The notes below the pieces were generated by a model. That model saw only the letters and a list, made by a program, of their open reading frames with translations, made no database searches and was not told the DNA's origin. Of a stretch of DNA of 64,000 bases, positions 1-64,000 are shown one piece after another. This DNA is from a virus (lineage: Duplodnaviria; Caudoviricetes). The stretch lies in the IMG/VR virus record IMGVR_UViG_3300037067_021792, one strand, 5' to 3'. Each line of letters starts with the position of its first letter. Within the stretch, counting starts at the first letter, position 1. Both the position numbers and the translations under genes were made by a program.

Positions 1-59
1 TGTATTTGTTCGGGATCCGAAAGGATTTAATTTTGGGAGTCATCCCTTCCCGAGCACCA

Positions 60-144
60 TGCGAGGGACGGTGAGATCTCGTCGGACGATGATGTCAAAG
101 TTGTCTCTGTCGATGACACAAAGGTTCAACTCCTTTGCTTCGCG
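60..144 (+). ncRNA. Non-canonical tRNA-like cloverleaf
   Basis: Acceptor-like GCGAGG/CTTCGC pairing, D-like hairpin 67-83, anticodon-like arm 84-106, variable arm TGTC-GAT-GACA, canonical T arm AAAGG-TTCAACT-CCTTT. Anticodon ambiguous (GTC or TCA). Folded by hand. Confidence 0.45.
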
Positions 145-395
145 TTAGTACTCGATGTGAGTACGGTTTTGAGTAGTAAGTAAAAGGGGAACAGTTATGT
201 TTTTTACATGGTTTTTTGAATTTATTTCGCTTGTTTCTCGGCTAGTTACCATCGGAGTCGAAGGGTAATTCCGAGAACAAGAATCTAGTATAAAGCCGCA
301 ACCTAAAGGGACGGACCTACAAACATTTTTCTTGACCAATGTTGAACTGTCCTCCGGACTATTGCGGCTTTTTTGTTTGAATCTGAAAGGAAATT

Positions 396-980
396 GTGAT
401 GGGGTCAATCAAGAAAAATCATATCATCGATCCAAATCAATCGGATAACACTCACGAAAAGCTACTTTCCAATTTTAAGTGGGATGAAATTGGGGAAGGC
501 TCTGGCACAGAAATGGCAGAAAGTGGCGTAGCGAGATCTATTTCTGAGTGCGCTCAAAATCTATTCTCATCCTTATTGAGGGATATTAATATTTCGAATT
601 ATGAGGGAGCAATGTTTGTGGTTCCTGTGAATGTTGATTCATCTGCGATACTGGCATCGTGTTTTAATGACGATTATAGTATTGAATCTCGGCTCGATGT
701 TTTAAGTCTGATCTACGCCGCATTCCGCGGTATCGCCAACACGCCCGACACTTGCGCTGACATAAATCGCAAAATCGAGGAGATATTGCCAACCGAAGAT
801 TCTAGATTTTATCGCGTGGCAGATTTTATCGATATTGCCGATAACCCAGAATGTCCTGTTGGGGTTAGCCTTGATTCTGGCGAGACATTCTCGACAGAAG
901 ACAACTCGAAATCCGTTATAATCGAAGTTCATATCATTGAATGCTCGAAAGAGAATAATTCGCCAAATAGTGGTGATTGA
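396..980 (+). CDS. Hypothetical protein
   Basis: 194-aa ORF with AAGGA SD upstream; no motif recognised. Confidence 0.65.
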   Translation: MMGSIKKNHIIDPNQSDNTHEKLLSNFKWDEIGEGSGTEMAESGVARSISECAQNLFSSLLRDINISNYEGAMFVVPVNVDSSAILASCFNDDYSIESRLDVLSLIYAAFRGIANTPDTCADINRKIEEILPTEDSRFYRVADFIDIADNPECPVGVSLDSGETFSTEDNSKSVIIEVHIIECSKENNSPNSGD

Positions 981-1003
981 TGATAATAGTGGTGATTGAT
1001 GAT
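966..1003 (+). repeat. Perfect 19-bp tandem duplication (AATAGTGGTGATTGATGAT x2)
   Basis: Read directly; spans the stop of ORF 396..980 and the start of the next ORF. Confidence 0.95.
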
Positions 1004-1895
1004 AAGGGCGCTTGAGGGCGAGTGGTCAGATGAGCACTATCATACTATCATTCATCCTATATTATCTGCTCATTTAAAGCCTGCGCGTCAACAGGCGCTC
1101 CCAATCACCAGGCTACATGATGATCAGTTTTGGGAAAGCTGTCGCAATTCTGATATTTATGTTCTTGATTATAGGTCATGGTATTTAGACCAGTCAGAAT
1201 TTTACAAATATGCTTTGCAAATTTCAAATATACAGAATAGCGCCATTGTGCTGTTTGAAAATCCATTTGGGGTTGAAAGACCGAATATCGACGATTCATC
1301 TTTCAGGGGGTTATTAAATTCCAGAACTAATCTGCTAGCAAATTTGATTAGATCACATTCCAATTCTAAAATTATCTCCCCTGCCATTAGAATATTTGAT
1401 TATCAAACCGAAAGAAAATGTTTAGATTATTTTATAAACAACAGAAAATTATTTGATATTTATGCAGTGCATTGTTGCGACGAGATGGATGATAGAAATA
1501 TCGGGTCATTGTGCAGTTTATTAAATCAAGCAATGAAACTTTATCCAAAACCAGTATGGGTGACTAAATGGGCGATTCCGTGCTTCGACACTCCCGTTGA
1601 AAATTCTATGTGGATTCCAACTAGCACCGAAGTATCTGCGCGACAAATGAAAAACATTCATAGAGATATATGCAATATATCAATAACAGGTTTAGAATGG
1701 TTTTTTGTTGGCACTGGAACTGATAAATATTCTCCAACTGAAAATGTGCCGCTGAATATGCATTCGAATTTGCCATACATTCCAGACAAGCAGTCTTTGC
1801 AGTGGAACAAAGAACACTTTTTGGGATCAGCGGACTACTTGGGGAATGTAAAACAGAACATATTAAATCAAATCATTGAGTTGAATAGTGTTTGA
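996..1895 (+). CDS. Glycoside-hydrolase (clan GH-A-like) fold protein, probably inactive
   Basis: FDIYAVH and YPKPVWVTKWA resemble D-x-x-A-V-H and KPIWxTE motifs, but the nucleophile Glu is Lys and the NEP site reads FENP. Confidence 0.45.
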   Translation: MMIRALEGEWSDEHYHTIIHPILSAHLKPARQQALPITRLHDDQFWESCRNSDIYVLDYRSWYLDQSEFYKYALQISNIQNSAIVLFENPFGVERPNIDDSSFRGLLNSRTNLLANLIRSHSNSKIISPAIRIFDYQTERKCLDYFINNRKLFDIYAVHCCDEMDDRNIGSLCSLLNQAMKLYPKPVWVTKWAIPCFDTPVENSMWIPTSTEVSARQMKNIHRDICNISITGLEWFFVGTGTDKYSPTENVPLNMHSNLPYIPDKQSLQWNKEHFLGSADYLGNVKQNILNQIIELNSV

Positions 1896-2862
1896 TAATT
1901 CAGATATACTTTTGAGATGGTCAGTGGGGTCCCAAGACACCACTAAGCTGTCTGAGTATGAACATAATAAATTTATAGATTTTATCTGGCTTACTAAATT
2001 ATCGATTATATCTTTTCAAAAATGGTTTCCAAAAGCCCAATGTGTTCTACTATATAACGGGAATGAATTTAAAAAATTTTGCGACATGTTCTACCAGTCC
2101 GATCCTAAAATGCAGGTTAATATAGAAATTATAAATCAATATCAAAAGGTTATATCTGGTGAATGGAAAAATCCGTATCATTTCTATCCAAAAGGTGTTT
2201 GGTGGAAATGGATCCCCTTTAGGATTGATATTAACAAACATGAAATTGCAATAGATACTGATATTATCTGTATATCAAAACCTATAACGTGGTATGACTG
2301 GGTGACGGGTGACTCGAATATACTTGTTGCTCCCGAGCGGTATGAAACTGTATCAATCTCTACGACAGGAGATTATTGTAACCATCCTTTATTAAAAGGG
2401 AAGACGCCATATAATTGTGGCGTTGTTGGGCAGCGCAAGGGACAAGATTATACGGATAGATTTTTTGAAATAACCCAAGATGTCAAGTTCGGGCATAGCC
2501 ACAATAGCCTGTTTATAACTGAACAAGGTGCAATAAATTTGTGGGTAAGATCTCTGGAATCTGAAGGTGTTACGCATTGTTGTCTTGATTTTACCAAGAA
2601 TGCGTGGATGCGTGATTTTGTATACTTTTTGAGTAAGGGCATTTCAGTCGAGACAATACATGCTGTAGCGTGGCATAAGCAGATAGCAAAAGCACTCAGG
2701 GAAGAGATCGAGAAAAAAGTAATAGACGATACCTATACTAATGAACAGTTTCTAGCAGATGTTGTCAAAAGATCATCAAATTTAGATCAATTATCTAAGG
2801 CATTGATTCTTAAGCAGGTCGAAGGATTATTAAACTCGGAAACTTTGGTCCAATATTCGTAG
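1888..2862 (+). CDS. Putative GT-A glycosyltransferase
   Basis: IAIDTDII DxD motif, NCGVVG, and TEQGAIN resembling the DQ/EQ motif of GT-A enzymes. Confidence 0.55.
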   Translation: MFDNSDILLRWSVGSQDTTKLSEYEHNKFIDFIWLTKLSIISFQKWFPKAQCVLLYNGNEFKKFCDMFYQSDPKMQVNIEIINQYQKVISGEWKNPYHFYPKGVWWKWIPFRIDINKHEIAIDTDIICISKPITWYDWVTGDSNILVAPERYETVSISTTGDYCNHPLLKGKTPYNCGVVGQRKGQDYTDRFFEITQDVKFGHSHNSLFITEQGAINLWVRSLESEGVTHCCLDFTKNAWMRDFVYFLSKGISVETIHAVAWHKQIAKALREEIEKKVIDDTYTNEQFLADVVKRSSNLDQLSKALILKQVEGLLNSETLVQYS

Positions 2863-2956
2863 GTTGTGCGGACATCTGGAATAACGGTTTTTGAAGAAAC
2901 GCTCTTGTTTTATTGCTGGGTATACCGTATAATGTCAGAGTCAATTGAGGTAAAAC

Positions 2957-4750
2957 ATGGAATCACAATTTTCTGTTCAAGAAGAAATGTTCAAAGCTCT
3001 ACTTCGCACTCCGCATAGGCAGGTAGACGAAACCCTGCATTTGCACAAGTCTCAATTTGAGCGAGATCCAAACTTTTATGGTAAACTAGCCGCCTATTGT
3101 GTCATTGGTGAAAATTGTGCGGTTCGAGATATTAATGAGGTGTTCATTGCTACTTTATTGGTGTCTTCATATGAACAGCATCAAGAAGCCGGATATGTTA
3201 TGTTTCAGTCTCTTCCACCATATGAGGCGGACCGGGTGGCCAATTACGTCACTGGTTATGACGAGACCATAGTGCGGCATTCGTATGAGTCTGATATGCC
3301 CAAGCAGAACTCATTCGGCGTGACTTATGAAATTGCCAAATACGGAAGCAATCATCCCGATCCAGAGAAGAGAGGGAAGGATATGCCAGTTCGTGTTATA
3401 AAGCTTGGTAATAAAAGTAAATTGCGAGCTTTGCTTATAAAACAAAATAAAATCGACTACAATACTAAGGAAATCACCGCGACCACATATTTGGTTCACC
3501 ACAAGTGTTATAACCAGCGCAATTTTAAGGGCATATTGAAAAGAGCTGTTAAATCATATCTGAAATATCGAGAAAACAATCCAGCTATGATGGAAGGGGC
3601 TTTGATCCGTTCGGCACAGTCAATTAAGAAGTTTTATGTTCGCACCCATGCTTTACCTCTTGGTAATGCAAATAGTTGGATTAATCGATATTTGTTTGCC
3701 GATGAAACAATTCCTGGCACCAGATTACATGCTCTAAAAACGTTACAAAACGAGAAAGATCCAATTAGGCAGGCAGAAATTGTTACAGAAAATAATCTGC
3801 CGTTTACGGTTGTATCGTCTCTTATGTCTGATATTACTCCATCCGTTACGGCTGCATCGATTATGGTGATGTCTTATCAAGAGATTATGCAATCTATGGA
3901 CCTGTTAAAACGCCGAGGGGCTTTTGACAATCCAGATTTGAAGAAATTAATACATGACAAATTAGAAAAAGCCAAAAAAGCCAAAAAGGGCCGGATGGAT
4001 GCAATGAAGGGCAAAAAAGCCGCTAGCACTAAAGGTCTAGACAAAGACACTCAGTCTTTGTTGAAAGATATAACCGATCAGCAGCTAAAGCATCATAGCA
4101 ATATATCTGTTCCAACTGCTTTATTAATAGATAAATCAGGATCGATGACCGAGTCTATTAATCTGGGGAAGCAACTAAGTGCGGCTATAGCACAGGCATG
4201 TGCTCCTGGCAATGAACCTATCGTTTACCTATTCGATGCAACTCCAGTAGAAATTGAATGGAACAAGAAAGATGGAGATATAACATTACTCTCTAGTTGG
4301 GAGAAAAAGCTGGCAATGTTCCGGGCTAATGGCGGAACTGATCCTGCTGCGGTTCTAATGGCAATGGAACTTAAGAACCAGGTTGCAGACCAAATATTAT
4401 TAGTTACCGATGAGGGAGAAAATAATGAAGGGAAATTTGCCAAACAGCTTAAATCTTATTCAAAGAAAATGGGTGTAACACCTAATATCGTTATAGTACG
4501 AATTGGTAGTTCTGGATATGGAATACACGATATTATAGAAAAATCTCTCAAGAAAGCCGGATTTAATGTTACGGTTTTAGTTGCAACTGGAATTGACAGC
4601 GTTTCTTTACCTAACGTTATTCAGTTGCTTTCTTGTAAAAGTACATTTGAGTTAGTCCAGGAGATTTTGTCGTTGACTTTACCCACTCGCAGTGAGTGGG
4701 ACGCCAATAATCTTCTAAACGTTGTTAGTGAAGGAGTTCAAAGTGTCTAG
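2957..4750 (+). CDS. TROVE-like / VWA domain protein (Ro60/Rsr-related)
   Basis: N-terminal LLRTPHR..DPNFYGKLA helical region; C-terminal VWA MIDAS motifs LIDKSGSM, GGTD, LVTDEGEN. Confidence 0.75.
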   Translation: MESQFSVQEEMFKALLRTPHRQVDETLHLHKSQFERDPNFYGKLAAYCVIGENCAVRDINEVFIATLLVSSYEQHQEAGYVMFQSLPPYEADRVANYVTGYDETIVRHSYESDMPKQNSFGVTYEIAKYGSNHPDPEKRGKDMPVRVIKLGNKSKLRALLIKQNKIDYNTKEITATTYLVHHKCYNQRNFKGILKRAVKSYLKYRENNPAMMEGALIRSAQSIKKFYVRTHALPLGNANSWINRYLFADETIPGTRLHALKTLQNEKDPIRQAEIVTENNLPFTVVSSLMSDITPSVTAASIMVMSYQEIMQSMDLLKRRGAFDNPDLKKLIHDKLEKAKKAKKGRMDAMKGKKAASTKGLDKDTQSLLKDITDQQLKHHSNISVPTALLIDKSGSMTESINLGKQLSAAIAQACAPGNEPIVYLFDATPVEIEWNKKDGDITLLSSWEKKLAMFRANGGTDPAAVLMAMELKNQVADQILLVTDEGENNEGKFAKQLKSYSKKMGVTPNIVIVRIGSSGYGIHDIIEKSLKKAGFNVTVLVATGIDSVSLPNVIQLLSCKSTFELVQEILSLTLPTRSEWDANNLLNVVSEGVQSV

Positions 4751-5099
4751 AAACATTATTCCTGAAATCCCTTACGAGAAGGCTATTCGTAATTTGATGG
4801 GGAATCAATGGAGATCATTACCCGACAGGGACAGGGATGGAGCATGGGGTATTGCTATCGCAAAATCAATATCGAATGGTGTAAAGCCGGATCTATACGA
4901 AATTGCGTTACATTTGGGGGTTGATGTGGATATGATACGCACTGCGTTCGGCCGAATGTCCATGAACGGGGCACTACTGAGAGACCGAATACACAAAGAT
5001 CATGATCTCGCAAATGACGATTCGTTGGCATTGGGTTATTATGCTGGGTATGCATCGGGCTATTGTGGACCGTTGAGAGATGCCAAATCAACCACCTAA
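4743..5099 (+). CDS. Hypothetical protein
   Basis: GTG at 4743 after AGGAG SD; its last codons and stop lie inside the IS right-end relic. Confidence 0.55.
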   Translation: MSRNIIPEIPYEKAIRNLMGNQWRSLPDRDRDGAWGIAIAKSISNGVKPDLYEIALHLGVDVDMIRTAFGRMSMNGALLRDRIHKDHDLANDDSLALGYYAGYASGYCGPLRDAKSTT

Positions 5100-5340
5100 C
5101 CGCTAAAGTTAGGTTTGCTCCTCAATAGGAACGATTGGCTAGTTGATAGTAGCCTGCCTATTAAGTTCAGTCCTCCATCGAGTGGAGAAGAAAACGAAAT
5201 AGGGTGTTTAGAACCATGAGCTTCTTGAGTTTGAACGTATTTTCTAGCTATGTTAATCGCGGCATTCCAGTCCGCGTCAAACACAGCACCATCAGAAGCA
5301 TAAAACCTACATCCCTTGCGCTCTCCTCCACTAAGACCGG
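5088..5340 (-). mobile_element. tnpB: IS200/IS605-superfamily (TnpB) 3' remnant with right end
   Basis: Minus frame encodes GERKGCRFY..FDADWNAAINIARK (TnpB RuvC-III-like motif), followed by hairpin ACCTAAC-TTTAGCG-GTTAGGT and terminal GGTTGA. Confidence 0.7.
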
Positions 5341-5440
5341 AGCTGATATACATGCTGATGCTGATTATGCTTTGAGACACGCTGCTGCTAATGGCCATCT
5401 AGATGTGGTTGAATACTTAAATACCTGCAATGCAAAATGA
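5339..5440 (+). pseudogene. Ankyrin-repeat gene 3' fragment
   Basis: GADIHADADYALRHAAANGHLDVVEYL closely matches repeats in 56875..57588; no genuine 5' part. Confidence 0.75.
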
Positions 5441-6281
5441 TTTATTTAAAAACATTGTTAAAATGGAGCGGGAATTTCGCACAAAAGAATTTCTCGCTCC
5501 TTATACCGAGGAATCTAAGATCGCCATTATTAAAATGGATGGTCTTAATTATAGATTTCACATCGGCGGGTTTTCTGGCTCGGGTATTGGAAAATTCATT
5601 CCGATATCTCCTACTTATGCTGAATATACAGGCGAAGCCGATCAATCTTTAGTTAGATCGTATTTTAACAGTCTTCTATCTCTTAGAGTTATTTTGTGCT
5701 ATGAAACGAATTTCGGGTGGGTTGCTTATCCCGCCAGCATTAATGTGGCACGAAATAAGTTTTCTCTAGATGGGGAACTTGTTGTTAAAAATGCTTTTGA
5801 CAATCGCTTTGACGTAGTATTGGCCAGATTCGACGGTTTGCATTTTTGGTCCGATGGCATCTGCCCAACAAATTCATTTAAATCTAAGTGTATGCGAGAT
5901 TGTTTTGTGCCCAAATACACTCCAGACCAAATGAGAGAAGCACTGAAGAAAATACCAAATATAACTCCGGAAGATAATTGTGCTTTTGAGTTGGCAATAT
6001 CATCAGCCGAAAATATTCTTAATGAATATCTTACTACAGGTGGTGGTTCGTTGACCTCGTATATAGTGCAAGGTCCTAATATAGAAATTAAGTGGAAATC
6101 GGCTGCTGGTAATAGCTATACTTCATTGGTGGATAAAGAATCGCTAGATGTTATTTCTACTGGTGTGTGTTTGACAAATGATACATTACATCTAAAAGAC
6201 CTACCATTTTTGGCTGAGTCTATCGAGAATTATCGAGTGCCAATACGTAATATAGATTTTAATGGTATTGAGGATTTTTGA
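5430..6281 (+). CDS. Conserved hypothetical protein, likely partner of the TROVE/VWA gene
   Basis: EFLAP..GLNYRF..WVAYP..RFDG..FW..STGVCL pattern, which I recall from proteins encoded beside this VWA family in bacteria (recall only). Confidence 0.55.
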   Translation: MQNDLFKNIVKMEREFRTKEFLAPYTEESKIAIIKMDGLNYRFHIGGFSGSGIGKFIPISPTYAEYTGEADQSLVRSYFNSLLSLRVILCYETNFGWVAYPASINVARNKFSLDGELVVKNAFDNRFDVVLARFDGLHFWSDGICPTNSFKSKCMRDCFVPKYTPDQMREALKKIPNITPEDNCAFELAISSAENILNEYLTTGGGSLTSYIVQGPNIEIKWKSAAGNSYTSLVDKESLDVISTGVCLTNDTLHLKDLPFLAESIENYRVPIRNIDFNGIEDF

Positions 6282-6284
6282 ATA

Positions 6285-6788
6285 ATGATAGCGCCAAATA
6301 GACCTACGTGGGATGAAACATTTATGTCAATGGCTTTAGTGTATTGTCTCAGGTCTCCCGACCCTGCAACGAAACATGGGGCTATTATAGTTGATTCTCA
6401 ACATCATCCAATGGGGTGGGGGTATAATGGGTATCCTAAAGGCGGAACAATTGATTTATATCCAACTACCCGACCTGCAAAATATAGGCACATAGCCCAT
6501 TCAGAACTTAACGCCCTGCTGAATAGGACAATTAATACAAAAGGTGGCACTGTATATGTAACAGGGCATCCTTGTTGTGGGTGCATGGTAGCAATGATTC
6601 AGGCAAGTATACGAGAAATAATCTATGGCAAAATTGGATCTCATTGTGTTAATAAAGAAGATTGGGATGCGGTTAATTTGATGTCTGTAGATTGTGGTGT
6701 AAAACTTACTGCGTATTCCGGAAGATATCCCGTTGATATCTATAATGAAGTGAAGGATTATCTCAAATTAAAAGAATGGACCGAATAA
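6285..6788 (+). CDS. dCMP deaminase
   Basis: RPTWDE..SPDP..GYNG..HSELNAL..PCCGC zinc motifs. Confidence 0.9.
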   Translation: MIAPNRPTWDETFMSMALVYCLRSPDPATKHGAIIVDSQHHPMGWGYNGYPKGGTIDLYPTTRPAKYRHIAHSELNALLNRTINTKGGTVYVTGHPCCGCMVAMIQASIREIIYGKIGSHCVNKEDWDAVNLMSVDCGVKLTAYSGRYPVDIYNEVKDYLKLKEWTE

Positions 6789-6798
6789 GGAGAATATT

Positions 6799-7104
6799 GT
6801 GACAGAAATTGAGAAAATATGTGACATGGGCAAATGCTTATCTATTCTTCCCCTCCAAGATTTAAGTAATAGAGATCTAACATGCTTATATGCTGCACAA
6901 CTAATTAAAAATAATGGAGAGAATATTGATGCTCGTGATATTCTTGATGAACTAGACAGACGAGCGGATGATTGGCAACAGAAAATTTATGAAGCGGAAA
7001 AAAAGCGAGATGAAGCCGTATATGAAAAAGAACATTTAGAAACTATTATTTCTCAGATTGAGGATGCTATGAAATCTGTCGATAAAATTTTGGAGAACGA
7101 ATAA
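6799..7104 (+). CDS. Hypothetical coiled-coil protein
   Basis: ORF with AAGGAG SD. Confidence 0.65.
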   Translation: MTEIEKICDMGKCLSILPLQDLSNRDLTCLYAAQLIKNNGENIDARDILDELDRRADDWQQKIYEAEKKRDEAVYEKEHLETIISQIEDAMKSVDKILENE

Positions 7105-7889
7105 TGCAAAGAGTAAAACCAGAAGTATATCTAATTTCCTACCCGCAAATAGATGAGAATGAAGTCAAAAGATGGCTTAAAGATATTGGAGGGGAAAAGG
7201 TTTTAGAACATCTTAGTGGTACTGATGCTGAAAAAGTAATAGAATTAGCAGGCAGAGAGTGTTATAGGTCTTTTGATGTTGGTCTCAACCCTAACGTTAC
7301 CAAGATCAGGGATAATAGTGAAGAATACATAGGGAATTTAATTCAAAGTGAGCACGGAGCAGTCCTTGAACATGCTCAATGTGTGTGGGTATTTGAGAAT
7401 ATTTCTCGCGTTATGACTCACGAGCTGGTCCGGCATAGGGTTGGAGTTGGATATTCTCAAGTAAGCCTACGATATGTAAGGTTGAATGAATTAAAATTCT
7501 GGCTCCCGCCAGAAATTGAGAATAATCCAGAAGCAGTAGAATTGTTCGAAAAAATAATTAAAGATCTCGAACAAGCACAAAATAAATTGGCCGAAATATA
7601 TGGTATTGACGATGAGTCTTTTAAGACAAAGAAGAAACTAACATCTGCTTTTCGTCGTATCGCACCCATAGGTTTAGCAACTGGTATTGTGTTTTCCTGT
7701 AATATGCGGGCATTGCGGTGGATTATTCAATTGAGAACAGGTGTTGCATCAGAAGTTGAAATACGACAAGTATTTAATAAAGTATATGATATTGCATCTC
7801 AGAAATGGCCTTATCTGTTTCAGGATTTTGTTAAAATTGACACTGGCGATGGATTGTTTGAGTGTAAACCAAAACATAGCAAGGTCTAG
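7104..7889 (+). CDS. thyX: Flavin-dependent thymidylate synthase
   Basis: AGRECY, HGAVLEH, HELVRHR-x7-S-LRY signature. Confidence 0.95.
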   Translation: MQRVKPEVYLISYPQIDENEVKRWLKDIGGEKVLEHLSGTDAEKVIELAGRECYRSFDVGLNPNVTKIRDNSEEYIGNLIQSEHGAVLEHAQCVWVFENISRVMTHELVRHRVGVGYSQVSLRYVRLNELKFWLPPEIENNPEAVELFEKIIKDLEQAQNKLAEIYGIDDESFKTKKKLTSAFRRIAPIGLATGIVFSCNMRALRWIIQLRTGVASEVEIRQVFNKVYDIASQKWPYLFQDFVKIDTGDGLFECKPKHSKV

Positions 7890-7892
7890 TTT

Positions 7893-8192
7893 GTGAAACT
7901 TGTAGGCGATGATATTTTTGTTAGGATCAAGGTAGTCGAGGAAATTAACAAGAAAGTCCTGGAAGTTGCTAAGGAAATAGTCGATAAGAATATTAGGTGG
8001 TATGGTGCTGATGAAAAATCAGCCGAAGATGTTGCTGATGTTATGCTGGAGCATTTCGATCTAAACGAATTTACTTCCGAAGAATTTGATTTTGCAGTGA
8101 CGTGGATACATTTTTATTGTGCAGTAAAAACTGCTTATGAAGCCGGGATATTAAAGGATGACACTGATATTCCACCCGGGCTGATAGATTAA
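7893..8192 (+). CDS. Hypothetical protein
   Basis: 99-aa ORF, in frame with thyX after its TAG. Confidence 0.6.
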   Translation: MKLVGDDIFVRIKVVEEINKKVLEVAKEIVDKNIRWYGADEKSAEDVADVMLEHFDLNEFTSEEFDFAVTWIHFYCAVKTAYEAGILKDDTDIPPGLID

Positions 8193-8261
8193 AAATTTTT
8201 CCTCATCAGGTCGGGGAAAATGTTGTATAATGGAAGGTTGCTTTTGAAAAGGAGAACAAAA

Positions 8262-8468
8262 ATGAAGAGTAGAATTACCAAGAGGATCACAAACAGCAAG
8301 AGACACACGATCGGGTATAAGATCGACGGCAAGGAACGGAGTGTTTCACAGGCAGTCCAGATGGCAAGACAGAATCGGCTCTATGGAGTTCGGGTAGTCG
8401 CAAATCACCTACAGACTCCGCCAGGTGGACGACGCAAGCTTTTGGACCTTCCTGTTGTAGTTAAGTAA
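8262..8468 (+). CDS. Small basic protein (DUF3892-like)
   Basis: ATG after AAGGAG; C-terminal LLDLP resembles NLxxLP. Confidence 0.45.
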   Translation: MKSRITKRITNSKRHTIGYKIDGKERSVSQAVQMARQNRLYGVRVVANHLQTPPGGRRKLLDLPVVVK

Positions 8469-8576
8469 AGTTTAAATTTTAGAAATATTATATTATTTTA
8501 AACGACGGGACGCTGTTTATTGCGTGGCTAAAAGTCAAATTAGTTAAATTATTAAATTATTGGTTTATTAGAAAAT

Positions 8577-8620
8577 TGAGCCTGGTTGCCTTGAAAGCCA
8601 GGCTCAACCCTTTATATAAT
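8577..8620 (+). promoter_or_regulatory. topA promoter with -35 inside an inverted repeat
   Basis: TGAGCCTGG..CCAGGCTCA hairpin encloses TTGAAA; TATAAT at 8615-8620. Confidence 0.5.
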
Positions 8621-8659
8621 ACTCACGGTTCCCTTGACGCTTAATTTTATGGAGATTCA

Positions 8660-9934
8660 ATGTCCAAAAAAGTAATTATCATTGAAGCACCAAATAAGGT
8701 TAATGGGTATAAGAAATACGCGGGTAAAGAGTATGATGTCCTGGCTTCATATGGGCACTGTGTGGACCTTCCCGAAAAGGGTTTGGGTATAAATATTAAA
8801 AAATCCTTTGAACCCACTTTTGAAGTTAAGGATGATCATCAGGATACAATTAATGCTATTAAATCTAAATGTGCTAAATCTGATTTAGTATTATTAATGA
8901 CAGACCCAGATCGTGAAGGTGAAGCAATATCATTCCACATTTATGAGCAAATTAAAGATATTGCCAAGAAAGTATTACGAGCTTCAACTAGCGAAATTAC
9001 AGCATCGGGTATTAAGAAGGCTATAGAAAATGCCGGAGAACTAGATCAAGGTAAAATTAATGCTTATCTGGCTCGCCGATTACTAGATAGATTAGTGGGT
9101 TATCGAACTAGTTTTTTAACTCAGCAGGCCACGGGCGGTAAATCGGCGGGCAGGGTGCAAAGTGCTGTATTACGGATTTTGGTTGACCGCGAAAATGAAA
9201 TACTTCACTTTATTCCTGAAGAATACTGGATTTTTACGGCTCGGCTCTTGTCGAGTAAAAATGAGCAATATACTGCTTCACTATCAGATAAATTCAAAGT
9301 CCCAAATGAAGCAGAGGCTACAAAAATATACGATGCCGTTATTGGGGGGAATCCAGTTGTTGCCAGTGTTGAATCAAAAGATGTGAAATCTAATCCTTAC
9401 GCTCCGTTCGCCACCATGCCTCTTATTGCTGCTGCGTCCTCGATTTTGGGATGGCAAACTAAAAAGACAATGGATGTGGCTCAGAACCTGTATAGTAACG
9501 GATTAATCAGCTATCATCGTACCGATTCGGTCACAATAGCAGAAGAACCAATGCAGGCAATACGAAATTATATTTCTCACACCTATGGGTCAGATTATAT
9601 TCCGGATAAACCCAACTATTACAGTGCAAAAAAAGGAGCACAGGAAGCCCACGAAGCGTGTAGACCAACGGATATTTCTAACGTTCATCCGTCAGCACCT
9701 GAGGATAACGGGAAACTATACGAAATAATTTGGCGCAGAACAGTAGCTAGCCAAATGACTCCTGGGCTAGATAAAAAATCGAAAGTGATTACTGATATTT
9801 CTGAATATGAATTTGTGTCAAATGGCAATCAAATGTTATTCGACGGGCATCGGCAGGTTTGGCATTATGGGAAATCAGATGATGTTATTTTGCCAAATTT
9901 GTTCGGAGGCGAAAAGTGTAAATTGTTAACCTGA
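8660..9934 (+). CDS. topA: DNA topoisomerase IA, N-terminal part
   Basis: TOPRIM IIEAPNK and DPDREGE, SAGRVQS, catalytic-Tyr motif LISYHRTDS, AQEAHEACRPT; stops at GEKCKLLT. Confidence 0.92.
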   Translation: MSKKVIIIEAPNKVNGYKKYAGKEYDVLASYGHCVDLPEKGLGINIKKSFEPTFEVKDDHQDTINAIKSKCAKSDLVLLMTDPDREGEAISFHIYEQIKDIAKKVLRASTSEITASGIKKAIENAGELDQGKINAYLARRLLDRLVGYRTSFLTQQATGGKSAGRVQSAVLRILVDRENEILHFIPEEYWIFTARLLSSKNEQYTASLSDKFKVPNEAEATKIYDAVIGGNPVVASVESKDVKSNPYAPFATMPLIAAASSILGWQTKKTMDVAQNLYSNGLISYHRTDSVTIAEEPMQAIRNYISHTYGSDYIPDKPNYYSAKKGAQEAHEACRPTDISNVHPSAPEDNGKLYEIIWRRTVASQMTPGLDKKSKVITDISEYEFVSNGNQMLFDGHRQVWHYGKSDDVILPNLFGGEKCKLLT

Positions 9935-9944
9935 AGGAGTTCGA

Positions 9945-11102
9945 ATGATAACCCAATCTGCCACTTATGGCGACGAATATTTAACTACGATAGTAGCCAG
10001 TCAGGCTGCTCATATTTTGGGAACAAATCCCGCAAATTTAATCATGTATTCAGAGGGACAATTTCTTAAAGGTGTTTTTTCTGGCCTATCTTATTGTAAA
10101 ACAACAACCATTGGCACCGATGGATCGATGCCTAATAAACTTCATAACTTTTTGCAATTATGTGAAATGCGTGATAACTCTGACATAAAATTTGTTCGGG
10201 CATGTGTATCATTTGGGCCATATGGGGTTTCGATCTATTATATTTTCATAGAAAAGGGTAAGGCGTTTAAAGCTAAAAGATCTTTAATAAGACTTTCGGC
10301 TCGGCTTAATCCTCCCATTGCGCCTGTATTGAATGACGCACTGTGGGGTGATTTAATCGATAATACTGTTGGATTTTTTAAAAAGGCTCGGGATTATAAG
10401 GCATACGGCGTCAAGACGACTCGGGGAATAATACTTTCTGGTCCACCCGGGAATGGGAAATCAATGTTTTGTGATTATCTTATACGATGCTTTAATAATC
10501 GCGGAATTGATGTTATGGTGTATACATCGAGAGATCTCATTAAAACAATAATAGATAATAGAAATCCGTTCGATTTCAGGGTGATTTTTGTAGATGACGT
10601 TGATATAGACTTCTTTTCTAGGAAATCTAATTCCGAGATGGCATGCAGCCTGCTTTCTTGTCTAGATGGGTGCAAAAAAACATCTTCTGTTGCACTGAGA
10701 ATATTTTCTACTAATGAATCTATCAAAAATATAGATCCGGCTTTTCTCAGACCAGGGCGAGTCGATAAGTGTTTTTCTTTTGACAATCCTAACACTGAAT
10801 TAAGGAAGAAATTTATCAATACTTGGAATCAGAATATTTTGGATGGTATTGATGTGCCCGAATTTATTAATCGTTCTGAGGGATTTAGCTTTGCAGACAT
10901 GGATCTTGTTAAGCAGGTTTTAGTTTCTAACTTTCTTTCATCCGGTAAGTGGGATATGTCAGTAGCAATCGGAGAGTTCGAGAGTAGATGTAGTGTAGAA
11001 AGTCACAGAAAAACTGGTATAGGATTTGATAATCTGAAATCTGCAGAAGAATCAATACCAAAACCGACAGGACCAAAACCAATAAGAGGAATGCATGAGT
11101 GA
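9945..11102 (+). CDS. AAA+ ATPase inserted between the topA halves
   Basis: Walker A GPPGNGKS, Walker B IFVDDVD, SRH STN..IDPAFLRPGRVD; AAGGAG SD. Confidence 0.9.
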   Translation: MITQSATYGDEYLTTIVASQAAHILGTNPANLIMYSEGQFLKGVFSGLSYCKTTTIGTDGSMPNKLHNFLQLCEMRDNSDIKFVRACVSFGPYGVSIYYIFIEKGKAFKAKRSLIRLSARLNPPIAPVLNDALWGDLIDNTVGFFKKARDYKAYGVKTTRGIILSGPPGNGKSMFCDYLIRCFNNRGIDVMVYTSRDLIKTIIDNRNPFDFRVIFVDDVDIDFFSRKSNSEMACSLLSCLDGCKKTSSVALRIFSTNESIKNIDPAFLRPGRVDKCFSFDNPNTELRKKFINTWNQNILDGIDVPEFINRSEGFSFADMDLVKQVLVSNFLSSGKWDMSVAIGEFESRCSVESHRKTGIGFDNLKSAEESIPKPTGPKPIRGMHE

Positions 11103-11883
11103 TATTATAAATAAGCATCCGGGATTAACTGCCGAGCGAAAAGAAACCCAGCCCCCGCCAAGATATTCAGACGCGAGCTTGGCAAAGATTTGCGAGAAAG
11201 AGCAGATAACTCGTCCTGCGACTTTTAAAGGTGTAATTGACACCTTAAAAGCTAGGAAGTATATAACCCAAGAGAAAAAATCTTTCAACCCTACCGAGGT
11301 AGGGATGAAGGTTGTCGAGTTTCTTAGACAAGCAGATATGTGTTTTATTGATATAAAGTTCACGGCTAAAATGGAAGAGCTGCTAGATGATGTACAAAGT
11401 GGTACCAAAGATAAGATAGAAGTCCTCGATAAATTTTGGGAACGGTTGCAGAAAGACATCGCCAATGGTAAGCAAATTAAATCTGCAGGTGAAGTATCTG
11501 AATATAAGTGTCCTAAATGCGGAGGATCATTGCTTAAGAAATTTAGCAAATTCGGTCCATTTTTTGCTTGTCAGAACTCCAAAAAACTGACCCAGAAGCA
11601 GATAGATGCAGGGGAAGAATCTCCGTGTGACTACATTGCTAGTGTCGGGAAAAGTGGAGAACCACTTACTAAACAAAAAGTTGAAAAAGAGTACGCGTCA
11701 TTTCCCTGTAAGAAATGCGGAGAAAAGATGGTTAAAAGACACTCGAAATTTGGGTCGTTTTTCGGATGTGAAAAATTTCCGTCCTGTAAAACTACCGCAG
11801 ATTTAGAGGGTAATTTTAAGGAATCATCTGGTAAGAAATTCAAGAAGTATAAGAAATACAAAAAGAAAGCAGATGACGAGTGA
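11095..11883 (+). CDS. topA: DNA topoisomerase IA, C-terminal part with two Zn ribbons
   Basis: TQPPPRYSDASL..ITRPATF, FTAKMEELLD, two C4 ribbons, Lys-rich tail; own AGAGGA SD and ATG. Confidence 0.9.
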   Translation: MSDIINKHPGLTAERKETQPPPRYSDASLAKICEKEQITRPATFKGVIDTLKARKYITQEKKSFNPTEVGMKVVEFLRQADMCFIDIKFTAKMEELLDDVQSGTKDKIEVLDKFWERLQKDIANGKQIKSAGEVSEYKCPKCGGSLLKKFSKFGPFFACQNSKKLTQKQIDAGEESPCDYIASVGKSGEPLTKQKVEKEYASFPCKKCGEKMVKRHSKFGSFFGCEKFPSCKTTADLEGNFKESSGKKFKKYKKYKKKADDE

Positions 11884-12042
11884 CAGCCAAAGAACAAAGC
11901 AAAGAGTTTTTAAAAAAAGTCGAAGGATGCTGCGGTATTTGGCTGCTTCCTGAACAATGGAAAACGGTTCTATTGGCGCTACATTTTGCAGCAGAGGAAG
12001 ACTTGTCGAGTATAATTAGACAGCAGATAGATAGTATATACC

Positions 12043-12597
12043 ATGATAATATGCCCAACCCTACAAGATGTGATTAAATTCGCCACCAAACGGCACAGAC
12101 ATATTAATGCGCAATCAGGTGGAGTTACTGCATGGAAAATGTTGCGCAAGCCAGATGGATCTCGTATACCGTTCGAAGAGGTTAGAAGTTTTCGCATATT
12201 TGATTGGGTAGCCGATGAAGCAGACAAGCTTCTTACTATTGACTCTATAGCCGTTGGCACGGCCTTTAAGGGCAACAAAAGGATATCTCAGATAAATAAG
12301 CTGTATTTATATGATTTGTCGGTCATAAATATATACGACCACTCTGCTGAATTTTTTAGTAAGAGCAGTATTGATCTGTGGTATATGGAAAACGATAACT
12401 CATTTGTTTCTGTCTCCTCTATAGAACAACTATCAATGAATAATTGGGTTAAGGATACTCCTGATATAGTACGAGCAAGATGGGTAGCACCAGATGAAGA
12501 TTTCGATAGAATTTCTGAAGAGCTTTGTATCGGACGAAAGGTTGTTGAAGTTGTAGACGAGTCTAGAAATTTTGATATGGATTTTGAAGATTTATAG
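12043..12597 (+). CDS. Hypothetical protein
   Basis: 184-aa ORF in operon context. Confidence 0.6.
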   Translation: MIICPTLQDVIKFATKRHRHINAQSGGVTAWKMLRKPDGSRIPFEEVRSFRIFDWVADEADKLLTIDSIAVGTAFKGNKRISQINKLYLYDLSVINIYDHSAEFFSKSSIDLWYMENDNSFVSVSSIEQLSMNNWVKDTPDIVRARWVAPDEDFDRISEELCIGRKVVEVVDESRNFDMDFEDL

Positions 12598-12605
12598 GCA
12601 TTATC

Positions 12606-13280
12606 ATGTATAAAGACTTATTTGGAAACGGTCCAATACGACATAAGACTATACTTAATGGTCGAGATGCTGAAGCAATAGATATACTAATAAACCTTCA
12701 TTGCCCCACTAGTAATCCTAAAATACTGGATTGCACGTATAATTCCGGGAAAATGTGGAAAAATTCAAGATACCATCCGACTACCCGCATGGATATCGAC
12801 CCGCTTCTTGATGTAGACGTGGTCGGTGATTTCACGAATATGCCATTTGGAGATTCGGAATACGATATTATTGTTTTTGATCCTCCTCATTTACCCGTTG
12901 CCGCAGCCTCGGAAAATAGTTCTAAAATATGGGAGAAATCTTATGGGATTACGGATAATGGCATTGGGAGAGAGGGCGATAACGTATCTAGTATGTTTCT
13001 TCCGTTTCTAAAAGAAGCAGAGCGAGTTTTGAAAAAGAATGGAATTGTATTAGCAAAAATTGCAGATATAATTCACAATCACCGGTATCAATGGCAGCAA
13101 GTTGATTTTGTTAATGCCGTTCGGCAGACAAACATGACTCCATGCGATATGATGATTAAATGCGATCCAAATGCCGGCAACCTAACATCTAGCAAGTGGA
13201 ACAAGATAAAACATTTGAGAAAATCCCACTGTTACTGGATTGTCGTTCGAAATTCTGGACGTTGTGAATGTATAATATAA
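12606..13280 (+). CDS. Amino-type (N6A/N4C) DNA methyltransferase
   Basis: ILDCTYNSG SAM-binding motif; VFDPPH catalytic-like motif. Confidence 0.75.
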   Translation: MYKDLFGNGPIRHKTILNGRDAEAIDILINLHCPTSNPKILDCTYNSGKMWKNSRYHPTTRMDIDPLLDVDVVGDFTNMPFGDSEYDIIVFDPPHLPVAAASENSSKIWEKSYGITDNGIGREGDNVSSMFLPFLKEAERVLKKNGIVLAKIADIIHNHRYQWQQVDFVNAVRQTNMTPCDMMIKCDPNAGNLTSSKWNKIKHLRKSHCYWIVVRNSGRCECII

Positions 13281-13295
13281 TACTGGAGAAATAAA

Positions 13296-13535
13296 ATGGA
13301 AAAGATTGATCCCAAAAGACTATCACCCGACAAGGGATTTGTAGTCGGAATTTCAGCTATTATCGGAGTAGACGATCCTAAAATTGAGATAGAATACGAG
13401 CCAGCACAGGCCAAAGCCAAGGATCAGGTGCAAAAAATAGAATTTTATTTCTACGCCGGCGAAACTGAGCTTATCAGGGCCGAGATGCACAAGTTTGTGG
13501 ATGATACCATTGATAATTTATATGGAAACCCATAG
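13296..13535 (+). CDS. Hypothetical protein
   Basis: GGAG SD, 79 aa. Confidence 0.6.
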   Translation: MEKIDPKRLSPDKGFVVGISAIIGVDDPKIEIEYEPAQAKAKDQVQKIEFYFYAGETELIRAEMHKFVDDTIDNLYGNP

Positions 13536-13614
13536 AACCTTGAAAATCCCTCGGGACAGTTGTATAATACCGGTGAGTGGTAAGTAAAACTTAGTATTGG
13601 AAAGGAATTAGACA

Positions 13615-14073
13615 ATGCCTCAAATCAAGTCTGAATGGGAAGAGATTCCGGAATTTATTGAAATCGCATCTAAACTGAAGGAAAAGTATCCAGAGCGGTT
13701 TGATCACGTTAATGTTGATCTAATTATTGCGTATAAATGTACGAATAAGACGAAGCCCGATAAGAAGTCAAAGCTTTACGACATGACGGGACAGACGGAG
13801 CCAGAGGCTTTCACGAACCCAAAGAAATACTTTATTAAAGTATTCCATGATACTTGGGATAATCTCGGGGAGAATAATAGAGTAGCGATTGCATTCTCTG
13901 CTATGAGTCGCATATCAGTTGATGATCCTGAGAGTGGTAAGGTTGAAGGTTACGATATGCATGATCAGTCATTTATGGCTCGCACTCTTGGGGTAGACTG
14001 GCAGACCCGAGCGGACATACCCAATTTACTGAGGGAGTCAGTGAATTTTGTATCGGAGCCAATTGTCTCATAA
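13615..14073 (+). CDS. Phage metallopeptidase-like protein with degenerate HExxH
   Basis: YFIKVFHDTW..RVAIAFSAMSRI..HD matches the family layout, but HELxH is replaced by SAMSR. Confidence 0.45.
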   Translation: MPQIKSEWEEIPEFIEIASKLKEKYPERFDHVNVDLIIAYKCTNKTKPDKKSKLYDMTGQTEPEAFTNPKKYFIKVFHDTWDNLGENNRVAIAFSAMSRISVDDPESGKVEGYDMHDQSFMARTLGVDWQTRADIPNLLRESVNFVSEPIVS

Positions 14074-14081
14074 TATTGAAA

Positions 14082-14200
14082 CCACTCTACGGAGCTGTTT
14101 TCGCCAAAACATATATGGTTTATGATGGTGCCAAAGTTGATAACATATATGTCATTTATTTTGATTTGAGAGTATAATACATAACGGTTCCGTAGAGTGG
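14082..14200 (+). ncRNA. Candidate structured RNA (long terminal stem, internal loop, inner stem)
   Basis: 14082-14099 pairs with 14183-14200 over 18 bp with two G-U pairs; inner ACATATATG/CATATATGT stem. Confidence 0.5.
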
Positions 14201-14220
14201 ATATTTTTAAGGAGTTTGAT

Positions 14221-14610
14221 ATGTCTTGGCAAGTTGTAGAAAAAGATGCATTTGGGACTGATTGGGCACTTGTTCGGTATAACGATCGGGCGCTTCAGCG
14301 GTTTGAGGATGAAGAAAAGGCACTTGAGTCAGCAGTTGACTATTTGACTAATTTAAACGTCAATAACGCATTAACGCCAACTGAAAAACTGAACAATATA
14401 GAGGCATTCATGATGACAGATTTTGGATGTTTTCTGGGAACGCTCGATGGCGAGCCCTGGTATATGACATATCCAAAAGATGTAGTAGGTAAAATGCCCG
14501 ATGGATCCAATGGTGTAATCCATTGCAAAGGCGATATCGTCAATGATAAAACATTCTTTCTGTTAGAAGGTAAAACCGAGGTTGCTGTTAGAAAACTTCC
14601 TGGCACCTAA
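14221..14610 (+). CDS. Hypothetical protein
   Basis: ATG 14221 after AAGGAG SD, preferred over GTG 14197. Confidence 0.6.
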   Translation: MSWQVVEKDAFGTDWALVRYNDRALQRFEDEEKALESAVDYLTNLNVNNALTPTEKLNNIEAFMMTDFGCFLGTLDGEPWYMTYPKDVVGKMPDGSNGVIHCKGDIVNDKTFFLLEGKTEVAVRKLPGT

Positions 14611-14611
14611 T

Positions 14612-15424
14612 ATGCAGATAAATATGTCTCAGATAATTATTGCATTAAGCGGTCGTAAGGGATCTGGGAAAAATACTGTTGGACAATTTATTGAGCAGTA
14701 TTATATCAACTGCTGTCTACGAACCCGGAGTGACGTAGAAACTCCAATAGGAGTGGATAGCCCAGTTTTTATCTGTTCTTTTGCGGATAATCTCAAGGAA
14801 TTTTGTATCAATACCTTGGGATTATCGATGGAATCGTGCTATGGTTCTGATGAGCAAAAAAATGCTCCTACTCAATATGTATGGGAAAATGCTCCCAAAT
14901 TCTTGCGATGGAAATTTGGGGATGATCCATTAGCGAAGCACCTAATTAAGTCTGGCTGTTCCCCAGATGTAATTATGGATGCTTTTTATCCTAAAGCTAT
15001 TACTGGGATTGGGGCATGTGATTATCCACCAGATGAACCAGATAGAAGTAAAATGAAATCAGGACCGATGTCAGGCAGAGATATAATGCAGTTGTTTGGT
15101 ACCGATTTAATACGACATACGTTTGGTAATGTTTGGGCCGCAGCTACCATTCGGACTATTCATCGTAATGGCAAGCCTTTGAACGTGATAGTTGACAATA
15201 GATTTCAAAACGAAATAGAGGTAGTATTGAAAGAGCCAAAGGGATATATTATACGTTTAACTCGTAGTCCATTTGGGACAGAAGACGTGCATCCGAGTGA
15301 ATCAGCTCTTGATAATTATAACTGGAATCAGAAAAAACATTTTGTTTTAGACAATAAGAACATGACCGTAGAAGAACAAAACGAGGCTATTAAGCCAATA
15401 TTAAATACAATTTTTTCTGGGTAA
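14612..15424 (+). CDS. Deoxynucleoside monophosphate kinase
   Basis: [12 protein letters not shown]-loop, [32 protein letters not shown]; start uncertain. Confidence 0.85.
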
Positions 15425-15440
15425 AGAAAGGAGAGAAAAG

Positions 15441-17306
15441 GTGAGTAAAATTGTTGGCGTGGATCTTGGCACTACTAATTCGGTTGTCGCCATTGTAGAA
15501 AATGGACAGCCAAAAGTATTAATTAATAGCAGCGGTGGCCGCACTACTCCGTCTCTGGTTTCATTTAATAAATCCGAGAGGATTGTTGGTCAACGAGCTA
15601 GGAATCAGCAGGTTTTAAATCCTAAGAATACAATTTATTCTATCAAGCGATTTATGGGAAGGCGACATTCTGAAGTTAGCGCAGAAGAAAAGACTGTTCC
15701 ATATACAATAGTGGGTGGTCCGGAAGAACTGGTTAAGGTCAAAGTTGATGATAGGGACTACGCCCCTCCAGAGATTTCCGCAATGATATTGAAAGATCTC
15801 AAGACGACTGCTGAAACATATTTTGGGCACGAAATAACTGAAGCGGTTATCACTGTCCCCGCATATTTTAATGATGCCCAGCGACAGGCCACAAAAGAAG
15901 CCGGGCAGATTGCTGGGTTTGATGTTAAGAGAATTATCAACGAACCCACTGCTGCTGCTCTATCATATGGTCTGAATAAAAAGAAGCAGCAAAAAATAGC
16001 TGTTTTTGATTTGGGTGGTGGAACCTTTGATATTTCAGTTCTTGATATTGGAGATAATGTTTTTGAGGTTCTTAGCACTAACGGCGACACCCATTTAGGC
16101 GGTGATGATTTTGACGCCGCATTCGTTGACTACATTGCAGAAGAATTCAGAAAGGTGGAAGGTATCGATCTTCGAAAAGATCCGATGGCTCTACAGCGGT
16201 TAAAGGATTCTGCTGAAAAGGCTAAGTGTGATTTATCATCAAGTCTCGAAACTCAAATATCCCTACCTTTCATTACTGCAGATTCCAATGGACCGAAGCA
16301 CCTAAATCAAACTATAACTCGTTCTAAATTTGAGCAAATAATTTCTGGTTTAATTCAGCGTTGTAGAAATCCAGTTATGCAAGCACTTAAAGACGCCAAT
16401 TTAACACCGAAGGATATAGATGAGGTTATACTGGTCGGTGGCTCAACCCGCGTTCCCGCAGTTCGTGCTTTGGTAAAAGAGATGTTCGGCAAAGAGCCAA
16501 ATTCTAGTGTAAATCCCGATGAGTCGGTAGCCATTGGTGCTGCTATACAAGGATCAATATTAAGCGGAGAATCCTCAGATATTGTTTTACTTGATGTCAC
16601 ACCGCTTTCTTTAGGTGTTGAAACCCTTGGTGGCGTTATGACTGTTTTAATTCCAAGAAACACCACTATACCGACCACTAAAAAAGAGACATTCTCAACT
16701 GCCGCAGACAATCAACCTGGAGTAGATATACATATTCTCCAGGGCGAGAGAAAGATGGCAGATTCCAACAGAACTTTAGGCAGATTTCAATTAGCAGATA
16801 TACCATCTGCACCTCGTGGTGTGCCACAAATTGAGGTTAATTTTGATATAGACGCTAATGGCATTTTGCACGTATCTGCTAAGGATCTTGGCACTGGAAA
16901 ACAGCAATCCATAGAGATTAAGTCGTCATCTGGATTAAGCGATGATGAGGTTAAACGAATGGTGGATGATGCGCAGAAATATTCGGAAGAGGATGCTAAT
17001 AAAAAGGAATTGGTAGATGCAAGAAACCAGGCTGATAATCACATCTATCAAGCCGAGAAGATGATGAAAGAGCATGGGGATAAAATACAAAATAAGTCCG
17101 ATGTTGAATCTGCTGTCAGCGCAGTCAAGGACGCCATTAAAACCAATGATAAGGATTCTATTAAAAAATCCTTAGATGTTCTCAATACCGCTTTGCATAA
17201 AGCCAGCGAAGATATCTATAATGCTAATAAAGCAGCGACTCCTGATATACCCGTTGGCGAGACGCCGACAAATGTAGTAGATGCAGAGTATTCAGTAAAG
17301 GATTAA
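15441..17306 (+). CDS. dnaK: Hsp70 chaperone DnaK
   Basis: [33 protein letters not shown]; full length. Confidence 0.98.
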
Positions 17307-17309
17307 AAA

Positions 17310-18434
17310 TTGGAAGACCTAGCACGAAAATATAGGCCGAAAAAATTACAGGATTTAGTTGGACAAAGCGTGGTTGTTCAAACTCTGACTAACGCAATTA
17401 AAAATAACAAACTACATCACGCTCATTTGTTTGTAGGCCAGTATGGCTCGGGAAAGACAAGCTGCGCACGTATTTTAGCTGCTACAGAAAATTGTCTCGT
17501 ATCTCCGGGATTGGATCCATGCGGAACCTGCGATAATTGTAAAAAGATTTTTGCAGGGACCCATACCGATGTGCTAGAAATAGACGCGGCTAGTGGCGCT
17601 GGCAGTGTGAAGGAGGTTCGGAAATTAAAAGAAAATGCGCTATATAACCCAATTGCAGGGTGTAAGACAAAATATTTTATTATTGATGAAGCACAAAGGT
17701 TATCACAAGAGTCAAACGATGCCTTATTAAAGCTAATTGAAGAACCTCCATCGAGGGTTAGATTCGTACTATCAACTACTGATATTCATAAATTACGACC
17801 GGCAGTCCAGTCAAGATGTCAGAGACACGATATAAGGCAGATTTACTGGGCACAGATATCTGAACGGTTGGCATACATTGCGAAAAGTGAAAACATAGAT
17901 GTCGAAGAGGGAGCACTGAATTTATGTGCCCGTTTAGCTCATGGTAGCATGCGCAATGGCATACAGAATCTGTCTAAGCTAATATCTTTCTCTAAGAATG
18001 GGAAGGTTACTACTTCTGATGCAGATGATGTTTTTGGAACTGTGTCCGAAAGTCTCTTTTATGATTTGATAGATTCTTTAATTGAAACCCATACTGGAAA
18101 ATTAGATACCAGGTCGGGTTTGAAGGTTATTAATAATATACTCCAGAGTGGTGCTGAATTTCAATCAGTATATGATGGCATAGCAAACCATCTTAGAAAT
18201 ATGCTGGTAGTATTGACCGCTTCGGCGGCATTTGAGTTTGTCGATGCGTCCCAGGAAGGCAAGAAAAGATTGAAAGAGCAGTGTCTTAAGTGCCAACAGG
18301 GCAAGAAACATAAGGCATTACTTAGAATCTTATCTGCTTTAAATGAATCAAAGCAGTCGGTAGACTACAATATATCTCCTGAGATTGCACTACAAGCTTG
18401 GCTCATAAAGAGTGTTATATTTTTTAACGAGTAA
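17310..18434 (+). CDS. dnaX: DNA polymerase III gamma/tau clamp-loader subunit
   Basis: LARKYRP, GQYGSGKTS, C4 Zn motif, IIDEA, LLKLIEEPP, SRC. Confidence 0.93.
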   Translation: MEDLARKYRPKKLQDLVGQSVVVQTLTNAIKNNKLHHAHLFVGQYGSGKTSCARILAATENCLVSPGLDPCGTCDNCKKIFAGTHTDVLEIDAASGAGSVKEVRKLKENALYNPIAGCKTKYFIIDEAQRLSQESNDALLKLIEEPPSRVRFVLSTTDIHKLRPAVQSRCQRHDIRQIYWAQISERLAYIAKSENIDVEEGALNLCARLAHGSMRNGIQNLSKLISFSKNGKVTTSDADDVFGTVSESLFYDLIDSLIETHTGKLDTRSGLKVINNILQSGAEFQSVYDGIANHLRNMLVVLTASAAFEFVDASQEGKKRLKEQCLKCQQGKKHKALLRILSALNESKQSVDYNISPEIALQAWLIKSVIFFNE

Positions 18435-18449
18435 GGAGAAAAATACAAT

Positions 18450-19115
18450 ATGTCTCTCTCCAAAAAAGAGAGAGACCAAGCACTGAAAGAAGAAGAGATC
18501 ACTTCTCTAGTGAATCAAGTGCGTGATTATGACAACGAACAATCGTTTATAAAGTTGAAAATTTATTTAGACGGTTATATACGGTTGTTTACACAAAAAT
18601 ATCACATCCCAGGATGTGATGCCGATGAAATTGAGCAAGAATGTTTGGTGGCACTAAAATTTAAAGCAATACAAGATTTTGATGCTGCCAGAGGGAAGTT
18701 TAAGTCTTTTGCCCTCCTTTGTATTAGGAGACATTTGTTCTCCTTAATTAAAGGAAATAACCAGCAAAAGCGACGAGTATTAAATCAGTCTTTGTCTCTC
18801 GATGAAGACCGTGGATCGGAAGAGGGTGAAACTCTCAGTTTGATCAATATAATTATAACCAACAAGCCAACGGTGGCCGATCAGATGGAAAAGCACGAAG
18901 ACGAGGAAGATAAGAAACACAAACTTTTATCTCGGCTGTCAGAAATGGAGCGAGAGGTTCTAAGACTCTATTTAAAACAATATCACTACGATGAAATAGT
19001 AAAAGAATTAAAGAAAAAATTTCCCCAGATAAGCCGCAAGAGCACTGATAATGCACTTGTTCGAGCACGAAGCAAAGCGAAAGAGCTGGCTAAAGAACTG
19101 GACTGGGATGATTGA
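18450..19115 (+). CDS. sigH: SigH-like RNA polymerase sigma factor
   Basis: FKSFALLCIRRHLFSLIK..QKRRVLNQSLSLD, LSEMEREVL, KSTDNALVRARSK mirror sigma-H regions 2 and 4. Confidence 0.8.
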   Translation: MSLSKKERDQALKEEEITSLVNQVRDYDNEQSFIKLKIYLDGYIRLFTQKYHIPGCDADEIEQECLVALKFKAIQDFDAARGKFKSFALLCIRRHLFSLIKGNNQQKRRVLNQSLSLDEDRGSEEGETLSLINIIITNKPTVADQMEKHEDEEDKKHKLLSRLSEMEREVLRLYLKQYHYDEIVKELKKKFPQISRKSTDNALVRARSKAKELAKELDWDD

Positions 19116-19140
19116 AACTTCGGAATTTCCTTAATCTCGC

Positions 19141-19168
19141 TTGACTTTTCATGGGAATACGATATACT
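19141..19168 (+). promoter_or_regulatory. sigma70-like promoter
   Basis: TTGACT-N16-TATACT. Confidence 0.7.
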
Positions 19169-19188
19169 TGAAGTGAAGGAGAAGAAAC

Positions 19189-19677
19189 GTGAACATAGAT
19201 GAGTGCATCTACCGTCATAAGGCTCCGAAGTTTTCAGTCCGTACCAGGGACGGAGTCGTTTGTCATGAGTGCCGAGAATCAATGATTGAGCATAATCGTA
19301 AAAGCAATTGTGATTGGACCGATCTGCTTGGTGATCTTTGGTTTGACGCAATGCAAGTCGAGGAGTGTGCGAGAAAAGCAGACATCTCTTCTGCGGACTG
19401 GCGCAATGCTATGCTTAAGTGTATTGACCGTATCGGGAGATATGCCGAACTCTTGCAACGGTATGTAGTTTGTAAAGGCTGCGGCAGACCAGAAATTCAC
19501 AAAATGTGCCCTGCGTGGGGCACGCCGTTCTACATGAGTGGCAAATTATATACCGCAGAAGATGAGGCAGAATTCGGTGAGCAGCATCGTAAAGCAATGA
19601 TGGAAGTAGGAAATAGTAAAGAAGCAAATGAGCGTGCTGATTGGGAACTTGGTATTTTGAAGAACAAAATTGACTAG
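19189..19677 (+). CDS. Hypothetical Cys/His-rich protein
   Basis: AAGGAG SD; CxxC motifs. Confidence 0.6.
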   Translation: MNIDECIYRHKAPKFSVRTRDGVVCHECRESMIEHNRKSNCDWTDLLGDLWFDAMQVEECARKADISSADWRNAMLKCIDRIGRYAELLQRYVVCKGCGRPEIHKMCPAWGTPFYMSGKLYTAEDEAEFGEQHRKAMMEVGNSKEANERADWELGILKNKID

Positions 19678-19895
19678 TGAGGAGAATCAGTATGTATGCG
19701 GAAGATGAAATTCATCTTTGTCCATCAATGTCCCGCGAAGGAAGATATCTCCAATATTGTTGTGCGGGCAAAAGAAATGCGAGATGGAGGTTGATTCTTC
19801 CTACCGAGTCTACTGGCGAAGACGAAGAATCGGTTATTTTACAAAATGTATTATTCTGTCCGAGTTGTGGCAAAGATTTACAAGTGGAGGACTAA
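19677..19895 (+). CDS. Small Zn-ribbon protein
   Basis: C-terminal FCPSCGKDL. Confidence 0.6.
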   Translation: MRRISMYAEDEIHLCPSMSREGRYLQYCCAGKRNARWRLILPTESTGEDEESVILQNVLFCPSCGKDLQVED

Positions 19896-19898
19896 AGA

Positions 19899-20153
19899 AT
19901 TAAACATAGTCCATATGCAGATTGTCGTGCGCCAGATGGCATAATTGCCAATGGTTGGCGACTAGTTCGTAAAGGTGGACGGGTGAAGTTTGGAGGGTCG
20001 TATTATTCAGCAGCACAGCTTTCTGAGATTGTGGGTGAATTGGTTTATGCTTCAATGGGAGAATATTGGCAAAGCTATGTGAGAATTTACCGTGGGGCGG
20101 TTGGATGCCAAGGTTGGTTTTGTAACGCAGAAGTGGAATTGCCAAAAGGATAA
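19899..20153 (+). CDS. Unannotated 84-aa ORF with ATT start
   Basis: GGAGG at 19886-19890, ATT 8 nt later, open frame IKHSPYADCRAP..ELPKG fills the gap. Confidence 0.5.
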   Translation: MKHSPYADCRAPDGIIANGWRLVRKGGRVKFGGSYYSAAQLSEIVGELVYASMGEYWQSYVRIYRGAVGCQGWFCNAEVELPKG

Positions 20154-20157
20154 ATAA

Positions 20158-20904
20158 GTGTGGTCTAAATTTAAGATATGGAATCTAGGTTTACTAGCAC
20201 TAATTATTACTGGTTGCGCAGATCGGTTATTAATGGGTGACACCAATTTGCGCCGCTACCCCACATGTGTTTACTCGGACGTTAAATTAGGACCATATGC
20301 TAAGGCTTGGTTTATAAAACACCCAGAAGCACGAGGCACGGCTATTCTTTTGCCAGGCTATAAAACTAATAAAGGATATCTTCTGGAATTTATTGATTTA
20401 TGGACAAGTAACAAGTTTAATGTACTATTGTTGGATTATCGAGGGTTTGGAGATGCTGCCGGTACTGTGGATTTTAGGGGAATAGTAGAAGACGTTCATC
20501 TTGCGGTTGTTTTTGCTCAGTCTCAGCATCCTCGCGTTATTTTGCACGGATTTTCTTTGGGCACTATGGTAGAAGCTAAAGTGGCATCAGAAGTTGATGT
20601 TTCAGGATGTATTTTTGATGGAGTGGCCTCACCTAACGCATTGGGTTTGACGGGCTTAGTTTTACCTAAAGACATGCGCACACGTCAAACAATTCTTAAA
20701 ATAAAAGAACCGAAACTGTTTATCCATAGTATAGACGACGATGTAACGGTATATTCAGAAGCAGAATATATCTACAACAGAGCGACTGAACCGAAATCGA
20801 TGTGGACCACATCTGGGCCACATATTTTATCATATAAGTATGACCCACAAGGCTACCAGAGAGTAGTTTCTGGTTGGTTGTCTCAAAATTCATTGGAGAA
20901 TTGA
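20158..20904 (+). CDS. Alpha/beta hydrolase lipoprotein
   Basis: Lipobox IITGC, DYRGFG, GFSLG nucleophile elbow, HSIDDD, GPH. Confidence 0.85.
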   Translation: MWSKFKIWNLGLLALIITGCADRLLMGDTNLRRYPTCVYSDVKLGPYAKAWFIKHPEARGTAILLPGYKTNKGYLLEFIDLWTSNKFNVLLLDYRGFGDAAGTVDFRGIVEDVHLAVVFAQSQHPRVILHGFSLGTMVEAKVASEVDVSGCIFDGVASPNALGLTGLVLPKDMRTRQTILKIKEPKLFIHSIDDDVTVYSEAEYIYNRATEPKSMWTTSGPHILSYKYDPQGYQRVVSGWLSQNSLEN

Positions 20905-21254
20905 ATTGAAAACCCATGTCCACAATTGGATTCTTGTTGATCTTTCATATGATAATGAAGATCATGAAACAATTACTTATAGCTGCTCAATTTGCGGTCG
21001 ATGTCGATACGTTAATGCAGGATGACAAACATAGAAGATGAAAGGTGAGGTGAAGCTGATATGAAAAAGTCCTTTTGTGATCATTGTGGTGAAGAATTCT
21101 CAGCAACAGATGAATATGTAAAAGCGAAAATAGAAATATCTTACACCGAGTATTTAGGTGATGATGGTTCGAGTTTTCGCGAAGAGAAAATCGAACTTTG
21201 CCATCAGTGTTTTAGAAAAGTTTACGGAGTTCTGAAACCGAAGGAGAACTCTAG

Positions 21255-21632
21255 ATGAAAATTCGAAACTCTTTTGTAAGTAATAGTTCATCTTGTTCGT
21301 TTATTATTGACAATCGCACGGATCAGATTAAGACCTTAGTAGATTTTATTCAAGATAATCCGAACATTTTCGAGCAGTATCTAAAGGAATACGAGGAAGA
21401 TATTAAAGAAATGGGTTCGGACTGGATGGGCACTCCTGCCTCTCGACTAACTACGAAGAATTTTTTGAAATCTGCGGCAGAATATGATAAAACAATATTG
21501 CCCGGTCGTAATTATTTGACATTCGCCGATGATAGTGGTGATTTTGCGGAATATGTATTACACACCATGCTTTCCGATGTAAAATCAAGCAATAAAAATT
21601 GGCACTGGGAATTTTATGAATCCTACCACTGA
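21255..21632 (+). CDS. MKIRxxFVSNSSS-family phage protein
   Basis: N-terminus MKIRNSFVSNSSSCSF. Confidence 0.7.
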   Translation: MKIRNSFVSNSSSCSFIIDNRTDQIKTLVDFIQDNPNIFEQYLKEYEEDIKEMGSDWMGTPASRLTTKNFLKSAAEYDKTILPGRNYLTFADDSGDFAEYVLHTMLSDVKSSNKNWHWEFYESYH

Positions 21633-23439
21633 AAAACTTTGTCCTACTTGTGGACAAGCAACGGAACATATTATTTATATGTGTGAAGTGGAATGCTGTT
21701 CTAGCCCTGCTGATTATGAAGGATGGTGGCGAGTTATAGATGGTTTCGGGATTAAAACAGGATTAATGCAGAGGAGGAAAGTATGTCAACATCATAGGTA
21801 TTTGTTGATAGGGAAAGGAGATCAATAATGGAATACTATGGTGATATTTATGCTACAGTTAAATTAAGAATGCGAATTCAGATTGAAGCTAATGAAGAGC
21901 CTAGTCCAGAGGATATTCTGTCGGCTTTACGAGGAGATGAAGACTCGGATAATTTAGTAGAAATTATCGATATTGTTGATGATGAGATAGTAGAACATAT
22001 TTCAATCGATGAAATCGATATTCATGAATCTTCTGTGGAAGATGACACCGAAGACGACTAATTTTTAGGAGAAATATATGAGAAATAATAAGATAGCTAT
22101 TTTTGTCATCAGTTTAGGTTTGCTTTTGTGCTCAGGATGCGATTTTATGGAGCAAATGTTGTCGGACATTGATGGGTGGGATTTATCAGTGTGTGCGAAT
22201 TATCCAGGGGCTTGCTGGGAATGCTATTGGGATAATGTTGACAAAGTTTTAGAAGCCCAATAAGAGAATGCCGAGAAAAATCAAATATTTTCGGCTAAAA
22301 AGGTTTATAACGCAGAAGCTCATTGATATAATACGATGGATGTATGATACTAAGCGACATCCATCGTATCGGCTAGTTGGTAGGAATTTTGTGCTGGACC
22401 TTGAGGAGAACTGAAATGAATTGTGTATCAGATAACGAAACACTTCAGGAGATAAGTGTTCAGAGGGACATTTTTCGAGAATTGGTGCTGCTGGCGTATT
22501 CGTCTGTTGAAGAATTATATTTTATGCCGAGTCGCCTTTCGGGTCCTAAACGTGTGTTTTCTGGGTATCCAGATGATACTCCTATTAGCTGGCGGGAATT
22601 GGCAAGGAAACATTTAGGTATAAAAGATGAGTGATCCTAAATCCCTAATCAAAGACCCATCAGCTTTAATTCAATCATCCAACGATATCATTCAATTTCT
22701 TGAAAAAATAGTTAATGAATTCGGTACCAGGATGATGCTTGATGCCGTTATCGACTTCTTGTCTCTAATGATAGTACTAAATAAGATAACAATAAAAGAT
22801 ATAGAAGACTATGTGAATTTACACACTAAATTTTTTGAGGAAAAAGTATGAAGTGGATTATTTTCATTATTCCACTTTTTTTATTTGGCTGTGTTTTTGA
22901 TCGTCCTGCCCACTGGTTTACTGCTAGTGATGGGTATCAATGGCGAGCCTATGAATCTGACTGCGAGCAATGGTATGACCCGATAACTGATAGCAGTGGA
23001 TTGTGGGCAAAAGATCCGAGGACTGGAGAAAAATATAGGTTTATATATTTTAATCAGTGGAGTTTTGAGTGAAAGGAAGAAACAACATGCAAAAAGAGGT
23101 AAAATGCGAATGTTTTTCGTGGGGGAACTTTACAGAAGGAAGGTCAAAGGCATTGGATTTTGTTAATTCTGGGAAACGGAAAATTATATCGATCAATGAG
23201 ATTGTAACAGGCACAGGCGAACTGCAAATATCGGTTTATTATTATGATCATGAGGAGACCGATGCTGAGCGGTTGGATAGAATTAGAAAGAAAATTCTAG
23301 ATCCCGAATGCATGCCACGAGGAATACCTAGTGATCCCGAGGAACGCAGGAAAATGGCGGAAAAATATTGGGGTGCAGTTGATAAAGTGTTAAAGCTCTT
23401 GCGTACCGGATCTTGGTGAAGGACCAATGAAAGACACAA

Positions 23440-23760
23440 ATGAGCGAAATTAAGACACGCCAATGTCCTGCTTGCCACGGTGAAGGTGGACGAGTTGAAC
23501 CAGTACTTGATTTTGGTGAAGGACCATTTGAACCTTGTGGTTTTTGTAATGGGCGGGGTATTATTATGGGTAATTATTATTTTACTATTTTGGGGTGGCT
23601 ATCTGCCATAAAACGAGATAATATTAGATTAGATGCAGAAATGCTTAAATTAGCAGAAGAGGCAGTTAGACAAAAGCAAAACCAGAAGCAACTTACAGAT
23701 AGCGAAATTAAAGAGTGTGCACAAAGACTGGTTGATGATGTAATTGATGTTGATGATTGA
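23440..23760 (+). CDS. DnaJ-type Zn-finger (CxxCxGxG) protein
   Basis: CPACHGEG and CGFCNGRG. Confidence 0.65.
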   Translation: MSEIKTRQCPACHGEGGRVEPVLDFGEGPFEPCGFCNGRGIIMGNYYFTILGWLSAIKRDNIRLDAEMLKLAEEAVRQKQNQKQLTDSEIKECAQRLVDDVIDVDD

Positions 23761-23802
23761 AATTGTTCTGCAACAGATGTATAATTGAAAAAGGAGATTT
23801 GA

Positions 23803-25062
23803 ATGAAAGCGACTGTATCCAATAAGGAATTGGTTCGTGGTTTTGACAAATTGTGCGAAGTGGCCACCAAGGGGGTGAAGTCTGATTTTCAGCTAGCGGG
23901 CCGCATTACCATCGAAGTATTAAGCGATAAGCTCGTACTTTGGTCAACCAATGGGCACCTAGATGCCAGATATACCATCTCTGATGTAAGTGATTGTGAA
24001 CCGGGCATTATTACGGTTGATGCCGTTATTGGTCGCGACGTAATACGAGTGGCGAGTCAGGAAGGTAAAGATATATTGATGAGTGTGGATAAAGATGTTC
24101 TGCACCTAAAAGCTGGCCGCAAGAAGTTTAAAATCTCTACTCTGCCCAAAAATCATGTAGGGGATGATGCTCCCGACCCTATTAAAATTGTTATTCCGGC
24201 TAAAACCCCCAAGAATGGCCTAAAATATACATTCCCCCAATCTATGTTATCCGATGGCATCTCAACAGTGGCTCGGTATAAGGCTCCGCTCAAATATAAA
24301 ACAGAATATCTACAGATATGTATGCACTTTCTAGAGGATAAGGTCCGATTCGTTTGTGGCGATGGTATGCGGTTCGCTGTGTATGCCCGGAATCACGAGA
24401 AAAACGGCATTACCGGGGATGGCGGTAAGTGGCTGTTGCCTTCGGATCAGGCAATGATAATTGCAGCAATAATAGACGAAGAAGTTTCTCTGACATATTC
24501 AGATGCCAAGACATGTTATATTCAATGCGGTAAATTAGACATGCTTTTGAAGGGAATTCCAGAAATTGAATATATCAGTTATGACGTTCATGCGTATAGG
24601 TTCGAGGATGCTGTTGCCCTAGTGGACATTAATTATGATGATATGTCCGCTGGTATGGAAACTGTTCGGGTTGTTCGAGATAAAGAAATGGAAAATGAGG
24701 GCGATTTCCATAGTTGCACTTTTGATGCAGCACCAAATACTATTAATTTCGCCGTAAACGAAGGTCGATATCAGGCAGATTTTGATGCTGATATATCGTT
24801 TACCAAGATTAAGGTAGATAAGTTCAAATCGATATATTCCTATGCGTTTTTGAACGAAGTTACTCACGCCATCACTTGTGAAGCTTTGCGATTCTATTGT
24901 ATAGAAGAGGGCGGCATCATGCTGGCAGAGCCTTTTGTTAAAGATGCGGATAGTAAAGGAGATGGAGTGCGTGCTGGTATATCCCAAAATGCTAATGCTC
25001 CAACTGGTGAACCACTATTGATATTCTTTTTTGCTGCCGCAACAGAAGATGAGGAAGAGTGA
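23803..25062 (+). CDS. dnaN: DNA polymerase III beta sliding clamp-like protein
   Basis: Size, LWSTNG, FVCGDGMRFA (cf. ATDGHRLA), YSYAFLNE; divergent. Confidence 0.7.
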   Translation: MKATVSNKELVRGFDKLCEVATKGVKSDFQLAGRITIEVLSDKLVLWSTNGHLDARYTISDVSDCEPGIITVDAVIGRDVIRVASQEGKDILMSVDKDVLHLKAGRKKFKISTLPKNHVGDDAPDPIKIVIPAKTPKNGLKYTFPQSMLSDGISTVARYKAPLKYKTEYLQICMHFLEDKVRFVCGDGMRFAVYARNHEKNGITGDGGKWLLPSDQAMIIAAIIDEEVSLTYSDAKTCYIQCGKLDMLLKGIPEIEYISYDVHAYRFEDAVALVDINYDDMSAGMETVRVVRDKEMENEGDFHSCTFDAAPNTINFAVNEGRYQADFDADISFTKIKVDKFKSIYSYAFLNEVTHAITCEALRFYCIEEGGIMLAEPFVKDADSKGDGVRAGISQNANAPTGEPLLIFFFAAATEDEEE

Positions 25063-25466
25063 TGATAGGTGCAGTTATGCGCGGAGATGGAGTGTATGTT
25101 CTCCCTTCTGATGGGTCCATTGATCCTGATGGACCTTACGTTGCAGAGTATAGCACAGAGCAGAAGCTAGAGTTTTTTGATGATTTAACTAAGACCGCAT
25201 TAGAATGGGCAGAAGAGAAAGATCCAGAAGAAAAACGAGTTCTTCAAAGATATATCACAGATAGATTATGGGATATAGCAAGAGGGTACCCTTTTGGTTT
25301 GCCTCGTATATATGAAACGACTGGTCTGATCATAACTAATGATTATGCTTCCAGTGCTTTAACGTGTGGGCACGCAAATGAGGTGCCATCTGTCTGTGAA
25401 TGCGAAGATAATTGTTATTGTAAATCGCATAGTTGCAAACATGATTTTTCATCAGTGCATGAATGA
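25059..25466 (+). CDS. Hypothetical protein with Cys-rich C-terminus
   Basis: CGHANEVPSVCECEDNCYCKSHSC. Confidence 0.6.
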   Translation: MMIGAVMRGDGVYVLPSDGSIDPDGPYVAEYSTEQKLEFFDDLTKTALEWAEEKDPEEKRVLQRYITDRLWDIARGYPFGLPRIYETTGLIITNDYASSALTCGHANEVPSVCECEDNCYCKSHSCKHDFSSVHE

Positions 25467-25478
25467 AACGTAACCGAC

Positions 25479-26648
25479 GTGGACAAAGATAAATATCTTT
25501 TTTGGATTTACGGCAATTACTATCAGTCTCACAAGGCGTGGGGAGATATATGTTCGAAAACTAAGGATGCCAGAATTGAAATATTAGATTGTGGACATAA
25601 TCCAGATAACTCCACAGAAGATAATAGGGTTGTAATGGCGGGGGGAGTTATTAAAGCATTAAAAAATAAAGATATCTTTGATAAGAGACCTCGCATAATC
25701 AAATTAAAAGGATTGCCCAGTGATTATACAATCATTACGGACTATCTTCATCTGGTTAATAAGAAATGTGTTTTAGTGATAGATGCTTCCTTTGGGCACT
25801 ATAAATCCAAGCGGTTTAATAGCGCCAAAACAAGTAATTTTTACAAAACCGTTAAAGCTGAGGGTAAAATACTTGAGTTTCCTCTTGAGGCCACCAGACA
25901 CGATAGCGCCGTAAAATGGGTAAAAGATATAGCACTAAATTTTGAAAAAAAAATAGATGATGATGCTGCTCAACTAGTTGTCGAAATGAAGGGCAGAAAT
26001 CTAGATGCATTATATGCGGCGGTAGTCCTTCTGAGGGATTATCAGATTGGCAAGAATATCAAAAAGTCTGACGTTGAGACTGCCTGTGTCTCTACTTTTT
26101 TGAGAACGGTTTGGGATTTAATTGAAAGTATTTTTGCACAAGACTACAATAATGCGTTATTGCATATGCAGCGATTTTATCAGCTTTCAGAAGTTCCATC
26201 TGAATTTCCGTCTATGACGTATGAAATGCTTGGAGCACTGATGTATAAATTCCGGCCATTAGTTTTAATCAAAGACAGTATCAATGATAAAGACCCAACG
26301 TTTGACAATGTAAAGGCGGCACTGTTTGGCTATAAAAGAATTGATAAGAAGAACTCAGATGGAGAAGACGAAGATCAAAGCACCGAATATAAAGAAATGT
26401 ATGACGATAGATTCATAGGAATGAGCTTACAGGACAGTGGGTTTAATCGCATGCTCCGACTGTCCCGCGACCAGATTTATAGTAAATACTCTGAAATACT
26501 GGAAGTTCAGAAATATGTAAGAATCGAAGCTAGAAGCAATACGCAAATCAAAGAAGCACTAGATTCACTAATCATGGTTCTTTGCGGAACAATTACTCCA
26601 TCGGTGTCAAAGCAAGTGCGTAAATATAAAGTAGACTTGGAGGCATGA
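25479..26648 (+). CDS. holA: Pol III delta subunit-like protein
   Basis: YLFWIYG start, WVKDIA..KKIDDDAAQLVVEMKGRNL, VWDLIESI; context of dnaX and dnaN. Confidence 0.65.
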   Translation: MDKDKYLFWIYGNYYQSHKAWGDICSKTKDARIEILDCGHNPDNSTEDNRVVMAGGVIKALKNKDIFDKRPRIIKLKGLPSDYTIITDYLHLVNKKCVLVIDASFGHYKSKRFNSAKTSNFYKTVKAEGKILEFPLEATRHDSAVKWVKDIALNFEKKIDDDAAQLVVEMKGRNLDALYAAVVLLRDYQIGKNIKKSDVETACVSTFLRTVWDLIESIFAQDYNNALLHMQRFYQLSEVPSEFPSMTYEMLGALMYKFRPLVLIKDSINDKDPTFDNVKAALFGYKRIDKKNSDGEDEDQSTEYKEMYDDRFIGMSLQDSGFNRMLRLSRDQIYSKYSEILEVQKYVRIEARSNTQIKEALDSLIMVLCGTITPSVSKQVRKYKVDLEA

Positions 26649-26852
26649 ATGTCAGAAGCAAAAGAAATAGAAGTTACAATAGATCAAGAGGGCAACATAG
26701 AAGTTGAGATGTTTGGGTATCACGGCAAAGGATGCCATGATATTCTACAAAAGATATCAGCTGCCCTCGGTAAGTCCATAAAGATTAGCAAAAAGCCAGA
26801 TTTCTATAAGCCAGTTCAAAAGGAAAAGGTTAAAATTGTAAGAGGCATGTAA
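26649..26852 (+). CDS. DUF2997-like protein
   Basis: IEVTIDQEGNIEVEMFGYHGKGC. Confidence 0.7.
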   Translation: MSEAKEIEVTIDQEGNIEVEMFGYHGKGCHDILQKISAALGKSIKISKKPDFYKPVQKEKVKIVRGM

Positions 26853-26866
26853 TTAGGAGAAATGTC

Positions 26867-28240
26867 GTGAAAAGAGTGTTGAGCATTTTGTTGGGATTGG
26901 TTTTTGCTAGTACTGCTTTTGCGCAGGCGGTTGTTTCGTCACTATCGATACTAGATAATGAGCCACTGGAATATGTGTCGGGAGATATCACTAATGACGA
27001 TCCAACCTACGGTCCATGTGCTGGGTATTATTATGATGACGCCTATGTGAATAGCTATTATGCGATTACTATTTATGTGGTTAATAATGGATATGAGGGA
27101 TATGTTTCGATTCCATATTCTTCGTTCGAATACGATTGGGATTATTGTCGATGGGAATATAATTTAAGTAGTCCAATTAGTATTAACGGAAGCAACAGCC
27201 AGCACCAGACTCGTCGAGTTGCTGTTTTAAATAATTTGTTTGTTGGATTTAAGTTAAAATTGCCATATGAAATTAGATATTCATATTCTGCCGTATTAGA
27301 TGAGATACCAGATGGTTTTGGCACACCAAGAACGCCAGATACCGGATTAATTTATATCATTCCCTCAGATGTTATTATTCCTTACGGCAGATATGAGGCA
27401 CGGTGTCGGACAACTCATGGTGGAACTGACACGAATGGCGATGGATTTCAAAATAATGCCATTGGGCAGGAAGCAAATGATCCATCTGGTGAAAATAGCA
27501 TGGAATATTTCTATGTAGACAGTGAAACGGATAGATTGTTTTTTGAGCGAGGATTTGCATGGTTGTCATGTGAAGACGATTCAATGATGTATTCTATACA
27601 GTCGCCATCTTATCCGGATTACTCTGAAATTCTAGATTCTAGTATTTTCATGTTTGGTATTTACAATGTACTGGAAACATCTTGTGGTGACAACATTTCG
27701 GGGACCGAAGTTTTTAATTTAATGCGACGATTGATGGTGGACGCTTCGGCTTATGACTGTCTTACCCTGGAGCCCATGCAAGGGGTCACAATTCACGGTT
27801 TGCCGGGTGATCCACAAACTGATGAAAACGGTAGAGTTTTGGTCACAGTTGAATACGGTTGGAGTAGTCCTGGCATTTTTCCGACCACTTCTGATACGTG
27901 TGATTATTTTGTGCCAACATCTGCGGGTCCAATTGAAAACCTAACTGTAGATCTGGTCGATAGCCTTAATTTTTGTAGACTTAAGTATCTATTCGAAATA
28001 ACCGGGAGAGTAACAGATGAATCTAATAATGGGATAGGTGAAGTTTGGATGGATGGGCTGGGGCATCCTACAGATATGGATGGATACTATTATGGTGGTA
28101 TTACTTCTATTATAGAATGTGGTTGGACAATAACGGTTACTCCCATAAAGGAAGGGTATAGTTTTACACCGCAAAGCAGATATTACGAAAATATCCATGA
28201 AAACTACGTCAACCAGGACTACGTTGGCACTCAAGAATGA
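26867..28240 (+). CDS. Exported acidic protein with C-terminal carboxypeptidase-regulatory-like beta domains
   Basis: Signal peptide ending AFA-Q; repeated GV-x-..TDxxG-x and TVTPIKEGYSFTP motifs. Confidence 0.6.
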   Translation: MKRVLSILLGLVFASTAFAQAVVSSLSILDNEPLEYVSGDITNDDPTYGPCAGYYYDDAYVNSYYAITIYVVNNGYEGYVSIPYSSFEYDWDYCRWEYNLSSPISINGSNSQHQTRRVAVLNNLFVGFKLKLPYEIRYSYSAVLDEIPDGFGTPRTPDTGLIYIIPSDVIIPYGRYEARCRTTHGGTDTNGDGFQNNAIGQEANDPSGENSMEYFYVDSETDRLFFERGFAWLSCEDDSMMYSIQSPSYPDYSEILDSSIFMFGIYNVLETSCGDNISGTEVFNLMRRLMVDASAYDCLTLEPMQGVTIHGLPGDPQTDENGRVLVTVEYGWSSPGIFPTTSDTCDYFVPTSAGPIENLTVDLVDSLNFCRLKYLFEITGRVTDESNNGIGEVWMDGLGHPTDMDGYYYGGITSIIECGWTITVTPIKEGYSFTPQSRYYENIHENYVNQDYVGTQE

Positions 28241-28404
28241 CTAAAAACATGAACATCAGTATTCACTTTGAGCCAAAAGATATTTGGATTGGAGTATTTT
28301 GGGATACAATCCCATTGCCCGATCACATGGAGGAGGTATTCGTATACATTTGTCTATTACCCTGCCTGCCTATTTGTATTAGATGGGAAAGAGACACGGA
28401 TTGA
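28237..28404 (+). CDS. Small hypothetical protein (absent from ORF track)
   Basis: MTKNMNISIHFEPKDIWIGVFW..YICLLPCLPI; ATG overlaps the upstream stop. Confidence 0.55.
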   Translation: MTKNMNISIHFEPKDIWIGVFWDTIPLPDHMEEVFVYICLLPCLPICIRWERDTD

Positions 28405-28420
28405 ATATAGGAGAATTATT

Positions 28421-29236
28421 ATGCAAAATCCAGATGTTGGAGTCATTGGTTGCGGATTTGTAGGTGGAGCAGTTTCGAGAGCTTTTAGTCCGTATACTAA
28501 TATTAAGGTTTATGATAAAAGACCGGAATTCTGTTCACACTCTTTGAAAGAAGTTTGTAGTTCTGATTTTGTATTCATTTGTGTGCCGACGCCTATGAGT
28601 GTAGATGGTTCATGCGATATATCGATTTTAGAATCAGTCTGCCAAGATATCTGCAAAGCTGGCGTTATGGAAAAAACTGTATTTATACACAAATCTACAG
28701 TCCCGGTTGGCACCACAACAATGCTAGGTAAAAAGTATGGGCTTAAACTTATTTTTAGTCCAGAATTTCTCACCGCTCGGCACGCAGATATTGATTTTTT
28801 GATGGCGAATAGAAACATTTTGGGCGGTAATCCTGAATGGGTTGAAAAGGTATCTGCGCTTTTTCAGCACCGATTTCCTAATCGTCCAATTATACGTATG
28901 ACAGCCGAGGAAGCCGAAGCTGTGAAATACACTGTTAATTGTTTTCTGGCTACAGTCGTGATATTCTTTAATGAAATTAAATTAGGACTATGCGATAAAT
29001 ATGGATTGGATTACAGCAGAGTTCTTGGGCAAGTCATGTCGGATGGTCGAATAGGGTATAGTCATGCTCAAGTTCCGGGGATTGATGGCGATTGTGGGTT
29101 CGGTGGGAGCTGTTTTCCAAAGGACCTTAACTCATTAATTTGTCAGATGGAACAGAAGGGATTTGATCCTAAATTACTAAAAGCTTGCTGGCAACAAAAT
29201 CTTGTCGTCAGAAAGCACAGAGACTGGGAACATTGA
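28421..29236 (+). CDS. ugd: UDP-glucose/GDP-mannose dehydrogenase family, short form
   Basis: GCGFVG, CVPTP, KSTVPVG, SPEFL, GFGGSCFPKD; ATG 28421 after AGGAG. Confidence 0.9.
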   Translation: MQNPDVGVIGCGFVGGAVSRAFSPYTNIKVYDKRPEFCSHSLKEVCSSDFVFICVPTPMSVDGSCDISILESVCQDICKAGVMEKTVFIHKSTVPVGTTTMLGKKYGLKLIFSPEFLTARHADIDFLMANRNILGGNPEWVEKVSALFQHRFPNRPIIRMTAEEAEAVKYTVNCFLATVVIFFNEIKLGLCDKYGLDYSRVLGQVMSDGRIGYSHAQVPGIDGDCGFGGSCFPKDLNSLICQMEQKGFDPKLLKACWQQNLVVRKHRDWEH

Positions 29237-29258
29237 TTAAAATATCGGAGAATTGCTA

Positions 29259-29792
29259 ATGAAAATTCGTAGCGGTTTTGTATCAAACAGCTCGTCCTCA
29301 TCATTTTTGGTTCCACTAGATAAATTCAAAAATGTGTTTGACCTAGCACGTAAAATGATTGCATTACGAAATAAAGATTGGAATGAAGATGGTTTTGAAA
29401 CTGGACCAGAATTGTTTGAAGTTATTGACGACCTAGAACAGAGCGGGATGGATCCCAATACTTCAGTTTCGTTTCCTACGACAAATTATAATACTTGGAT
29501 TATTCAAACTCCGGATGGATATTTGGTTGATACTTGCAATAATCACGATTGGATATTTGAAGGAGTTCGAGCAGAGCATATATGGGATTTTAATATTCCA
29601 GGATATACCGAGAAAGACGGTCATAGATTGCAAGACAATAGGGTTTATTTTTTGCATTTAGGATTGTTCGGTAAATTGGTTAAAGGTCATAGGTGGTATG
29701 ATACTTGCAAAAATTGTAGTGGATATTTGTTAAAGCTCGATGACGATAGCGTTATTTGTCCAGTGTGCAAAGGTTTGGGGGATATTTGGTGA
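29259..29792 (+). CDS. MKIRxxFVSNSSS-family protein with C-terminal Zn ribbon
   Basis: MKIRSGFVSNSSSSSF; CKNC..CPVC. Confidence 0.7.
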   Translation: MKIRSGFVSNSSSSSFLVPLDKFKNVFDLARKMIALRNKDWNEDGFETGPELFEVIDDLEQSGMDPNTSVSFPTTNYNTWIIQTPDGYLVDTCNNHDWIFEGVRAEHIWDFNIPGYTEKDGHRLQDNRVYFLHLGLFGKLVKGHRWYDTCKNCSGYLLKLDDDSVICPVCKGLGDIW

Positions 29793-30183
29793 TAAACATC
29801 GAATTTGACGTTTTGGAGGATAGTCATGATTGAACAGGATTTGTTGAACGCGATTAAGCAACTAACGGAAGCTATTAATAATCTTTATAAGGTAACCGAG
29901 GAATTCTCGAAGGCGAATAAGGCGAATGCTGCCAACTTGGTGAGTATTAGGGATTCTCTGCGAAGAGCAGAAACAGAAAGGGTCGTTTACTAATGGATAT
30001 TGAATTTGAAATATTAGAAGATGGAAGCGTTCTGATTAATAGGCAGAATCAGGATTATAATGATATGGTCCGGAAGTTTTTTAGTGGTATAATTGAAGAT
30101 GAGGAAGCACTAAATTCATTTCTTTCCGCAACGGAAAATGTTGAAATAGTTTTTGGCCCACACACAATGTGCGGATAAATTTC

Positions 30184-30210
30184 AAGGATTATAGTCCACA
30201 AACGGTATAA
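30184..30210 (+). promoter_or_regulatory. AAGGA-class promoter
   Basis: AAGGA-N16-GTATAA upstream of ruvC. Confidence 0.45.
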
Positions 30211-30222
30211 TGTAATATCGTT

Positions 30223-30822
30223 ATGGACTTTAATCTTAAGAAAATTGCGTCATTTGATCCAGCATCACAGAAAAACATCGGTTGGAGTCTCTGCGAAGTT
30301 CTGTGTAAAGACGGTAAATTTGACATAACCCGATGTGTTGCAGATACTTTCGTGATGGATGAATATGATAACAGATGGGCATGTTATTGGCCCATGTTTC
30401 AGAAAATAGAACAATTCCTGAGCGAAAATAAACCAGATATTTTAATCATGGAGAAGACCAGTGTTTTTGCTGGTGGATTCGTGACGGGTCAGGTGGCCCA
30501 ATGCATGGGTGCTATTTTTGTTGCCGCAGGTAAATACGGAATAAAGGATATTGTTTTCGTATATCCTACGTCAGTTAAGAAAACAGTAGCAGGGCATGGC
30601 AAGTCTACCAAATCGCAAATTAAACGAGCTGTTAACTATTTGACTAAGAGCTTTGAATGTGGGCAGTCGAAGCTGTCGTCTGATCACGCCTATGACGCTG
30701 TTGCGAATATATTATTCTACCTAATAGAAGAAAAATATATTGATCCTTTAACGTCATTTCCGTGGTTAACCGCAAAACAACTGAAAACGAGGAAAAATAA
30801 TGGCAAAGTCAAAAAAACTTAG
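30223..30822 (+). CDS. ruvC: RuvC-like Holliday junction resolvase
   Basis: SFDPA..IGW, ILIMEK, YPTSVKKTVAGHGKSTK, DHAYDAVA. Confidence 0.88.
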   Translation: MDFNLKKIASFDPASQKNIGWSLCEVLCKDGKFDITRCVADTFVMDEYDNRWACYWPMFQKIEQFLSENKPDILIMEKTSVFAGGFVTGQVAQCMGAIFVAAGKYGIKDIVFVYPTSVKKTVAGHGKSTKSQIKRAVNYLTKSFECGQSKLSSDHAYDAVANILFYLIEEKYIDPLTSFPWLTAKQLKTRKNNGKVKKT

Positions 30823-31618
30823 CGAAGATTACGCGATTAAGCACGAAATAGAAGAAAGCCTCAAAACCTCTAATTATCTAGACAAAGTTGCCGAAGTGCT
30901 AGAAAAGGGAGGATCAATTGGTGAAGGCATAGTTCCTGACTACTCCGGAAATTCTGGTGGTTTAACTAAAAGCAAAGGTGGTATGACTGTTGGGCACAGT
31001 ACTGCCAATGAGAGCAGTTCATTAATACCGATCACTACCGATATGCTTTTTAATGCTGCTACTACAGCACTTAATACTGAGCAAATGGCGTGGGCCATAA
31101 ACAATGATCCAATGGCATCTGCCGATTCATATAAAACAAAAACTAAAACAGCTGCAACTGAAGCACCAGATGTAGAATATGATGGGCCGAAAATATCTAA
31201 AGCCCAGTGGAATGCTATACAAAAATATCCTGCTCTTATTGAGCTACTTGGCACCTCCAAGGGCGATTCTATTGTAAAAGAAATTGCCGCCAAAGTGAAT
31301 GTTATGATGATAGAAAAACTAGCAGAAAATGCCAAGTCTGTTAGTAAGTATGCCGATAAGTGTATTGTAGACAGGAAGAATATTAAACAATATTTCGTCG
31401 GCGAAAATAATGAGTGGGCCTGTCAAGTCACTGCTAATGGGCCATTTCGTGGGAATGAAGCAATATATTACGATCCAGAAAAAGAGGATGCGTATATCCT
31501 CAGATTGTCCGATAATGCATGGGTAGATGTCACTGATGAATTCAATGTGGTGCACGATTTTGCTAGCACCGAAAAAGTTAAAGATTCACCAGAGAACATC
31601 CCAGATATTGTGGAGTAA
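30800..31618 (+). CDS. Hypothetical protein
   Basis: 272-aa ORF with GAGG SD. Confidence 0.7.
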   Translation: MAKSKKLSEDYAIKHEIEESLKTSNYLDKVAEVLEKGGSIGEGIVPDYSGNSGGLTKSKGGMTVGHSTANESSSLIPITTDMLFNAATTALNTEQMAWAINNDPMASADSYKTKTKTAATEAPDVEYDGPKISKAQWNAIQKYPALIELLGTSKGDSIVKEIAAKVNVMMIEKLAENAKSVSKYADKCIVDRKNIKQYFVGENNEWACQVTANGPFRGNEAIYYDPEKEDAYILRLSDNAWVDVTDEFNVVHDFASTEKVKDSPENIPDIVE

Positions 31619-31621
31619 ACG

Positions 31622-31963
31622 ATGAGAATAATTTTTGTTTTATTGGTTTCACTGTTGCTTTTTGTAGGATGTGCCAAGAATGGCTCGGTGGAATATATTC
31701 AAGTGGTTCATGACCATAAAGTGTTAACAAATGAAACACTAGATGCTGTCGTGGCATCTATACAAGATGATGTTGCAAACATTAGATCGGCAGGAAAGTT
31801 AACCCCAGAGATCGAGACGAGTGCTCAGCAGCTAATTGATAGACTCATTGTGATCAAAATGCAGAGTACTGTTATGTCTAATTATGTTGATACTATTATT
31901 GTTGATGAAGAGCTATTATCTCAACTAGTAAGGGCTAGGTGGGATGAATCTCGTGAATACTAA
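31622..31963 (+). CDS. Predicted lipoprotein
   Basis: Hydrophobic leader and lipobox FVGC. Confidence 0.65.
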   Translation: MRIIFVLLVSLLLFVGCAKNGSVEYIQVVHDHKVLTNETLDAVVASIQDDVANIRSAGKLTPEIETSAQQLIDRLIVIKMQSTVMSNYVDTIIVDEELLSQLVRARWDESREY

Positions 31964-32616
31964 GGAGGAATTATATGTTTAAGGAATTGTTTTTGAATGT
32001 GAGAATATGGTTTGCTTGTTTGTTTTTGAGCAAAAAAGAGGCAAAGGTAATTCGACGTGCTCTGTCTAAACCTAGCCAAAAAGGAATATGCACAAATAGT
32101 TCAGAAATCTATGTGGGACGGAACATTTTGGAATGTCATGATGGGTAAAAACCATATGCCAGATGATCAAGTGGCTATTATTAAAATGTCAGAAGAATAT
32201 GCCGGTATTGTTCCCGAGGAGAAGTCTGTTTATATATCAGGCCGCAAGCCGGATAAAAGTGAAATTCGACCAAAATTCACCAAACAATTTAATGAGAAGT
32301 CCGCATCTGTACTTGAGTCCATTGTTGGGCTACAATCAGATGAGGAAAACGAAGTTACTTTAAATGTTGCACCGGAAACTCAAGTTATTAGTATGAGGCC
32401 GGGATATTCTAGAAAAAAGGACGGAAAGTATGTACGTTAACCCGAGCCCGAGAAAAAAGAGAATGAAGTGATATGTCGGCCTGGATTATATTGTGCTGCT
32501 GGTGGAGATGGTGCTACGGCAAGTGTGAATGTTCCTCTTTCAACTGAATCGGGAACACCTGATAATAAAATTAAACGAGTGACCTCTAGGGATACGGAAT
32601 AAATAGGAGATAAGTC

Positions 32617-33180
32617 ATGGGATTCTTAAATGCATATTTGAAAAACCACATCCTTGATACAATGCCTGATTCACAACAGGCCAATTTGGAGAAATTAGAA
32701 AAGGTAGAACAAAATCTTGAAAATCAGATATCCGGAACATCTGGAACATTGAATTTTGAAGAAATTGTTAAACAGCACGGTCCAGAAATTGCTGATTTGG
32801 TAAGTCGAGCGTCAGAGGCATTTAAGAATATAGAATTCTCATTTTCGAAGTTTCGTGTTATCATTAATATTGGTGTTGAAGTGTACCAAATGGTCGAGGA
32901 GATGGGTAGCTCAATTGTAACTGACACAATGACTCCCGAAGAGAAACAAATGGCGAAAATCAAATTTGGACAAGAGTTGATTTATTTTATTTATTTAACT
33001 ATAGACCCGCTCAAAAACGTCTTAAATTGGGTTCCGTTTAAGTCTACTCTTGAAAAGAAAATTGTTAAATGGCTCTCTGGATTATCTTTGTCTGCTGCTG
33101 TTGATTTTCTCAAGTCTAAGGGGATCGAGATAATGTCAGTAAACAGAGTTAAAGCATTGCCGGATGTTCCGAAATGTTAA
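32617..33180 (+). CDS. Hypothetical protein
   Basis: AGGAG SD, 187 aa. Confidence 0.65.
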   Translation: MGFLNAYLKNHILDTMPDSQQANLEKLEKVEQNLENQISGTSGTLNFEEIVKQHGPEIADLVSRASEAFKNIEFSFSKFRVIINIGVEVYQMVEEMGSSIVTDTMTPEEKQMAKIKFGQELIYFIYLTIDPLKNVLNWVPFKSTLEKKIVKWLSGLSLSAAVDFLKSKGIEIMSVNRVKALPDVPKC

Positions 33181-33548
33181 ATTGGTTTAGTAGATTAGCA
33201 ATGTCTGATCGTATGCGGATTGAAAATAACATAACCCGCCTGATATCATTGCAATCTATGGTCCACGACTTGGCCTTCTTCGCTGTCGCGTCCCAAAGCG
33301 GTGGATGGCAAGCACTAAATAGTCTTTTAGAAGACAGAACCATCCTGGGACGCCCAAAAGTTCATCAAAAGTTAAAGAGCGCCTTAATTGGTGAGAATAA
33401 CCAAAAATTAGTTCTTGATGCACCAACAAAATTTCAGGGAATTATGCTTGAGGCTGAAGAGCTTATTAAAAAAGAGGTTATAATCGAAAAGAGGAAACTA
33501 AAAGAACTTTTGGGAGATGAGTACGAAGAACAAAAAATCGGAACGTGA
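33174..33548 (+). CDS. Hypothetical protein (NWFSRLA N-terminus)
   Basis: ORF track; N-terminal motif shared with other ORFs here. Confidence 0.6.
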   Translation: MLNWFSRLAMSDRMRIENNITRLISLQSMVHDLAFFAVASQSGGWQALNSLLEDRTILGRPKVHQKLKSALIGENNQKLVLDAPTKFQGIMLEAEELIKKEVIIEKRKLKELLGDEYEEQKIGT

Positions 33549-33679
33549 TGCTTTTTTACAAAGCCAAATTGATTTCTTGATGGAACAGTTAAGATCTGGG
33601 TTTATTAACGTTCCTCAGTTTCTAAAATTATTAGAAATGACGTATGGAGATTATCTAGAACTACACCCGGAGCCCGCAT

Positions 33680-34357
33680 ATGACGAATTCAGACCAGAAC
33701 CTTGAGATAGAACTGCTTCCTGATCCCAAACCATACGAAAAGCTATTTCAGGAAATTTCCAAATTAGATCCAGATGATATAGTTTACAGAGTTGGTTGTA
33801 AATTCTGCGAGCATCCAGCCAGGGCAGATGCAGAGGAAGTCTTTGAACGAACACGCAGTTATACGCCGGTCTTTAAATTCTTTCGAGATTTCAAGGCGAA
33901 ACACCCACAATCATGTCCGATGTCCGTGCAGAACATCAGAAATCATTGTCTCAACCACTATAATTTGCAAGAACAAAAGATATGGATGAGGGAATATTCC
34001 CAAAAAATATCTCTATTTATGAATAATAAAATAGATACCGAGAAAAGGCTAAATGCCATTAAATCTATTATGGAGGAGAAGCTATTATCAATTGCGAGTA
34101 ATCCAATGATAGATGAAGTTAAAGCCGCTGATATAATCATTAAATTGGCAAAACAAATTGTAGAGATAGATATTTCTCAGGCTAAATTGAAGGGTGAATT
34201 AAAATCAGTCAATATAGTTATTGACAAGTTTATGAATGTTTGGAGCCATTTGGCTCAAGAATATAAGACCCCAGAAGCCAAGCAGATTATCATGGATGGA
34301 TTGGCAATGTTCGAGGAGCACTTAACAGGTGTCAATCTCATAGAACAAGGTGAATGA
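33680..34357 (+). CDS. Zn-finger/helical protein, possibly terminase-small-like
   Basis: CKFC..HCLNH then a helical region; function uncertain. Confidence 0.35.
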   Translation: MTNSDQNLEIELLPDPKPYEKLFQEISKLDPDDIVYRVGCKFCEHPARADAEEVFERTRSYTPVFKFFRDFKAKHPQSCPMSVQNIRNHCLNHYNLQEQKIWMREYSQKISLFMNNKIDTEKRLNAIKSIMEEKLLSIASNPMIDEVKAADIIIKLAKQIVEIDISQAKLKGELKSVNIVIDKFMNVWSHLAQEYKTPEAKQIIMDGLAMFEEHLTGVNLIEQGE

Positions 34358-34536
34358 TGAGATACTGTTCGGTATGCGGGAGGGCGCTAAGAGTTACAGA
34401 GGGCGATATCGGGCCAGTATGTTCTCGCAGAAACAAATATCGCACAGCAAAGGTTAAGCCGAGAGTTTCTAAGAAAGCCTATTTAAGACTGGTTAAGCGA
34501 AAGGATATTTTTGTCGATGGACAGAGAAAAGGCTAA
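34354..34536 (+). CDS. DUF6011-like Zn-finger protein
   Basis: CSVCGRAL..IGPVC. Confidence 0.65.
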   Translation: MMRYCSVCGRALRVTEGDIGPVCSRRNKYRTAKVKPRVSKKAYLRLVKRKDIFVDGQRKG

Positions 34537-34755
34537 GAAACAGATTCAGATTCTTCGCAATAAGCAATTAATGCGACAAACCGTCCAGCCAAAAAAGAAG
34601 GAAATACAGGTCCAAAATGGTGTAGTTCGAGTAGAAGGCAGAGTCATAAAGCAACAAACAATGGCTCCACCAACTGCTGCGCCCAGCAAAAAGCTAGATG
34701 AAAAAATCATAGCCGAGTCTGCAAGGCTTAATACTGAAAAGAAGAAAGTAGGAGG

Positions 34756-35529
34756 ATGCACGGGATGCCGTCGAAAATTAGGTCATTAACCAAAGAATCA
34801 ATTGCGGTATATAACCCCTCGGACCCATTTGAACAAATGGTGCAGAGTGCATCCAAAAAGTATACAGGCGATTGGCTTTCAATGTATCAATGCAAATTAG
34901 TAGCAAAAGCTATACTAAGTCTCAAATCCTTTGAAGAAACATGGAGTGATAGCACCGAATTGCTGCAACAGAGAGTGTCTTACTTCTTCAGTGATGCTTT
35001 TACTAAAAACAAGAATTATGTTGTTTTTCTCACCTTCCCTCTGTTCGTGAGAGATATACTTGAGAACCGAGAAATTAATTCTTATATTCATGATCCGGTA
35101 GTGTTCATGACTATTTCTTTGTCTCATTTTTTGTTCAAGGAATATCCAGTGCATATGTATATTGATGCCAACGCTCTTCGGGCAGAAAATGGCGGCATTA
35201 AACTCATGGAGATCGGCGGTTTATTTATATCCGACGGTGAAAATGTAAGTGTTAATTCGTGTATATCAAAAATAATTTCAACTGATGCAGAAAGTGCTCC
35301 ACAACTCAAGGCGGCGGCTACAAATTTAGGAGAAGGCATATTCAAAATAGACGAACACGAAAGAAAGATAATGCCAGATACAGAAGTGTGGGACAAATAC
35401 AAGAGGGTTGTAGCTCGCATTTTTACCGTAGAGCCCGGAGAGACAGGCGAAGTCGGTATTCGGTATGATGACGGCAATGAGACAATGATATCAAAACTTT
35501 ATTTTGACAATCATTTTGTCTGCATTTAG
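34756..35529 (+). CDS. Hypothetical protein
   Basis: 257-aa ORF. Confidence 0.65.
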   Translation: MHGMPSKIRSLTKESIAVYNPSDPFEQMVQSASKKYTGDWLSMYQCKLVAKAILSLKSFEETWSDSTELLQQRVSYFFSDAFTKNKNYVVFLTFPLFVRDILENREINSYIHDPVVFMTISLSHFLFKEYPVHMYIDANALRAENGGIKLMEIGGLFISDGENVSVNSCISKIISTDAESAPQLKAAATNLGEGIFKIDEHERKIMPDTEVWDKYKRVVARIFTVEPGETGEVGIRYDDGNETMISKLYFDNHFVCI

Positions 35530-35532
35530 GCG

Positions 35533-36048
35533 ATGAAGTTCATGAGATACCCTATTATATCAAATAATAAAAAGATAATGATAGATGAGAGTAGAATCAT
35601 ATCAAAAATTAAAGATATGATCAAGAATTCTCGTGTAATGAGAAAATTATTTGAAGAATTTGAAGTTAGTCCAGAGAAAATTGATGACCTACGAATACGA
35701 ATAGTAGAGATAGATGACAAGTATGCCGAGACAGATGCAGACCAGATGCTTTTAAATAAATTTATGTTCGAAAAGGGAACATTCTTTGACGATTACTTCT
35801 TCGTGGTAATGCATGAGATTGTGCATTATCTATCTAGAACAAAAGAACAAAACTCATATTTTGCGGATCCAGAAGAACAATTAGGATTTGTTAATTCTAT
35901 AGCGTTTGAAATAGAGCGTGGCACTGATTTGGATATAATTTGGAATCGTATATATCCTAAAGTCGAATTCCATTTTCATAACCCAAGAGACGCAAAACAG
36001 TTCTTTAAAAATATGGTAGAAAAAGCCTATAAGTTGTTGGAGTCGTAA
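35533..36048 (+). CDS. HExxH metallopeptidase-like protein
   Basis: MHEIVH plus downstream DPEE. Confidence 0.6.
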   Translation: MKFMRYPIISNNKKIMIDESRIISKIKDMIKNSRVMRKLFEEFEVSPEKIDDLRIRIVEIDDKYAETDADQMLLNKFMFEKGTFFDDYFFVVMHEIVHYLSRTKEQNSYFADPEEQLGFVNSIAFEIERGTDLDIIWNRIYPKVEFHFHNPRDAKQFFKNMVEKAYKLLES

Positions 36049-36049
36049 A

Positions 36050-36985
36050 TTGAAACACGCACTTGGATTGGTTACTCGTGGACGCTGGAAGCTAACCCAG
36101 CAAACTCTGATGAGTTTATTTTACTCACAGCAGCCAAAGAATAGCTATGACCTTTATATTATAGACAATTGCTCACCGGAAAAAGATGCTAATAATCTAA
36201 GAGGGTTTATTAAATCAGGATTACTGCCAGTCAAAAATGCATATTTCCTACCCACAGAGGCAACCACATCAGAAGCATGGAATTTATTCTTGGCACTTAC
36301 TGAAAAATATGATTTTCGTACTAAATTGGATAATGATATTGTTTTCAGGGGAACGATTCCGCCAACGCCACAGAAGATCGCTGCGAATCAATCTAACCCG
36401 GCTGATTCTGGGCCGAACCCAGGGTCGATCCCTTGTGGCCCTCCAGTGAAAGGCGCAATGTCATCTCAGATTGCTCGTAGCAGGGCAGAAAAACGGAGAA
36501 TGAAAGAATTTAATCACACTCGGTTTTTAGATCATCTAGATCGATTCATGGATGAAAATAATGTCGGAATATGTGCTTTAGTCCCATGTCCAGAGCAATC
36601 CCAGTTTCATCAGGTAAGACGGGCATTGGCTGTTCAGCAGTTTGGTGCGCGGCCTTTTTTGGTGGGTGGATGTGTAATGATTTCAAAAGATACGTTTGAT
36701 AAACTGGGGTTTTTTGATGAACGCATACCGAGAAAAATTGACTTGGAATATTCACAGCGTGCCATTAGAAATAAGATAAATATTGGCTATCATCCTCTTT
36801 ATTATGTTAATCACATGGATAAAGGGCACACTGAAAGCAATGCCGTATTTCAAGCCAAAATTGAAAAATCTATGAATATTATCCAAAACAGCCCAGTCGA
36901 AACCCATTGCCCCTCGATGTGGTCCAAAGTGATTTGGAAGGTTTTATCGGCCTCCAAAAATAATAAAATTATTCATCTCAAGTGA
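36050..36985 (+). CDS. GT2-family glycosyltransferase
   Basis: IIDNCS, KLDNDI, GGCVMI..LGFFDE, DLEYSQR; Pro-rich insertion in the middle. Confidence 0.8.
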   Translation: MKHALGLVTRGRWKLTQQTLMSLFYSQQPKNSYDLYIIDNCSPEKDANNLRGFIKSGLLPVKNAYFLPTEATTSEAWNLFLALTEKYDFRTKLDNDIVFRGTIPPTPQKIAANQSNPADSGPNPGSIPCGPPVKGAMSSQIARSRAEKRRMKEFNHTRFLDHLDRFMDENNVGICALVPCPEQSQFHQVRRALAVQQFGARPFLVGGCVMISKDTFDKLGFFDERIPRKIDLEYSQRAIRNKINIGYHPLYYVNHMDKGHTESNAVFQAKIEKSMNIIQNSPVETHCPSMWSKVIWKVLSASKNNKIIHLK

Positions 36986-37115
36986 CATCTGTGTCCAGTC
37001 ATTTACACGCCGTTTTTTGCTCCCTGCCTTGCTCTAATTTGATTGATTTGGCAGCACCGAAAAGGTTTTCGAAATTTTACTTCTAATTATAATTGCACAG
37101 AACTAACCTCCTTCG

Positions 37116-37853
37116 GTGTATAATATGACAAAACAGAGAGTATTATTGAACGTAAAGAGAGTAAAACAGCGTCCATCAGAGTGTTCTTTGGCTGCATCTA
37201 CTGTACTGGCATCATTTTATGATCCATCAATCAAGTATCAGCAAGTGAGAAAATTGGTTTCCCAGAAGTTTAGAGACAAAGGAATGTGGACATCTGAGCA
37301 AGCTGGTCTTCTGAATGACCTTGGATTTACCAAGATCACCATCGTTACAGCGGATTTGGATATAGTAGATTATAGCTGGACAGATTTAAGCAAAGATGAG
37401 TTGATAGAAAAATTAAAAAAAATGCGCACTCATTATGGAAGGGCAAGAAACTTTGGGGAAAAGGGACGAGTCAGCGATATGATTAAATGGCTCTCCAGAG
37501 AGGAACATGATAATCAGCTGAAAATTGATCAGGACTTTCCTAAGTGGATTCGCAGATATATTGATAATGGTCGTCCGGTTTGTGCGTCAATTAATTGGAC
37601 AGCACTTCATAAAATGCCCAAGTCATCAGCATACGCCGATGGGAATAGAGACAAGTATGTTGACATAGGTGGCACTCCTGAACTCCACTCAATTGTTGTG
37701 AGAGGGTATGATGATGACGGGATTTTTGTTGTGGATTCTCACACTAAATACTACAAAGGACGATTACGCAGATATAGAAATGGATACTATAAGATTTCAT
37801 GGAACAAATTTTTGGTCAATGCACCTTTTGGTGATTTGATATTGGTGGGTTGA
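37116..37853 (+). CDS. C39-like cysteine peptidase
   Basis: Q-x4-C (KQRPSECSLAA) and HSIVVRGYD..VVDS. Confidence 0.7.
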   Translation: MYNMTKQRVLLNVKRVKQRPSECSLAASTVLASFYDPSIKYQQVRKLVSQKFRDKGMWTSEQAGLLNDLGFTKITIVTADLDIVDYSWTDLSKDELIEKLKKMRTHYGRARNFGEKGRVSDMIKWLSREEHDNQLKIDQDFPKWIRRYIDNGRPVCASINWTALHKMPKSSAYADGNRDKYVDIGGTPELHSIVVRGYDDDGIFVVDSHTKYYKGRLRRYRNGYYKISWNKFLVNAPFGDLILVG

Positions 37854-38106
37854 TGTCCTGGTTAAAACGAGCATATACTGATGCAAATAGCATTATTCAA
37901 CAAGTAAATGGTGGGGCACTTTCACCGCAATCAGCAGCGTTACAATTACAGGGGATGGATGTTTGTGGGGCAATATCGAATATGGTTGACAGCTACGGAT
38001 ACCTGATTCAGTTAAGTAGACTTTTGAGGTGTGGCGAGATGACAACATCACCCGAGGCAGCACCGAATGAGGAGTCTTTTCAGAATGTTAACAATGAGGA
38101 AGCAAC

Positions 38107-38913
38107 ATGAAGGTGAGAAATTATTCGTTTAAGGATTCAACGAGATTGCCAGAGCATAAAATGACCGAAATAAATGGAGTAAAGATACCGGCAATGCCAG
38201 GATCGTGCTACCATGCCATTATTTGTGCTCTCGCGGAAAATAAAGACCAATTTGTCGTATGGCCTCGTATACTGGAGCGAGTAGAAAAGTATATGCGGCA
38301 ATTCGGTGGTGATGAAGTGTGGAATAAATTCAAGAATAAAAGCCAAGTGAAACCACTCAATAGAAGAATTAAAGATAATGTTCATACTCTTACCCGACGG
38401 GGAAAAGATTGCTATGGATATCGAATGCACGAAAAGGGCATGTGTATCTATTTCTTTAAAGATGGCGCTATGCTTTTAACTGGTGGTGAGATAGAGACGC
38501 ATGGTAAAACATATGATGTCACGTTTCCGTGCGGTAGAAAACTCCAGGTTAGATATCGTGGCACTACAATGACCAGTAGAGAATACAAGAGATTTTATGA
38601 TGCCGGATATATAGATATTAATTGTAAAATACTTGATAATGAGGGCATTAAACAATCCAGAGTTAAAGCAAGGACATTTTTACCACAGCAAGCACCTAAT
38701 TCTTTGGAACGAGTTCAAATTTCTATTGAACTAGATGAGTCGTATGATCAGAATACGGCTGATAGATTATCTAATCTAGGATTGGTAGTTCAAGAATTAA
38801 ATGACAATATGCTTATTGGCATAATTATTGCAGATAAAGTGAATGATGTTAAAGAAGATACAGATGTGATAAGTGTCACAGTGTTGGGGCAGGAGTCATA
38901 TAATGCAGGCTAG
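38107..38913 (+). CDS. Hypothetical protein
   Basis: 268-aa ORF with GAGG SD. Confidence 0.65.
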   Translation: MKVRNYSFKDSTRLPEHKMTEINGVKIPAMPGSCYHAIICALAENKDQFVVWPRILERVEKYMRQFGGDEVWNKFKNKSQVKPLNRRIKDNVHTLTRRGKDCYGYRMHEKGMCIYFFKDGAMLLTGGEIETHGKTYDVTFPCGRKLQVRYRGTTMTSREYKRFYDAGYIDINCKILDNEGIKQSRVKARTFLPQQAPNSLERVQISIELDESYDQNTADRLSNLGLVVQELNDNMLIGIIIADKVNDVKEDTDVISVTVLGQESYNAG

Positions 38914-39567
38914 TTTCGGAAGGCAAATGAACCAGTCAATAAAATCTGACAAGGCATCTCCTGCCCAAGTAAAAACAGATGAGATTGGCTCAACAGTGTC
39001 CTTTATGCTGGGCATTACTTCTGTTGGTATGGAAGAGACGATACAAAAAGACATTTATGGCATGATAACTAAAAAACAGCAGCATAGTCTTAATGGATAT
39101 GTTTTGTGTTTATCAAAAATTGTGTCACATGAAATAGGATGGTCTTGTTTGTCTGGTGCATTCTCTCGGGCTAATACGGCGATACCATCAAAATATTATA
39201 TGCTCTTCAATAAAAGTAAAGATCAAATAAGAACACGGGGATTTCAGGTAGGGAAGTGAAATGTCACATAAGGCGTCAATATCTATATTTCGCAAGTCTA
39301 TTAAAACGGATAGTAAAGTCGCTACACCAATAGTTCCTGATGAGGTTTTCAAAGCAGCTCAGCGTGTGATTGAAAGCAAAGGGGTGGAGCTAGTGAAATC
39401 TACAGATGGGGTTTATTTGCTTCAATACTCTGAAACGGGGCCATTTAAAGAAAAAATTAGCGATGACTGGCTACCAGTTTTTGTTATGAAGCTCCAAGAA
39501 TGGAGTTCGGGAGGAATAAAAAAAGAAGAACTTGATGGTTACTTATCAGAAATAATAGATTTGGATA

Positions 39568-40737
39568 ATGCAAATGCTCAGTCCGGATGAGATTTCAGAT
39601 TCTAAAGTTAAAGAGTGGTATGCAAAAAAACTCGGTTCACCAAAAGCTCTCATAATAGAGCACTTTGACGGAACGTGGTCGAGGGTATTTTCTAGGAATC
39701 TAATTCAGGAAAATATCCCAGTCGTTATTATTTCATTGTTCAGAGATATTGATATACCAGATAGAACGTGTATAAAAGTTAAATTAAATATTACCACTAA
39801 CGAAATTGACTATAAAGCCTTAGAGAAATTACTCATTGACCACAACATTGGATTCGTGTTTCAGCATGCATCTTTTGAACGACCTTATACTAAAATTTCC
39901 GATTATATTGAGAGCAGAAATTCTTTAATTGAGCAATACAAGTTACCTGTTCGGCCAATTGACATTTTCCATTTTGAGGGCGGATTTTTACGGCCAAGTT
40001 TATATCAGTTGGACTGCGTTGGTTGGAATTTGTGGAATTCAATGACTGATGAATCTTTTCCTAATATAAGTCAAGATCAAGAGACGGAATTGGATAAATG
40101 GCTTGTGAGGTTCCGAGAGGAAAAAACTCGTGGCACCATTTTTTCAAAACAGGATCTCTGCGAAAAGTTTAATATTCCGCCGAATAAATCAATCGTATTA
40201 TGCGGTATGCAAGTTCCTGGAGACAGTGTTCTTTTGCATTTCTCGCCATGGTGTAATACTCCATCGGAATTTATAGAAAATTGTATAAAAATTTTTCCTT
40301 CAGACCGTTTTCATCTAATATTTCGGCGACATCCCAAAGATACCGAGCAGTCAATGCTGGTAGATTTATTACAAATGTCACTTCCCGACCATTGCACTTT
40401 TCTACCGCCCTTGGATGGTGAGGCATATGACTCAGGATCTTTTTTGCCGGCATGTGACGTGGTTTGTGTTGTTAATTCTACGTTAGGATGCGAAGCTTTG
40501 GCATTTGATAAACCAGTAGTTAATTTAGGATTTGCCGCTTATCGATCAGCAACAATCCCATGCTATAATGACGATTCCAAAACGATTGAAAAAATGTTAC
40601 AACAGATAGACCGATTTTCAGAATACAGAGTGCGGGTTAGAAACTTATTATACCATATCATTACCAACTCCCCGGGATTAAGGGGATTATCATTTAAAGA
40701 TTTGGTCAACAAGAAGTCGAGATATCACAAAATATGA
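39568..40737 (+). CDS. KpsS/KpsC-like capsule polysaccharide glycosyltransferase
   Basis: MQVPGDS, RRHPKD, NSTLGCEALAFDKPV. Confidence 0.75.
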   Translation: MQMLSPDEISDSKVKEWYAKKLGSPKALIIEHFDGTWSRVFSRNLIQENIPVVIISLFRDIDIPDRTCIKVKLNITTNEIDYKALEKLLIDHNIGFVFQHASFERPYTKISDYIESRNSLIEQYKLPVRPIDIFHFEGGFLRPSLYQLDCVGWNLWNSMTDESFPNISQDQETELDKWLVRFREEKTRGTIFSKQDLCEKFNIPPNKSIVLCGMQVPGDSVLLHFSPWCNTPSEFIENCIKIFPSDRFHLIFRRHPKDTEQSMLVDLLQMSLPDHCTFLPPLDGEAYDSGSFLPACDVVCVVNSTLGCEALAFDKPVVNLGFAAYRSATIPCYNDDSKTIEKMLQQIDRFSEYRVRVRNLLYHIITNSPGLRGLSFKDLVNKKSRYHKI

Positions 40738-41939
40738 TAAATGGGAATTTGCGACTTATCGAATTGTTTGCGAAAAGATACCTTCGCCCTGGAATATCTG
40801 TACTTGATGTTGGATCTAATGGGGAAGCTGCTTATATCTTTTCTCAAAAACAATGCGTAGTAACAGCTCTTAGTTATGGAGATATTCCATCGTCTCCGGA
40901 ATATTGTAAAGTAAAAACTAATTTGTTATTCTTCGATTCAGATGATAAATTTGATGCGATTTGGTGTTCGCATGTATTAGAGCACATTTCTAATGTCAAC
41001 ATCTTTTTGCGGAAAATGATTAGTTGTGCCAAAAGCGATGCTTCGATTGGAGTGGTAGTTCCTCTAATAAAAGACGTATTAGTTGGTGGGCATATAAATT
41101 TATTTACTCCTGGTACTTTATGCTACAGTATAGTACTTGCTGGTCAGGATTTATCCCAAGCTACTGTTATACAATATAAAAACAACATCTGTGTATTTTG
41201 GAAAAGGCGAGATATATATCTGCCTACACTAAAATATGATAAAGGAGATTTGGAAATTTTGTCGTCGTTATTCCCACTTCCCGTTTGTCAAGACATTCAG
41301 GCAACAACGATATGGTCAGATGTCAGATCTGACGATTTTGACAGAGACAAAAATAATTTTGCTGACCAATTAGAAGATTTAGCTCGTGATTCAAATATCG
41401 AAGATAGATTTAAAAATGCAGAAATGTTATGGCATAGATACTCCAGGGTAATAGAACATGCTAAATCAATGGGATATAAAAAGGGGTTGGACTTTGGTCC
41501 TGGTTCGTGTCCAGGACTGATCGCCGGCAAACTACTCGGAGTCGATGTTTCAGGGATAGACATACCGATTTGTAGGGGACTGCCTAATAGATTTCACACA
41601 ATCCATCAACATGCAATACAAAAAGGGTTCAATTTAACAATATGCGATACTGATTTATACCCGTGGGCTTTTGACAGCGATTCTTTTGATTTTGTTTTGT
41701 GTTTTGATGCTCTTTTTGTGGATTGGAAACAACATATAGATTGGAAGGTTGATCCTTCCAGATGCCTGTCGAGGATTAACGAAATGTTGCGGATTTTAAA
41801 GAATGGAGGAGGGTTTTATATTGGGGGCGGTGGTGGCATGGGCCTAGACGCAGACTTTGTTAAATTGGTATCGTTCAGTAATCTTAAAAGTATCAAGTTT
41901 TTTAAATGGGAATTCGCTTCTATCTCCCAGATTCTGTAG
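40734..41939 (+). CDS. Tandem two-domain class I SAM methyltransferase
   Basis: VLDVGS..CSHVLEH and GLDFGPG..FDSDSFDFV..RILKNGG. Confidence 0.8.
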   Translation: MINGNLRLIELFAKRYLRPGISVLDVGSNGEAAYIFSQKQCVVTALSYGDIPSSPEYCKVKTNLLFFDSDDKFDAIWCSHVLEHISNVNIFLRKMISCAKSDASIGVVVPLIKDVLVGGHINLFTPGTLCYSIVLAGQDLSQATVIQYKNNICVFWKRRDIYLPTLKYDKGDLEILSSLFPLPVCQDIQATTIWSDVRSDDFDRDKNNFADQLEDLARDSNIEDRFKNAEMLWHRYSRVIEHAKSMGYKKGLDFGPGSCPGLIAGKLLGVDVSGIDIPICRGLPNRFHTIHQHAIQKGFNLTICDTDLYPWAFDSDSFDFVLCFDALFVDWKQHIDWKVDPSRCLSRINEMLRILKNGGGFYIGGGGGMGLDADFVKLVSFSNLKSIKFFKWEFASISQIL

Positions 41940-41942
41940 TAT

Positions 41943-42200
41943 TCAGAGCTGCTTACCTCTAGAATGTATGATATGAAAAGGTATCAACCGCCTTTCTCCT
42001 TTGACTGGCACTATTAAAGCAGAATGGTCTTCTGTTAGCTCGGCGGCTTTCCACATGGGTTTATGGGTCACTAATTTTTTGGGTAAATCAGAAATTTTTA
42101 GAACATAAGAGTTGTTGTCCAGAAATCTGACTACGAATACTTCATCTTTAGGATGAAAGCTAAATTCAACGATATACGCAAATTCTCTTAGATCTGTCAT
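41943..42200 (-). CDS. Hypothetical protein
   Basis: 85 aa with GTATAAT just upstream. Confidence 0.6.
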   Translation of the reverse strand: MTDLREFAYIVEFSFHPKDEVFVVRFLDNNSYVLKISDLPKKLVTHKPMWKAAELTEDHSALIVPVKGERRLIPFHIIHSRGKQL

Positions 42201-42219
42201 GTTGTATTATACAACAGAT

Positions 42220-43419
42220 TTAGTCATTCATGAGCCCACGATTTTGTTCTCGATGCACAGCTCCTGGTGTGAAAGAAACAATTTTTCCTTTCCAGCCAAT
42301 TTTATTGCGCGATAAGTCAAGATACTCATCGGGTATTTTGCTTGGATTTTGAAAGGAAACAAAAGTGACTTGATGAGAAAAAGGCAGCACTGAATATGTC
42401 CAGGCTGTGCCATCTGCACTTAACTCTATCAATCGATTTGCTATATCTTGTTCATTTTCAATGGTTTCGGTTATACGATTTAAATATTTAGCACTAAATA
42501 TGTATTTCCAGTCTGATTTTTGTGCTCTGGGCCTGATTTTCTTAAAAGCTTTTTTAGCAGCATAAGAAAGAGACCTCAACATAGGTATTGCTATTGTTTG
42601 ATTAGTAGCAAAGGGTTCTGGCTGTTTTGGTGGGTCTTTGGCCCGTTCTTTTGGTTCTGACATAACCATTTCTTTGGGTGGTTCCGGATCAAATATTTTC
42701 TGCAATAACTCTTCTTTAGTGCCACCTTGTCTTTCGTATTTGTCCACAAATTGAATTATGGAGGAAACTGGTTCGTCGGGCCACATTTTTTGTAATGCAC
42801 TTAAAACATCCGACATATCCATAGAATATCGGTATGTCGTGACTCGATTCCGGCCTGTTCCTTTCTTTTTAACTGTTTGATTAGGGTCTTTTATGCTCCA
42901 AAATTGATTTAGGGTAGAATCTGAACTTATATCGGGGTATCGATTTCCGTAAATGGTATTTCTCCAATCTGGTGCCTTTTCTATATCTGCAATATAAAAA
43001 TTATATAGAGGCACATTGCTACGTTCTTTATGCTCAACATCGGTTTTATCAAGGGCAGCACGTAATTGAGTTTTAACTCCTGTCATTGGTTGAAGGCTAT
43101 AAGTCATATCTTTGGTAGTTTTTTCGACGATCTTTTGTATGTTTTCGTAGGTTTTTATGGCGGATTTTTTCTCATTTTTTTTGAAATGCCAATATTCTTG
43201 ATAACCAGAAATGCCCAGTTTGGTATTAATAACATATAAGCCAATCGAATACCCCTTTTTTGTTTCATCAAGGGCCAGGTTGACATTATAGTCATCTGTG
43301 CAATATCGATCTATATCGTGAATGTAGTAGGTTCGTCCTTTTGAGAGGTGCTCTGATATCGAGTCACCTTCTTGCACGGTTGTGGCAACTTTGATTGGAT
43401 ATACATTTTTCCACGGCAT
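42220..43419 (-). CDS. Hypothetical protein
   Basis: 399-aa ORF below an AAGGA-class promoter. Confidence 0.7.
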   Translation of the reverse strand: MPWKNVYPIKVATTVQEGDSISEHLSKGRTYYIHDIDRYCTDDYNVNLALDETKKGYSIGLYVINTKLGISGYQEYWHFKKNEKKSAIKTYENIQKIVEKTTKDMTYSLQPMTGVKTQLRAALDKTDVEHKERSNVPLYNFYIADIEKAPDWRNTIYGNRYPDISSDSTLNQFWSIKDPNQTVKKKGTGRNRVTTYRYSMDMSDVLSALQKMWPDEPVSSIIQFVDKYERQGGTKEELLQKIFDPEPPKEMVMSEPKERAKDPPKQPEPFATNQTIAIPMLRSLSYAAKKAFKKIRPRAQKSDWKYIFSAKYLNRITETIENEQDIANRLIELSADGTAWTYSVLPFSHQVTFVSFQNPSKIPDEYLDLSRNKIGWKGKIVSFTPGAVHREQNRGLMND

Positions 43420-43426
43420 AGATTAA

Positions 43427-43495
43427 TTATACGGCGCTAGCACTGAATTGTCCTTTGAAATTTCCAAAGGAATAGATACAATCAATTCGGTATAA
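43427..43495. promoter_or_regulatory. Back-to-back AAGGA-N18-GTATAA promoters
   Basis: Minus strand 43455->43427, plus strand 43467->43495; identical motif and spacing. Confidence 0.65.
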
Positions 43496-43519
43496 GTAAT
43501 TGGAGAAAATCGGAGAAAT

Positions 43520-44230
43520 TTGATGGATCTAATAGTAAAACCCATAAATCAATGTATAAGTAAATTTGCGCAACAATCTGGCAATCCTTTTGTCGGGGTT
43601 CCTGGCACTCCAAATTTGCCTCCTGCCGCTCCTGCGCCTGCTCCGGCTGCACCTGCTCCGGCTGCACCTGCTCCGGCTGCAGTTGCTACTCCTGCTGCTG
43701 GTGGTGGTGCTGCCCAAATGCTTCGGGATGCTATTAAATCATTCGGCAATATATTGAATAATCAATTGATTAGACCATATAACAAAGCTATTCAGGAAGC
43801 ATTAGCAGCTTTAAAATATTTGTCAAGCGTTAACCCGCAGTCAATAAGTCCTCAAATCACTCAACAAGTGTATTCAGTTGTTAATATGCTGAATCAAATG
43901 AGCGCTACAACCCAAAAAGACTCTGCGTTGGCGTCACAATTAGTGCAGGGGATTCAGCAATTGATGATGTCGATTAAAAGGTCTTTTGGTACAATGGAGC
44001 GAAGCCCTGAGTATACTAAGGCGCTACAGGATATCCAGCGGCAATATGCCCAAAGACAACCACAGGCACCACAATTGCAAGCGCCGCGGACACAAAATCC
44101 AGGATTATGGCAAAGAATGCAGCAAGGCTTACAGAATTGGATACAGCCCGGAACAGCCCGAGCCAAAACAGATAGTTCAATTAAAATTAGCGCCCAGATG
44201 GGATCGGTAAATTCAATTATCGAAAAATAA
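43520..44230 (+). CDS. Pro/Ala/Gln-rich protein
   Basis: PAPAA repeats (15-bp CCTGCTCCGGCTGCA units) and Gln-rich helices. Confidence 0.65.
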   Translation: MMDLIVKPINQCISKFAQQSGNPFVGVPGTPNLPPAAPAPAPAAPAPAAPAPAAVATPAAGGGAAQMLRDAIKSFGNILNNQLIRPYNKAIQEALAALKYLSSVNPQSISPQITQQVYSVVNMLNQMSATTQKDSALASQLVQGIQQLMMSIKRSFGTMERSPEYTKALQDIQRQYAQRQPQAPQLQAPRTQNPGLWQRMQQGLQNWIQPGTARAKTDSSIKISAQMGSVNSIIEK

Positions 44231-45261
44231 TGTCAAGTTGGCTACGAAAGATCGCACAGTCTGACATTCGATTCGACATGCATCGGTATGACGCCGAGAT
44301 GTCGGAGTATATTACTGATTTATATTACAGAATCATTGAAAACGAAGAGCGACTTAAGACATTTCAAGTAGATGCAAATTTTATAATCAATACCTATCAA
44401 CAAGCAGGATATCCCGATATAGAAAAGCTCAAAGCAGCATTGCAGTCTGCCGATCCGTCAGCAGTAAGCGAACAACTAGGTGAAATATCTCAGTGGAATG
44501 TTAACCTTAATAAAAACAATTATGAGAATTATGATCAAAGATATGAAGCTTATAAAATGCTCAGAGATTATGATGATACATTAACTCCTTCCTCGACTTC
44601 TATAGAAGAGGCACAGAAAATAATTGCCGATGTTCAGTCTAAAACCCGGCAGAACATGCAATGGATTGCTAATCAAATTCAGTCTGCCATAAGCCGTGTT
44701 TCTAACTGGAATAATAGTCCTATCATCATAACTCCCTCTCCGGTATCTGGTAGTTTTGGCAATGAATGGCTTGAACCTGCAACAGGCGCTGGTGTAAGAG
44801 TGGGAGGCGGGAACGATGATGAGCTTAGCCCGGATTTTGAAATATTTGTTCACGAAAATCAAATAATAATACCACCTGAAGGCATTAATGAAGATAATGA
44901 CTTTTTCCAAAATCCCAGAGTGACGAGCGATTATTTTAATCTGATCAAAGAATTACAGAATCCTGGTTCCACAAATAGGCCAGGAAAAATACTAACACTT
45001 TTTACTGCTCGTCCCGTTGAACATCGAGAACAATATATGAGTGCAACTACTGTGCCGGGTGGTATTTGGCTTTCTAGCTCTTCAAGTAATGTCGAAGATG
45101 TGGCACTTGATCTGTCTGGCAAACGTGACATTTGGAAAGTCCGAATAGATGAACGATATGTTCAGAAACACTTAGATATGGGCTCTTATCAACATTATGA
45201 AGTCATGGGACGTGAACCGGTTCCGGTTAAAAGTATCAAATTATATTATCCCGCTGATTGA
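44230..45261 (+). CDS. Protein with possible C-terminal ADP-ribosyltransferase-like fold
   Basis: LTLFTARP..GIWLSSS..IWKVRI..HYEV spacing resembles ART core strands; weak. Confidence 0.35.
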   Translation: MSSWLRKIAQSDIRFDMHRYDAEMSEYITDLYYRIIENEERLKTFQVDANFIINTYQQAGYPDIEKLKAALQSADPSAVSEQLGEISQWNVNLNKNNYENYDQRYEAYKMLRDYDDTLTPSSTSIEEAQKIIADVQSKTRQNMQWIANQIQSAISRVSNWNNSPIIITPSPVSGSFGNEWLEPATGAGVRVGGGNDDELSPDFEIFVHENQIIIPPEGINEDNDFFQNPRVTSDYFNLIKELQNPGSTNRPGKILTLFTARPVEHREQYMSATTVPGGIWLSSSSSNVEDVALDLSGKRDIWKVRIDERYVQKHLDMGSYQHYEVMGREPVPVKSIKLYYPAD

Positions 45262-45286
45262 CAAATACCTATTCCTGTAGTATACT
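45258..45286 (+). promoter_or_regulatory. sigma70-like promoter
   Basis: TTGACA-N17-TATACT. Confidence 0.75.
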
Positions 45287-45303
45287 ATTACAAAGGAGAT
45301 ACT

Positions 45304-46683
45304 ATGTCTGAACGAGCTTTGCTTGGAACACCGCCCGTTTCGTTTAACGAAGTAATTAAAGAAGACACGACTATAGAATATGCAATGGTTGTCAAGGCCA
45401 TTTGTGAACAATATGGGATTAAACCGCAGGATTTGAGACAAATTACCTACACGTATACTACATGGGATGTCAAGAGCGAGAGCAAGATAAGACATATTCG
45501 TCAGGTTCCTCACAAAATTTATATCCCAGAATCCCTAGCACCTAATACCAGGGATGAAAATGAGACTCCGGTTCTAAACTTAACCATGTCTCCAAATCCG
45601 ACATTAGATGACCCATATGATGCCGGAATACACGAATATGAAATTAATGCCAACAGGGGCAAAATTCGAATGTGGAGATGGAGAGGATTCCGTAATTATG
45701 CGCCTCTGGGAAGCTACGTGGAATTTGTTGAGCATTGCAATTTGAAGAAGTTTTATCGATTTATTTTAGAGAGCCAAAATGATATTCCAGATGCCCTTCA
45801 ACCTGTTCTAGAGCCTGAAAAATTACGAGATATTTATGCGAATAGTATCGGGTTTCTTGAACGAGGCCAGTCGATGCTTAAGACATATAAAGAGCACAAT
45901 ATACCCTGCAAGAGAGGATTGCTATTAGCCGGATGTCCCGGCGGGGGAAAAACGTATACTTGCAAGTGGCTGCGACAATTATGTGTTAGGAAAGGATTTG
46001 ATTATAAAGTTGTTACTTTCGAGGATTACCGTAATGCTTTGTCTCGTGGCACTGTTAGTAGCTTATTTAGGTTAGCTCCAGGAGAATGGGGTATTATCTT
46101 TTTTGATGACATGGAAATGGCCTTACAGCCTAAAAGCTCGGGAAATACTCATGTTAACACATTCTTAACTGAACTAGATGGAATCGAGCCCACAGAGGGT
46201 ATAGTATATATATTTACATCTAACCAAATAGAAGATCTCGATACAGCTTTTGTTCGTCCTGGTCGTATTGACGTATTTATGATTTTTCAAGCACCAAATA
46301 AAAAATTAAGAAGAGTATATATTGAGAATCGTTTTCACGCCGATTTGCTAAAAACATTAGGTGCTAACATTGCGAACAAAGACGATGAAATTATTAAAGA
46401 TATTATAAATAGGACCGAAAGCTATACATTTGCCGAAATCGAGGAAGTGCGTAAATTGATGACTATTGATTTTTTGGATGGAAAAGAAGTTAGTGTAGAA
46501 AAAACCTTTAAATTATTTGAAAAACATCGGCAGGAATTTGCAGATCGGCTTAAATTCGGGTTTGGAAAAATGGGCGAAAGCGCAGATGATTATGACGGAG
46601 ACTGCGGAGAAGATTGGGCGTCCGAATTTGTTCTTCCGCCGCCATATAGTCCTGTTGACCTTCTTCGCCGGAGGATGACGTGA
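45304..46683 (+). CDS. AAA+ ATPase related to 9945..11102
   Basis: GCPGGGKT, IFFDDME, TSN..LDTAFVRPGRID. Confidence 0.9.
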   Translation: MSERALLGTPPVSFNEVIKEDTTIEYAMVVKAICEQYGIKPQDLRQITYTYTTWDVKSESKIRHIRQVPHKIYIPESLAPNTRDENETPVLNLTMSPNPTLDDPYDAGIHEYEINANRGKIRMWRWRGFRNYAPLGSYVEFVEHCNLKKFYRFILESQNDIPDALQPVLEPEKLRDIYANSIGFLERGQSMLKTYKEHNIPCKRGLLLAGCPGGGKTYTCKWLRQLCVRKGFDYKVVTFEDYRNALSRGTVSSLFRLAPGEWGIIFFDDMEMALQPKSSGNTHVNTFLTELDGIEPTEGIVYIFTSNQIEDLDTAFVRPGRIDVFMIFQAPNKKLRRVYIENRFHADLLKTLGANIANKDDEIIKDIINRTESYTFAEIEEVRKLMTIDFLDGKEVSVEKTFKLFEKHRQEFADRLKFGFGKMGESADDYDGDCGEDWASEFVLPPPYSPVDLLRRRMT

Positions 46684-47041
46684 ACAGAGAAATTTTTGAA
46701 GTCGGAAAGCAACCATGTGACAATTTCAATCCCAGCGACTCGTGCTATCCGGGTGGTGGGAATCTACATGAGTGTCCAGGCTGTTGTGGTTGTAGATCGT
46801 GGTGCCAGAATTGCAATAAAGATCATCATTCTGAAGGATGGGATTTGTGCGGAAGCAACACGAAGCATGCACTGCGGGCAATTGTGGCACGTATTAAAGG
46901 CGAATTCGACAATCCCGAGTTAATGTTGTTTGGCCCACTGAGCACAGATACCGTAAAAGACATTCTGAACATTGCCCTTAGCGCAGAATGACCATCTTTG
47001 GTTCCCAAGTCTGTGATGGGGATTCCTAGCACCTAATATAA

Positions 47042-47109
47042 CGCACCCAGTAGGAGTCGAACCTACTTTGACAGAGTTAGAATCTGCTAGCTCCCACGAG
47101 CATAGGTGC
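47042..47109 (-). tRNA. tRNA with CUA anticodon (amber suppressor), tRNA-Pyl-like fold
   Basis: GCACCTA-T-GCTC-GTGG-GAGC-T-AGCAGA-TT-CTA-AC-TCTGTC-AAA-GTAGG-TTCGACT-CCTAC-TGGGTGC-G; no encoded CCA. Confidence 0.85.
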
Positions 47110-47143
47110 AAAAATGGCCGTGAATTTTAATTTCGCGGCCATT
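47110..47143 (-). terminator. Intrinsic terminator after hsp20
   Basis: ATGGCCGCGAA..TTCACGGCCAT hairpin with T-run, ending exactly at the tRNA 5' end. Confidence 0.75.
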
Positions 47144-47150
47144 AACTTAA

Positions 47151-47594
47151 TCAGTCTGTCTTGACCGGAATTTGTTTCCGGTCAGAACCATTTGCAATCT
47201 TAGGGCAAGTTACCGATAGGACTCCATCTCGGAGCGATGCAGATATCTGGTCTTTGTCTACATTAGGCATGTAGTAAGACCTTGTGCTCTTGCCATAATA
47301 TCGCTCTTTGTGTCGAGATTGTCCTTCCTCGTTATCCTTTCTGGTTTCAGATGTAATAGTTAAAGTATTATCGCCATATTCGACTTTTATGTCTGTTTCC
47401 TTTGTGCCTGGTACTTCGGCTTTGACTGTGAACGAACGGTCACTTTCACTAAAGTCTGAAACAATACTAGTAGTTGGCCAATTCCAGTCCGGCCATCCCA
47501 GCATTATATCAGCAAGACCCCGCTCAAAAACAAATCCGAACGGGTCATACGAACTAAAGATACCAAGCCTTTGCTTTTTGGATAACTCATTCAT
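47151..47594 (-). CDS. Hsp20 small heat-shock protein
   Basis: AEVPG..DIKVE..LTI..ERYYG..ASLRDGVLSVTCPK..IPV. Confidence 0.92.
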   Translation of the reverse strand: MNELSKKQRLGIFSSYDPFGFVFERGLADIMLGWPDWNWPTTSIVSDFSESDRSFTVKAEVPGTKETDIKVEYGDNTLTITSETRKDNEEGQSRHKERYYGKSTRSYYMPNVDKDQISASLRDGVLSVTCPKIANGSDRKQIPVKTD

Positions 47595-47621
47595 TTGTTT
47601 TCTCCTTTCTTTGTGTGAATT

Positions 47622-49250
47622 TTACATGCCGTCCATTTGTGGATGTTTGTCATTCTCTTCTTTGGGCACATCGGCGACTACAACGTTTGTAGTCAAAAGC
47701 AAGCCACCGATACTCGCTGCATTTTGTAGGGCACATCGTTCTACTTTAACTGGCACCAATACACCCATCGAAACAAGATTTCCATATTGCCCGGTTAGGG
47801 CATTATACCCGAAATTAGGGTCAGTAGAATTTTGTACTTTCTCCAACACAATTGCGCCTTCAACGCCAGCATTAAGGGTTATCTGGCGTATTGGAGCACA
47901 TAGGGCTCGCTTAACAATGTCCACGCCTGTTTTCTCGTCTAGCGTGAGAGAATTATCATTAAGTAAATCATTCAGCGCCCTTGTTGCCCTTACTGGTGCA
48001 ACTCCACCACCAGGCAAAACACCTTCCTGCACGGCCGCTCGGCACGCGTGAAGGGCATCATCAATGCGGGCTTTCTTTTCCTTCATTTCTGTTTCAGTCG
48101 CAGCACCAACATTGATCTGGGCAACACCACCTGAAAGCTTTGCTAGCCGTTCTTCTAACTTCTCTTTGTCGTAATCGCTATTACTTGATTCGATAGCAGA
48201 TTTAATCTGATTAATGCGCCCCTTAATTGCTTCAGGGTTACCTGCTCCATCGACAATAGTAGTATCATCCTTGGTGATTTTGACTTTCTTGGCTGCTCCA
48301 AGAATTTCAAGTCCTAGATTTTCGAGCTTTTCACCAAGTTCTCCAGTGATGGCTCTGGCACCAGTTAGAATGGCAATATCTTCGAGCATTGCCTTTCTAC
48401 GATCGCCAAAACTAGGTGCTTTTGTGGCACAGCATTTAAGAGTTCCACGAAGTTTATTGACAACTAGAGTTGCCAACGCTTCACCTTCGATATCCTCGGC
48501 GACAATCAGTATTGACTTATTTGCTTGTGATACTTGTTCGAGTATTTTTACGATATCTTTGACGGTTGTTAGCTTTTTGTCATACAGAAAAATGTATGGT
48601 TCTTCGAGTTCGCACTCCATTGTTTCAAGGTCAGTAGCAAAATGCGGAGATTTATATCCTTTATCAAATTGCATTCCTTCAACTAGCTCTACATATGTAT
48701 CAACTGTTGTGCCTTCTTCGATAGTAATAACACCGTCTTTCCCGACTTTATCCATAGCTTCTGCAATTTGCTCACCAATGGCTGCATCCTGGTTGGCTGC
48801 ACTGGTTCCAACCTGCGCTATTTGTTTTGTGTCGGTTACGTCAATTTTCATTTTCTTAAATTCTTCGACAACAACTTCGACTGCCTTGTCGATACCTCGT
48901 TTAAGGCTCATTGAATCAGCGCCAGCTACAACGTTCTTGAGCCCTTCCTCAAATATCGCTTCTGCATAAATCGTAGCAGTTGTTGTTCCGTCGCCCGCAG
49001 TATTGGAAGTTTTATTGGCAACCTCTTTGACCATTTGGGCACCAACATCCTCGTAAGGATCTTTTAGATCAATTTCGTTAGCTACGGTTACACCATCTTT
49101 GGTGATAACAGGTGTGCCGAAGTCTTTCTTGATGATTACATTGCGGCCACGAGGCCCTAGAGTTTCTTTGACTGCCCGAGCAAGTTTCTTTACACCATTA
49201 CGAATGGACTCTCTGGCTTGTTGATCATAAAGCATTTCTTTTGCGCTCAT
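47622..49250 (-). CDS. groL: Chaperonin GroEL
   Basis: [45 protein letters not shown]. Confidence 0.98.
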
Positions 49251-49263
49251 TCATTTTCTCCTT

Positions 49264-49578
49264 TTACTCTTTGACTACACAGAAAATTTCGTTTTCGCTT
49301 AGTAGTAGATATTTTTCACCGCAACATTCGAATTCATTTCCGGAGTATTTGGCAAAAACAACCTTATCGCCGGGTTGTAGCACTAATTTTGTTATCGTGC
49401 CATCAGAATTTAGAATCCCTTCGCCAACTGCCAACACAGTTCCAACAACTGGCCTCTCTTTGGCATCATCTGGTAGATATAGCCCACCTTCTGTTTTTTG
49501 AGGCTCCTCGTCTCGCTTGACTACAATTTTGTCTCGAATTGGTTGCAACTTGCAATTACATTTACACTGATTTTCCAT
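49264..49578 (-). CDS. groS: Co-chaperonin GroES
   Basis: LQPIRDKIVV, TEGGLYLPD, GDKVVFAKYSG. Confidence 0.96.
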   Translation of the reverse strand: MENQCKCNCKLQPIRDKIVVKRDEEPQKTEGGLYLPDDAKERPVVGTVLAVGEGILNSDGTITKLVLQPGDKVVFAKYSGNEFECCGEKYLLLSENEIFCVVKE

Positions 49579-49593
49579 CTTGCTTTTCTCCTT

Positions 49594-50106
49594 TTATCTG
49601 AACATGATGAATTTGTGTGTTGATTTAAAATCGTTCCAAAGTTTTTTGACTCCACTATTATCGGAATATGCCCGAAACACATCCATAATAATAGCGTGAG
49701 TTCGTTCTGCTGCTTGTGACAATTCCATTAATAATTGTATATCACTTAACCTGATATGTTTAATAGAGTTACAACTTAAAATAAGTAGATGATCACCGGG
49801 AAAAAATTCGTTGTGCTGATGTTTGAAATTTTCTTTTTGATGTCCGGGGGTGATAACGATAGCACTTCTTTCGTGGGCAATTAAATGTGTTAATAAAGTT
49901 GAACCAGTTCCCCTTGGAATTTGGAATTGCAAAGTTTGTTCATCTTCTACTATATATTCTGAAAGTGGCTTATAATCATCCAGGAAGCTGTCAATAACAT
50001 TTTTAATATGCACGAGAAACGGGGATACTTCTGATAGGTTGGGGAAATTCTGATATGAGTTTTCTTTATCTGTCATTTGGGACATCTCCCACAAATCTGC
50101 GGACAT
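49594..50106 (-). CDS. Hypothetical protein with degenerate P-loop-like motif
   Basis: IPRGTGST and IIMD. Confidence 0.45.
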   Translation of the reverse strand: MSADLWEMSQMTDKENSYQNFPNLSEVSPFLVHIKNVIDSFLDDYKPLSEYIVEDEQTLQFQIPRGTGSTLLTHLIAHERSAIVITPGHQKENFKHQHNEFFPGDHLLILSCNSIKHIRLSDIQLLMELSQAAERTHAIIMDVFRAYSDNSGVKKLWNDFKSTHKFIMFR

Positions 50107-50158
50107 CTCCGCTTCTGCAATATTATACAGCGTATTTTTGATTTTTCAAGAAAATTTC

Positions 50159-50186
50159 TTGACATCTGCCAGAAACCCGATATACT
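50159..50186 (+). promoter_or_regulatory. sigma70-like promoter
   Basis: TTGACA-N16-TATACT; implies the ORF starts near GTG 50219. Confidence 0.7.
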
Positions 50187-50218
50187 GTGGTACCGAATGG
50201 GACAGGATTGGAGAAATC

Positions 50219-50761
50219 GTGTCGATATCAGTTCAAAAACCAAAGAAGTGTGCTTGCCCAGAAATTGGTGAAATTCTTTATGGGCAGGAGTATATCAGTC
50301 GAATTGAATTTCCGACTAAGTTGTTAGATGGAAAGAGATTAGTAATACCGGAGTATGGTTACGGATGGGACGGGATTAAACATCTCAACATCGATGCCTG
50401 TAATCTACCTTCCGAAGTAAAATATGAGTGTCCGTGGACTCATAATAAATTTAATTGGATATATCCCATTGGGATTATTACAAGCGATGAGACTCGTTAC
50501 GGGTATGATCATGATGCAGAGAATATATGGGAAGGAAAACCCTGGCAGTGTCCTGAAATCTGTGAAGATAAAGAATGTGAAGTTGGATATACTGGCATAT
50601 CGGGATTTTTAACGAGTTCATTATATCTCTCATTTGTGGGACATGGATATACGGAATTTACTTTGCCGCATGATGGAAGTAGAGATTTGGTACTAGCTAC
50701 CGTGCCATTAGATAATGGCGATGAGCTGCTATGCTTGTGCTGGATTTGGTACAACAAATAG
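50219..50761 (+). CDS. Hypothetical protein
   Basis: GGAG SD before GTG; ends in TAG. Confidence 0.55.
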   Translation: MSISVQKPKKCACPEIGEILYGQEYISRIEFPTKLLDGKRLVIPEYGYGWDGIKHLNIDACNLPSEVKYECPWTHNKFNWIYPIGIITSDETRYGYDHDAENIWEGKPWQCPEICEDKECEVGYTGISGFLTSSLYLSFVGHGYTEFTLPHDGSRDLVLATVPLDNGDELLCLCWIWYNK

Positions 50762-51584
50762 ATGATGAAGAAAAACAAAAAGAATTTTAATGCTGATGAA
50801 GTTCTTAAAAGAACAGACGAAGAAACTCAGCTAGAGCTGCTTGATATGCTAATGGTGATGTATCCAGATGAATTAGAAGCAGCATTAGATGTTTATAATG
50901 GTGATGATCCTTTTCTCAGACGATTAGCGAGGTCAGTGGAATGAGCCTAAAAGACGAATTGCAATCTCAAATTTATAATGCGCAGCGGAAGCTGGCACTA
51001 TTAGAGCAATTTCCTGATTTGCATAAATATTCCGGAAGATGGGATAAATATTTGTGTAGTGAATTGGTCAATCCAATTGCTACTGGCGTTGACTTCGTTC
51101 ATAGTTGCGGATGTTGCTCTGATGCTGTTTTATATGCAATGCCCTATGTTGAAGTTGCTAAAGAACGGATTTATTCTGATCCCGCTCAAATTGCGATAGG
51201 TGAAAAATCTCCCAATGGGGGTGAAAGGTCCTGGCACAATTGGGCGGAAAAAATTAAGGATCATGGCTTACCCGGTGCGATTATTGAACAAATCAAGAAA
51301 ATGTTCGAAGAAAATCAAGAAAGAGATGAAGAAGATGACTTGTGATGAGCAACTTAATAAATGGCTTGCAGGAAATTCGGTTCACAATAACGATGGGTGT
51401 GACGAATGTTGTCCGGATTTTTCTTGTTGTCGGCCCGAGCTTTTAGCACCACTAGAAGAAAGGGAACATTTTGTGGTATCCAATGACTTAGAACGACAGC
51501 GTATGTTAATGATGTTTTTGGGTCGATTAATCTCAACTTCACCTAATAAAGTACATATCACTGGACCAGACAGAGAAGCGGAAG

Positions 51585-52065
51585 ATGAATAGTCGATATC
51601 TTGGAGAATGGCAAATATGGGAATGTTGTTATTGCCAATCTAAGAACTATGTTTACGATTATTTTAGCGGAGATGTAACAAGTGGCGAAGATACCGAAGC
51701 AATTAGATGCTGGAAGTGCGGGAAAGCAAGTTTTGTTGGCGACTCAGATGAGATGCGTGAGATGATAATTGATTTGCCAGACTCTCCGGACGAATGTTTG
51801 GGGTTGAAAGATGGCAAGGAGTTTCCGGATGGTTAGCCAATACTGTGGATCGTGGCATATGTTTAAATGCTGCCATTGCCAGTCAATTAATTATGTCGAA
51901 GATTATGATAACGAAGATGGAGAGGATATTAGGGCTATTAAATGCTGGAAATGTCAGAAAACAAGCTTTGTGAGTGAAATAAGTGAAATACTAATTGAGG
52001 CAGGCTTATATAAATCGCCAGATAATTGTTGTGTGGATGGTTCGGAGTTTCCGAAAAATGTCTGA
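51585..52065 (+). repeat. Two tandem paralogous Zn-ribbon ORFs (51585..51836, 51829..52065)
   Basis: Both read W-x3/4-CCxCQS-x-NYV-x-DY..ED..AI-x-CWKC-x-K-x-SFV..SPD-x-C..DG-x-EFP. Confidence 0.85.
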
Positions 52066-52243
52066 TATCAATTACTATGACTGTTTTCCGCCCGATAAAA
52101 CAATTCTAATGTATTAATGTCCTATTTGCACAGGTAATTTTGAGCAAACATTGATTGATGCACTTGATAATGGTAAACTTAAATGCGATCTTGGTTGTGA
52201 TTGTGAACTAGATCTTTTAGAAGTCAGGATTCAACATGTCTAA
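52058..52243 (+). pseudogene. Small Zn-ribbon ORF with internal TAA
   Basis: MSDINYY..LMY*CPICT..KCDLGC..QHV*; stop at 52115-52117. Confidence 0.55.
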
Positions 52244-52518
52244 TCTTGATAAACTTCCCAAAGATGCCATTGAGGGATTATCTCATTGGTTTCAAACATA
52301 TGGCAGGCGATTTAAAAGCGAAATTCTGGATGGTTGGAATAGAAATGTTGAAATGGGAGACTATCGAATTCAGATGGTGAGAAATATTATTGGTCCGTCC
52401 GGATTAATGTCTATATCTAGCACTAAATTAATTAAAACTGGAATATTATGTAAATGTTCGTCGTGTGTTACGGGTCGCGAACGAGATGAAATTTTTCGAA
52501 GATTAAAGGAAATTCAAA

Positions 52519-53022
52519 ATGAGCATTCAGGTTAAATCGGGTTCTGCGACCAACCTAGAGCCCCATGTAATTCTTGGACACGTTTGTAACTCTGCCGGAG
52601 GATGGGGAGCTGGCTTTGTTTTATCGGTAAACAATATTTCATCTGTTCCGAAAGCAGCATATAAAGCTCTATACCAAGATAATCAACTCTCATTAGGATT
52701 TACTCAATTCGTTGAAATTAAGCCCACAATTTTTGTTGCTAATATGATCGCTCAGGATGGATATGCCCGTAATCACGCTGATGGTTGTGCCTTAGATTAT
52801 GAAGCATTAAAATCATGTCTTAAAACTCTTTTTGCCCGCGCAATTAAATTGGGGTACAAAGTTTATTTTCCTGCCGGTATGGGATCAACTCTAGCTGGTG
52901 GAAAAAGAGAAACGGTTCACGAAATTATTAAAGAAACAGCAGAATTAATTGAACAGAAATTCGGCGGGGAATTAGATGTAACATTGTGGGAGTTTGACCC
53001 CAAAACAGAGGACACAAAATGA
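52519..53022 (+). CDS. Macrodomain protein (Poa1p/TARG1-like clade)
   Basis: HVCNSAGGWGAGF, FVANMIAQ, DYEAL, GMGSTLAGG. Confidence 0.85.
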   Translation: MSIQVKSGSATNLEPHVILGHVCNSAGGWGAGFVLSVNNISSVPKAAYKALYQDNQLSLGFTQFVEIKPTIFVANMIAQDGYARNHADGCALDYEALKSCLKTLFARAIKLGYKVYFPAGMGSTLAGGKRETVHEIIKETAELIEQKFGGELDVTLWEFDPKTEDTK

Positions 53023-53329
53023 CGTTGGCAGAGAAAAAATTGCTACGGCTGACCAAGGTTAAGATGATAGGATGCACAGAGATAACCTTAAAGGATCGTG
53101 GATTTTCTGTGGGATATGCAGGCAATATGGGATCGAGCGTTAAGGATCTTAATGATGATCTAAAATTACTTACCGGTCTTAAAGATAGTGTTAATTTTTG
53201 GAAAAATCACGAAATGATTAAATCGTTTAAAGAAACGGGAGATTATGGTTATTATTACAGTATCACTTTTTATCTAAAAAATAGAGGGAAGAAGACTAGC
53301 ACTAAATAAGAATTTTTCTGCAAATCTAC

Positions 53330-53357
53330 TTGACTTCCCTCAGGTCTGTGGTATAGT
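53330..53357 (+). promoter_or_regulatory. sigma70-like promoter
   Basis: TTGACT-N16-TATAGT. Confidence 0.65.
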
Positions 53358-53396
53358 AGTGGTAGACGAACAAGTCTTTGAGAAAAGGAACAAAAA

Positions 53397-54023
53397 ATGG
53401 CCAAGAGCAAAGCACTTGACTTACTGAATCAGGCTTCAACTGCCAAGTCAGCAACAAGCAAGAAATCCAGCATTCCATCTTGCAAGGCTTCACCTGCAAT
53501 TGAAGCAGCAATGGCAGATTTTGCCACTGCCAAAACAGATGAAGATAACGCGAAGGCTCGGCGGGCCGATGCGGAGTCAAGAATGGTCGGTGAATCTCAA
53601 CGATTGCGGCTGGAGCACTGCAAGAAAGATGGCACTCTTTATAATTCTATTAAGCTGGCAGGATCAACAAATACTCTGACTTTTACCCAAAAGAATCAAT
53701 GTAAGAAGATTTCTACCGCAGATTGTGAACCCAAGATTCGCTCAATTGTTGGGAATGATGATATATTTGATAAATATTTTGATGTTAAAAATAGTTATGC
53801 CATTGATGTTGATGCCCTAATGGCACTACCTGATGCAGACGAAATTGCGGCTGCTTTGGCGACTGCTTTGGGCAACAATTCGCATATCCTAAAGCACGAA
53901 TCTGTTATTGTTCCGAAGGAAGACTTTTATCATGACAGGATTTTTGATAAGAATACTGAACGGATGGCAGTTGCCCTAGAAAATGATGGGCTAGTTGTCC
54001 CGTTTAAGCCATCATTTAAGTAG
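53397..54023 (+). CDS. Hypothetical protein, monocistronic
   Basis: Own promoter, SD and terminator. Confidence 0.75.
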   Translation: MAKSKALDLLNQASTAKSATSKKSSIPSCKASPAIEAAMADFATAKTDEDNAKARRADAESRMVGESQRLRLEHCKKDGTLYNSIKLAGSTNTLTFTQKNQCKKISTADCEPKIRSIVGNDDIFDKYFDVKNSYAIDVDALMALPDADEIAAALATALGNNSHILKHESVIVPKEDFYHDRIFDKNTERMAVALENDGLVVPFKPSFK

Positions 54024-54031
54024 ATCAACAA

Positions 54032-54070
54032 ATGAGCAATCTGTCCTAGGGCAGATTGCTCATAGTTTTT
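54032..54070. terminator. Hairpin terminator between convergent genes
   Basis: ATGAGCAATCTGTCC-TA-GGGCAGATTGCTCAT followed by T-run. Confidence 0.8.
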
Positions 54071-54090
54071 GTGGGTGGAGCGTTCCGAAA

Positions 54091-54663
54091 TTAATCGTTA
54101 TCTACGTTTGCGCCACGATTTGTATAGGTAATCTTTGTTGTATTGGTAACTGTGGCACCACTGCTTGTATCAACAACACTAGTTGTATCGGAATATCCGT
54201 AATCGGAAGTATTGTCAACGGCGGCACCCTCATTGGTTTCTGTAACAGTGGCCTTGGCACTATTCGTAACTGTAATTGTTTTGCTGCCCTTCTTTGCGGC
54301 GCTGGTTTTCAAATTGTCAGACAATTGGGTAATGGCGTCCGGGGTTTGATACCTTTTGTCTCTGGTCTTAAAATTTGACCAACTGCTCCATGCTGCTGTG
54401 CCTTGTCTGACTTTAACCCGAAAATCAGTTCTGAAAGGCAGAATAATATGTAGGGTTGCTTCGCTTAACTTGACAACTTGGGACATTTGGGATATATCAG
54501 CATTAGATTTGATGCTTACTATTGTCTGGTGATCATCTAGCCGCTGAATTTCATACGTAATGATTCCGCTTGTAAATCCAGAATTAATAATTGTAGCGTC
54601 TGCGTCTGTACTTCCAACTAAATCTCGATTAGGATTATCTTGAACGCTGATTGTAATTGCCAT
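54091..54663 (-). CDS. FN3/Ig-like, Thr-rich probable virion protein
   Basis: FRVKVR..WSSWSNFKT motif; AGGAG SD; AAGGA-N17-GAATAT upstream. Confidence 0.55.
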   Translation of the reverse strand: MAITISVQDNPNRDLVGSTDADATIINSGFTSGIITYEIQRLDDHQTIVSIKSNADISQMSQVVKLSEATLHIILPFRTDFRVKVRQGTAAWSSWSNFKTRDKRYQTPDAITQLSDNLKTSAAKKGSKTITVTNSAKATVTETNEGAAVDNTSDYGYSDTTSVVDTSSGATVTNTTKITYTNRGANVDND

Positions 54664-54749
54664 TTTTTAGCTCTCCTGTAAAATAGACATTCTAAATATT
54701 CGTCTAAATTTTACTGCCTCCTTTAATTTCCGCACAAAATTTCTTTGGC

Positions 54750-54777
54750 TTGACTTTTGGCGTACTTGGAGTATAAT
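54750..54777 (+). promoter_or_regulatory. sigma70-like promoter, leaderless start
   Basis: TTGACT-N16-TATAAT with ATG 6 nt downstream. Confidence 0.7.
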
Positions 54778-55083
54778 TGAGGCATGGCAAACAATGTCGA
54801 TAGTACAGAATCTGTGGCGTTCTCCGAGAAGGAAACCGTTAATGCACAACTCGTATTAAGGTATACCAATCAAGACTTTATAAAAAAACTCCAACTGTCC
54901 GTAAGAGGAGCATTTGTGGGTTCTTATGATTGGGGAAGAATGGATATTAAATATCTTTATTGCGAGAAATCCGTCCCGAGATTTCGTGTGAATTGGTGGG
55001 ATTGGAATGGAGATAAAATATTGGTATCAAAATTTATAACTGTAACAGAAAAAGATGATGATCTATTAGTTGGAGTGAAGTAA

Positions 55084-55338
55084 ATGAGTAAACTGGACAC
55101 GCTGCCCCAATGGAGTGTTATTCTAGATGGGGATAAAAATAAAAATATTCCGGCACCTGCCCTAATCAAAAAAATATCAGATGTGCTTTTGCTGAGTCCC
55201 GACCAAATTAAGCAAAAAATCGAAGAACCTAATGCAGAATTGGTAACGACTCATTATGAAAAAGCAGAATTAATTCAATTTCTTCTGAAAAAAGTAAAGG
55301 TTAAATCGGTTCTCAAGCGACAGGAGTCTGTTCGATGA
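55084..55338 (+). CDS. ClpS-like adaptor, divergent
   Basis: LPQWSVILDGD and LVTTHYEKAEL resemble ClpS strand 1 and the ClpA-binding helix. Confidence 0.5.
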   Translation: MSKLDTLPQWSVILDGDKNKNIPAPALIKKISDVLLLSPDQIKQKIEEPNAELVTTHYEKAELIQFLLKKVKVKSVLKRQESVR

Positions 55339-55907
55339 ATGTAATGGTTGTTGACATGATAGAAGGTTTTGCTCGGCAGGGAGCCCTTTCGAGCCCCCGG
55401 GTAGCTGCTCTAATACCTAAACAGGTTCATTTTTTGGAACAAGTTCCTTCTGATACACTCGTGGTGTTTCTGGCAGATGTCCACGAAGATTCAGACCATG
55501 AACTAGAGAAGCTACCGAAACATTGTATGGCAGGCACAAAAGAATCTGAAGTTTGTCCAGAACTGCTCAAGGTTTGTAAGGATAGGGAATTAGATTACAT
55601 TATTATTCCCAAGCAAACTTGGAGTGGGTTTTTTGATCCGCCTTTAAAGGATGGGTTAGATGATTTGTCTTCCGATAAAGATTGGGTTGTAATGGGGTGT
55701 GTGACAGATATCTGTGTATCAGCCAACGTTTTTGAGCTTCTATATCGTGGCAAAGATGTAACAGTATTACGAGATTGTGTTGATACTTATGATATGCCTG
55801 GACATGATGCTGAGTTAATAAACAAAACATTTTTTGATAATGTATTTCCATCTCTTGGAGCCAGAGTTGTTGATTCAGACGATTATTACCCTGATAACCA
55901 CGCGTGA
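55335..55907 (+). CDS. pncA: Nicotinamidase / isochorismatase family
   Basis: VVDMIEGF, DVH, HC-x2-GT, K, GCVTDICV catalytic motif. Confidence 0.8.
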   Translation: MNVMVVDMIEGFARQGALSSPRVAALIPKQVHFLEQVPSDTLVVFLADVHEDSDHELEKLPKHCMAGTKESEVCPELLKVCKDRELDYIIIPKQTWSGFFDPPLKDGLDDLSSDKDWVVMGCVTDICVSANVFELLYRGKDVTVLRDCVDTYDMPGHDAELINKTFFDNVFPSLGARVVDSDDYYPDNHA

Positions 55908-55988
55908 TGGGGATTTTGAGAAGATGACCGAACGATTCATGGACAAATATCGTGCCTCTGGTCGTACCGATCCGTTTGCGAGAGCCAT

Positions 55989-56255
55989 ATGAAACCGACA
56001 ACCCGAAATTGTCCAGAATGTGATGGAACTGGACGTTGCAGCTACGCTCCCGGGAAATGCTATTTTTGTCGCGGTAAAAAGAAGATTAATTCTGATTTTA
56101 TTAAATGGACCCGATCCAGAGAAAGATACGCCAACAGAATATACAATAAAATTGAATCCAATATGGCAACACTACGACAGCAACTAATAGACGAGTGTAT
56201 GTCTGGTTGGGAACATGCCAATCCTAAGCCAAGCAAATTTTCTTCAAAGGATTGA
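55989..56255 (+). CDS. DnaJ-type Zn-finger protein
   Basis: CPECDGTG and CYFCRG. Confidence 0.6.
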   Translation: MKPTTRNCPECDGTGRCSYAPGKCYFCRGKKKINSDFIKWTRSRERYANRIYNKIESNMATLRQQLIDECMSGWEHANPKPSKFSSKD

Positions 56256-56869
56256 AAATGCTTTCTTTCCGGTTTCCTGACAAGCCAACTCGGATAGACT
56301 CTAGTTTTGTGCTTGGAATACGAGAAAATGAGTGGCTATGTCAAGGTAAATATGATGGATGGCGCTGTCAAATCTATCAAGATAATGGGCAATTAAATTT
56401 TTTTAGCAGAATCGGTAATAATTTGCCGTCAAAAACCAAGTTTCCGCAGCAGATTGTCGATACTGTTAAGGCATTAAATCTACCCGATGGCACTGTTTTG
56501 GACAGTGAGTTTGTTGGTCCTAGAGGCAGAACACCGCCACAATTATATCTATTTGACTGTCTAGCATTGGAAGGGCAATGGTTAGTTAAACAGCACTTCA
56601 TCGAGAGATGGAAGACGGTTAATCGATTGTATGAATTAATCAGGAATAACTCCCACGTTTGTTTAGCCGAAACAGTAGAGTGCGATTTTTTAAATTATTT
56701 TGAGAAATTAAGGCAGCAGTGGTTGGATAATAGGGATTTTAAGTTGTTCGAGGGTGTTGTAATCAAACGAAAAACCGGAAGCCTGATATTAAATAGAAGT
56801 TCTTGTGCTAAGTCGATTCATATGTTTAAATTGAAATATCGTGAAAATGATGAAGGTAAAAAGTACTAG
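56252..56869 (+). CDS. ATP-dependent ligase, adenylation domain only
   Basis: KYDGWR, LDSE, LFD, EGVVIK, FKLK; ends before any OB domain. Confidence 0.8.
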   Translation: MKMLSFRFPDKPTRIDSSFVLGIRENEWLCQGKYDGWRCQIYQDNGQLNFFSRIGNNLPSKTKFPQQIVDTVKALNLPDGTVLDSEFVGPRGRTPPQLYLFDCLALEGQWLVKQHFIERWKTVNRLYELIRNNSHVCLAETVECDFLNYFEKLRQQWLDNRDFKLFEGVVIKRKTGSLILNRSSCAKSIHMFKLKYRENDEGKKY

Positions 56870-56880
56870 GGAGATTGTCC

Positions 56881-57588
56881 ATGAGTATGACTTACTACAA
56901 AATCACGAACAAAACCGAAACACATCACGGTCTTAAATACAAGACAGGATTAAACGTAGACCCTCTACCTTTCAATCCTCGTGGAGATTGTACTCCAGGT
57001 GGCATTTATTACACTGATGCCGAGAATATTCTATATTTCCTTGACTATGGTCCCTGGATCAGAGAGGTTATACTACCCAAAGACGCTCAAGTTTATCAAA
57101 ATCATGGCTTACCTAAGAAATGGAAAGCAGATAAAGTCAAACTAGGACCACGTCATAAGTGGTGTAGCCTGGAGATTATTAAAAAGCTTATCAAAGAAGG
57201 TGCTGACATACACATCGATGATGATTATGTTTTGAGATTGGCCGCTGAAAGTGGTCATCTAGATGTGGTTAAATATTTGATTAAAAATGGTGCGGATATA
57301 CATGCTAGGGATGATTATGCTTTAGGATGGGCTGTTAGCAATGATTATCTAGATGTGGTTAAATACTTGATTAAAAATGGCGCTGATATACATGCTAGGG
57401 ATGATTGTGCTTTGCGATATGCTGCTAGCAATGGTCATCTAAGTGTAGTAAAATATCTCGTAGAAAAGGGTGCTGATATACACGCCGTGGATGATTGGGC
57501 TTTTCAGTGGGCTGCTATCAGGGGTCATATGGATATAGTAGAATTTTTATCAACTGTCAGTGAGAATGCTAGACTAGGATGGCGGTAG
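56881..57588 (+). CDS. Ankyrin-repeat protein with Mimiviridae-like N-terminal domain
   Basis: Four GADIH..DYAL..NGHL.VVKYL repeats; N-terminal YYKITN..HHG..GLN..GGIYYT..KWKA. Confidence 0.85.
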   Translation: MSMTYYKITNKTETHHGLKYKTGLNVDPLPFNPRGDCTPGGIYYTDAENILYFLDYGPWIREVILPKDAQVYQNHGLPKKWKADKVKLGPRHKWCSLEIIKKLIKEGADIHIDDDYVLRLAAESGHLDVVKYLIKNGADIHARDDYALGWAVSNDYLDVVKYLIKNGADIHARDDCALRYAASNGHLSVVKYLVEKGADIHAVDDWAFQWAAIRGHMDIVEFLSTVSENARLGWR

Positions 57589-58014
57589 CAGAAGTGGCTG
57601 ATCCTTCTCTGTTTCTCCTAGTTTTAATCCATCTTGTGAAAGAGACAAACCAAGCTGGTCTACGACATTGCATAGATATATACAAGCCTGAACATCTGCC
57701 TCGTTGGGTTCTGTCCATTCCTGAAGCTGAAGCGCCGATTTAGCAGGATCGATGGAGCACTGATAGCATTCTTCGCTCATTTTTTTACCGAACAAGACAC
57801 CAGGCTGATTGAGGGAGACAGATGTTCCTAAAATTCTGCGCCTGGCATGTTCATATTTAAAAAGGGCAATGAACGATTCTTTGAATAATGATCCGAGTTC
57901 ATCGATATTGTCTATGATGAAATCTAATTGTTCTCGAACTTCTTGTTGCACTAGATTCCACCAATTGGCGGATATTAGTGCTAGTTTGATCGAATTAATT
58001 TTATGCTGTTCCAC
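57574..58014 (-). CDS. Hypothetical protein
   Basis: 146 aa with GTATAAT upstream. Confidence 0.6.
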   Translation of the reverse strand: MEQHKINSIKLALISANWWNLVQQEVREQLDFIIDNIDELGSLFKESFIALFKYEHARRRILGTSVSLNQPGVLFGKKMSEECYQCSIDPAKSALQLQEWTEPNEADVQACIYLCNVVDQLGLSLSQDGLKLGETEKDQPLLLPPS

Positions 58015-58219
58015 GTCTACATTATACCTTTTTCTTTTGACTTTTGGGATTAATGCGATTAGAATAATTTAAAGGAGAAAAAATGAATTCTTGTGTCGGT
58101 ATTTCAATAACGCTCGGCGCTTTTTTGTTGTTCCTGTCTCTTGCTCATATGGGAGATCAATTATCGATTATTGCGAAGCATCTGGAAAATATCTTGGAGC
58201 AACTGAAATTGAGGAAGCT

Positions 58220-58885
58220 GTGAAAATCGATGTTTCGCAGAAATTATCTCCAGCAAACAAGAGAAGCATAGTTTTGTTCGGCGGCGCTTTTGACCCTCCA
58301 ACCCTGGCGCACTTAGCGGTTGCAAAATTTGTGTTGAACTCGAATTATGGAATAGATCAGGTATGGTTTACTCCGTGTTATAGGCATCGTTATAACAAAA
58401 ATATGGCACCATGTGAAGATCGTTTAGCCATGTGCCAATTGATGTTAGATGATAATCGGATAAAAGTATTTGATTATGAAATTAAAAACCGCCTGCGAGA
58501 TGGAACATACGATTTTATCAAGAGATTATTAGAAGAACAACAATTTATTCAAGATAAATACAATTTATCTTTGCTTATTGGAATGGATAATGCTAACACT
58601 TTTGATAGATGGGTCAATTCTGAAGAGCTTAAGAAGCTAATACGATTTATAGTAGTTCCGCGTGCGAGTGAAAGTCCTAATCCGAAAGTGGATTGGTATT
58701 TAAAACCGCCGCATATCTTTTTGCAGTCAGATAAACAATTGCCACATATATCATCTACTGATGTCAGAAAATTTACTTTTCGTCGGTATGTTGGAACACC
58801 GAGTTGTGAGGCTGATGTTCTTAGGATGATAAATCCCAATGTTTGGGAATACATTCAGTCTCACGGGCTGTATCAAAATCAATAG
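58220..58885 (+). CDS. nadD: Nicotinate-nucleotide adenylyltransferase
   Basis: LFGGAFDPPTLAH, LIGMD, W, ISSTDVR, YIQSHGLY; GTG 58220 after GAGG. Confidence 0.9.
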   Translation: MKIDVSQKLSPANKRSIVLFGGAFDPPTLAHLAVAKFVLNSNYGIDQVWFTPCYRHRYNKNMAPCEDRLAMCQLMLDDNRIKVFDYEIKNRLRDGTYDFIKRLLEEQQFIQDKYNLSLLIGMDNANTFDRWVNSEELKKLIRFIVVPRASESPNPKVDWYLKPPHIFLQSDKQLPHISSTDVRKFTFRRYVGTPSCEADVLRMINPNVWEYIQSHGLYQNQ

Positions 58886-58898
58886 TAAAGGAATTGAA

Positions 58899-59369
58899 AT
58901 GGACGAGTATGACAGTGCCGCTGATACTGCTGCCCATATAGCAGAAGTAGCTAAGAATCTCTCAATCTTTGTATCAGAATTAGTTAATCGAGCAGGTAGT
59001 CATGATAAAAGTAAGTTTGGCGTGGAAGAAAAATCTGCCTTTGATAAAATTACTCCGCTATTGAAAAATACTACTTATGGTTCGGATGGGTATAAAGCAG
59101 CACTAAAAGAACAAAAACCTGCCATTGATCATCACTATCAAAATAATCCACATCATCCAGAGCATTATAAAAACGGTATTTGCGATATGAATTTGGTAGA
59201 CTTATTAGAAATGTTAGCAGATTGGTTCGCTGCCACCAAAAGACATGCCAACGGCGACATTTTGAAAAGTCTTGAAATTAATACTGATCGATTTGAGATA
59301 GGAGCACAATTACACTGGATACTTGAAAACACAATTAGAGAATTCTTTTTGGAGAAAACAAATGATTGA
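58899..59369 (+). CDS. HD-domain protein (DUF5662-like)
   Basis: H..HDKSKF..HHYQNNPHHPEHY..EMLADW. Confidence 0.8.
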   Translation: MDEYDSAADTAAHIAEVAKNLSIFVSELVNRAGSHDKSKFGVEEKSAFDKITPLLKNTTYGSDGYKAALKEQKPAIDHHYQNNPHHPEHYKNGICDMNLVDLLEMLADWFAATKRHANGDILKSLEINTDRFEIGAQLHWILENTIREFFLEKTND

Positions 59370-59654
59370 TCCTGCTCAATTACCTGATGCTAAAAACCCC
59401 GACACTGCTATGCTAAAGTTTCATATCTCTTGTTTAGAGAATGAAATGTTAGCCTATAGAATTTTTGATGTAAATAGCGTCATTAGTCAGATGTTGTTGT
59501 GTTCTAATAAAGATAAAGACGAGCAAGAAAAAAATCGAAAGAATCAGCAATTAATTGAAGAATGGCTAAAGACTGCTAAGGCAGAACTTGAAGCTCGGGC
59601 AGATAAGGGCACTGCTTGTATTGAGGTAGAACTAAAAGATTAGGTCCTAATTGC

Positions 59655-59682
59655 TTGACATCTTTAGGATTTGTGGTATACT
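59655..59682 (+). promoter_or_regulatory. sigma70-like promoter of PARP
   Basis: TTGACA-N16-TATACT. Confidence 0.75.
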
Positions 59683-59710
59683 TCAGTAGAACCGTGACAG
59701 GAGATGCACA

Positions 59711-61012
59711 ATGGCAGATGTGATAGAACACAGGAAATTTGTATTTGTCTCAAACAACCTTAACAGCAACAAGCGATGGGAAGTGCTCTTATACGATAAC
59801 GATGACGTAGAAGTGAGATATGGCAGAATCGGAAAATCCTTACAAAGTAAGGTTCATCCCGGTGCTGGTCGTAGAAGGATGGAGTCTTCGATTCGAGATA
59901 AAACCAGTCCATCTGAGCATTATGATGGTGGTTGTTATCGAGAAATCGAAGTGCTTGATACTGCCGCTACATCATCTCCTGCCTGTATATCATCATCAAA
60001 ATCAGAATTAAAGAAAATTGCTAAGGCGCAAATTGCTACTTGCCCTATTACACAAAAACTAATTGAATTCTTCACAGAAGTTAATGCTCATAACATTTCT
60101 CATGCTACTGGTGGGCGTATTACTTATGATGTGTCTGCTGGCACATTCCGCACACCTGTTGGTATTGTTACAAAGTCAAATGTCGATGCGGCACGGACTC
60201 TGCTGGATGATCTTACGGGGTTTATTACCAAGAATTCATTTGGTAAGCCGTTTATTACAACCCTTGAAGATTATTTAATGCTCATACCTCAAGATGTTGG
60301 CCGCAAATTTGACCCCCGCGGTTTTTGTGGAAGCATTGATGCTATTCAACATCAGAGCCAAATTCTTGATGGATTGGATGCATCAATTCAATCGGTTTTA
60401 TCAGCTCCCAAAAATGGGAAGAAGAAAGAGGAAGCGGAAACACCGAAGCTATTCAATGTTAAATTGTCAGTTGTAGATGATAAGGATATTTTAACTGAAA
60501 TTCGCACATTCTTTAATAAAGGACGGCATCACGGTCATAGAAGTTACGATCTCAAGATTACAAAGGCATATGCAATCGATATGCCAACAATGAAAGACGC
60601 ATGGGATCGCGATGGCTCTAAACTAAATAACCAGTGGAAGTTATTCCACGGGACAAAAGCATCTAATTGTCTTTCAATACTTAAAAATGGGTTTGTGATT
60701 CCACCTGCTTCTGCTTCTCATGTATGCGGGCGGATGTATTCGAATGGGTGCTATCATTCAGATGAGAGCACAAAATCCCTGAATTATGCTACAAATTATT
60801 GGGGCGGAAGGGACGAGGGTAGATATTTTATGTTTTATAATCTAGTAGCTATGGGTAATTATTTCATTCCTTCTGGTTCTCGGTCTTCTCCTCCGCCTAA
60901 AGGATATGATTCATATTTTGCAAAAGCAGGGCAATCTGGTGTGATGAATAACGAAATGGTAGTTTTTAGAACCTCCCAAATCCTACCCCTAAATTTATTA
61001 GAATTTGAATAA
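59711..61012 (+). CDS. Poly(ADP-ribose) polymerase (WGR, regulatory-like and catalytic domains)
   Basis: SNKRW..RYGRIG WGR-like domain, YLMLIP helical region, H-Y-E triad LFHGT / KSLNY / NNEM. Confidence 0.9.
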   Translation: MADVIEHRKFVFVSNNLNSNKRWEVLLYDNDDVEVRYGRIGKSLQSKVHPGAGRRRMESSIRDKTSPSEHYDGGCYREIEVLDTAATSSPACISSSKSELKKIAKAQIATCPITQKLIEFFTEVNAHNISHATGGRITYDVSAGTFRTPVGIVTKSNVDAARTLLDDLTGFITKNSFGKPFITTLEDYLMLIPQDVGRKFDPRGFCGSIDAIQHQSQILDGLDASIQSVLSAPKNGKKKEEAETPKLFNVKLSVVDDKDILTEIRTFFNKGRHHGHRSYDLKITKAYAIDMPTMKDAWDRDGSKLNNQWKLFHGTKASNCLSILKNGFVIPPASASHVCGRMYSNGCYHSDESTKSLNYATNYWGGRDEGRYFMFYNLVAMGNYFIPSGSRSSPPPKGYDSYFAKAGQSGVMNNEMVVFRTSQILPLNLLEFE

Positions 61013-61040
61013 AGGATTTTCATAATATTCTCTTGTATAA
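61012..61040 (+). promoter_or_regulatory. AAGGA-class promoter
   Basis: AAGGA-N18-GTATAA overlapping the PARP stop. Confidence 0.6.
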
Positions 61041-61046
61041 TACATA

Positions 61047-61250
61047 ATGGAGAATATTATGAAAACTTCAAAATACAAACTATTAAACGATAGGGAATGG
61101 CTCTATCAAAAGCACCATGTTGAAAATCTGGACGCCAATCAGATTGCCAAACAGGTCGGATGTAATCAGGGTTCTGTTGTGCAATCTTTTAAGCGTTTAG
61201 GTATAGTCTTTAAAAAGGTCCGCGAGCGCAAAGTCGGAGAAACGAGATGA
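61047..61250 (+). pseudogene. Truncated HTH protein, probable homing-endonuclease N-terminus
   Basis: NDREWLYQKH..IAKQVGC..V...KRLGI; last ~10 codons come from the GC-rich insert. Confidence 0.55.
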
Positions 61251-62489
61251 ATCTGGACCGATTGGATCAGGACTTGATGGCCTTGAGCGTGCCTACGGTC
61301 GCGCCTGGCCCGCACGTGGAAACCCTGGCCGTGCGTTTGTCGCCTCGCTGGGGAGCCGTTTCGCGCGGACGAATGTCGCCACGCAGACGTGCCGCCCTCT
61401 TTGTGGGCATCGCACTCGCCAGCCTATCGGCTGCCGCCGGCACCTACACCTACCACCGCTACGTATTCGGTACAACTTGGACCAGAGCGTCGTCCGAGCC
61501 TGAGACACCCGATGAGCAGGCGTTTGCCGACTTCGACTCAGCACACCGTGACGAGGCCATCGGACTTTGGAAGAGTGGACAGGTCACACTGCTGGAGCGG
61601 AAGCCGGACACCTCCGATCGCATGAGCGTATACGTGGTTCGCTTCGATTTTCAGGACGGCACATCCGAGACGGCCAAGATGGGCGATCATCCGAATCCGG
61701 CCCTGCGCGCCGAATGGCGGCAGATTCGCGACGCCGGCGGCGGAGAGCTCGTTTCGCTCCGTCGCTTTCCGAACGGAACGGTGATGTATGTCGTCCAGTA
61801 TGCACTGTCCAGCGGAGAGACGATCCGGCAGCTCTCCAATGTCCCGCCGATGTCGAAAGCGGACCGATTCGCGGCCTACGACTTCGTGACCGAGCAGATG
61901 AAGGTCGGCGGCGGGCGGGTCGTTGGGACGACCAGCACGGGTATGCTCGTAGTCGAACTTGAGCTTCCGGACGGACACCCGTTCACGGAGGTCGTGCAGC
62001 CACCATACCCGCGGGCGGGGCTGACGCCGGAGCGTCAGGAGGAGATCTCCGAGATGATTGCGCTGGGGCAGGGAGATTTCAAAGACCAGCTCTTCTCAGC
62101 GCAAGGGTCGTGTTACGTGGTCGAATATGTGTTGTCCGACGGAACTTCCTTCCGCATGGGCGGGGATCGGCCCGTGATGACGGATGCCGCGTGGGACGCG
62201 GCCCGTGTGGAGGCGGCGACACTGTACGCCGCCGGCCAGTACACGCGCGAGACGGTCACCGCCACCGACGGTCAGGCGGTTGAGGTCCTTGTGATAACGC
62301 TATCGACCGGCTACGTCGCGAAAATCCGCGACGTGGCCCAAGCGCGGGCGCTGTGGGGGCTCGAGTAATCCGCTGCGCTCCAGGGACCTAAGCGTGAATC
62401 GGAGATTGGCCTATGCCATAGCGTAGGACGAGGATTCGGAAGAGCAATCAGCCAGGCACTACGCCGCCCGATGCGGGGCGGCGCGGGGA
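61219..62489 (+). other. High-GC foreign DNA island
   Basis: Abrupt switch to GC-rich sequence and codon usage at both ends (boundaries approximate). Confidence 0.9.
61247..62368 (+). CDS. Single-TM protein with five internal repeats (anti-sigma-like layout)
   Basis: RRR followed by a TM helix, then repeated YVVxYxLxDG motifs. Confidence 0.7.
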   Translation: MNLDRLDQDLMALSVPTVAPGPHVETLAVRLSPRWGAVSRGRMSPRRRAALFVGIALASLSAAAGTYTYHRYVFGTTWTRASSEPETPDEQAFADFDSAHRDEAIGLWKSGQVTLLERKPDTSDRMSVYVVRFDFQDGTSETAKMGDHPNPALRAEWRQIRDAGGGELVSLRRFPNGTVMYVVQYALSSGETIRQLSNVPPMSKADRFAAYDFVTEQMKVGGGRVVGTTSTGMLVVELELPDGHPFTEVVQPPYPRAGLTPERQEEISEMIALGQGDFKDQLFSAQGSCYVVEYVLSDGTSFRMGGDRPVMTDAAWDAARVEAATLYAAGQYTRETVTATDGQAVEVLVITLSTGYVAKIRDVAQARALWGLE

Positions 62490-62539
62490 TATATCACTAG
62501 AAGAATCTTATAGATGCTACTAATTTCTCATATGTTTTG

Positions 62540-62596
62540 GTCGTAGTTTATAGAACGTCTCAGATTCTTCCAACTCATTTGATGGAGTTCTCATGA
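62540..62596 (+). repeat. Second, diverged copy of the PARP 3' end
   Basis: VVVYRTSQILPTHLMEFS* versus MVVFRTSQILPLNLLEFE* at 60956-61012. Confidence 0.9.
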
Positions 62597-62892
62597 TGGA
62601 TTTTTCTGCTGCCTTAATTTTGTTAAAACAAGGTTGTCACATTCGACGCACCGAATGGACAGCGGGAGCGTATTGGTCTTTGGGTAAAAAATGGATCGAA
62701 CAAATATCTTTTTACGCTGGTCAAAAAATAACTGAGCAACGTGGGGCTTTTGAGATAGAGGAAATGTTAGCAACCGATTGGGAGAAAGTAGGTCCTGATT
62801 GGTCCGAAGAATATTTCAAACAAGTATCTTGGGAGAAACATAAGAAAAGTTGTGAAAAATACGCCAAAGAACAGTCGGAGAAAACCGCATGA
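62593..62892 (+). CDS. DUF2829-like protein
   Basis: MDFSAAL..LKQG..RRTEW..MLATDW. Confidence 0.7.
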   Translation: MMDFSAALILLKQGCHIRRTEWTAGAYWSLGKKWIEQISFYAGQKITEQRGAFEIEEMLATDWEKVGPDWSEEYFKQVSWEKHKKSCEKYAKEQSEKTA

Positions 62893-63167
62893 ATTTCGTT
62901 TGTGAACAATGTGGCGAAGTTGACACTATTTTGATAGATGGATATAATTTCGGAGATCGTCTACTCGAAGGGGTGATGTTCCGGGTCAAATATGTTAGAG
63001 ATAAATTAACTGCCACAATTGAACCAGAATCTGTGGAGTATATGAAGAGATTAAATAAAAAGAAATGGATCAAGGAATGCCTTGATTTTATTGAATCGGC
63101 AGACGAATTCTCAGGCCAATGTTCCGTATGTGGGAGCGAAGTGTGTTCTGACGACGAAATTTATTAA
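62889..63167 (+). CDS. Zn-ribbon hypothetical protein
   Basis: CEQC..CSVC. Confidence 0.6.
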   Translation: MNFVCEQCGEVDTILIDGYNFGDRLLEGVMFRVKYVRDKLTATIEPESVEYMKRLNKKKWIKECLDFIESADEFSGQCSVCGSEVCSDDEIY

Positions 63168-63221
63168 GCAGGATTTTTCCTCCAGGTATTGTATATAATT
63201 ACAGCACTTGGAGGATTTTTT

Positions 63222-64000
63222 GTGGCTAGAGAATCGTGGTGGGTGATAAATAATACTAAGCGTCCTGTCGTAATTGGTGATCTTCCGAGGGTTCCTACTA
63301 TTGAGTCGGGCAAGAAGGTAGATTTGCTCCTTTATGCCACCAAAGACCAAATAGGACAATCCCAAAATTTAACTGATTTAAGTAAGTCTGGTGCAATCAC
63401 CATCAAAAAATATGCGGGTATTACCCAAAAAACCATTTCTCGTAATCGGTCTGAAGAATCCATCACAAGTGTAGAAGAGGAAGAATTAACAGATGCCTTA
63501 ACAGATGCCTTAACAGATGCCTTAACAGATTATTACACTAAAGATGAGGTCTATACTAAGGATGAGACAGATGATTTATTAGTGGCTGCTCATAACCGTT
63601 TAATTGTCAGTGTGGAACCTAAGTCTGGTCAATATGATTCTATTGCCGCTGCCATTGCTGCGGTTACAAGTCCCGCAGATGATAACAGATGGGTTATAAA
63701 AGTAGAACCAGGTATATACACAGAACCTTTGTGCGATATCCCATCTTATGTATCTATCGTAGGCGATTCCACTGAGGCGGTGGTTGTTAAACCCGATGGT
63801 GACCACAATATATTCAATTTAAGTCAACATAGTCGTATGAACTTTATGACAATATCGGATGCTCCGTCGGGCCGATACGGGATATATGCATATGATATTG
63901 GTAATTTTGCGATATTACATAAAGTTAGTATTACTGACTGTGAGACTGGTGTTTACTTGGCATCGAACACTGCTGACTCCTATTTATTTTTAGAATATGT
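63222..64000 (+). CDS. Tail fibre / tailspike with pectin-lyase-like beta-helix (partial, runs off window)
   Basis: GGAGG and GTG; YTKDEVYTKDE fibre repeat; YDSIAAAI..IKVEPGIYTE..VSIVG. Confidence 0.75.
   Translation, partial: MARESWWVINNTKRPVVIGDLPRVPTIESGKKVDLLLYATKDQIGQSQNLTDLSKSGAITIKKYAGITQKTISRNRSEESITSVEEEELTDALTDALTDALTDYYTKDEVYTKDETDDLLVAAHNRLIVSVEPKSGQYDSIAAAIAAVTSPADDNRWVIKVEPGIYTEPLCDIPSYVSIVGDSTEAVVVKPDGDHNIFNLSQHSRMNFMTISDAPSGRYGIYAYDIGNFAILHKVSITDCETGVYLASNTADSYLFLEY
63486..63530 (+). repeat. 12-bp tandem repeat TTAACAGATGCC x3.75 (LTDA)
   Basis: Read directly, in frame. Confidence 0.95.

Follow-up and report, generated by a model that had tools for sequence, protein, structure and literature searches.

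The window analyzed here is a 64,000-nucleotide stretch of viral DNA, in which three closely packed genes on the + strand encode the N half of a type IA topoisomerase, an AAA+ ATPase and the C half of the topoisomerase. The N half (8660–9934, 424 aa) contains the Toprim domain and the catalytic Tyr285 and ends GEKCKLLT-TGA. It is followed by a 10-nt intergenic spacer (9935–9944, + strand) that carries the AGGAG ribosome-binding site of the ATPase gene, 6 nt upstream of its ATG at 9945. The ATPase gene (9945–11102) encodes a 385-aa protein with a PF00004 AAA domain of the classical, Bcs1/YjoB-like type, in which a C-terminal hydrophobic-Gly-Phe motif (IGF, 11019–11027) and a 24-residue tail together occupy 11019–11099. 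The C half (11095–11883, 262 aa), comprising the end of the topoisomerase core, two C4 zinc ribbons and a lysine-rich tail, has a GAGGA sequence upstream, and its start codon overlaps the ATPase stop (ATGAGTGA). Its first ten residues, MSDIINKHPG (11095–11124), form a leader that is added relative to unsplit homologues. Only 10 nt of the slot between the two halves are non-coding. The ORF calls and the sequence itself bear out the initial, sequence-only reading of the locus with respect to the ORF boundaries, the Shine–Dalgarno sequences, the intact ATPase gene and the overlap of the C-half ATG with the ATPase stop.

A sigma-70-like promoter match, TTGAAA-18-TATAAT (8591–8620, + strand), is located 40 nt upstream of the N-half start and is overlapped by a terminator-like hairpin (8576–8607, + strand). 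The promoter is predicted from the consensus match alone, to which 11 of its 12 positions conform, and a match of comparable strength was absent from the + strand within the three genes. The predicted promoter is likely to be the start of a three-gene transcription unit. The source genome is ≈270 kb and phage-like (a giant phage).

The Topoisomerase Is Divided without Loss of Residues

In Pfam searches, the N half matched Toprim (PF01751, E = 2e-16) and positions 2–307 of the 411-position Topoisom_bac profile (PF01131). The C half matched positions 311–410 of the same profile, followed by two Zn_ribbon_Top1 domains. The Toprim catalytic glutamate (E9) and the DxD metal site (D82-x-D84) are present, as is the catalytic tyrosine motif SYHRTD (Y285, R287 and D289) in the N half. 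None of these residues varies among the split N halves, in agreement with the earlier suggestion that the catalytic motifs are intact.

Upon alignment with E. coli TopA (1ecl_A), residues 42–419 of the N half corresponded to residues 71–458, and residues 11–122 of the C half to residues 464–575. N-half residue 424 maps to TopA residue 463 and C-half residue 11 to residue 464; thus, no residue has been lost. The complete core is not found in a single polypeptide, being divided over two ORFs at 1ecl_A 463/464. In 6ozw_A the split maps to 477/478, and the register was the same in an alignment with 11 unsplit homologues. The gapless joining of the halves to E. coli TopA, proposed in the sequence-only reading, therefore holds. 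The N half terminates two residues past GEKCKL, and residues 1–10 of the C half are the extra leader. Homologues are mostly single chains of 655–690 aa, the closest unsplit homologue of the N half being 64% identical.

The Layout Is Maintained in Independent Contigs

The region 8400–12100 was present with zero differences in contigs from two studies. In addition, a 1969-bp contig from a third study (run X3), ≈85% identical to the window, covers the end of the N half, the ATPase gene and the start of the C half. Because the layout is identical in the contigs from two studies and is kept in the ≈85% identical relative, it is not an assembly artifact. The concern that it might be unique to this assembly is answered by the identical contigs, while the search for the same three-gene order in relatives succeeded with the X3 contig, where the spacer before the ATPase gene is 11 nt, compared to 10 nt in the window. 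The ATPase is 81% identical to a second family member, P0002, with every motif retained.

A tally of codon positions, based on 40 listed differences between the window and the X3 contig, placed 26 of the 31 listed N-half substitutions at third positions, which points indirectly to purifying selection on the topoisomerase. Together with the contiguity of the halves, the intact catalytic residues and the many two-piece relatives described below, this pattern lends indirect support to the proposal that the gene pair encodes a two-subunit TopA, the pieces of which would reassemble into an active enzyme.

Among cultured phages, blastn gave no match and tblastn of the ATPase gave distant matches only. 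IMG/VR, searched with single proteins, yielded no relatives, and nothing was found when JGI metagenomes were scanned with an alignment of the two closest ATPases. Run X2 contained a joint from 9657 to 11350 with 505 letters between, a length that fits an unsplit topoisomerase; the observation is a weak one, with flanks of 26 nt and from another organism.

Related Topoisomerases Are Split at the Same Site

Among the 120 closest topoisomerase clusters, at least 10 share the split site of the window, while ≈106 are full length, including the closest one. In a quick FastTree tree of the N halves, made without formal clade tests, the split alleles are sporadic, each adjoining unsplit sisters. Literature searches on split phage topoisomerases turned up no type IA enzyme described as split.

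The slot between the halves was read in six relatives that have an endonuclease gene or its remains. Five of them contain a LAGLIDADG gene and the sixth a 229-bp remnant. In L005, L007 and L011, a PF03161 (LAGLIDADG_2) gene is located directly before the C half, a position taken in L013 by a gene with the LAGLIDADG-type motif LNWFIGDGS. The slot of L006 holds an HTH gene, a LAGLIDADG gene and two ORFans. The 229-bp remnant occupies the slot of L012; in the stretches compared, it is identical to the L007 endonuclease gene at the 5′ end and closely similar to it at the 3′ end. Small ORFans or a KdsA-like gene are found in the slot of further split relatives; most often, the slot is occupied by LAGLIDADG genes. 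The sequence-only reading had noted that homing endonucleases are what usually splits phage genes, and this explains the site, since LAGLIDADG genes are found there in relatives.

The ends of the split N halves lie within 2–3 residues of one another, past GEKC.L, and all of the C halves, including that of the window, share an added leader, M..IIN.HPGL. Split C halves start ..HPGL(V/T)AE, while unsplit proteins have L.(K/R)EQK at the same point. The leader of L006 (MSKIINTHPGL) is nearly identical to that of the window; those of L013, L005 and L011 are MTDIIDKGLG, ..KIQKHPGL and MSINTHPGL, respectively. The ATGAGTGA start/stop overlap in the window matches that in L013 (ATGAcTGA), in which the C-half start overlaps the stop of the endonuclease gene. 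As judged by sequence comparison, the C-half leader of the window is a homologue of the leaders in those relatives whose C half comes after a LAGLIDADG gene.

Introns, Inteins and Endonuclease Traces

Rfam searches with E values up to 1 found no intron in 8400–12100, nor was one found by Rfam in six relatives, and a group I or group II intron was rejected on this basis. An intein or split intein was rejected as well: the extra residues on the two halves number only 2 and 10, which is too short, and there are no intein blocks. These results, and a slot with only 10 nt of non-coding sequence, uphold the earlier view that neither an intron nor an intein is involved. The TTAAC sequence that had been pointed out at both junctions is indeed present, but was rejected as a target-site duplication, since 49% of random 30-nt pairs drawn from the window have a 5-mer in common, making this a chance-level match.

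No endonuclease remnant was found when the 64-kb window was searched, and the break itself is occupied by an AAA+ gene without similarity to the slot endonucleases. Pfam gave no LAGLIDADG match to residues 1–150 of the middle gene product at E values up to 10, and a BLASTP comparison with four of the slot endonucleases gave a best E value of 2.3. We considered whether the N-terminus of the ATPase might be a decayed endonuclease or HTH protein. This was rejected, because no Pfam or BLAST similarity was seen and because free-standing relatives of the ATPase share this region from residue ≈70. A slot intermediate containing both an endonuclease and the ATPase was not found among the relatives.

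The AAA+ ATPase

The ATPase has an N domain (residues 7–121), Walker A (GPPGNGKS, 166–173) and Walker B (FVDDVD, with D217 and D218) motifs, sensor 1 (T256-N257) and an SRH with the Arg fingers (FLRPGR, 267–272). These four motifs are invariant across the family. Walker B has an Asp in place of the usual Glu, as reported for YjoB and Bcs1, the substrates of which are folded or near-native proteins (PMC9565160). The top Foldseek matches of the AlphaFold model (pLDDT 83) were YjoB (7w42) and Bcs1 (6sh3), aligned over ≈370–420 columns with a TM score of only 0.40–0.45, and the Pfam BCS1_N domain had no match in the protein. Overall, the ATPase looks like a chaperone-like protein of the Bcs1/YjoB type. 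The aromatic-hydrophobic-Gly signature of pore loop 1 was not found: the region of KY(L/V)G in AFG2 falls in a gap in the ATPase, and there is no conserved pore-loop-1 motif in the family, which counts against a ClpX-like threading role. The ATPase contains no domain of the nuclease, integrase or transposase type.

In 64 of 150 family members, no more than 5 aa separate the hydrophobic-Gly-Phe motif from the C-terminus, compared to 24 aa here. The 24-residue tail is absent from most of the family, residues 354–385 of the model have pLDDT values below 50 and are predicted to be disordered, and the X3 contig has deletions within 11028–11093, making the tail indel-rich in this relative. The tail may represent read-through into the junction sequence. 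The idea that the C-terminal motif is a ClpP-docking signal like the IGF loop of ClpX was set aside as speculative, the genomic contexts being mostly ClpP-free and the pore-loop-1 motif absent; no ClpP was found in the 64-kb window. ClpP overlaps the ATPase-family gene in L002–L004 and is 2.2 kb distant in L025.

The ATPase family is common in large phages. It comprises 161 clusters at E < 1e-30, of which only P0002 is more than 50% identical to the ATPase of the window, and only one other cluster has the topoisomerase-flanked arrangement. Relatives with 30–39% identity, found in ≈14 contigs (≈10 distinct lineages), never adjoin a topoisomerase; their neighbors include ClpP, aminotransferase, methylase, dUTPase and GDPD genes, among others. 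A 27% identical paralogue is located in the window itself, at 45304–46683, beside Hsp20 and GroEL.

Origin of the Split

We consider it probable that an endonuclease made the two-piece topoisomerase and that the endonuclease later gave way to a passenger ATPase gene. In this scenario, a free-standing cassette with a LAGLIDADG homing-endonuclease gene would have inserted between the codons for TopA residues 463 and 464, giving the upstream piece a stop codon and the downstream piece a new ribosome-binding site, a start codon and a leader of ≈10 residues. Since the window is free of any endonuclease trace, the subsequent replacement is deduced from the relatives: in the lineage of the window, a Bcs1/YjoB-like AAA+ gene presumably took the place of the endonuclease ORF, with the replaced segment extending from the N-half stop to the C-half ribosome-binding site. 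We infer this order of events, and likewise the role of the ATPase. The three genes probably share one promoter and would be translationally coupled, and the two topoisomerase polypeptides would reassemble non-covalently to form an ordinary, ATP-independent relaxing or decatenating enzyme. The ATPase would be a passenger with a function elsewhere, probably in chaperone-like remodelling, and would gain assured expression and retention through its position inside an essential gene.

An ancient, vertically inherited and stable gene fission, in which the slot is a variable intergenic region that endonucleases and other genes entered later, would be in keeping with the single leader common to all split C halves and with the widely varying slot contents. 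We regard such an origin as unlikely, however, since the scatter of split alleles among unsplit sisters in the N-half tree would call for many re-fusions, or for the split and its leader to have spread together horizontally, as happens in homing; moreover, LAGLIDADG genes are the commonest occupant of the slot. The shared leader could still stem from common descent of some of the split alleles, and not from its transfer along with the endonuclease.

The sequence-only reading had also raised the possibility of a three-subunit topoisomerase–AAA+ machine. Here, the ATPase would be a working third subunit or a dedicated assembly chaperone, and the complex an ATP-dependent type IA machine, the AAA+ counterpart of reverse gyrase. 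The layout and the ATPase motifs are indeed kept in the ≈85% identical relative, ribosome-binding sites are present, stop and start codons overlap, and the structural neighbors YjoB and Bcs1 handle folded or near-native proteins (PMC9565160). However, the slot of the split relatives contains an endonuclease, ORFans, a KdsA-like gene or nothing functional, and the halves therefore do not need the ATPase. Furthermore, the arrangement is common to only one other ATPase cluster, the distant relatives of the ATPase never adjoin a topoisomerase in the ≈14 contigs read, and the paralogue sits among chaperone genes. We consequently find this reading very doubtful, and the gene set of the window is probably not a new ATP-driven topoisomerase. 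The persistence of the ATPase layout through ≈15% nucleotide divergence, and the translational coupling, would also fit a functional link, and because the ATPase resembles chamber-type chaperones, it might have a role in assembling the two halves. That it was recruited into the break to aid topoisomerase assembly or to couple ATP to topoisomerase action nevertheless appears highly improbable; if true, the three genes would form an ATP-assisted type IA system that differs from reverse gyrase.

It is also most unlikely that the topoisomerase gene was cut by the ATPase gene acting as a selfish or mobile element: the ATPase gene does fill the break precisely, with no spare DNA, but it lacks nuclease, integrase and transposase domains and any similarity to the slot endonucleases, LAGLIDADG genes occur at the identical site with a homologous C-half leader in relatives, distant family members in ≈14 contigs are ordinary free-standing genes, and the TTAAC “duplication” is a chance match. 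The earlier notion of a selfish insert was right about the site and mistaken about the agent, which in relatives is a LAGLIDADG gene at the same codon, the ATPase, without a nuclease domain, having presumably come later.

An endonuclease-made split followed by ATPase cargo would extend the “genes in pieces” created by endonucleases to the type IA topoisomerases of large environmental phages. The alleles form a natural series at one codon, in which the gene is unsplit, or the endonuclease is present, decayed, or replaced by an AAA+ gene, a KdsA-like gene or ORFans. This series suggests that, once a selfish element has broken an essential gene, the break can offer incoming genes a protected landing site, where they would be expressed with the host operon and difficult to delete. 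The cut at TopA 463/464, with its conserved 10-residue leader, also offers a ready design for a two-piece type IA topoisomerase.

Comparison with Known Systems

Dassa et al. reportedly described, in 2009, fractured genes in which the halves carry split inteins and are separated by an endonuclease gene. The locus in the window resembles these in that the slot of a selfish element is flanked by two half-genes, but the halves here add only 2 and 10 residues and contain no intein blocks. In reverse gyrase, an SF2 helicase-like module is fused to, or paired N-terminally with, a complete topoisomerase core, and Nanoarchaeum has the enzyme in a two-gene form. The likeness to the window consists of a type IA core beside an ATPase, and the window halves match reverse gyrase chains weakly; these matches are limited to the topoisomerase parts. 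No SF2 helicase-like module is present, the ATPase being a classical AAA protein (PF00004) of the Bcs1/YjoB type that is encoded inside the coding sequence of the core. Bcs1 (6sh3) and YjoB (7w42), in turn, are the best full-length structural matches of the modeled ATPase, which is predicted to share with them an N-terminal α/β domain before a classical AAA domain and has the same Asp instead of the Walker B Glu. The identity is only 13–18%, however; a membrane helix is absent from the window ATPase, whose C-terminal hydrophobic-Gly-Phe motif is specific to its family.

The large subunit of the T4 topoisomerase II is encoded by genes 39 and 60, which are separated by mobA, and its pieces are functional (PMC2988022); it is in pieces because of the insertion of a mobile endonuclease. 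Like the locus described here, it is a phage topoisomerase in separately encoded pieces with additional ORFs between. The T4 enzyme, however, is an ATP-dependent type II topoisomerase and its endonuclease is of the HNH type, while the enzyme in the window is a type IA topoisomerase without an ATPase of its own. Friedrich et al. are said to have described in 2007 how nrdA of Aeromonas phage Aeh1 is split by mobE. This free-standing HNH endonuclease gene leaves NrdA pieces that are functional, and element-derived tails are required for their assembly (Crona et al. 2010, PMC3045599). The Aeh1 and window loci are alike in that a contiguous essential phage gene has become two ORFs, free of introns and inteins, with short element-derived tails and an expected non-covalent reassembly of the pieces. 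They differ in that the split gene here encodes a type IA topoisomerase, the endonuclease of the relatives is a LAGLIDADG_2 protein, and the slot in the window has lost the endonuclease and contains an unrelated AAA+ gene. The natural cut and its leader make it possible to ask whether tails derived from such an element drive assembly, which in Aeh1 NrdA they do.

The Topoisomerase Gene is Split in Register

The topoisomerase is encoded in two pieces on either side of an AAA gene, all three on the + strand. The N half (8660–9934; 424 aa) comprises the Toprim domain and, of the bacterial type IA core, the first three quarters (positions 2–307 of the 411 in the Pfam Topoisom_bac profile), while the remainder of the core (311–410 of the profile) and two topoisomerase zinc ribbons lie in the C half (11095–11883; 262 aa). 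The 385-aa ATPase (PF00004 AAA; 9945–11102) lies between them, with a 10-nt gap to the N half and an 8-nt overlap with the C half. In a PHROG of uncharacterised phage topoisomerase-like proteins, positions 3–471 correspond to the first gene and 478–713 to the third. Against the E. coli TopA sequence (1ecl_A), N-half residues 42–419 aligned to 71–458 and C-half residues 11–122 to 464–575, which places N-half residue 424 at position 463 and C-half residue 11 at 464. On a second structure, 6ozw_A, the break maps to 477/478, and the same register was kept in an alignment with eleven unsplit homologues (GEKCKL-LT / LTAERKETQPP versus GEKCTL-KS-LLKEQKFTSPP). As the sequence-only reading had claimed, no residue was lost at the split, the C half instead carrying ten extra residues at its N-terminus, and the catalytic Glu, the DxD site and the Tyr-x-Arg-Thr-Asp motif are all invariant.

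A strong promoter-like site, a consensus match only (11 of 12 positions), precedes the first gene by 40 nt, and the three genes themselves contain no + strand promoter signal of comparable strength. A hairpin with a 12-bp stem, followed by a T-containing tract (8576–8620), overlaps this near-consensus promoter directly upstream of the N half.

The Layout is Maintained

The window is part of a 270,634-bp contig, and the genes of the region (dCMP deaminase, ThyX, a phage metallopeptidase, clamp loader, sliding clamp and polymerase) look like those of a very large phage. The stretch 8400–12100 recurs without any difference in contigs from two runs of different studies, landfill (2018) and groundwater (2022), and one of these contigs may be the source of the window. 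A 1969-bp contig from a third study aligns to 9524–11363 with 264 substitutions and 19 gap positions (≈85% identity) and codes for P0002, the closest relative of the ATPase (81% identical). The P0002 gene sits between two cut genes with an 11-nt spacer (10 nt in the window) and the same 8-nt overlap, and 26 of the 31 N-half substitutions listed fall at third codon positions. The three-gene layout is thus present in a related phage, where the sequence-only reading had proposed to look for it, and is not confined to one assembly. It is not an artefact: the contigs from several studies and the tally of codon positions rule out an assembly error or a pseudogene.

Split Alleles in Related Phages

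The 120 clusters nearest to the N half are mostly single-chain proteins of 655–690 aa (the best 64% identical), but at least ten stop a few residues past GEKC.L. We read the contents of the slot between the halves at ten loci (L005–L013 and L094). In L005, a LAGLIDADG_2 gene (5408–6418) lies between the N half (4081–5355) and the C half (6408–7184); L007 has the same arrangement (N half, 3061–4338; endonuclease, 4317–5075; C half, 5044–5814), as does L011 (endonuclease, 902–1636; C half, 1602–2360), where the N half is cut by the contig end. In L013, with the N half off the contig, a slot gene with the motif LNWFIGDGS ends at 466 and the C half starts at 459, so that the endonuclease stop lies over the C-half start (ATGAcTGA) in the geometry of the window (ATGAgTGA). 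Other slots hold an ORF of 123–126 aa (L009 and L010, both halves present) or of 83 aa (L094, N half present, C half not reached). In L006, four slot genes (2030–3677) follow the N half, one of them HTH_17, one LAGLIDADG_2 and the others ORFans of 134 and 85 aa, and the C half starts at 3677, showing that the slot can accumulate cargo. In L008 (2518–4565), a KdsA/DAHP-synthase-like gene (DAHP_synth_1) directly follows the 424-aa N half, overlapping its stop (TGATG), and the contig ends before the C half. Between the two halves of L012 there is a 229-bp remnant (1034–1262); in the stretches compared, the L007 endonuclease gene agrees with it letter for letter at the 5′ end and nearly so at the 3′ end. 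At this locus, the topoisomerase has remained split despite the loss of the endonuclease.

A short leader of the form M..II(N/D).HPGL, followed by (V/T)AE, opens every split C half; unsplit proteins have L.(K/R)EQK there. The leader in the window, MSDIINKHPGL, nearly equals that of L006 (MSKIINTHPGL). When the 120 N-terminal regions were placed in a quick maximum-likelihood tree, the split alleles came out at scattered positions, each beside unsplit sisters, and the window clustered with the split P0040 and the unsplit P0038. Two more distant C halves, P0163 and P0164, start just before GIGRPATY, one with a 70-residue unrelated N-terminal extension, which points to at least one further break point, and P0052 is a 447-aa N half that ends after QPPPR. 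The gene thus seems to have several insertion sites.

No Rfam intron was found in the window or in six relatives, and the tails of the halves are far too short for an intein or split intein, in agreement with the earlier claim that neither element is present at the split. The phages related to the window are dense in homing endonucleases. HNH_3 and LAGLIDADG-like genes surround the split topoisomerase of L005 (1326–2258, 7242–8108 and 10255–11211), and the 642-aa ThyX gene of L007 (60–1988), with hits in the order Thy1, LAGLIDADG_3, Thy1, probably contains an intein.

The Slot ATPase

The ATPase has no similarity to the slot endonucleases (best BLASTP E-value 2.3), and its residues 1–150 gave no Pfam match even at E = 10. 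An exhaustive profile-free search yielded a family of 161 clusters at E < 1e-30, nearly all of 350–430 aa, of which only P0002 exceeds 50% identity; the family is common in large phages. Relatives at 30–39% identity align from around residue 70 to the end, so that the N domain is a family feature. AlphaFold gave a confident model (pLDDT 83, pTM 0.75) in which an α + five-strand + α N domain (7–121) is followed by a classical AAA module and, from residue 354, by a disordered tail. The best full-length Foldseek matches were B. subtilis YjoB and mitochondrial Bcs1, followed by p97, proteasomal and FtsH modules. The Walker B motif, FVDDVD, carries an Asp at the position of the Glu found in most AAA proteins, as do YjoB and Bcs1, which are active ATPases all the same (PMC9565160). 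Where threading unfoldases have their aromatic pore-loop-1 motif, the slot ATPase has a deletion.

In family alignments A2 and A3, a basic-hydrophobic-Gly-Phe/Tyr motif (window 11019–11027) is conserved at the very C-terminus or close to it, and it may serve in docking. [VILMF]GF occurs in the last 45 aa of 100 of 150 members. The motif lies five residues or fewer from the end in 64 of the 150, whereas 24 residues follow it in the window ATPase. These 24 extra residues are predicted to be disordered and collect most indels of the diverged relative, as would fit a gene that lost its own stop on joining the slot. Among ≈14 contigs read (≈10 distinct lineages), no topoisomerase lies beside an ATPase relative; neighbours include ClpP, an aminotransferase, a DNA methylase, GDPD, dUTPase and ThyX. 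The ClpP gene overlaps the ATPase-family gene in L002–L004 (one lineage) and is 2.2 kb away in L025. Together, family, predicted fold, motif and context suggest a chaperone-like remodelling ATPase.

The window also encodes a paralogue (45304–46683, + strand; 27% identical, E = 4e-31) with the same architecture and N domain and an FGFG motif near its C-terminus. It adjoins Hsp20 and GroEL genes (47151–47594 and 47622–49250, both − strand), and an Hsp70 gene (15441–17306, + strand) lies 30 kb upstream. The chaperone set of this phage is unusually full.

Origin and Present Working

The common site, the leader, the slot endonucleases and the scattered tree, with neither intron nor intein, are the signature of a free-standing homing-endonuclease cassette. 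Such a cassette would land at one conserved site, bringing a stop codon and its own ORF and giving the downstream piece a new start with a leader. We infer that the topoisomerase gene was first split in this way and that, in this lineage, the endonuclease ORF was later swapped for the ATPase gene, from the N-half stop to the C-half ribosome-binding site. Three proteins would now come from the operon. Two of them, the topoisomerase pieces, probably join up again to give a normal type IA enzyme that needs no ATP, perhaps with the aid of the conserved leader; the third, the ATPase, would work on its own, as a passenger.

A single ancient fission with a variable slot would account for the shared leader, but does not fit the scattered tree, and we consider it unlikely. 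The conserved layout and the chaperone-like fold would suit the dedicated three-subunit topoisomerase–ATPase machine proposed by the sequence-only reading; however, the same two halves are found in relatives with no ATPase between them, and no topoisomerase adjoins the more distant ATPase relatives in the contigs read, which makes such a machine quite improbable and an AAA+-assisted type IA topoisomerase unlikely. That reading also offered a selfish insert, correctly insofar as the split site is an endonuclease slot in relatives, but the ATPase itself is very unlikely to be the agent, since it has no nuclease or recombinase domain and other alleles are occupied by endonucleases.

Genes in pieces made by a free-standing homing endonuclease are already known. 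In Aeh1, mobE splits nrdA, and assembly of the pieces requires the element-derived tails (PMC3045599); in T4, mobA lies in the gene for the topoisomerase II large subunit, now genes 39 and 60 (PMC2988022). Both are precedents for a cassette split of this kind. Searches of the literature on split phage topoisomerases turned up no type IA enzyme of this kind. What is new here is the type IA topoisomerase as host gene, a LAGLIDADG site that recurs at TopA 463/464 together with a conserved leader, and, at this single codon, the exchange of the endonuclease for unrelated cargo genes.

What the first reader, a model, noticed from the sequence alone, without database searches (positions are those of the whole stretch)
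47042..47109. Amber-reading tRNA with pyrrolysine-tRNA architecture in a standard-code phage
Seen: 68 nt, CUA anticodon, a single nucleotide between acceptor and D stems, 4-nt D loop, anticodon stem of 5 bp plus a top A-C in the sixth position, 3-nt variable loop and G discriminator, but a canonical TTCGA T loop and a TT-CTA-AC loop. Established: those geometric traits define tRNA-Pyl, which normally lacks the canonical T-loop sequence. At least a dozen genes here end in TAG and conserved genes have no internal TAG, so the code is not globally reassigned. No pylS or pylBCD lies in the window. Inference: a phage conditional amber-recoding system, using a host PylRS, an unrecognised phage synthetase or a new orthogonal pair.
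Basis: partly seen in the sequence, partly recalled or inferred. Interest (0 to 1): 0.85.

Follow-up and report, generated by a model that had tools for sequence, protein, structure and literature searches.

The report
Compact amber-suppressor tRNA in a jumbo phage
A huge uncultivated phage that otherwise uses the normal genetic code carries a real but unusually small tRNA that reads the UAG stop codon; its shape resembles pyrrolysine tRNA, but the evidence says it is a slimmed-down ordinary phage suppressor tRNA whose target is still unknown.

Summary
Window 47042-47109, minus strand, is a genuine 68-nt tRNA gene with anticodon CUA and the compact geometry described.

Related jumbo-phage contigs carry tRNA(CUA) genes too:
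- Two sit at the same place, directly after hsp20 and a hairpin with a U-tract.
- One lies elsewhere and has a normal 72-nt cloverleaf.
- Stems show compensatory changes and the anticodon never varies, so the gene is under selection as an amber decoder.

The pyrrolysine reading is not supported:
- The sixth anticodon-stem pair is canonical in 1 of 4 members.
- A covariance model of real tRNA-Pyl aligns the window tRNA end to end, but gives it only 25.8 bits. True tRNA-Pyl score 55-101 bits under the seed model, and ordinary phage tRNAs reach 46.
- No PylS, other synthetase, release factor or PTH2 gene was found among the window ORFs scanned.
- PylS was absent from 401 sampled Planctomycetota genomes, the phylum whose GroEL and AAA genes are closest.
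- No conserved gene in the window is interrupted by TAG.

Most likely this is a reduced ordinary suppressor made by read-through of the chaperone-operon terminator and charged by a host synthetase. The amino acid and the target UAG are unknown.

This scan has found amber suppressors in standard-code phages before, usually beside a UAG-gated PTH2-like gene. No such partner lies in this window.

The parts
47042..47109 (-). 68-nt tRNA gene, anticodon CUA, compact D arm, no encoded CCA
   Evidence: ARAGORN; Rfam RF00005 36.9 bits; cloverleaf fold z -3.35; orthologue in L043 at 73.5% identity with compensatory stem changes
47110..47143 (-). Hairpin (47113-47143) followed by a U-tract (47110-47114) that ends one base before tRNA position 1. 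It is terminator-like and also forms the 5' leader of the tRNA.
   Evidence: Fold -14.5 kcal/mol, z -4.15. The same hairpin plus U-run lies directly 5' of the tRNA in L002 and L043.
47151..47594 (-). hsp20 (147 aa), last protein gene of the operon
   Evidence: Pfam HSP20 6e-21; PHROG 432
47622..49250 (-). groEL (542 aa)
   Evidence: Pfam Cpn60_TCP1 4e-71; PHROG 5725 5e-166
49264..49578 (-). groES (104 aa)
   Evidence: Pfam Cpn10 1e-28
49594..50106 (-). First ORF of the operon (170 aa), no family match
   Evidence: ORF list; no Pfam or PHROG hit
50122..50149 (-). Sigma-70-like promoter TTGAAA-16-TATAAT (11 of 12), the only strong promoter-like site upstream of the operon and tRNA
   Evidence: Consensus scan. 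This is a consensus match only, not shown to function.

Best explanation
This is a functional phage-encoded amber-suppressor tRNA of the ordinary, non-pyrrolysine kind. In this lineage it has lost one of the two nucleotides at positions 8-9 and about three D-loop nucleotides, which gives a 68-nt molecule.

Shown:
- It is a tRNA with anticodon CUA in a canonical 7-nt loop with U33 and A37.
- The anticodon and cloverleaf are conserved, with compensatory changes, in related jumbo phages.
- It lies at the 3' end of the phage's orf170-groES-groEL-hsp20 operon, immediately after a hairpin and U-tract.

Inferred:
- It is transcribed only on transcripts that read through that hairpin, released by RNase P and 3' trimming, and given CCA by the host enzyme.
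- It is charged by a host synthetase that relies on U35. Lys or Gln are the best guesses.
- It then competes with RF1 at UAG.

TAG is an ordinary stop in this window and no conserved gene here is interrupted by it. The tRNA therefore most likely serves low-level or gene-specific read-through of one or a few UAGs elsewhere in the 268-kb genome, not a change of code.
For: Real tRNA.

Conservation:
- L043 carries a 68-nt tRNA(CUA) at 73.5% identity, in the same hsp20-hairpin-tRNA position.
- L002 carries a 69-nt tRNA(CUA) at the same position in a 327-kb contig.
- L046 carries a canonical 72-nt tRNA(CUA), 56 bits.
- Across the four genes, compensatory or wobble changes occur at acceptor pairs 3-7, anticodon-stem pairs 1-3 and 5, and T-stem pairs 1-3. 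The anticodon loop keeps U33-C-U-A-A37.

Reduction from a canonical form: window, L043 and L046 share the D stem GCUC/GAGC and the loop UUCUAA. L046 has two linker nucleotides and a 7-nt D loop.

Operon context.

Standard code.

Body resembles ordinary elongator tRNAs. A model of the four genes, run on 151 Planctomycetota genomes, gave as its 30 best hits Lys(CUU) 13, Trp 7, Arg(UCU) 6, Gly 2, Lys(UUU) 1 and Arg(CCU) 1. CUU to CUA is one substitution.

Literature: phage suppressor tRNAs, including one in a standard-code phage, and the expectation of non-canonical shapes, are described in bioRxiv 10.1101/2021.08.26.457843.
Against: - No target UAG was found in the window or in about 150 kb of related loci: no conserved in-frame TAG and no early-UAG gene.
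- About 204 kb of the genome could not be read.
- The L043 anticodon stem has two A.C mismatches.
- The amino acid cannot be assigned. Discriminators differ (G in window and L002, A in L043 and L046), and identity to Lys, Arg and Trp tRNAs is similar.
- The four tRNA(CUA) genes are only 44-56% identical outside the window-L043 pair, so common descent of all four is not proven.
Confidence: 0.68

Rival explanations
1. It is a true tRNA-Pyl, or the tRNA half of a new orthogonal pair. Its compact core excludes standard synthetases, and it is charged by a host PylRS or an unrecognised phage enzyme.
For: - The geometry equals that of PylS-adjacent tRNA-Pyl of the class lacking the N-terminal domain: 68 nt, 4-bp D stem, 4-nt D loop, 3-nt variable loop and a UUCGAC T loop. 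The tRNA-Pyl model aligns positions 1-68 with one insertion and one deletion.
- G1-C72 and G73 are present.
- Several window ORFs have no family match.
- Relatives come partly from marine sediment.
Against: - It scores 25.8 bits, against 55-101 for true tRNA-Pyl under the seed model, while ordinary phage tRNAs score up to 46.
- The sixth anticodon-stem pair is A.C, A-U, A.A and U.U in the four genes.
- The GG of the D loop is retained.
- A canonical 72-nt relative exists.
- No PylS, PylBCD or any aaRS family was found in the window ORFs scanned.
- PylS was found in 0 of 401 sampled Planctomycetota genomes, against 27 of 251 in the Thermoplasmata sample used as a positive control.
Confidence: 0.07
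2. It does not decode. It is a tRNA-shaped RNA kept as a processing or stability signal, where RNase P cleavage would leave the chaperone mRNA ending in a hairpin. Alternatively it is a decoy or substrate for tRNA-targeting defence or repair enzymes.
For: - The hairpin and U-tract abut tRNA position 1 in three phages.
- In L046 the tRNA directly follows an RNA ligase gene, with a PNK-like gene nearby.
- No UAG target was found.
- The D arm is reduced, and L043 has a weak anticodon stem.
Against: - The anticodon loop U33-CUA-A37 is invariant, while the flanking stems change by compensatory substitutions. This is expected for a decoder, not for a mere cleavage signal.
- The acceptor stem and the T loop with GG partners are intact.
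- L046 lacks the hairpin arrangement but keeps the CUA tRNA.
Confidence: 0.12
3. It is the suppressor of a code-15-type phage. Late or lysis genes outside this window carry in-frame TAG and are translated only after the tRNA accumulates.
For: - This is the known pattern in TAG-recoded phages, where replication genes stay in the standard code.
- The window holds only replication, chaperone and NAD genes and no structural genes.
- About 204 kb of the genome is unseen.
Against: - TAG makes up about 18% of stops here, so it is not depleted.
- First-stage notes on the other windows describe a 59-kb structural block of uninterrupted 2.2-3.2 kaa proteins and mention no TAG interruptions. These notes are unchecked.
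- Related loci are densely coded in the standard code.
Confidence: 0.08

Closest known systems
Phage-encoded suppressor tRNA(CUA) of TAG-recoded ('code 15') phages such as crAss-like and Lak, and suppressor tRNAs acquired by standard-code relatives (bioRxiv 10.1101/2021.08.26.457843; PMC9523058)
   Same: Phage-borne tRNA with a CUA anticodon. The host is presumably standard-code. No dedicated synthetase is in view. Encoded among early or standard-code genes.
   Different: No in-frame TAG genes are visible. TAG is a common stop. The tRNA is reduced to 68 nt. It is the only tRNA in the window and is placed behind an operon terminator.
tRNA-Pyl of the class lacking PylSn (Methanomassiliicoccales type), retrieved here next to PylS
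   Same: CUA anticodon. 68 nt without CCA. 4-bp D stem, 4-nt D loop, short variable loop, UUCGAC T loop, G1-C72 and G73.
   Different: Weak sequence match (25.8 bits against 55 or more). One linker nucleotide instead of none. No bulged base. The sixth anticodon pair is not conserved. No PylS or PylBCD in the window or the sampled candidate host phylum. A canonical cloverleaf relative exists.
Amber suppressor tRNA plus UAG-gated PTH2-like gene modules in standard-code phages, reported earlier in this scan (e1-5344395, e1-5351193, e1-5390906; unchecked AI notes)
   Same: A conserved tRNA(CUA) in large standard-code phages. One of those cases is also an oddly shaped tRNA in a jumbo phage.
   Different: No PTH2 family hit and no gene with an early UAG was found in this window or in the related loci held.
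Laboratory amber suppressors derived from elongator tRNAs, such as tRNA-Lys(CUA) and supE/supF types (my own knowledge of Normanly, Kleina, Abelson and Miller, 1990)
   Same: One anticodon substitution away from Lys(CUU), Trp(CCA) or Gln(CUG). U35-dependent synthetases (LysRS, GlnRS) commonly charge CUA tRNAs.
   Different: A natural phage gene with a shortened D arm. The inserted residue has not been determined.

Membership tests
tRNA (Rfam RF00005) | Cloverleaf scoring above the curated threshold | tested here: met
   36.9 bits against a gathering score of 29; relatives score 30.1, 33.7 and 56.1 bits
Phage amber-suppressor tRNA | Anticodon CUA centred in a 7-nt loop with U33 and purine 37, conserved in relatives | tested here: met
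   Loops are UUCUAAC, UUCUAAA, UUCUAAA and CUCUAAA in window, L043, L046 and L002. The alternative UCU register would put C at position 33 in L002.
Phage amber-suppressor tRNA | Genes with in-frame TAG that need it | tested here: not met
   None in the window or in related loci. The one in-frame TAG-separated pair (34756-35529 and 35533-36048) is out of frame in the closest relative L047. The rest of the genome was not readable.
Phage amber-suppressor tRNA | Is aminoacylated and suppresses UAG | not testable with these tools
tRNA-Pyl | Anticodon CUA | tested here: met
tRNA-Pyl | Elongated (6-bp) anticodon stem with a 3-nt variable loop | tested here: not met
   The sixth position is A.C in the window, A-U in L043, A.A in L046 and U.U in L002
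tRNA-Pyl | [quoted passage not shown] | tested here: inconclusive
   Met in window and L043 (one U; 4-nt loop). Not met in L046 (two nucleotides; 7-nt loop). Ambiguous in L002.
tRNA-Pyl | Sequence and structure similarity to genuine tRNA-Pyl | tested here: not met
   Under model R2, built from 24 PylS-adjacent tRNA-Pyl, the window scores 25.8 bits and relatives 20.2-33.7. True members score 55-101 under seed model R1. Ordinary phage tRNAs reach 46.1. Only one tRNA-Pyl class was modelled.
tRNA-Pyl | A cognate PylRS (and pylBCD) in the same genome or host | tested here: not met
   No PylS or aaRS family in the window ORFs scanned. PylS was found in 0 of 401 sampled Planctomycetota genomes. The host assignment is itself an inference, and the rest of the phage genome is unseen.

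The most novel reading that the evidence does not exclude
A clade of standard-code jumbo phages, possibly infecting Planctomycetota, keeps a dedicated amber decoder. In one lineage it has converged on the minimal tRNA-Pyl-like core. It is produced only when transcription reads through the terminator of the phage chaperone operon. This would make it a dosage-limited, stress- or stage-linked switch for one or a few UAG-gated genes, possibly with unusual, near-orthogonal charging.
Probability: 0.2. Interest if true: 0.75.

Novelty: new variant of a known kind. Interest (0 to 1): 0.45.

Why it matters
Why standard-code phages keep suppressor tRNAs is an open question. This case adds three things:
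- a conserved example in huge phages with no visible recoding
- a natural tRNA that reached the compact tRNA-Pyl-like geometry from an ordinary cloverleaf
- an expression arrangement (terminator, then tRNA) that would keep suppression low

A small, naturally evolved amber decoder of this shape could also interest people who build orthogonal translation systems. The finding also shows that ARAGORN's 'tRNA-Pyl' label and a Pyl-like outline are not evidence of pyrrolysine use.

Tried and rejected
- **Whole genome.** None is held for the window, and the ENA and Logan contigs are not searchable. About 204 kb of the 268-kb contig stayed unread.
- **Pattern scans for more family members.** Five of seven scans returned nothing. 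Scans of viral contigs and genome contigs found none. A loose acceptor and T-arm pattern in viral contigs returned ordinary Arg, Asn and Asp tRNAs plus two canonical suppressors. The metagenome scan returned one unrelated tRNA.
- **IMG/VR and INPHARED.** Neither holds a close relative of this phage.
- **TAG read-through candidates.**
  - ThyX and the next ORF: the ThyX domain is complete before the TAG.
  - 50219-50761 and 50762-50944: no evidence of a fusion.
  - 34756-35529 and 35533-36048: fused in L048, but out of frame with a good SD in L047, and separated by another gene in L050.
- **Early-UAG genes.** All candidates have a proper SD and ATG downstream, or lie antisense to real genes.
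- **Back-up stops after TAG.** There is no excess compared with TAA and TGA.
- **Reading the anticodon as UCU (Arg) in a shifted register.** Rejected, because it puts C at position 33 in L002.
- **Isotype of origin by pairwise identity.** Inconclusive; Lys, Arg and Trp are all similar.

Full report
**1. The observation.**
ARAGORN finds one tRNA in the 64-kb window, at 47041-47110 on the minus strand, with anticodon cta. The program prints 'Pyl' for any CTA anticodon, so the label carries no information. Rfam's general tRNA model matches 47042-47109 (-) at 36.9 bits, above the gathering score of 29, and it is the only Rfam hit in the window. The strand folds into a cloverleaf at -26.1 kcal/mol, z -3.35.

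Read on the minus strand, the gene has these features:
- a 7-bp acceptor stem
- a single U before a 4-bp D stem (GCUC/GAGC)
- a 4-nt D loop (GUGG)
- two nucleotides (U, A) before a 5-bp anticodon stem
- the loop UUCUAAC
- four nucleotides (CAAA) before a 5-bp T stem
- the T loop UUCGACU
- discriminator G, with no encoded CCA

The description is therefore accurate.

**2. The genome and the code.**
The window lies in a 268,137-bp metagenomic contig, ENA ERZ27247358 k141_1154289. No whole genome is held for it.

The window encodes the following:
- ThyX, dCMP deaminase and a split topoisomerase
- DnaK, clamp loader, sliding clamp and RuvC
- a sigma-like factor and a Ro60-like protein
- GroES, GroEL, Hsp20 and AAA ATPases
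- NAD-salvage genes and PARP

It holds no structural genes. Of about 107 ORFs, 18-19 end in TAG. Several have complete domains before the TAG, and the long conserved genes have no internal TAG. The standard code applies here.

None of the ORFs scanned matches PylS, any aminoacyl-tRNA synthetase, a release factor or PTH2. This covers all ORFs of at least 240 aa, 54 smaller ones, and the precomputed table for 37-57 kb.

**3. Context.**
The tRNA is the last element of a minus-strand unit:
- a promoter-like site TTGAAA-16-TATAAT at 50149-50122
- a 170-aa ORF, groES, groEL and hsp20
- a hairpin with a U-tract at 47143-47110 (-14.5 kcal/mol, z -4.15)
- tRNA position 1 at 47109

There is no room for a separate promoter between hsp20 and the tRNA.

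**4. Relatives.**
Homologues of the neighbouring AAA protein led to related contigs of 195-327 kb.

| Locus | tRNA(CUA) position | Length | Notes |
|---|---|---|---|
| L043 | 2234-2301 (-) | 68 nt | AAA 69% identical; tRNA 73.5% identical to the window's; follows the putative hsp20 (148 aa, cut by the contig end), a hairpin and a U-tract |
| L002 | 11782-11850 (-) | 69 nt | 327-kb contig; same position after groEL-hsp20-hairpin-U5; missed by ARAGORN, found by Rfam at 33.7 bits |
| L046 | 12729-12800 (-) | 72 nt | Follows an RNA ligase gene; canonical cloverleaf, 56 bits |

L003, L004, L005 and L044 have no tRNA at this locus.

In a hand-made structural alignment of the four genes:
- The loop keeps U33-C-U-A-A37.
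- Across the four genes, acceptor pairs 3-7, anticodon-stem pairs 1-3 and 5, and T-stem pairs 1-3 change by compensatory or wobble substitutions.
- The sixth anticodon-stem position is A.C, A-U, A.A and U.U.
- Window, L043 and L046 share the D stem GCUC/GAGC. L046 has two linker nucleotides and a 7-nt D loop containing GG.

The compact form is best read as a reduction of a canonical suppressor within this lineage.

**5. Test against real tRNA-Pyl.**
PylS (TIGR02367) was found in 27 of 251 sampled genomes of one archaeal class. In 24 of the 25 loci fetched, a 68-nt tRNA(CUA) lies beside it. These have no linker nucleotide, a 4-bp D stem, a 4-nt D loop, a 6-bp anticodon stem with a bulge, a 3-nt variable loop and a UUCGAC T loop. 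A canonical-looking T loop is therefore no argument against tRNA-Pyl, and the window tRNA's outline really is the same. Model R2, built from these 24, aligns it over 1-68 with one insertion and one deletion.

The scores tell a different story:

| Sequence set | Bits |
|---|---|
| Window tRNA (under R2) | 25.8 |
| L043, L046, L002 (under R2) | 33.7, 30.2, 20.2 |
| True tRNA-Pyl (under seed model R1) | 55-101 |
| Best ordinary tRNAs in six tRNA-rich phage loci (under R2) | 46.1, 37.5, 30.7 |

There is no similarity beyond what any compact tRNA carrying UCUAA would give. Only this class of tRNA-Pyl was modelled.

**6. Host hint.**
All named best hits of the phage GroEL are Phycisphaerae or other Planctomycetota, at 65-69% identity. 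The closest cellular homologues of the AAA protein are Gemmataceae. This is a weak inference about the host. PylS was found in none of 401 sampled genomes of that phylum.

**7. Search for a target.**
- TAG-terminated genes do not have more back-up stops than others.
- Three TAG-terminated genes are in frame with the next ORF.
  - ThyX is complete before its stop.
  - The pair 34756-35529 and 35533-36048 has one fused homologue (L048). In the closest relative (L047) the second ORF is in another frame behind a good SD. In L050 another gene separates the two.
- A scan for start codons followed within a few codons by TAG and a long open frame gave only artefacts, in the window and in relatives.
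- A tblastn of all TAG-containing read-through frames against the related loci gave no conserved gene crossing a TAG.

Earlier reports of this scan describe suppressor tRNAs in standard-code phages beside a PTH2-like gene with UAG at codon 3. No PTH2 hit or such gene is present here. First-stage notes on the other windows of this genome describe long uninterrupted structural genes and mention no TAG interruptions. These notes are unchecked.

**8. Which amino acid.**
A model of the four phage tRNAs (R3) was run on 151 Planctomycetota genomes. Its 30 best hits were Lys(CUU) 13, Trp(CCA) 7, Arg(UCU) 6, Gly(CCC) 2, Lys(UUU) 1 and Arg(CCU) 1. The acceptor stems GCACC.../GCAUC... occur there in Lys and Arg tRNAs.

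Pairwise identities do not separate these isotypes, and the discriminator is G in two members and A in two. From my own knowledge, LysRS and GlnRS rely heavily on U35 and commonly charge CUA suppressors, whereas ArgRS needs C35 and A20, both absent here. Lys or Gln is therefore my guess, not a result.

**9. Verdict.**
- The feature is real and conserved.
- It is an amber suppressor by every structural criterion.
- Its tRNA-Pyl-like outline is genuine but convergent.
- There is no support for pyrrolysine or PylRS.
- How it is used is not shown. The best-supported picture is a low-abundance suppressor made by terminator read-through of the chaperone operon, acting on targets outside this window.

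Phage suppressor tRNAs, including in standard-code phages, are already described. What is new here is the reduced architecture, its conservation in standard-code jumbo phages, and the terminator-coupled placement.

Noticed in passing
window 8660-11883: The topoisomerase is in two pieces. 8660-9934 carries Toprim plus Topoisom_bac positions 2-307. 11095-11883 carries Topoisom_bac 311-410 plus zinc ribbons. An AAA/nSTAND3 ATPase gene (9945-11102) separates them. This is a split or invaded gene.
   Followed up: no
window 2957-4750 and 1-144: A Ro60-like protein (weak vWA_Ro60 hit; PHROG RNA-binding protein) lies near the tRNA-like elements that first-stage notes place at the window start. This is a possible phage Ro60/Y-RNA system. 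Rfam gave no hit there at gathering threshold.
   Followed up: partly
window 15441-17306 and 47151-50106: The phage encodes a full chaperone set: DnaK (Hsp70, 1e-250), GroES, GroEL and Hsp20, plus several AAA ATPases.
   Followed up: partly
window 47622-49250 and 45304-46683: All named best hits of the phage GroEL are Phycisphaerae or Planctomycetota (65-69% identity). The AAA protein's closest cellular homologues are Gemmataceae. The host may be a planctomycete, although the phage is only 39% G+C.
   Followed up: partly
window 34756-36048; L048:10001-11344: A 257-aa protein and a 171-aa HExxH (PhageMetallopep-like) protein are separate genes here and in most relatives. They form one 447-aa protein in a 195-kb relative.
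   Followed up: yes
L008:2641-2796; L019:8240-8314: IMG/VR phage contigs carry canonical suppressor tRNAs whose acceptor-stem 5' strand (GCACCUA) and discriminator G are identical to the window tRNA's; the pairing strand differs at one base (U.G here, U-A there). L008 has two adjacent tRNA(CUA) genes in a 176-kb contig. L019 has a tRNA(UCA). They may be canonical cousins of this tRNA.
   Followed up: no
L002:1698-2909 and 20321-21350: The 327-kb relative carries two TnpB/Cas12f-like (OrfB_IS605) genes near the chaperone locus.
   Followed up: no
window 62593-62892 region: One small ORF matches the Tad2-like (Thoeris anti-defence 2) domain at 1e-6, and another matches DUF5662 at 1e-34.
   Followed up: no
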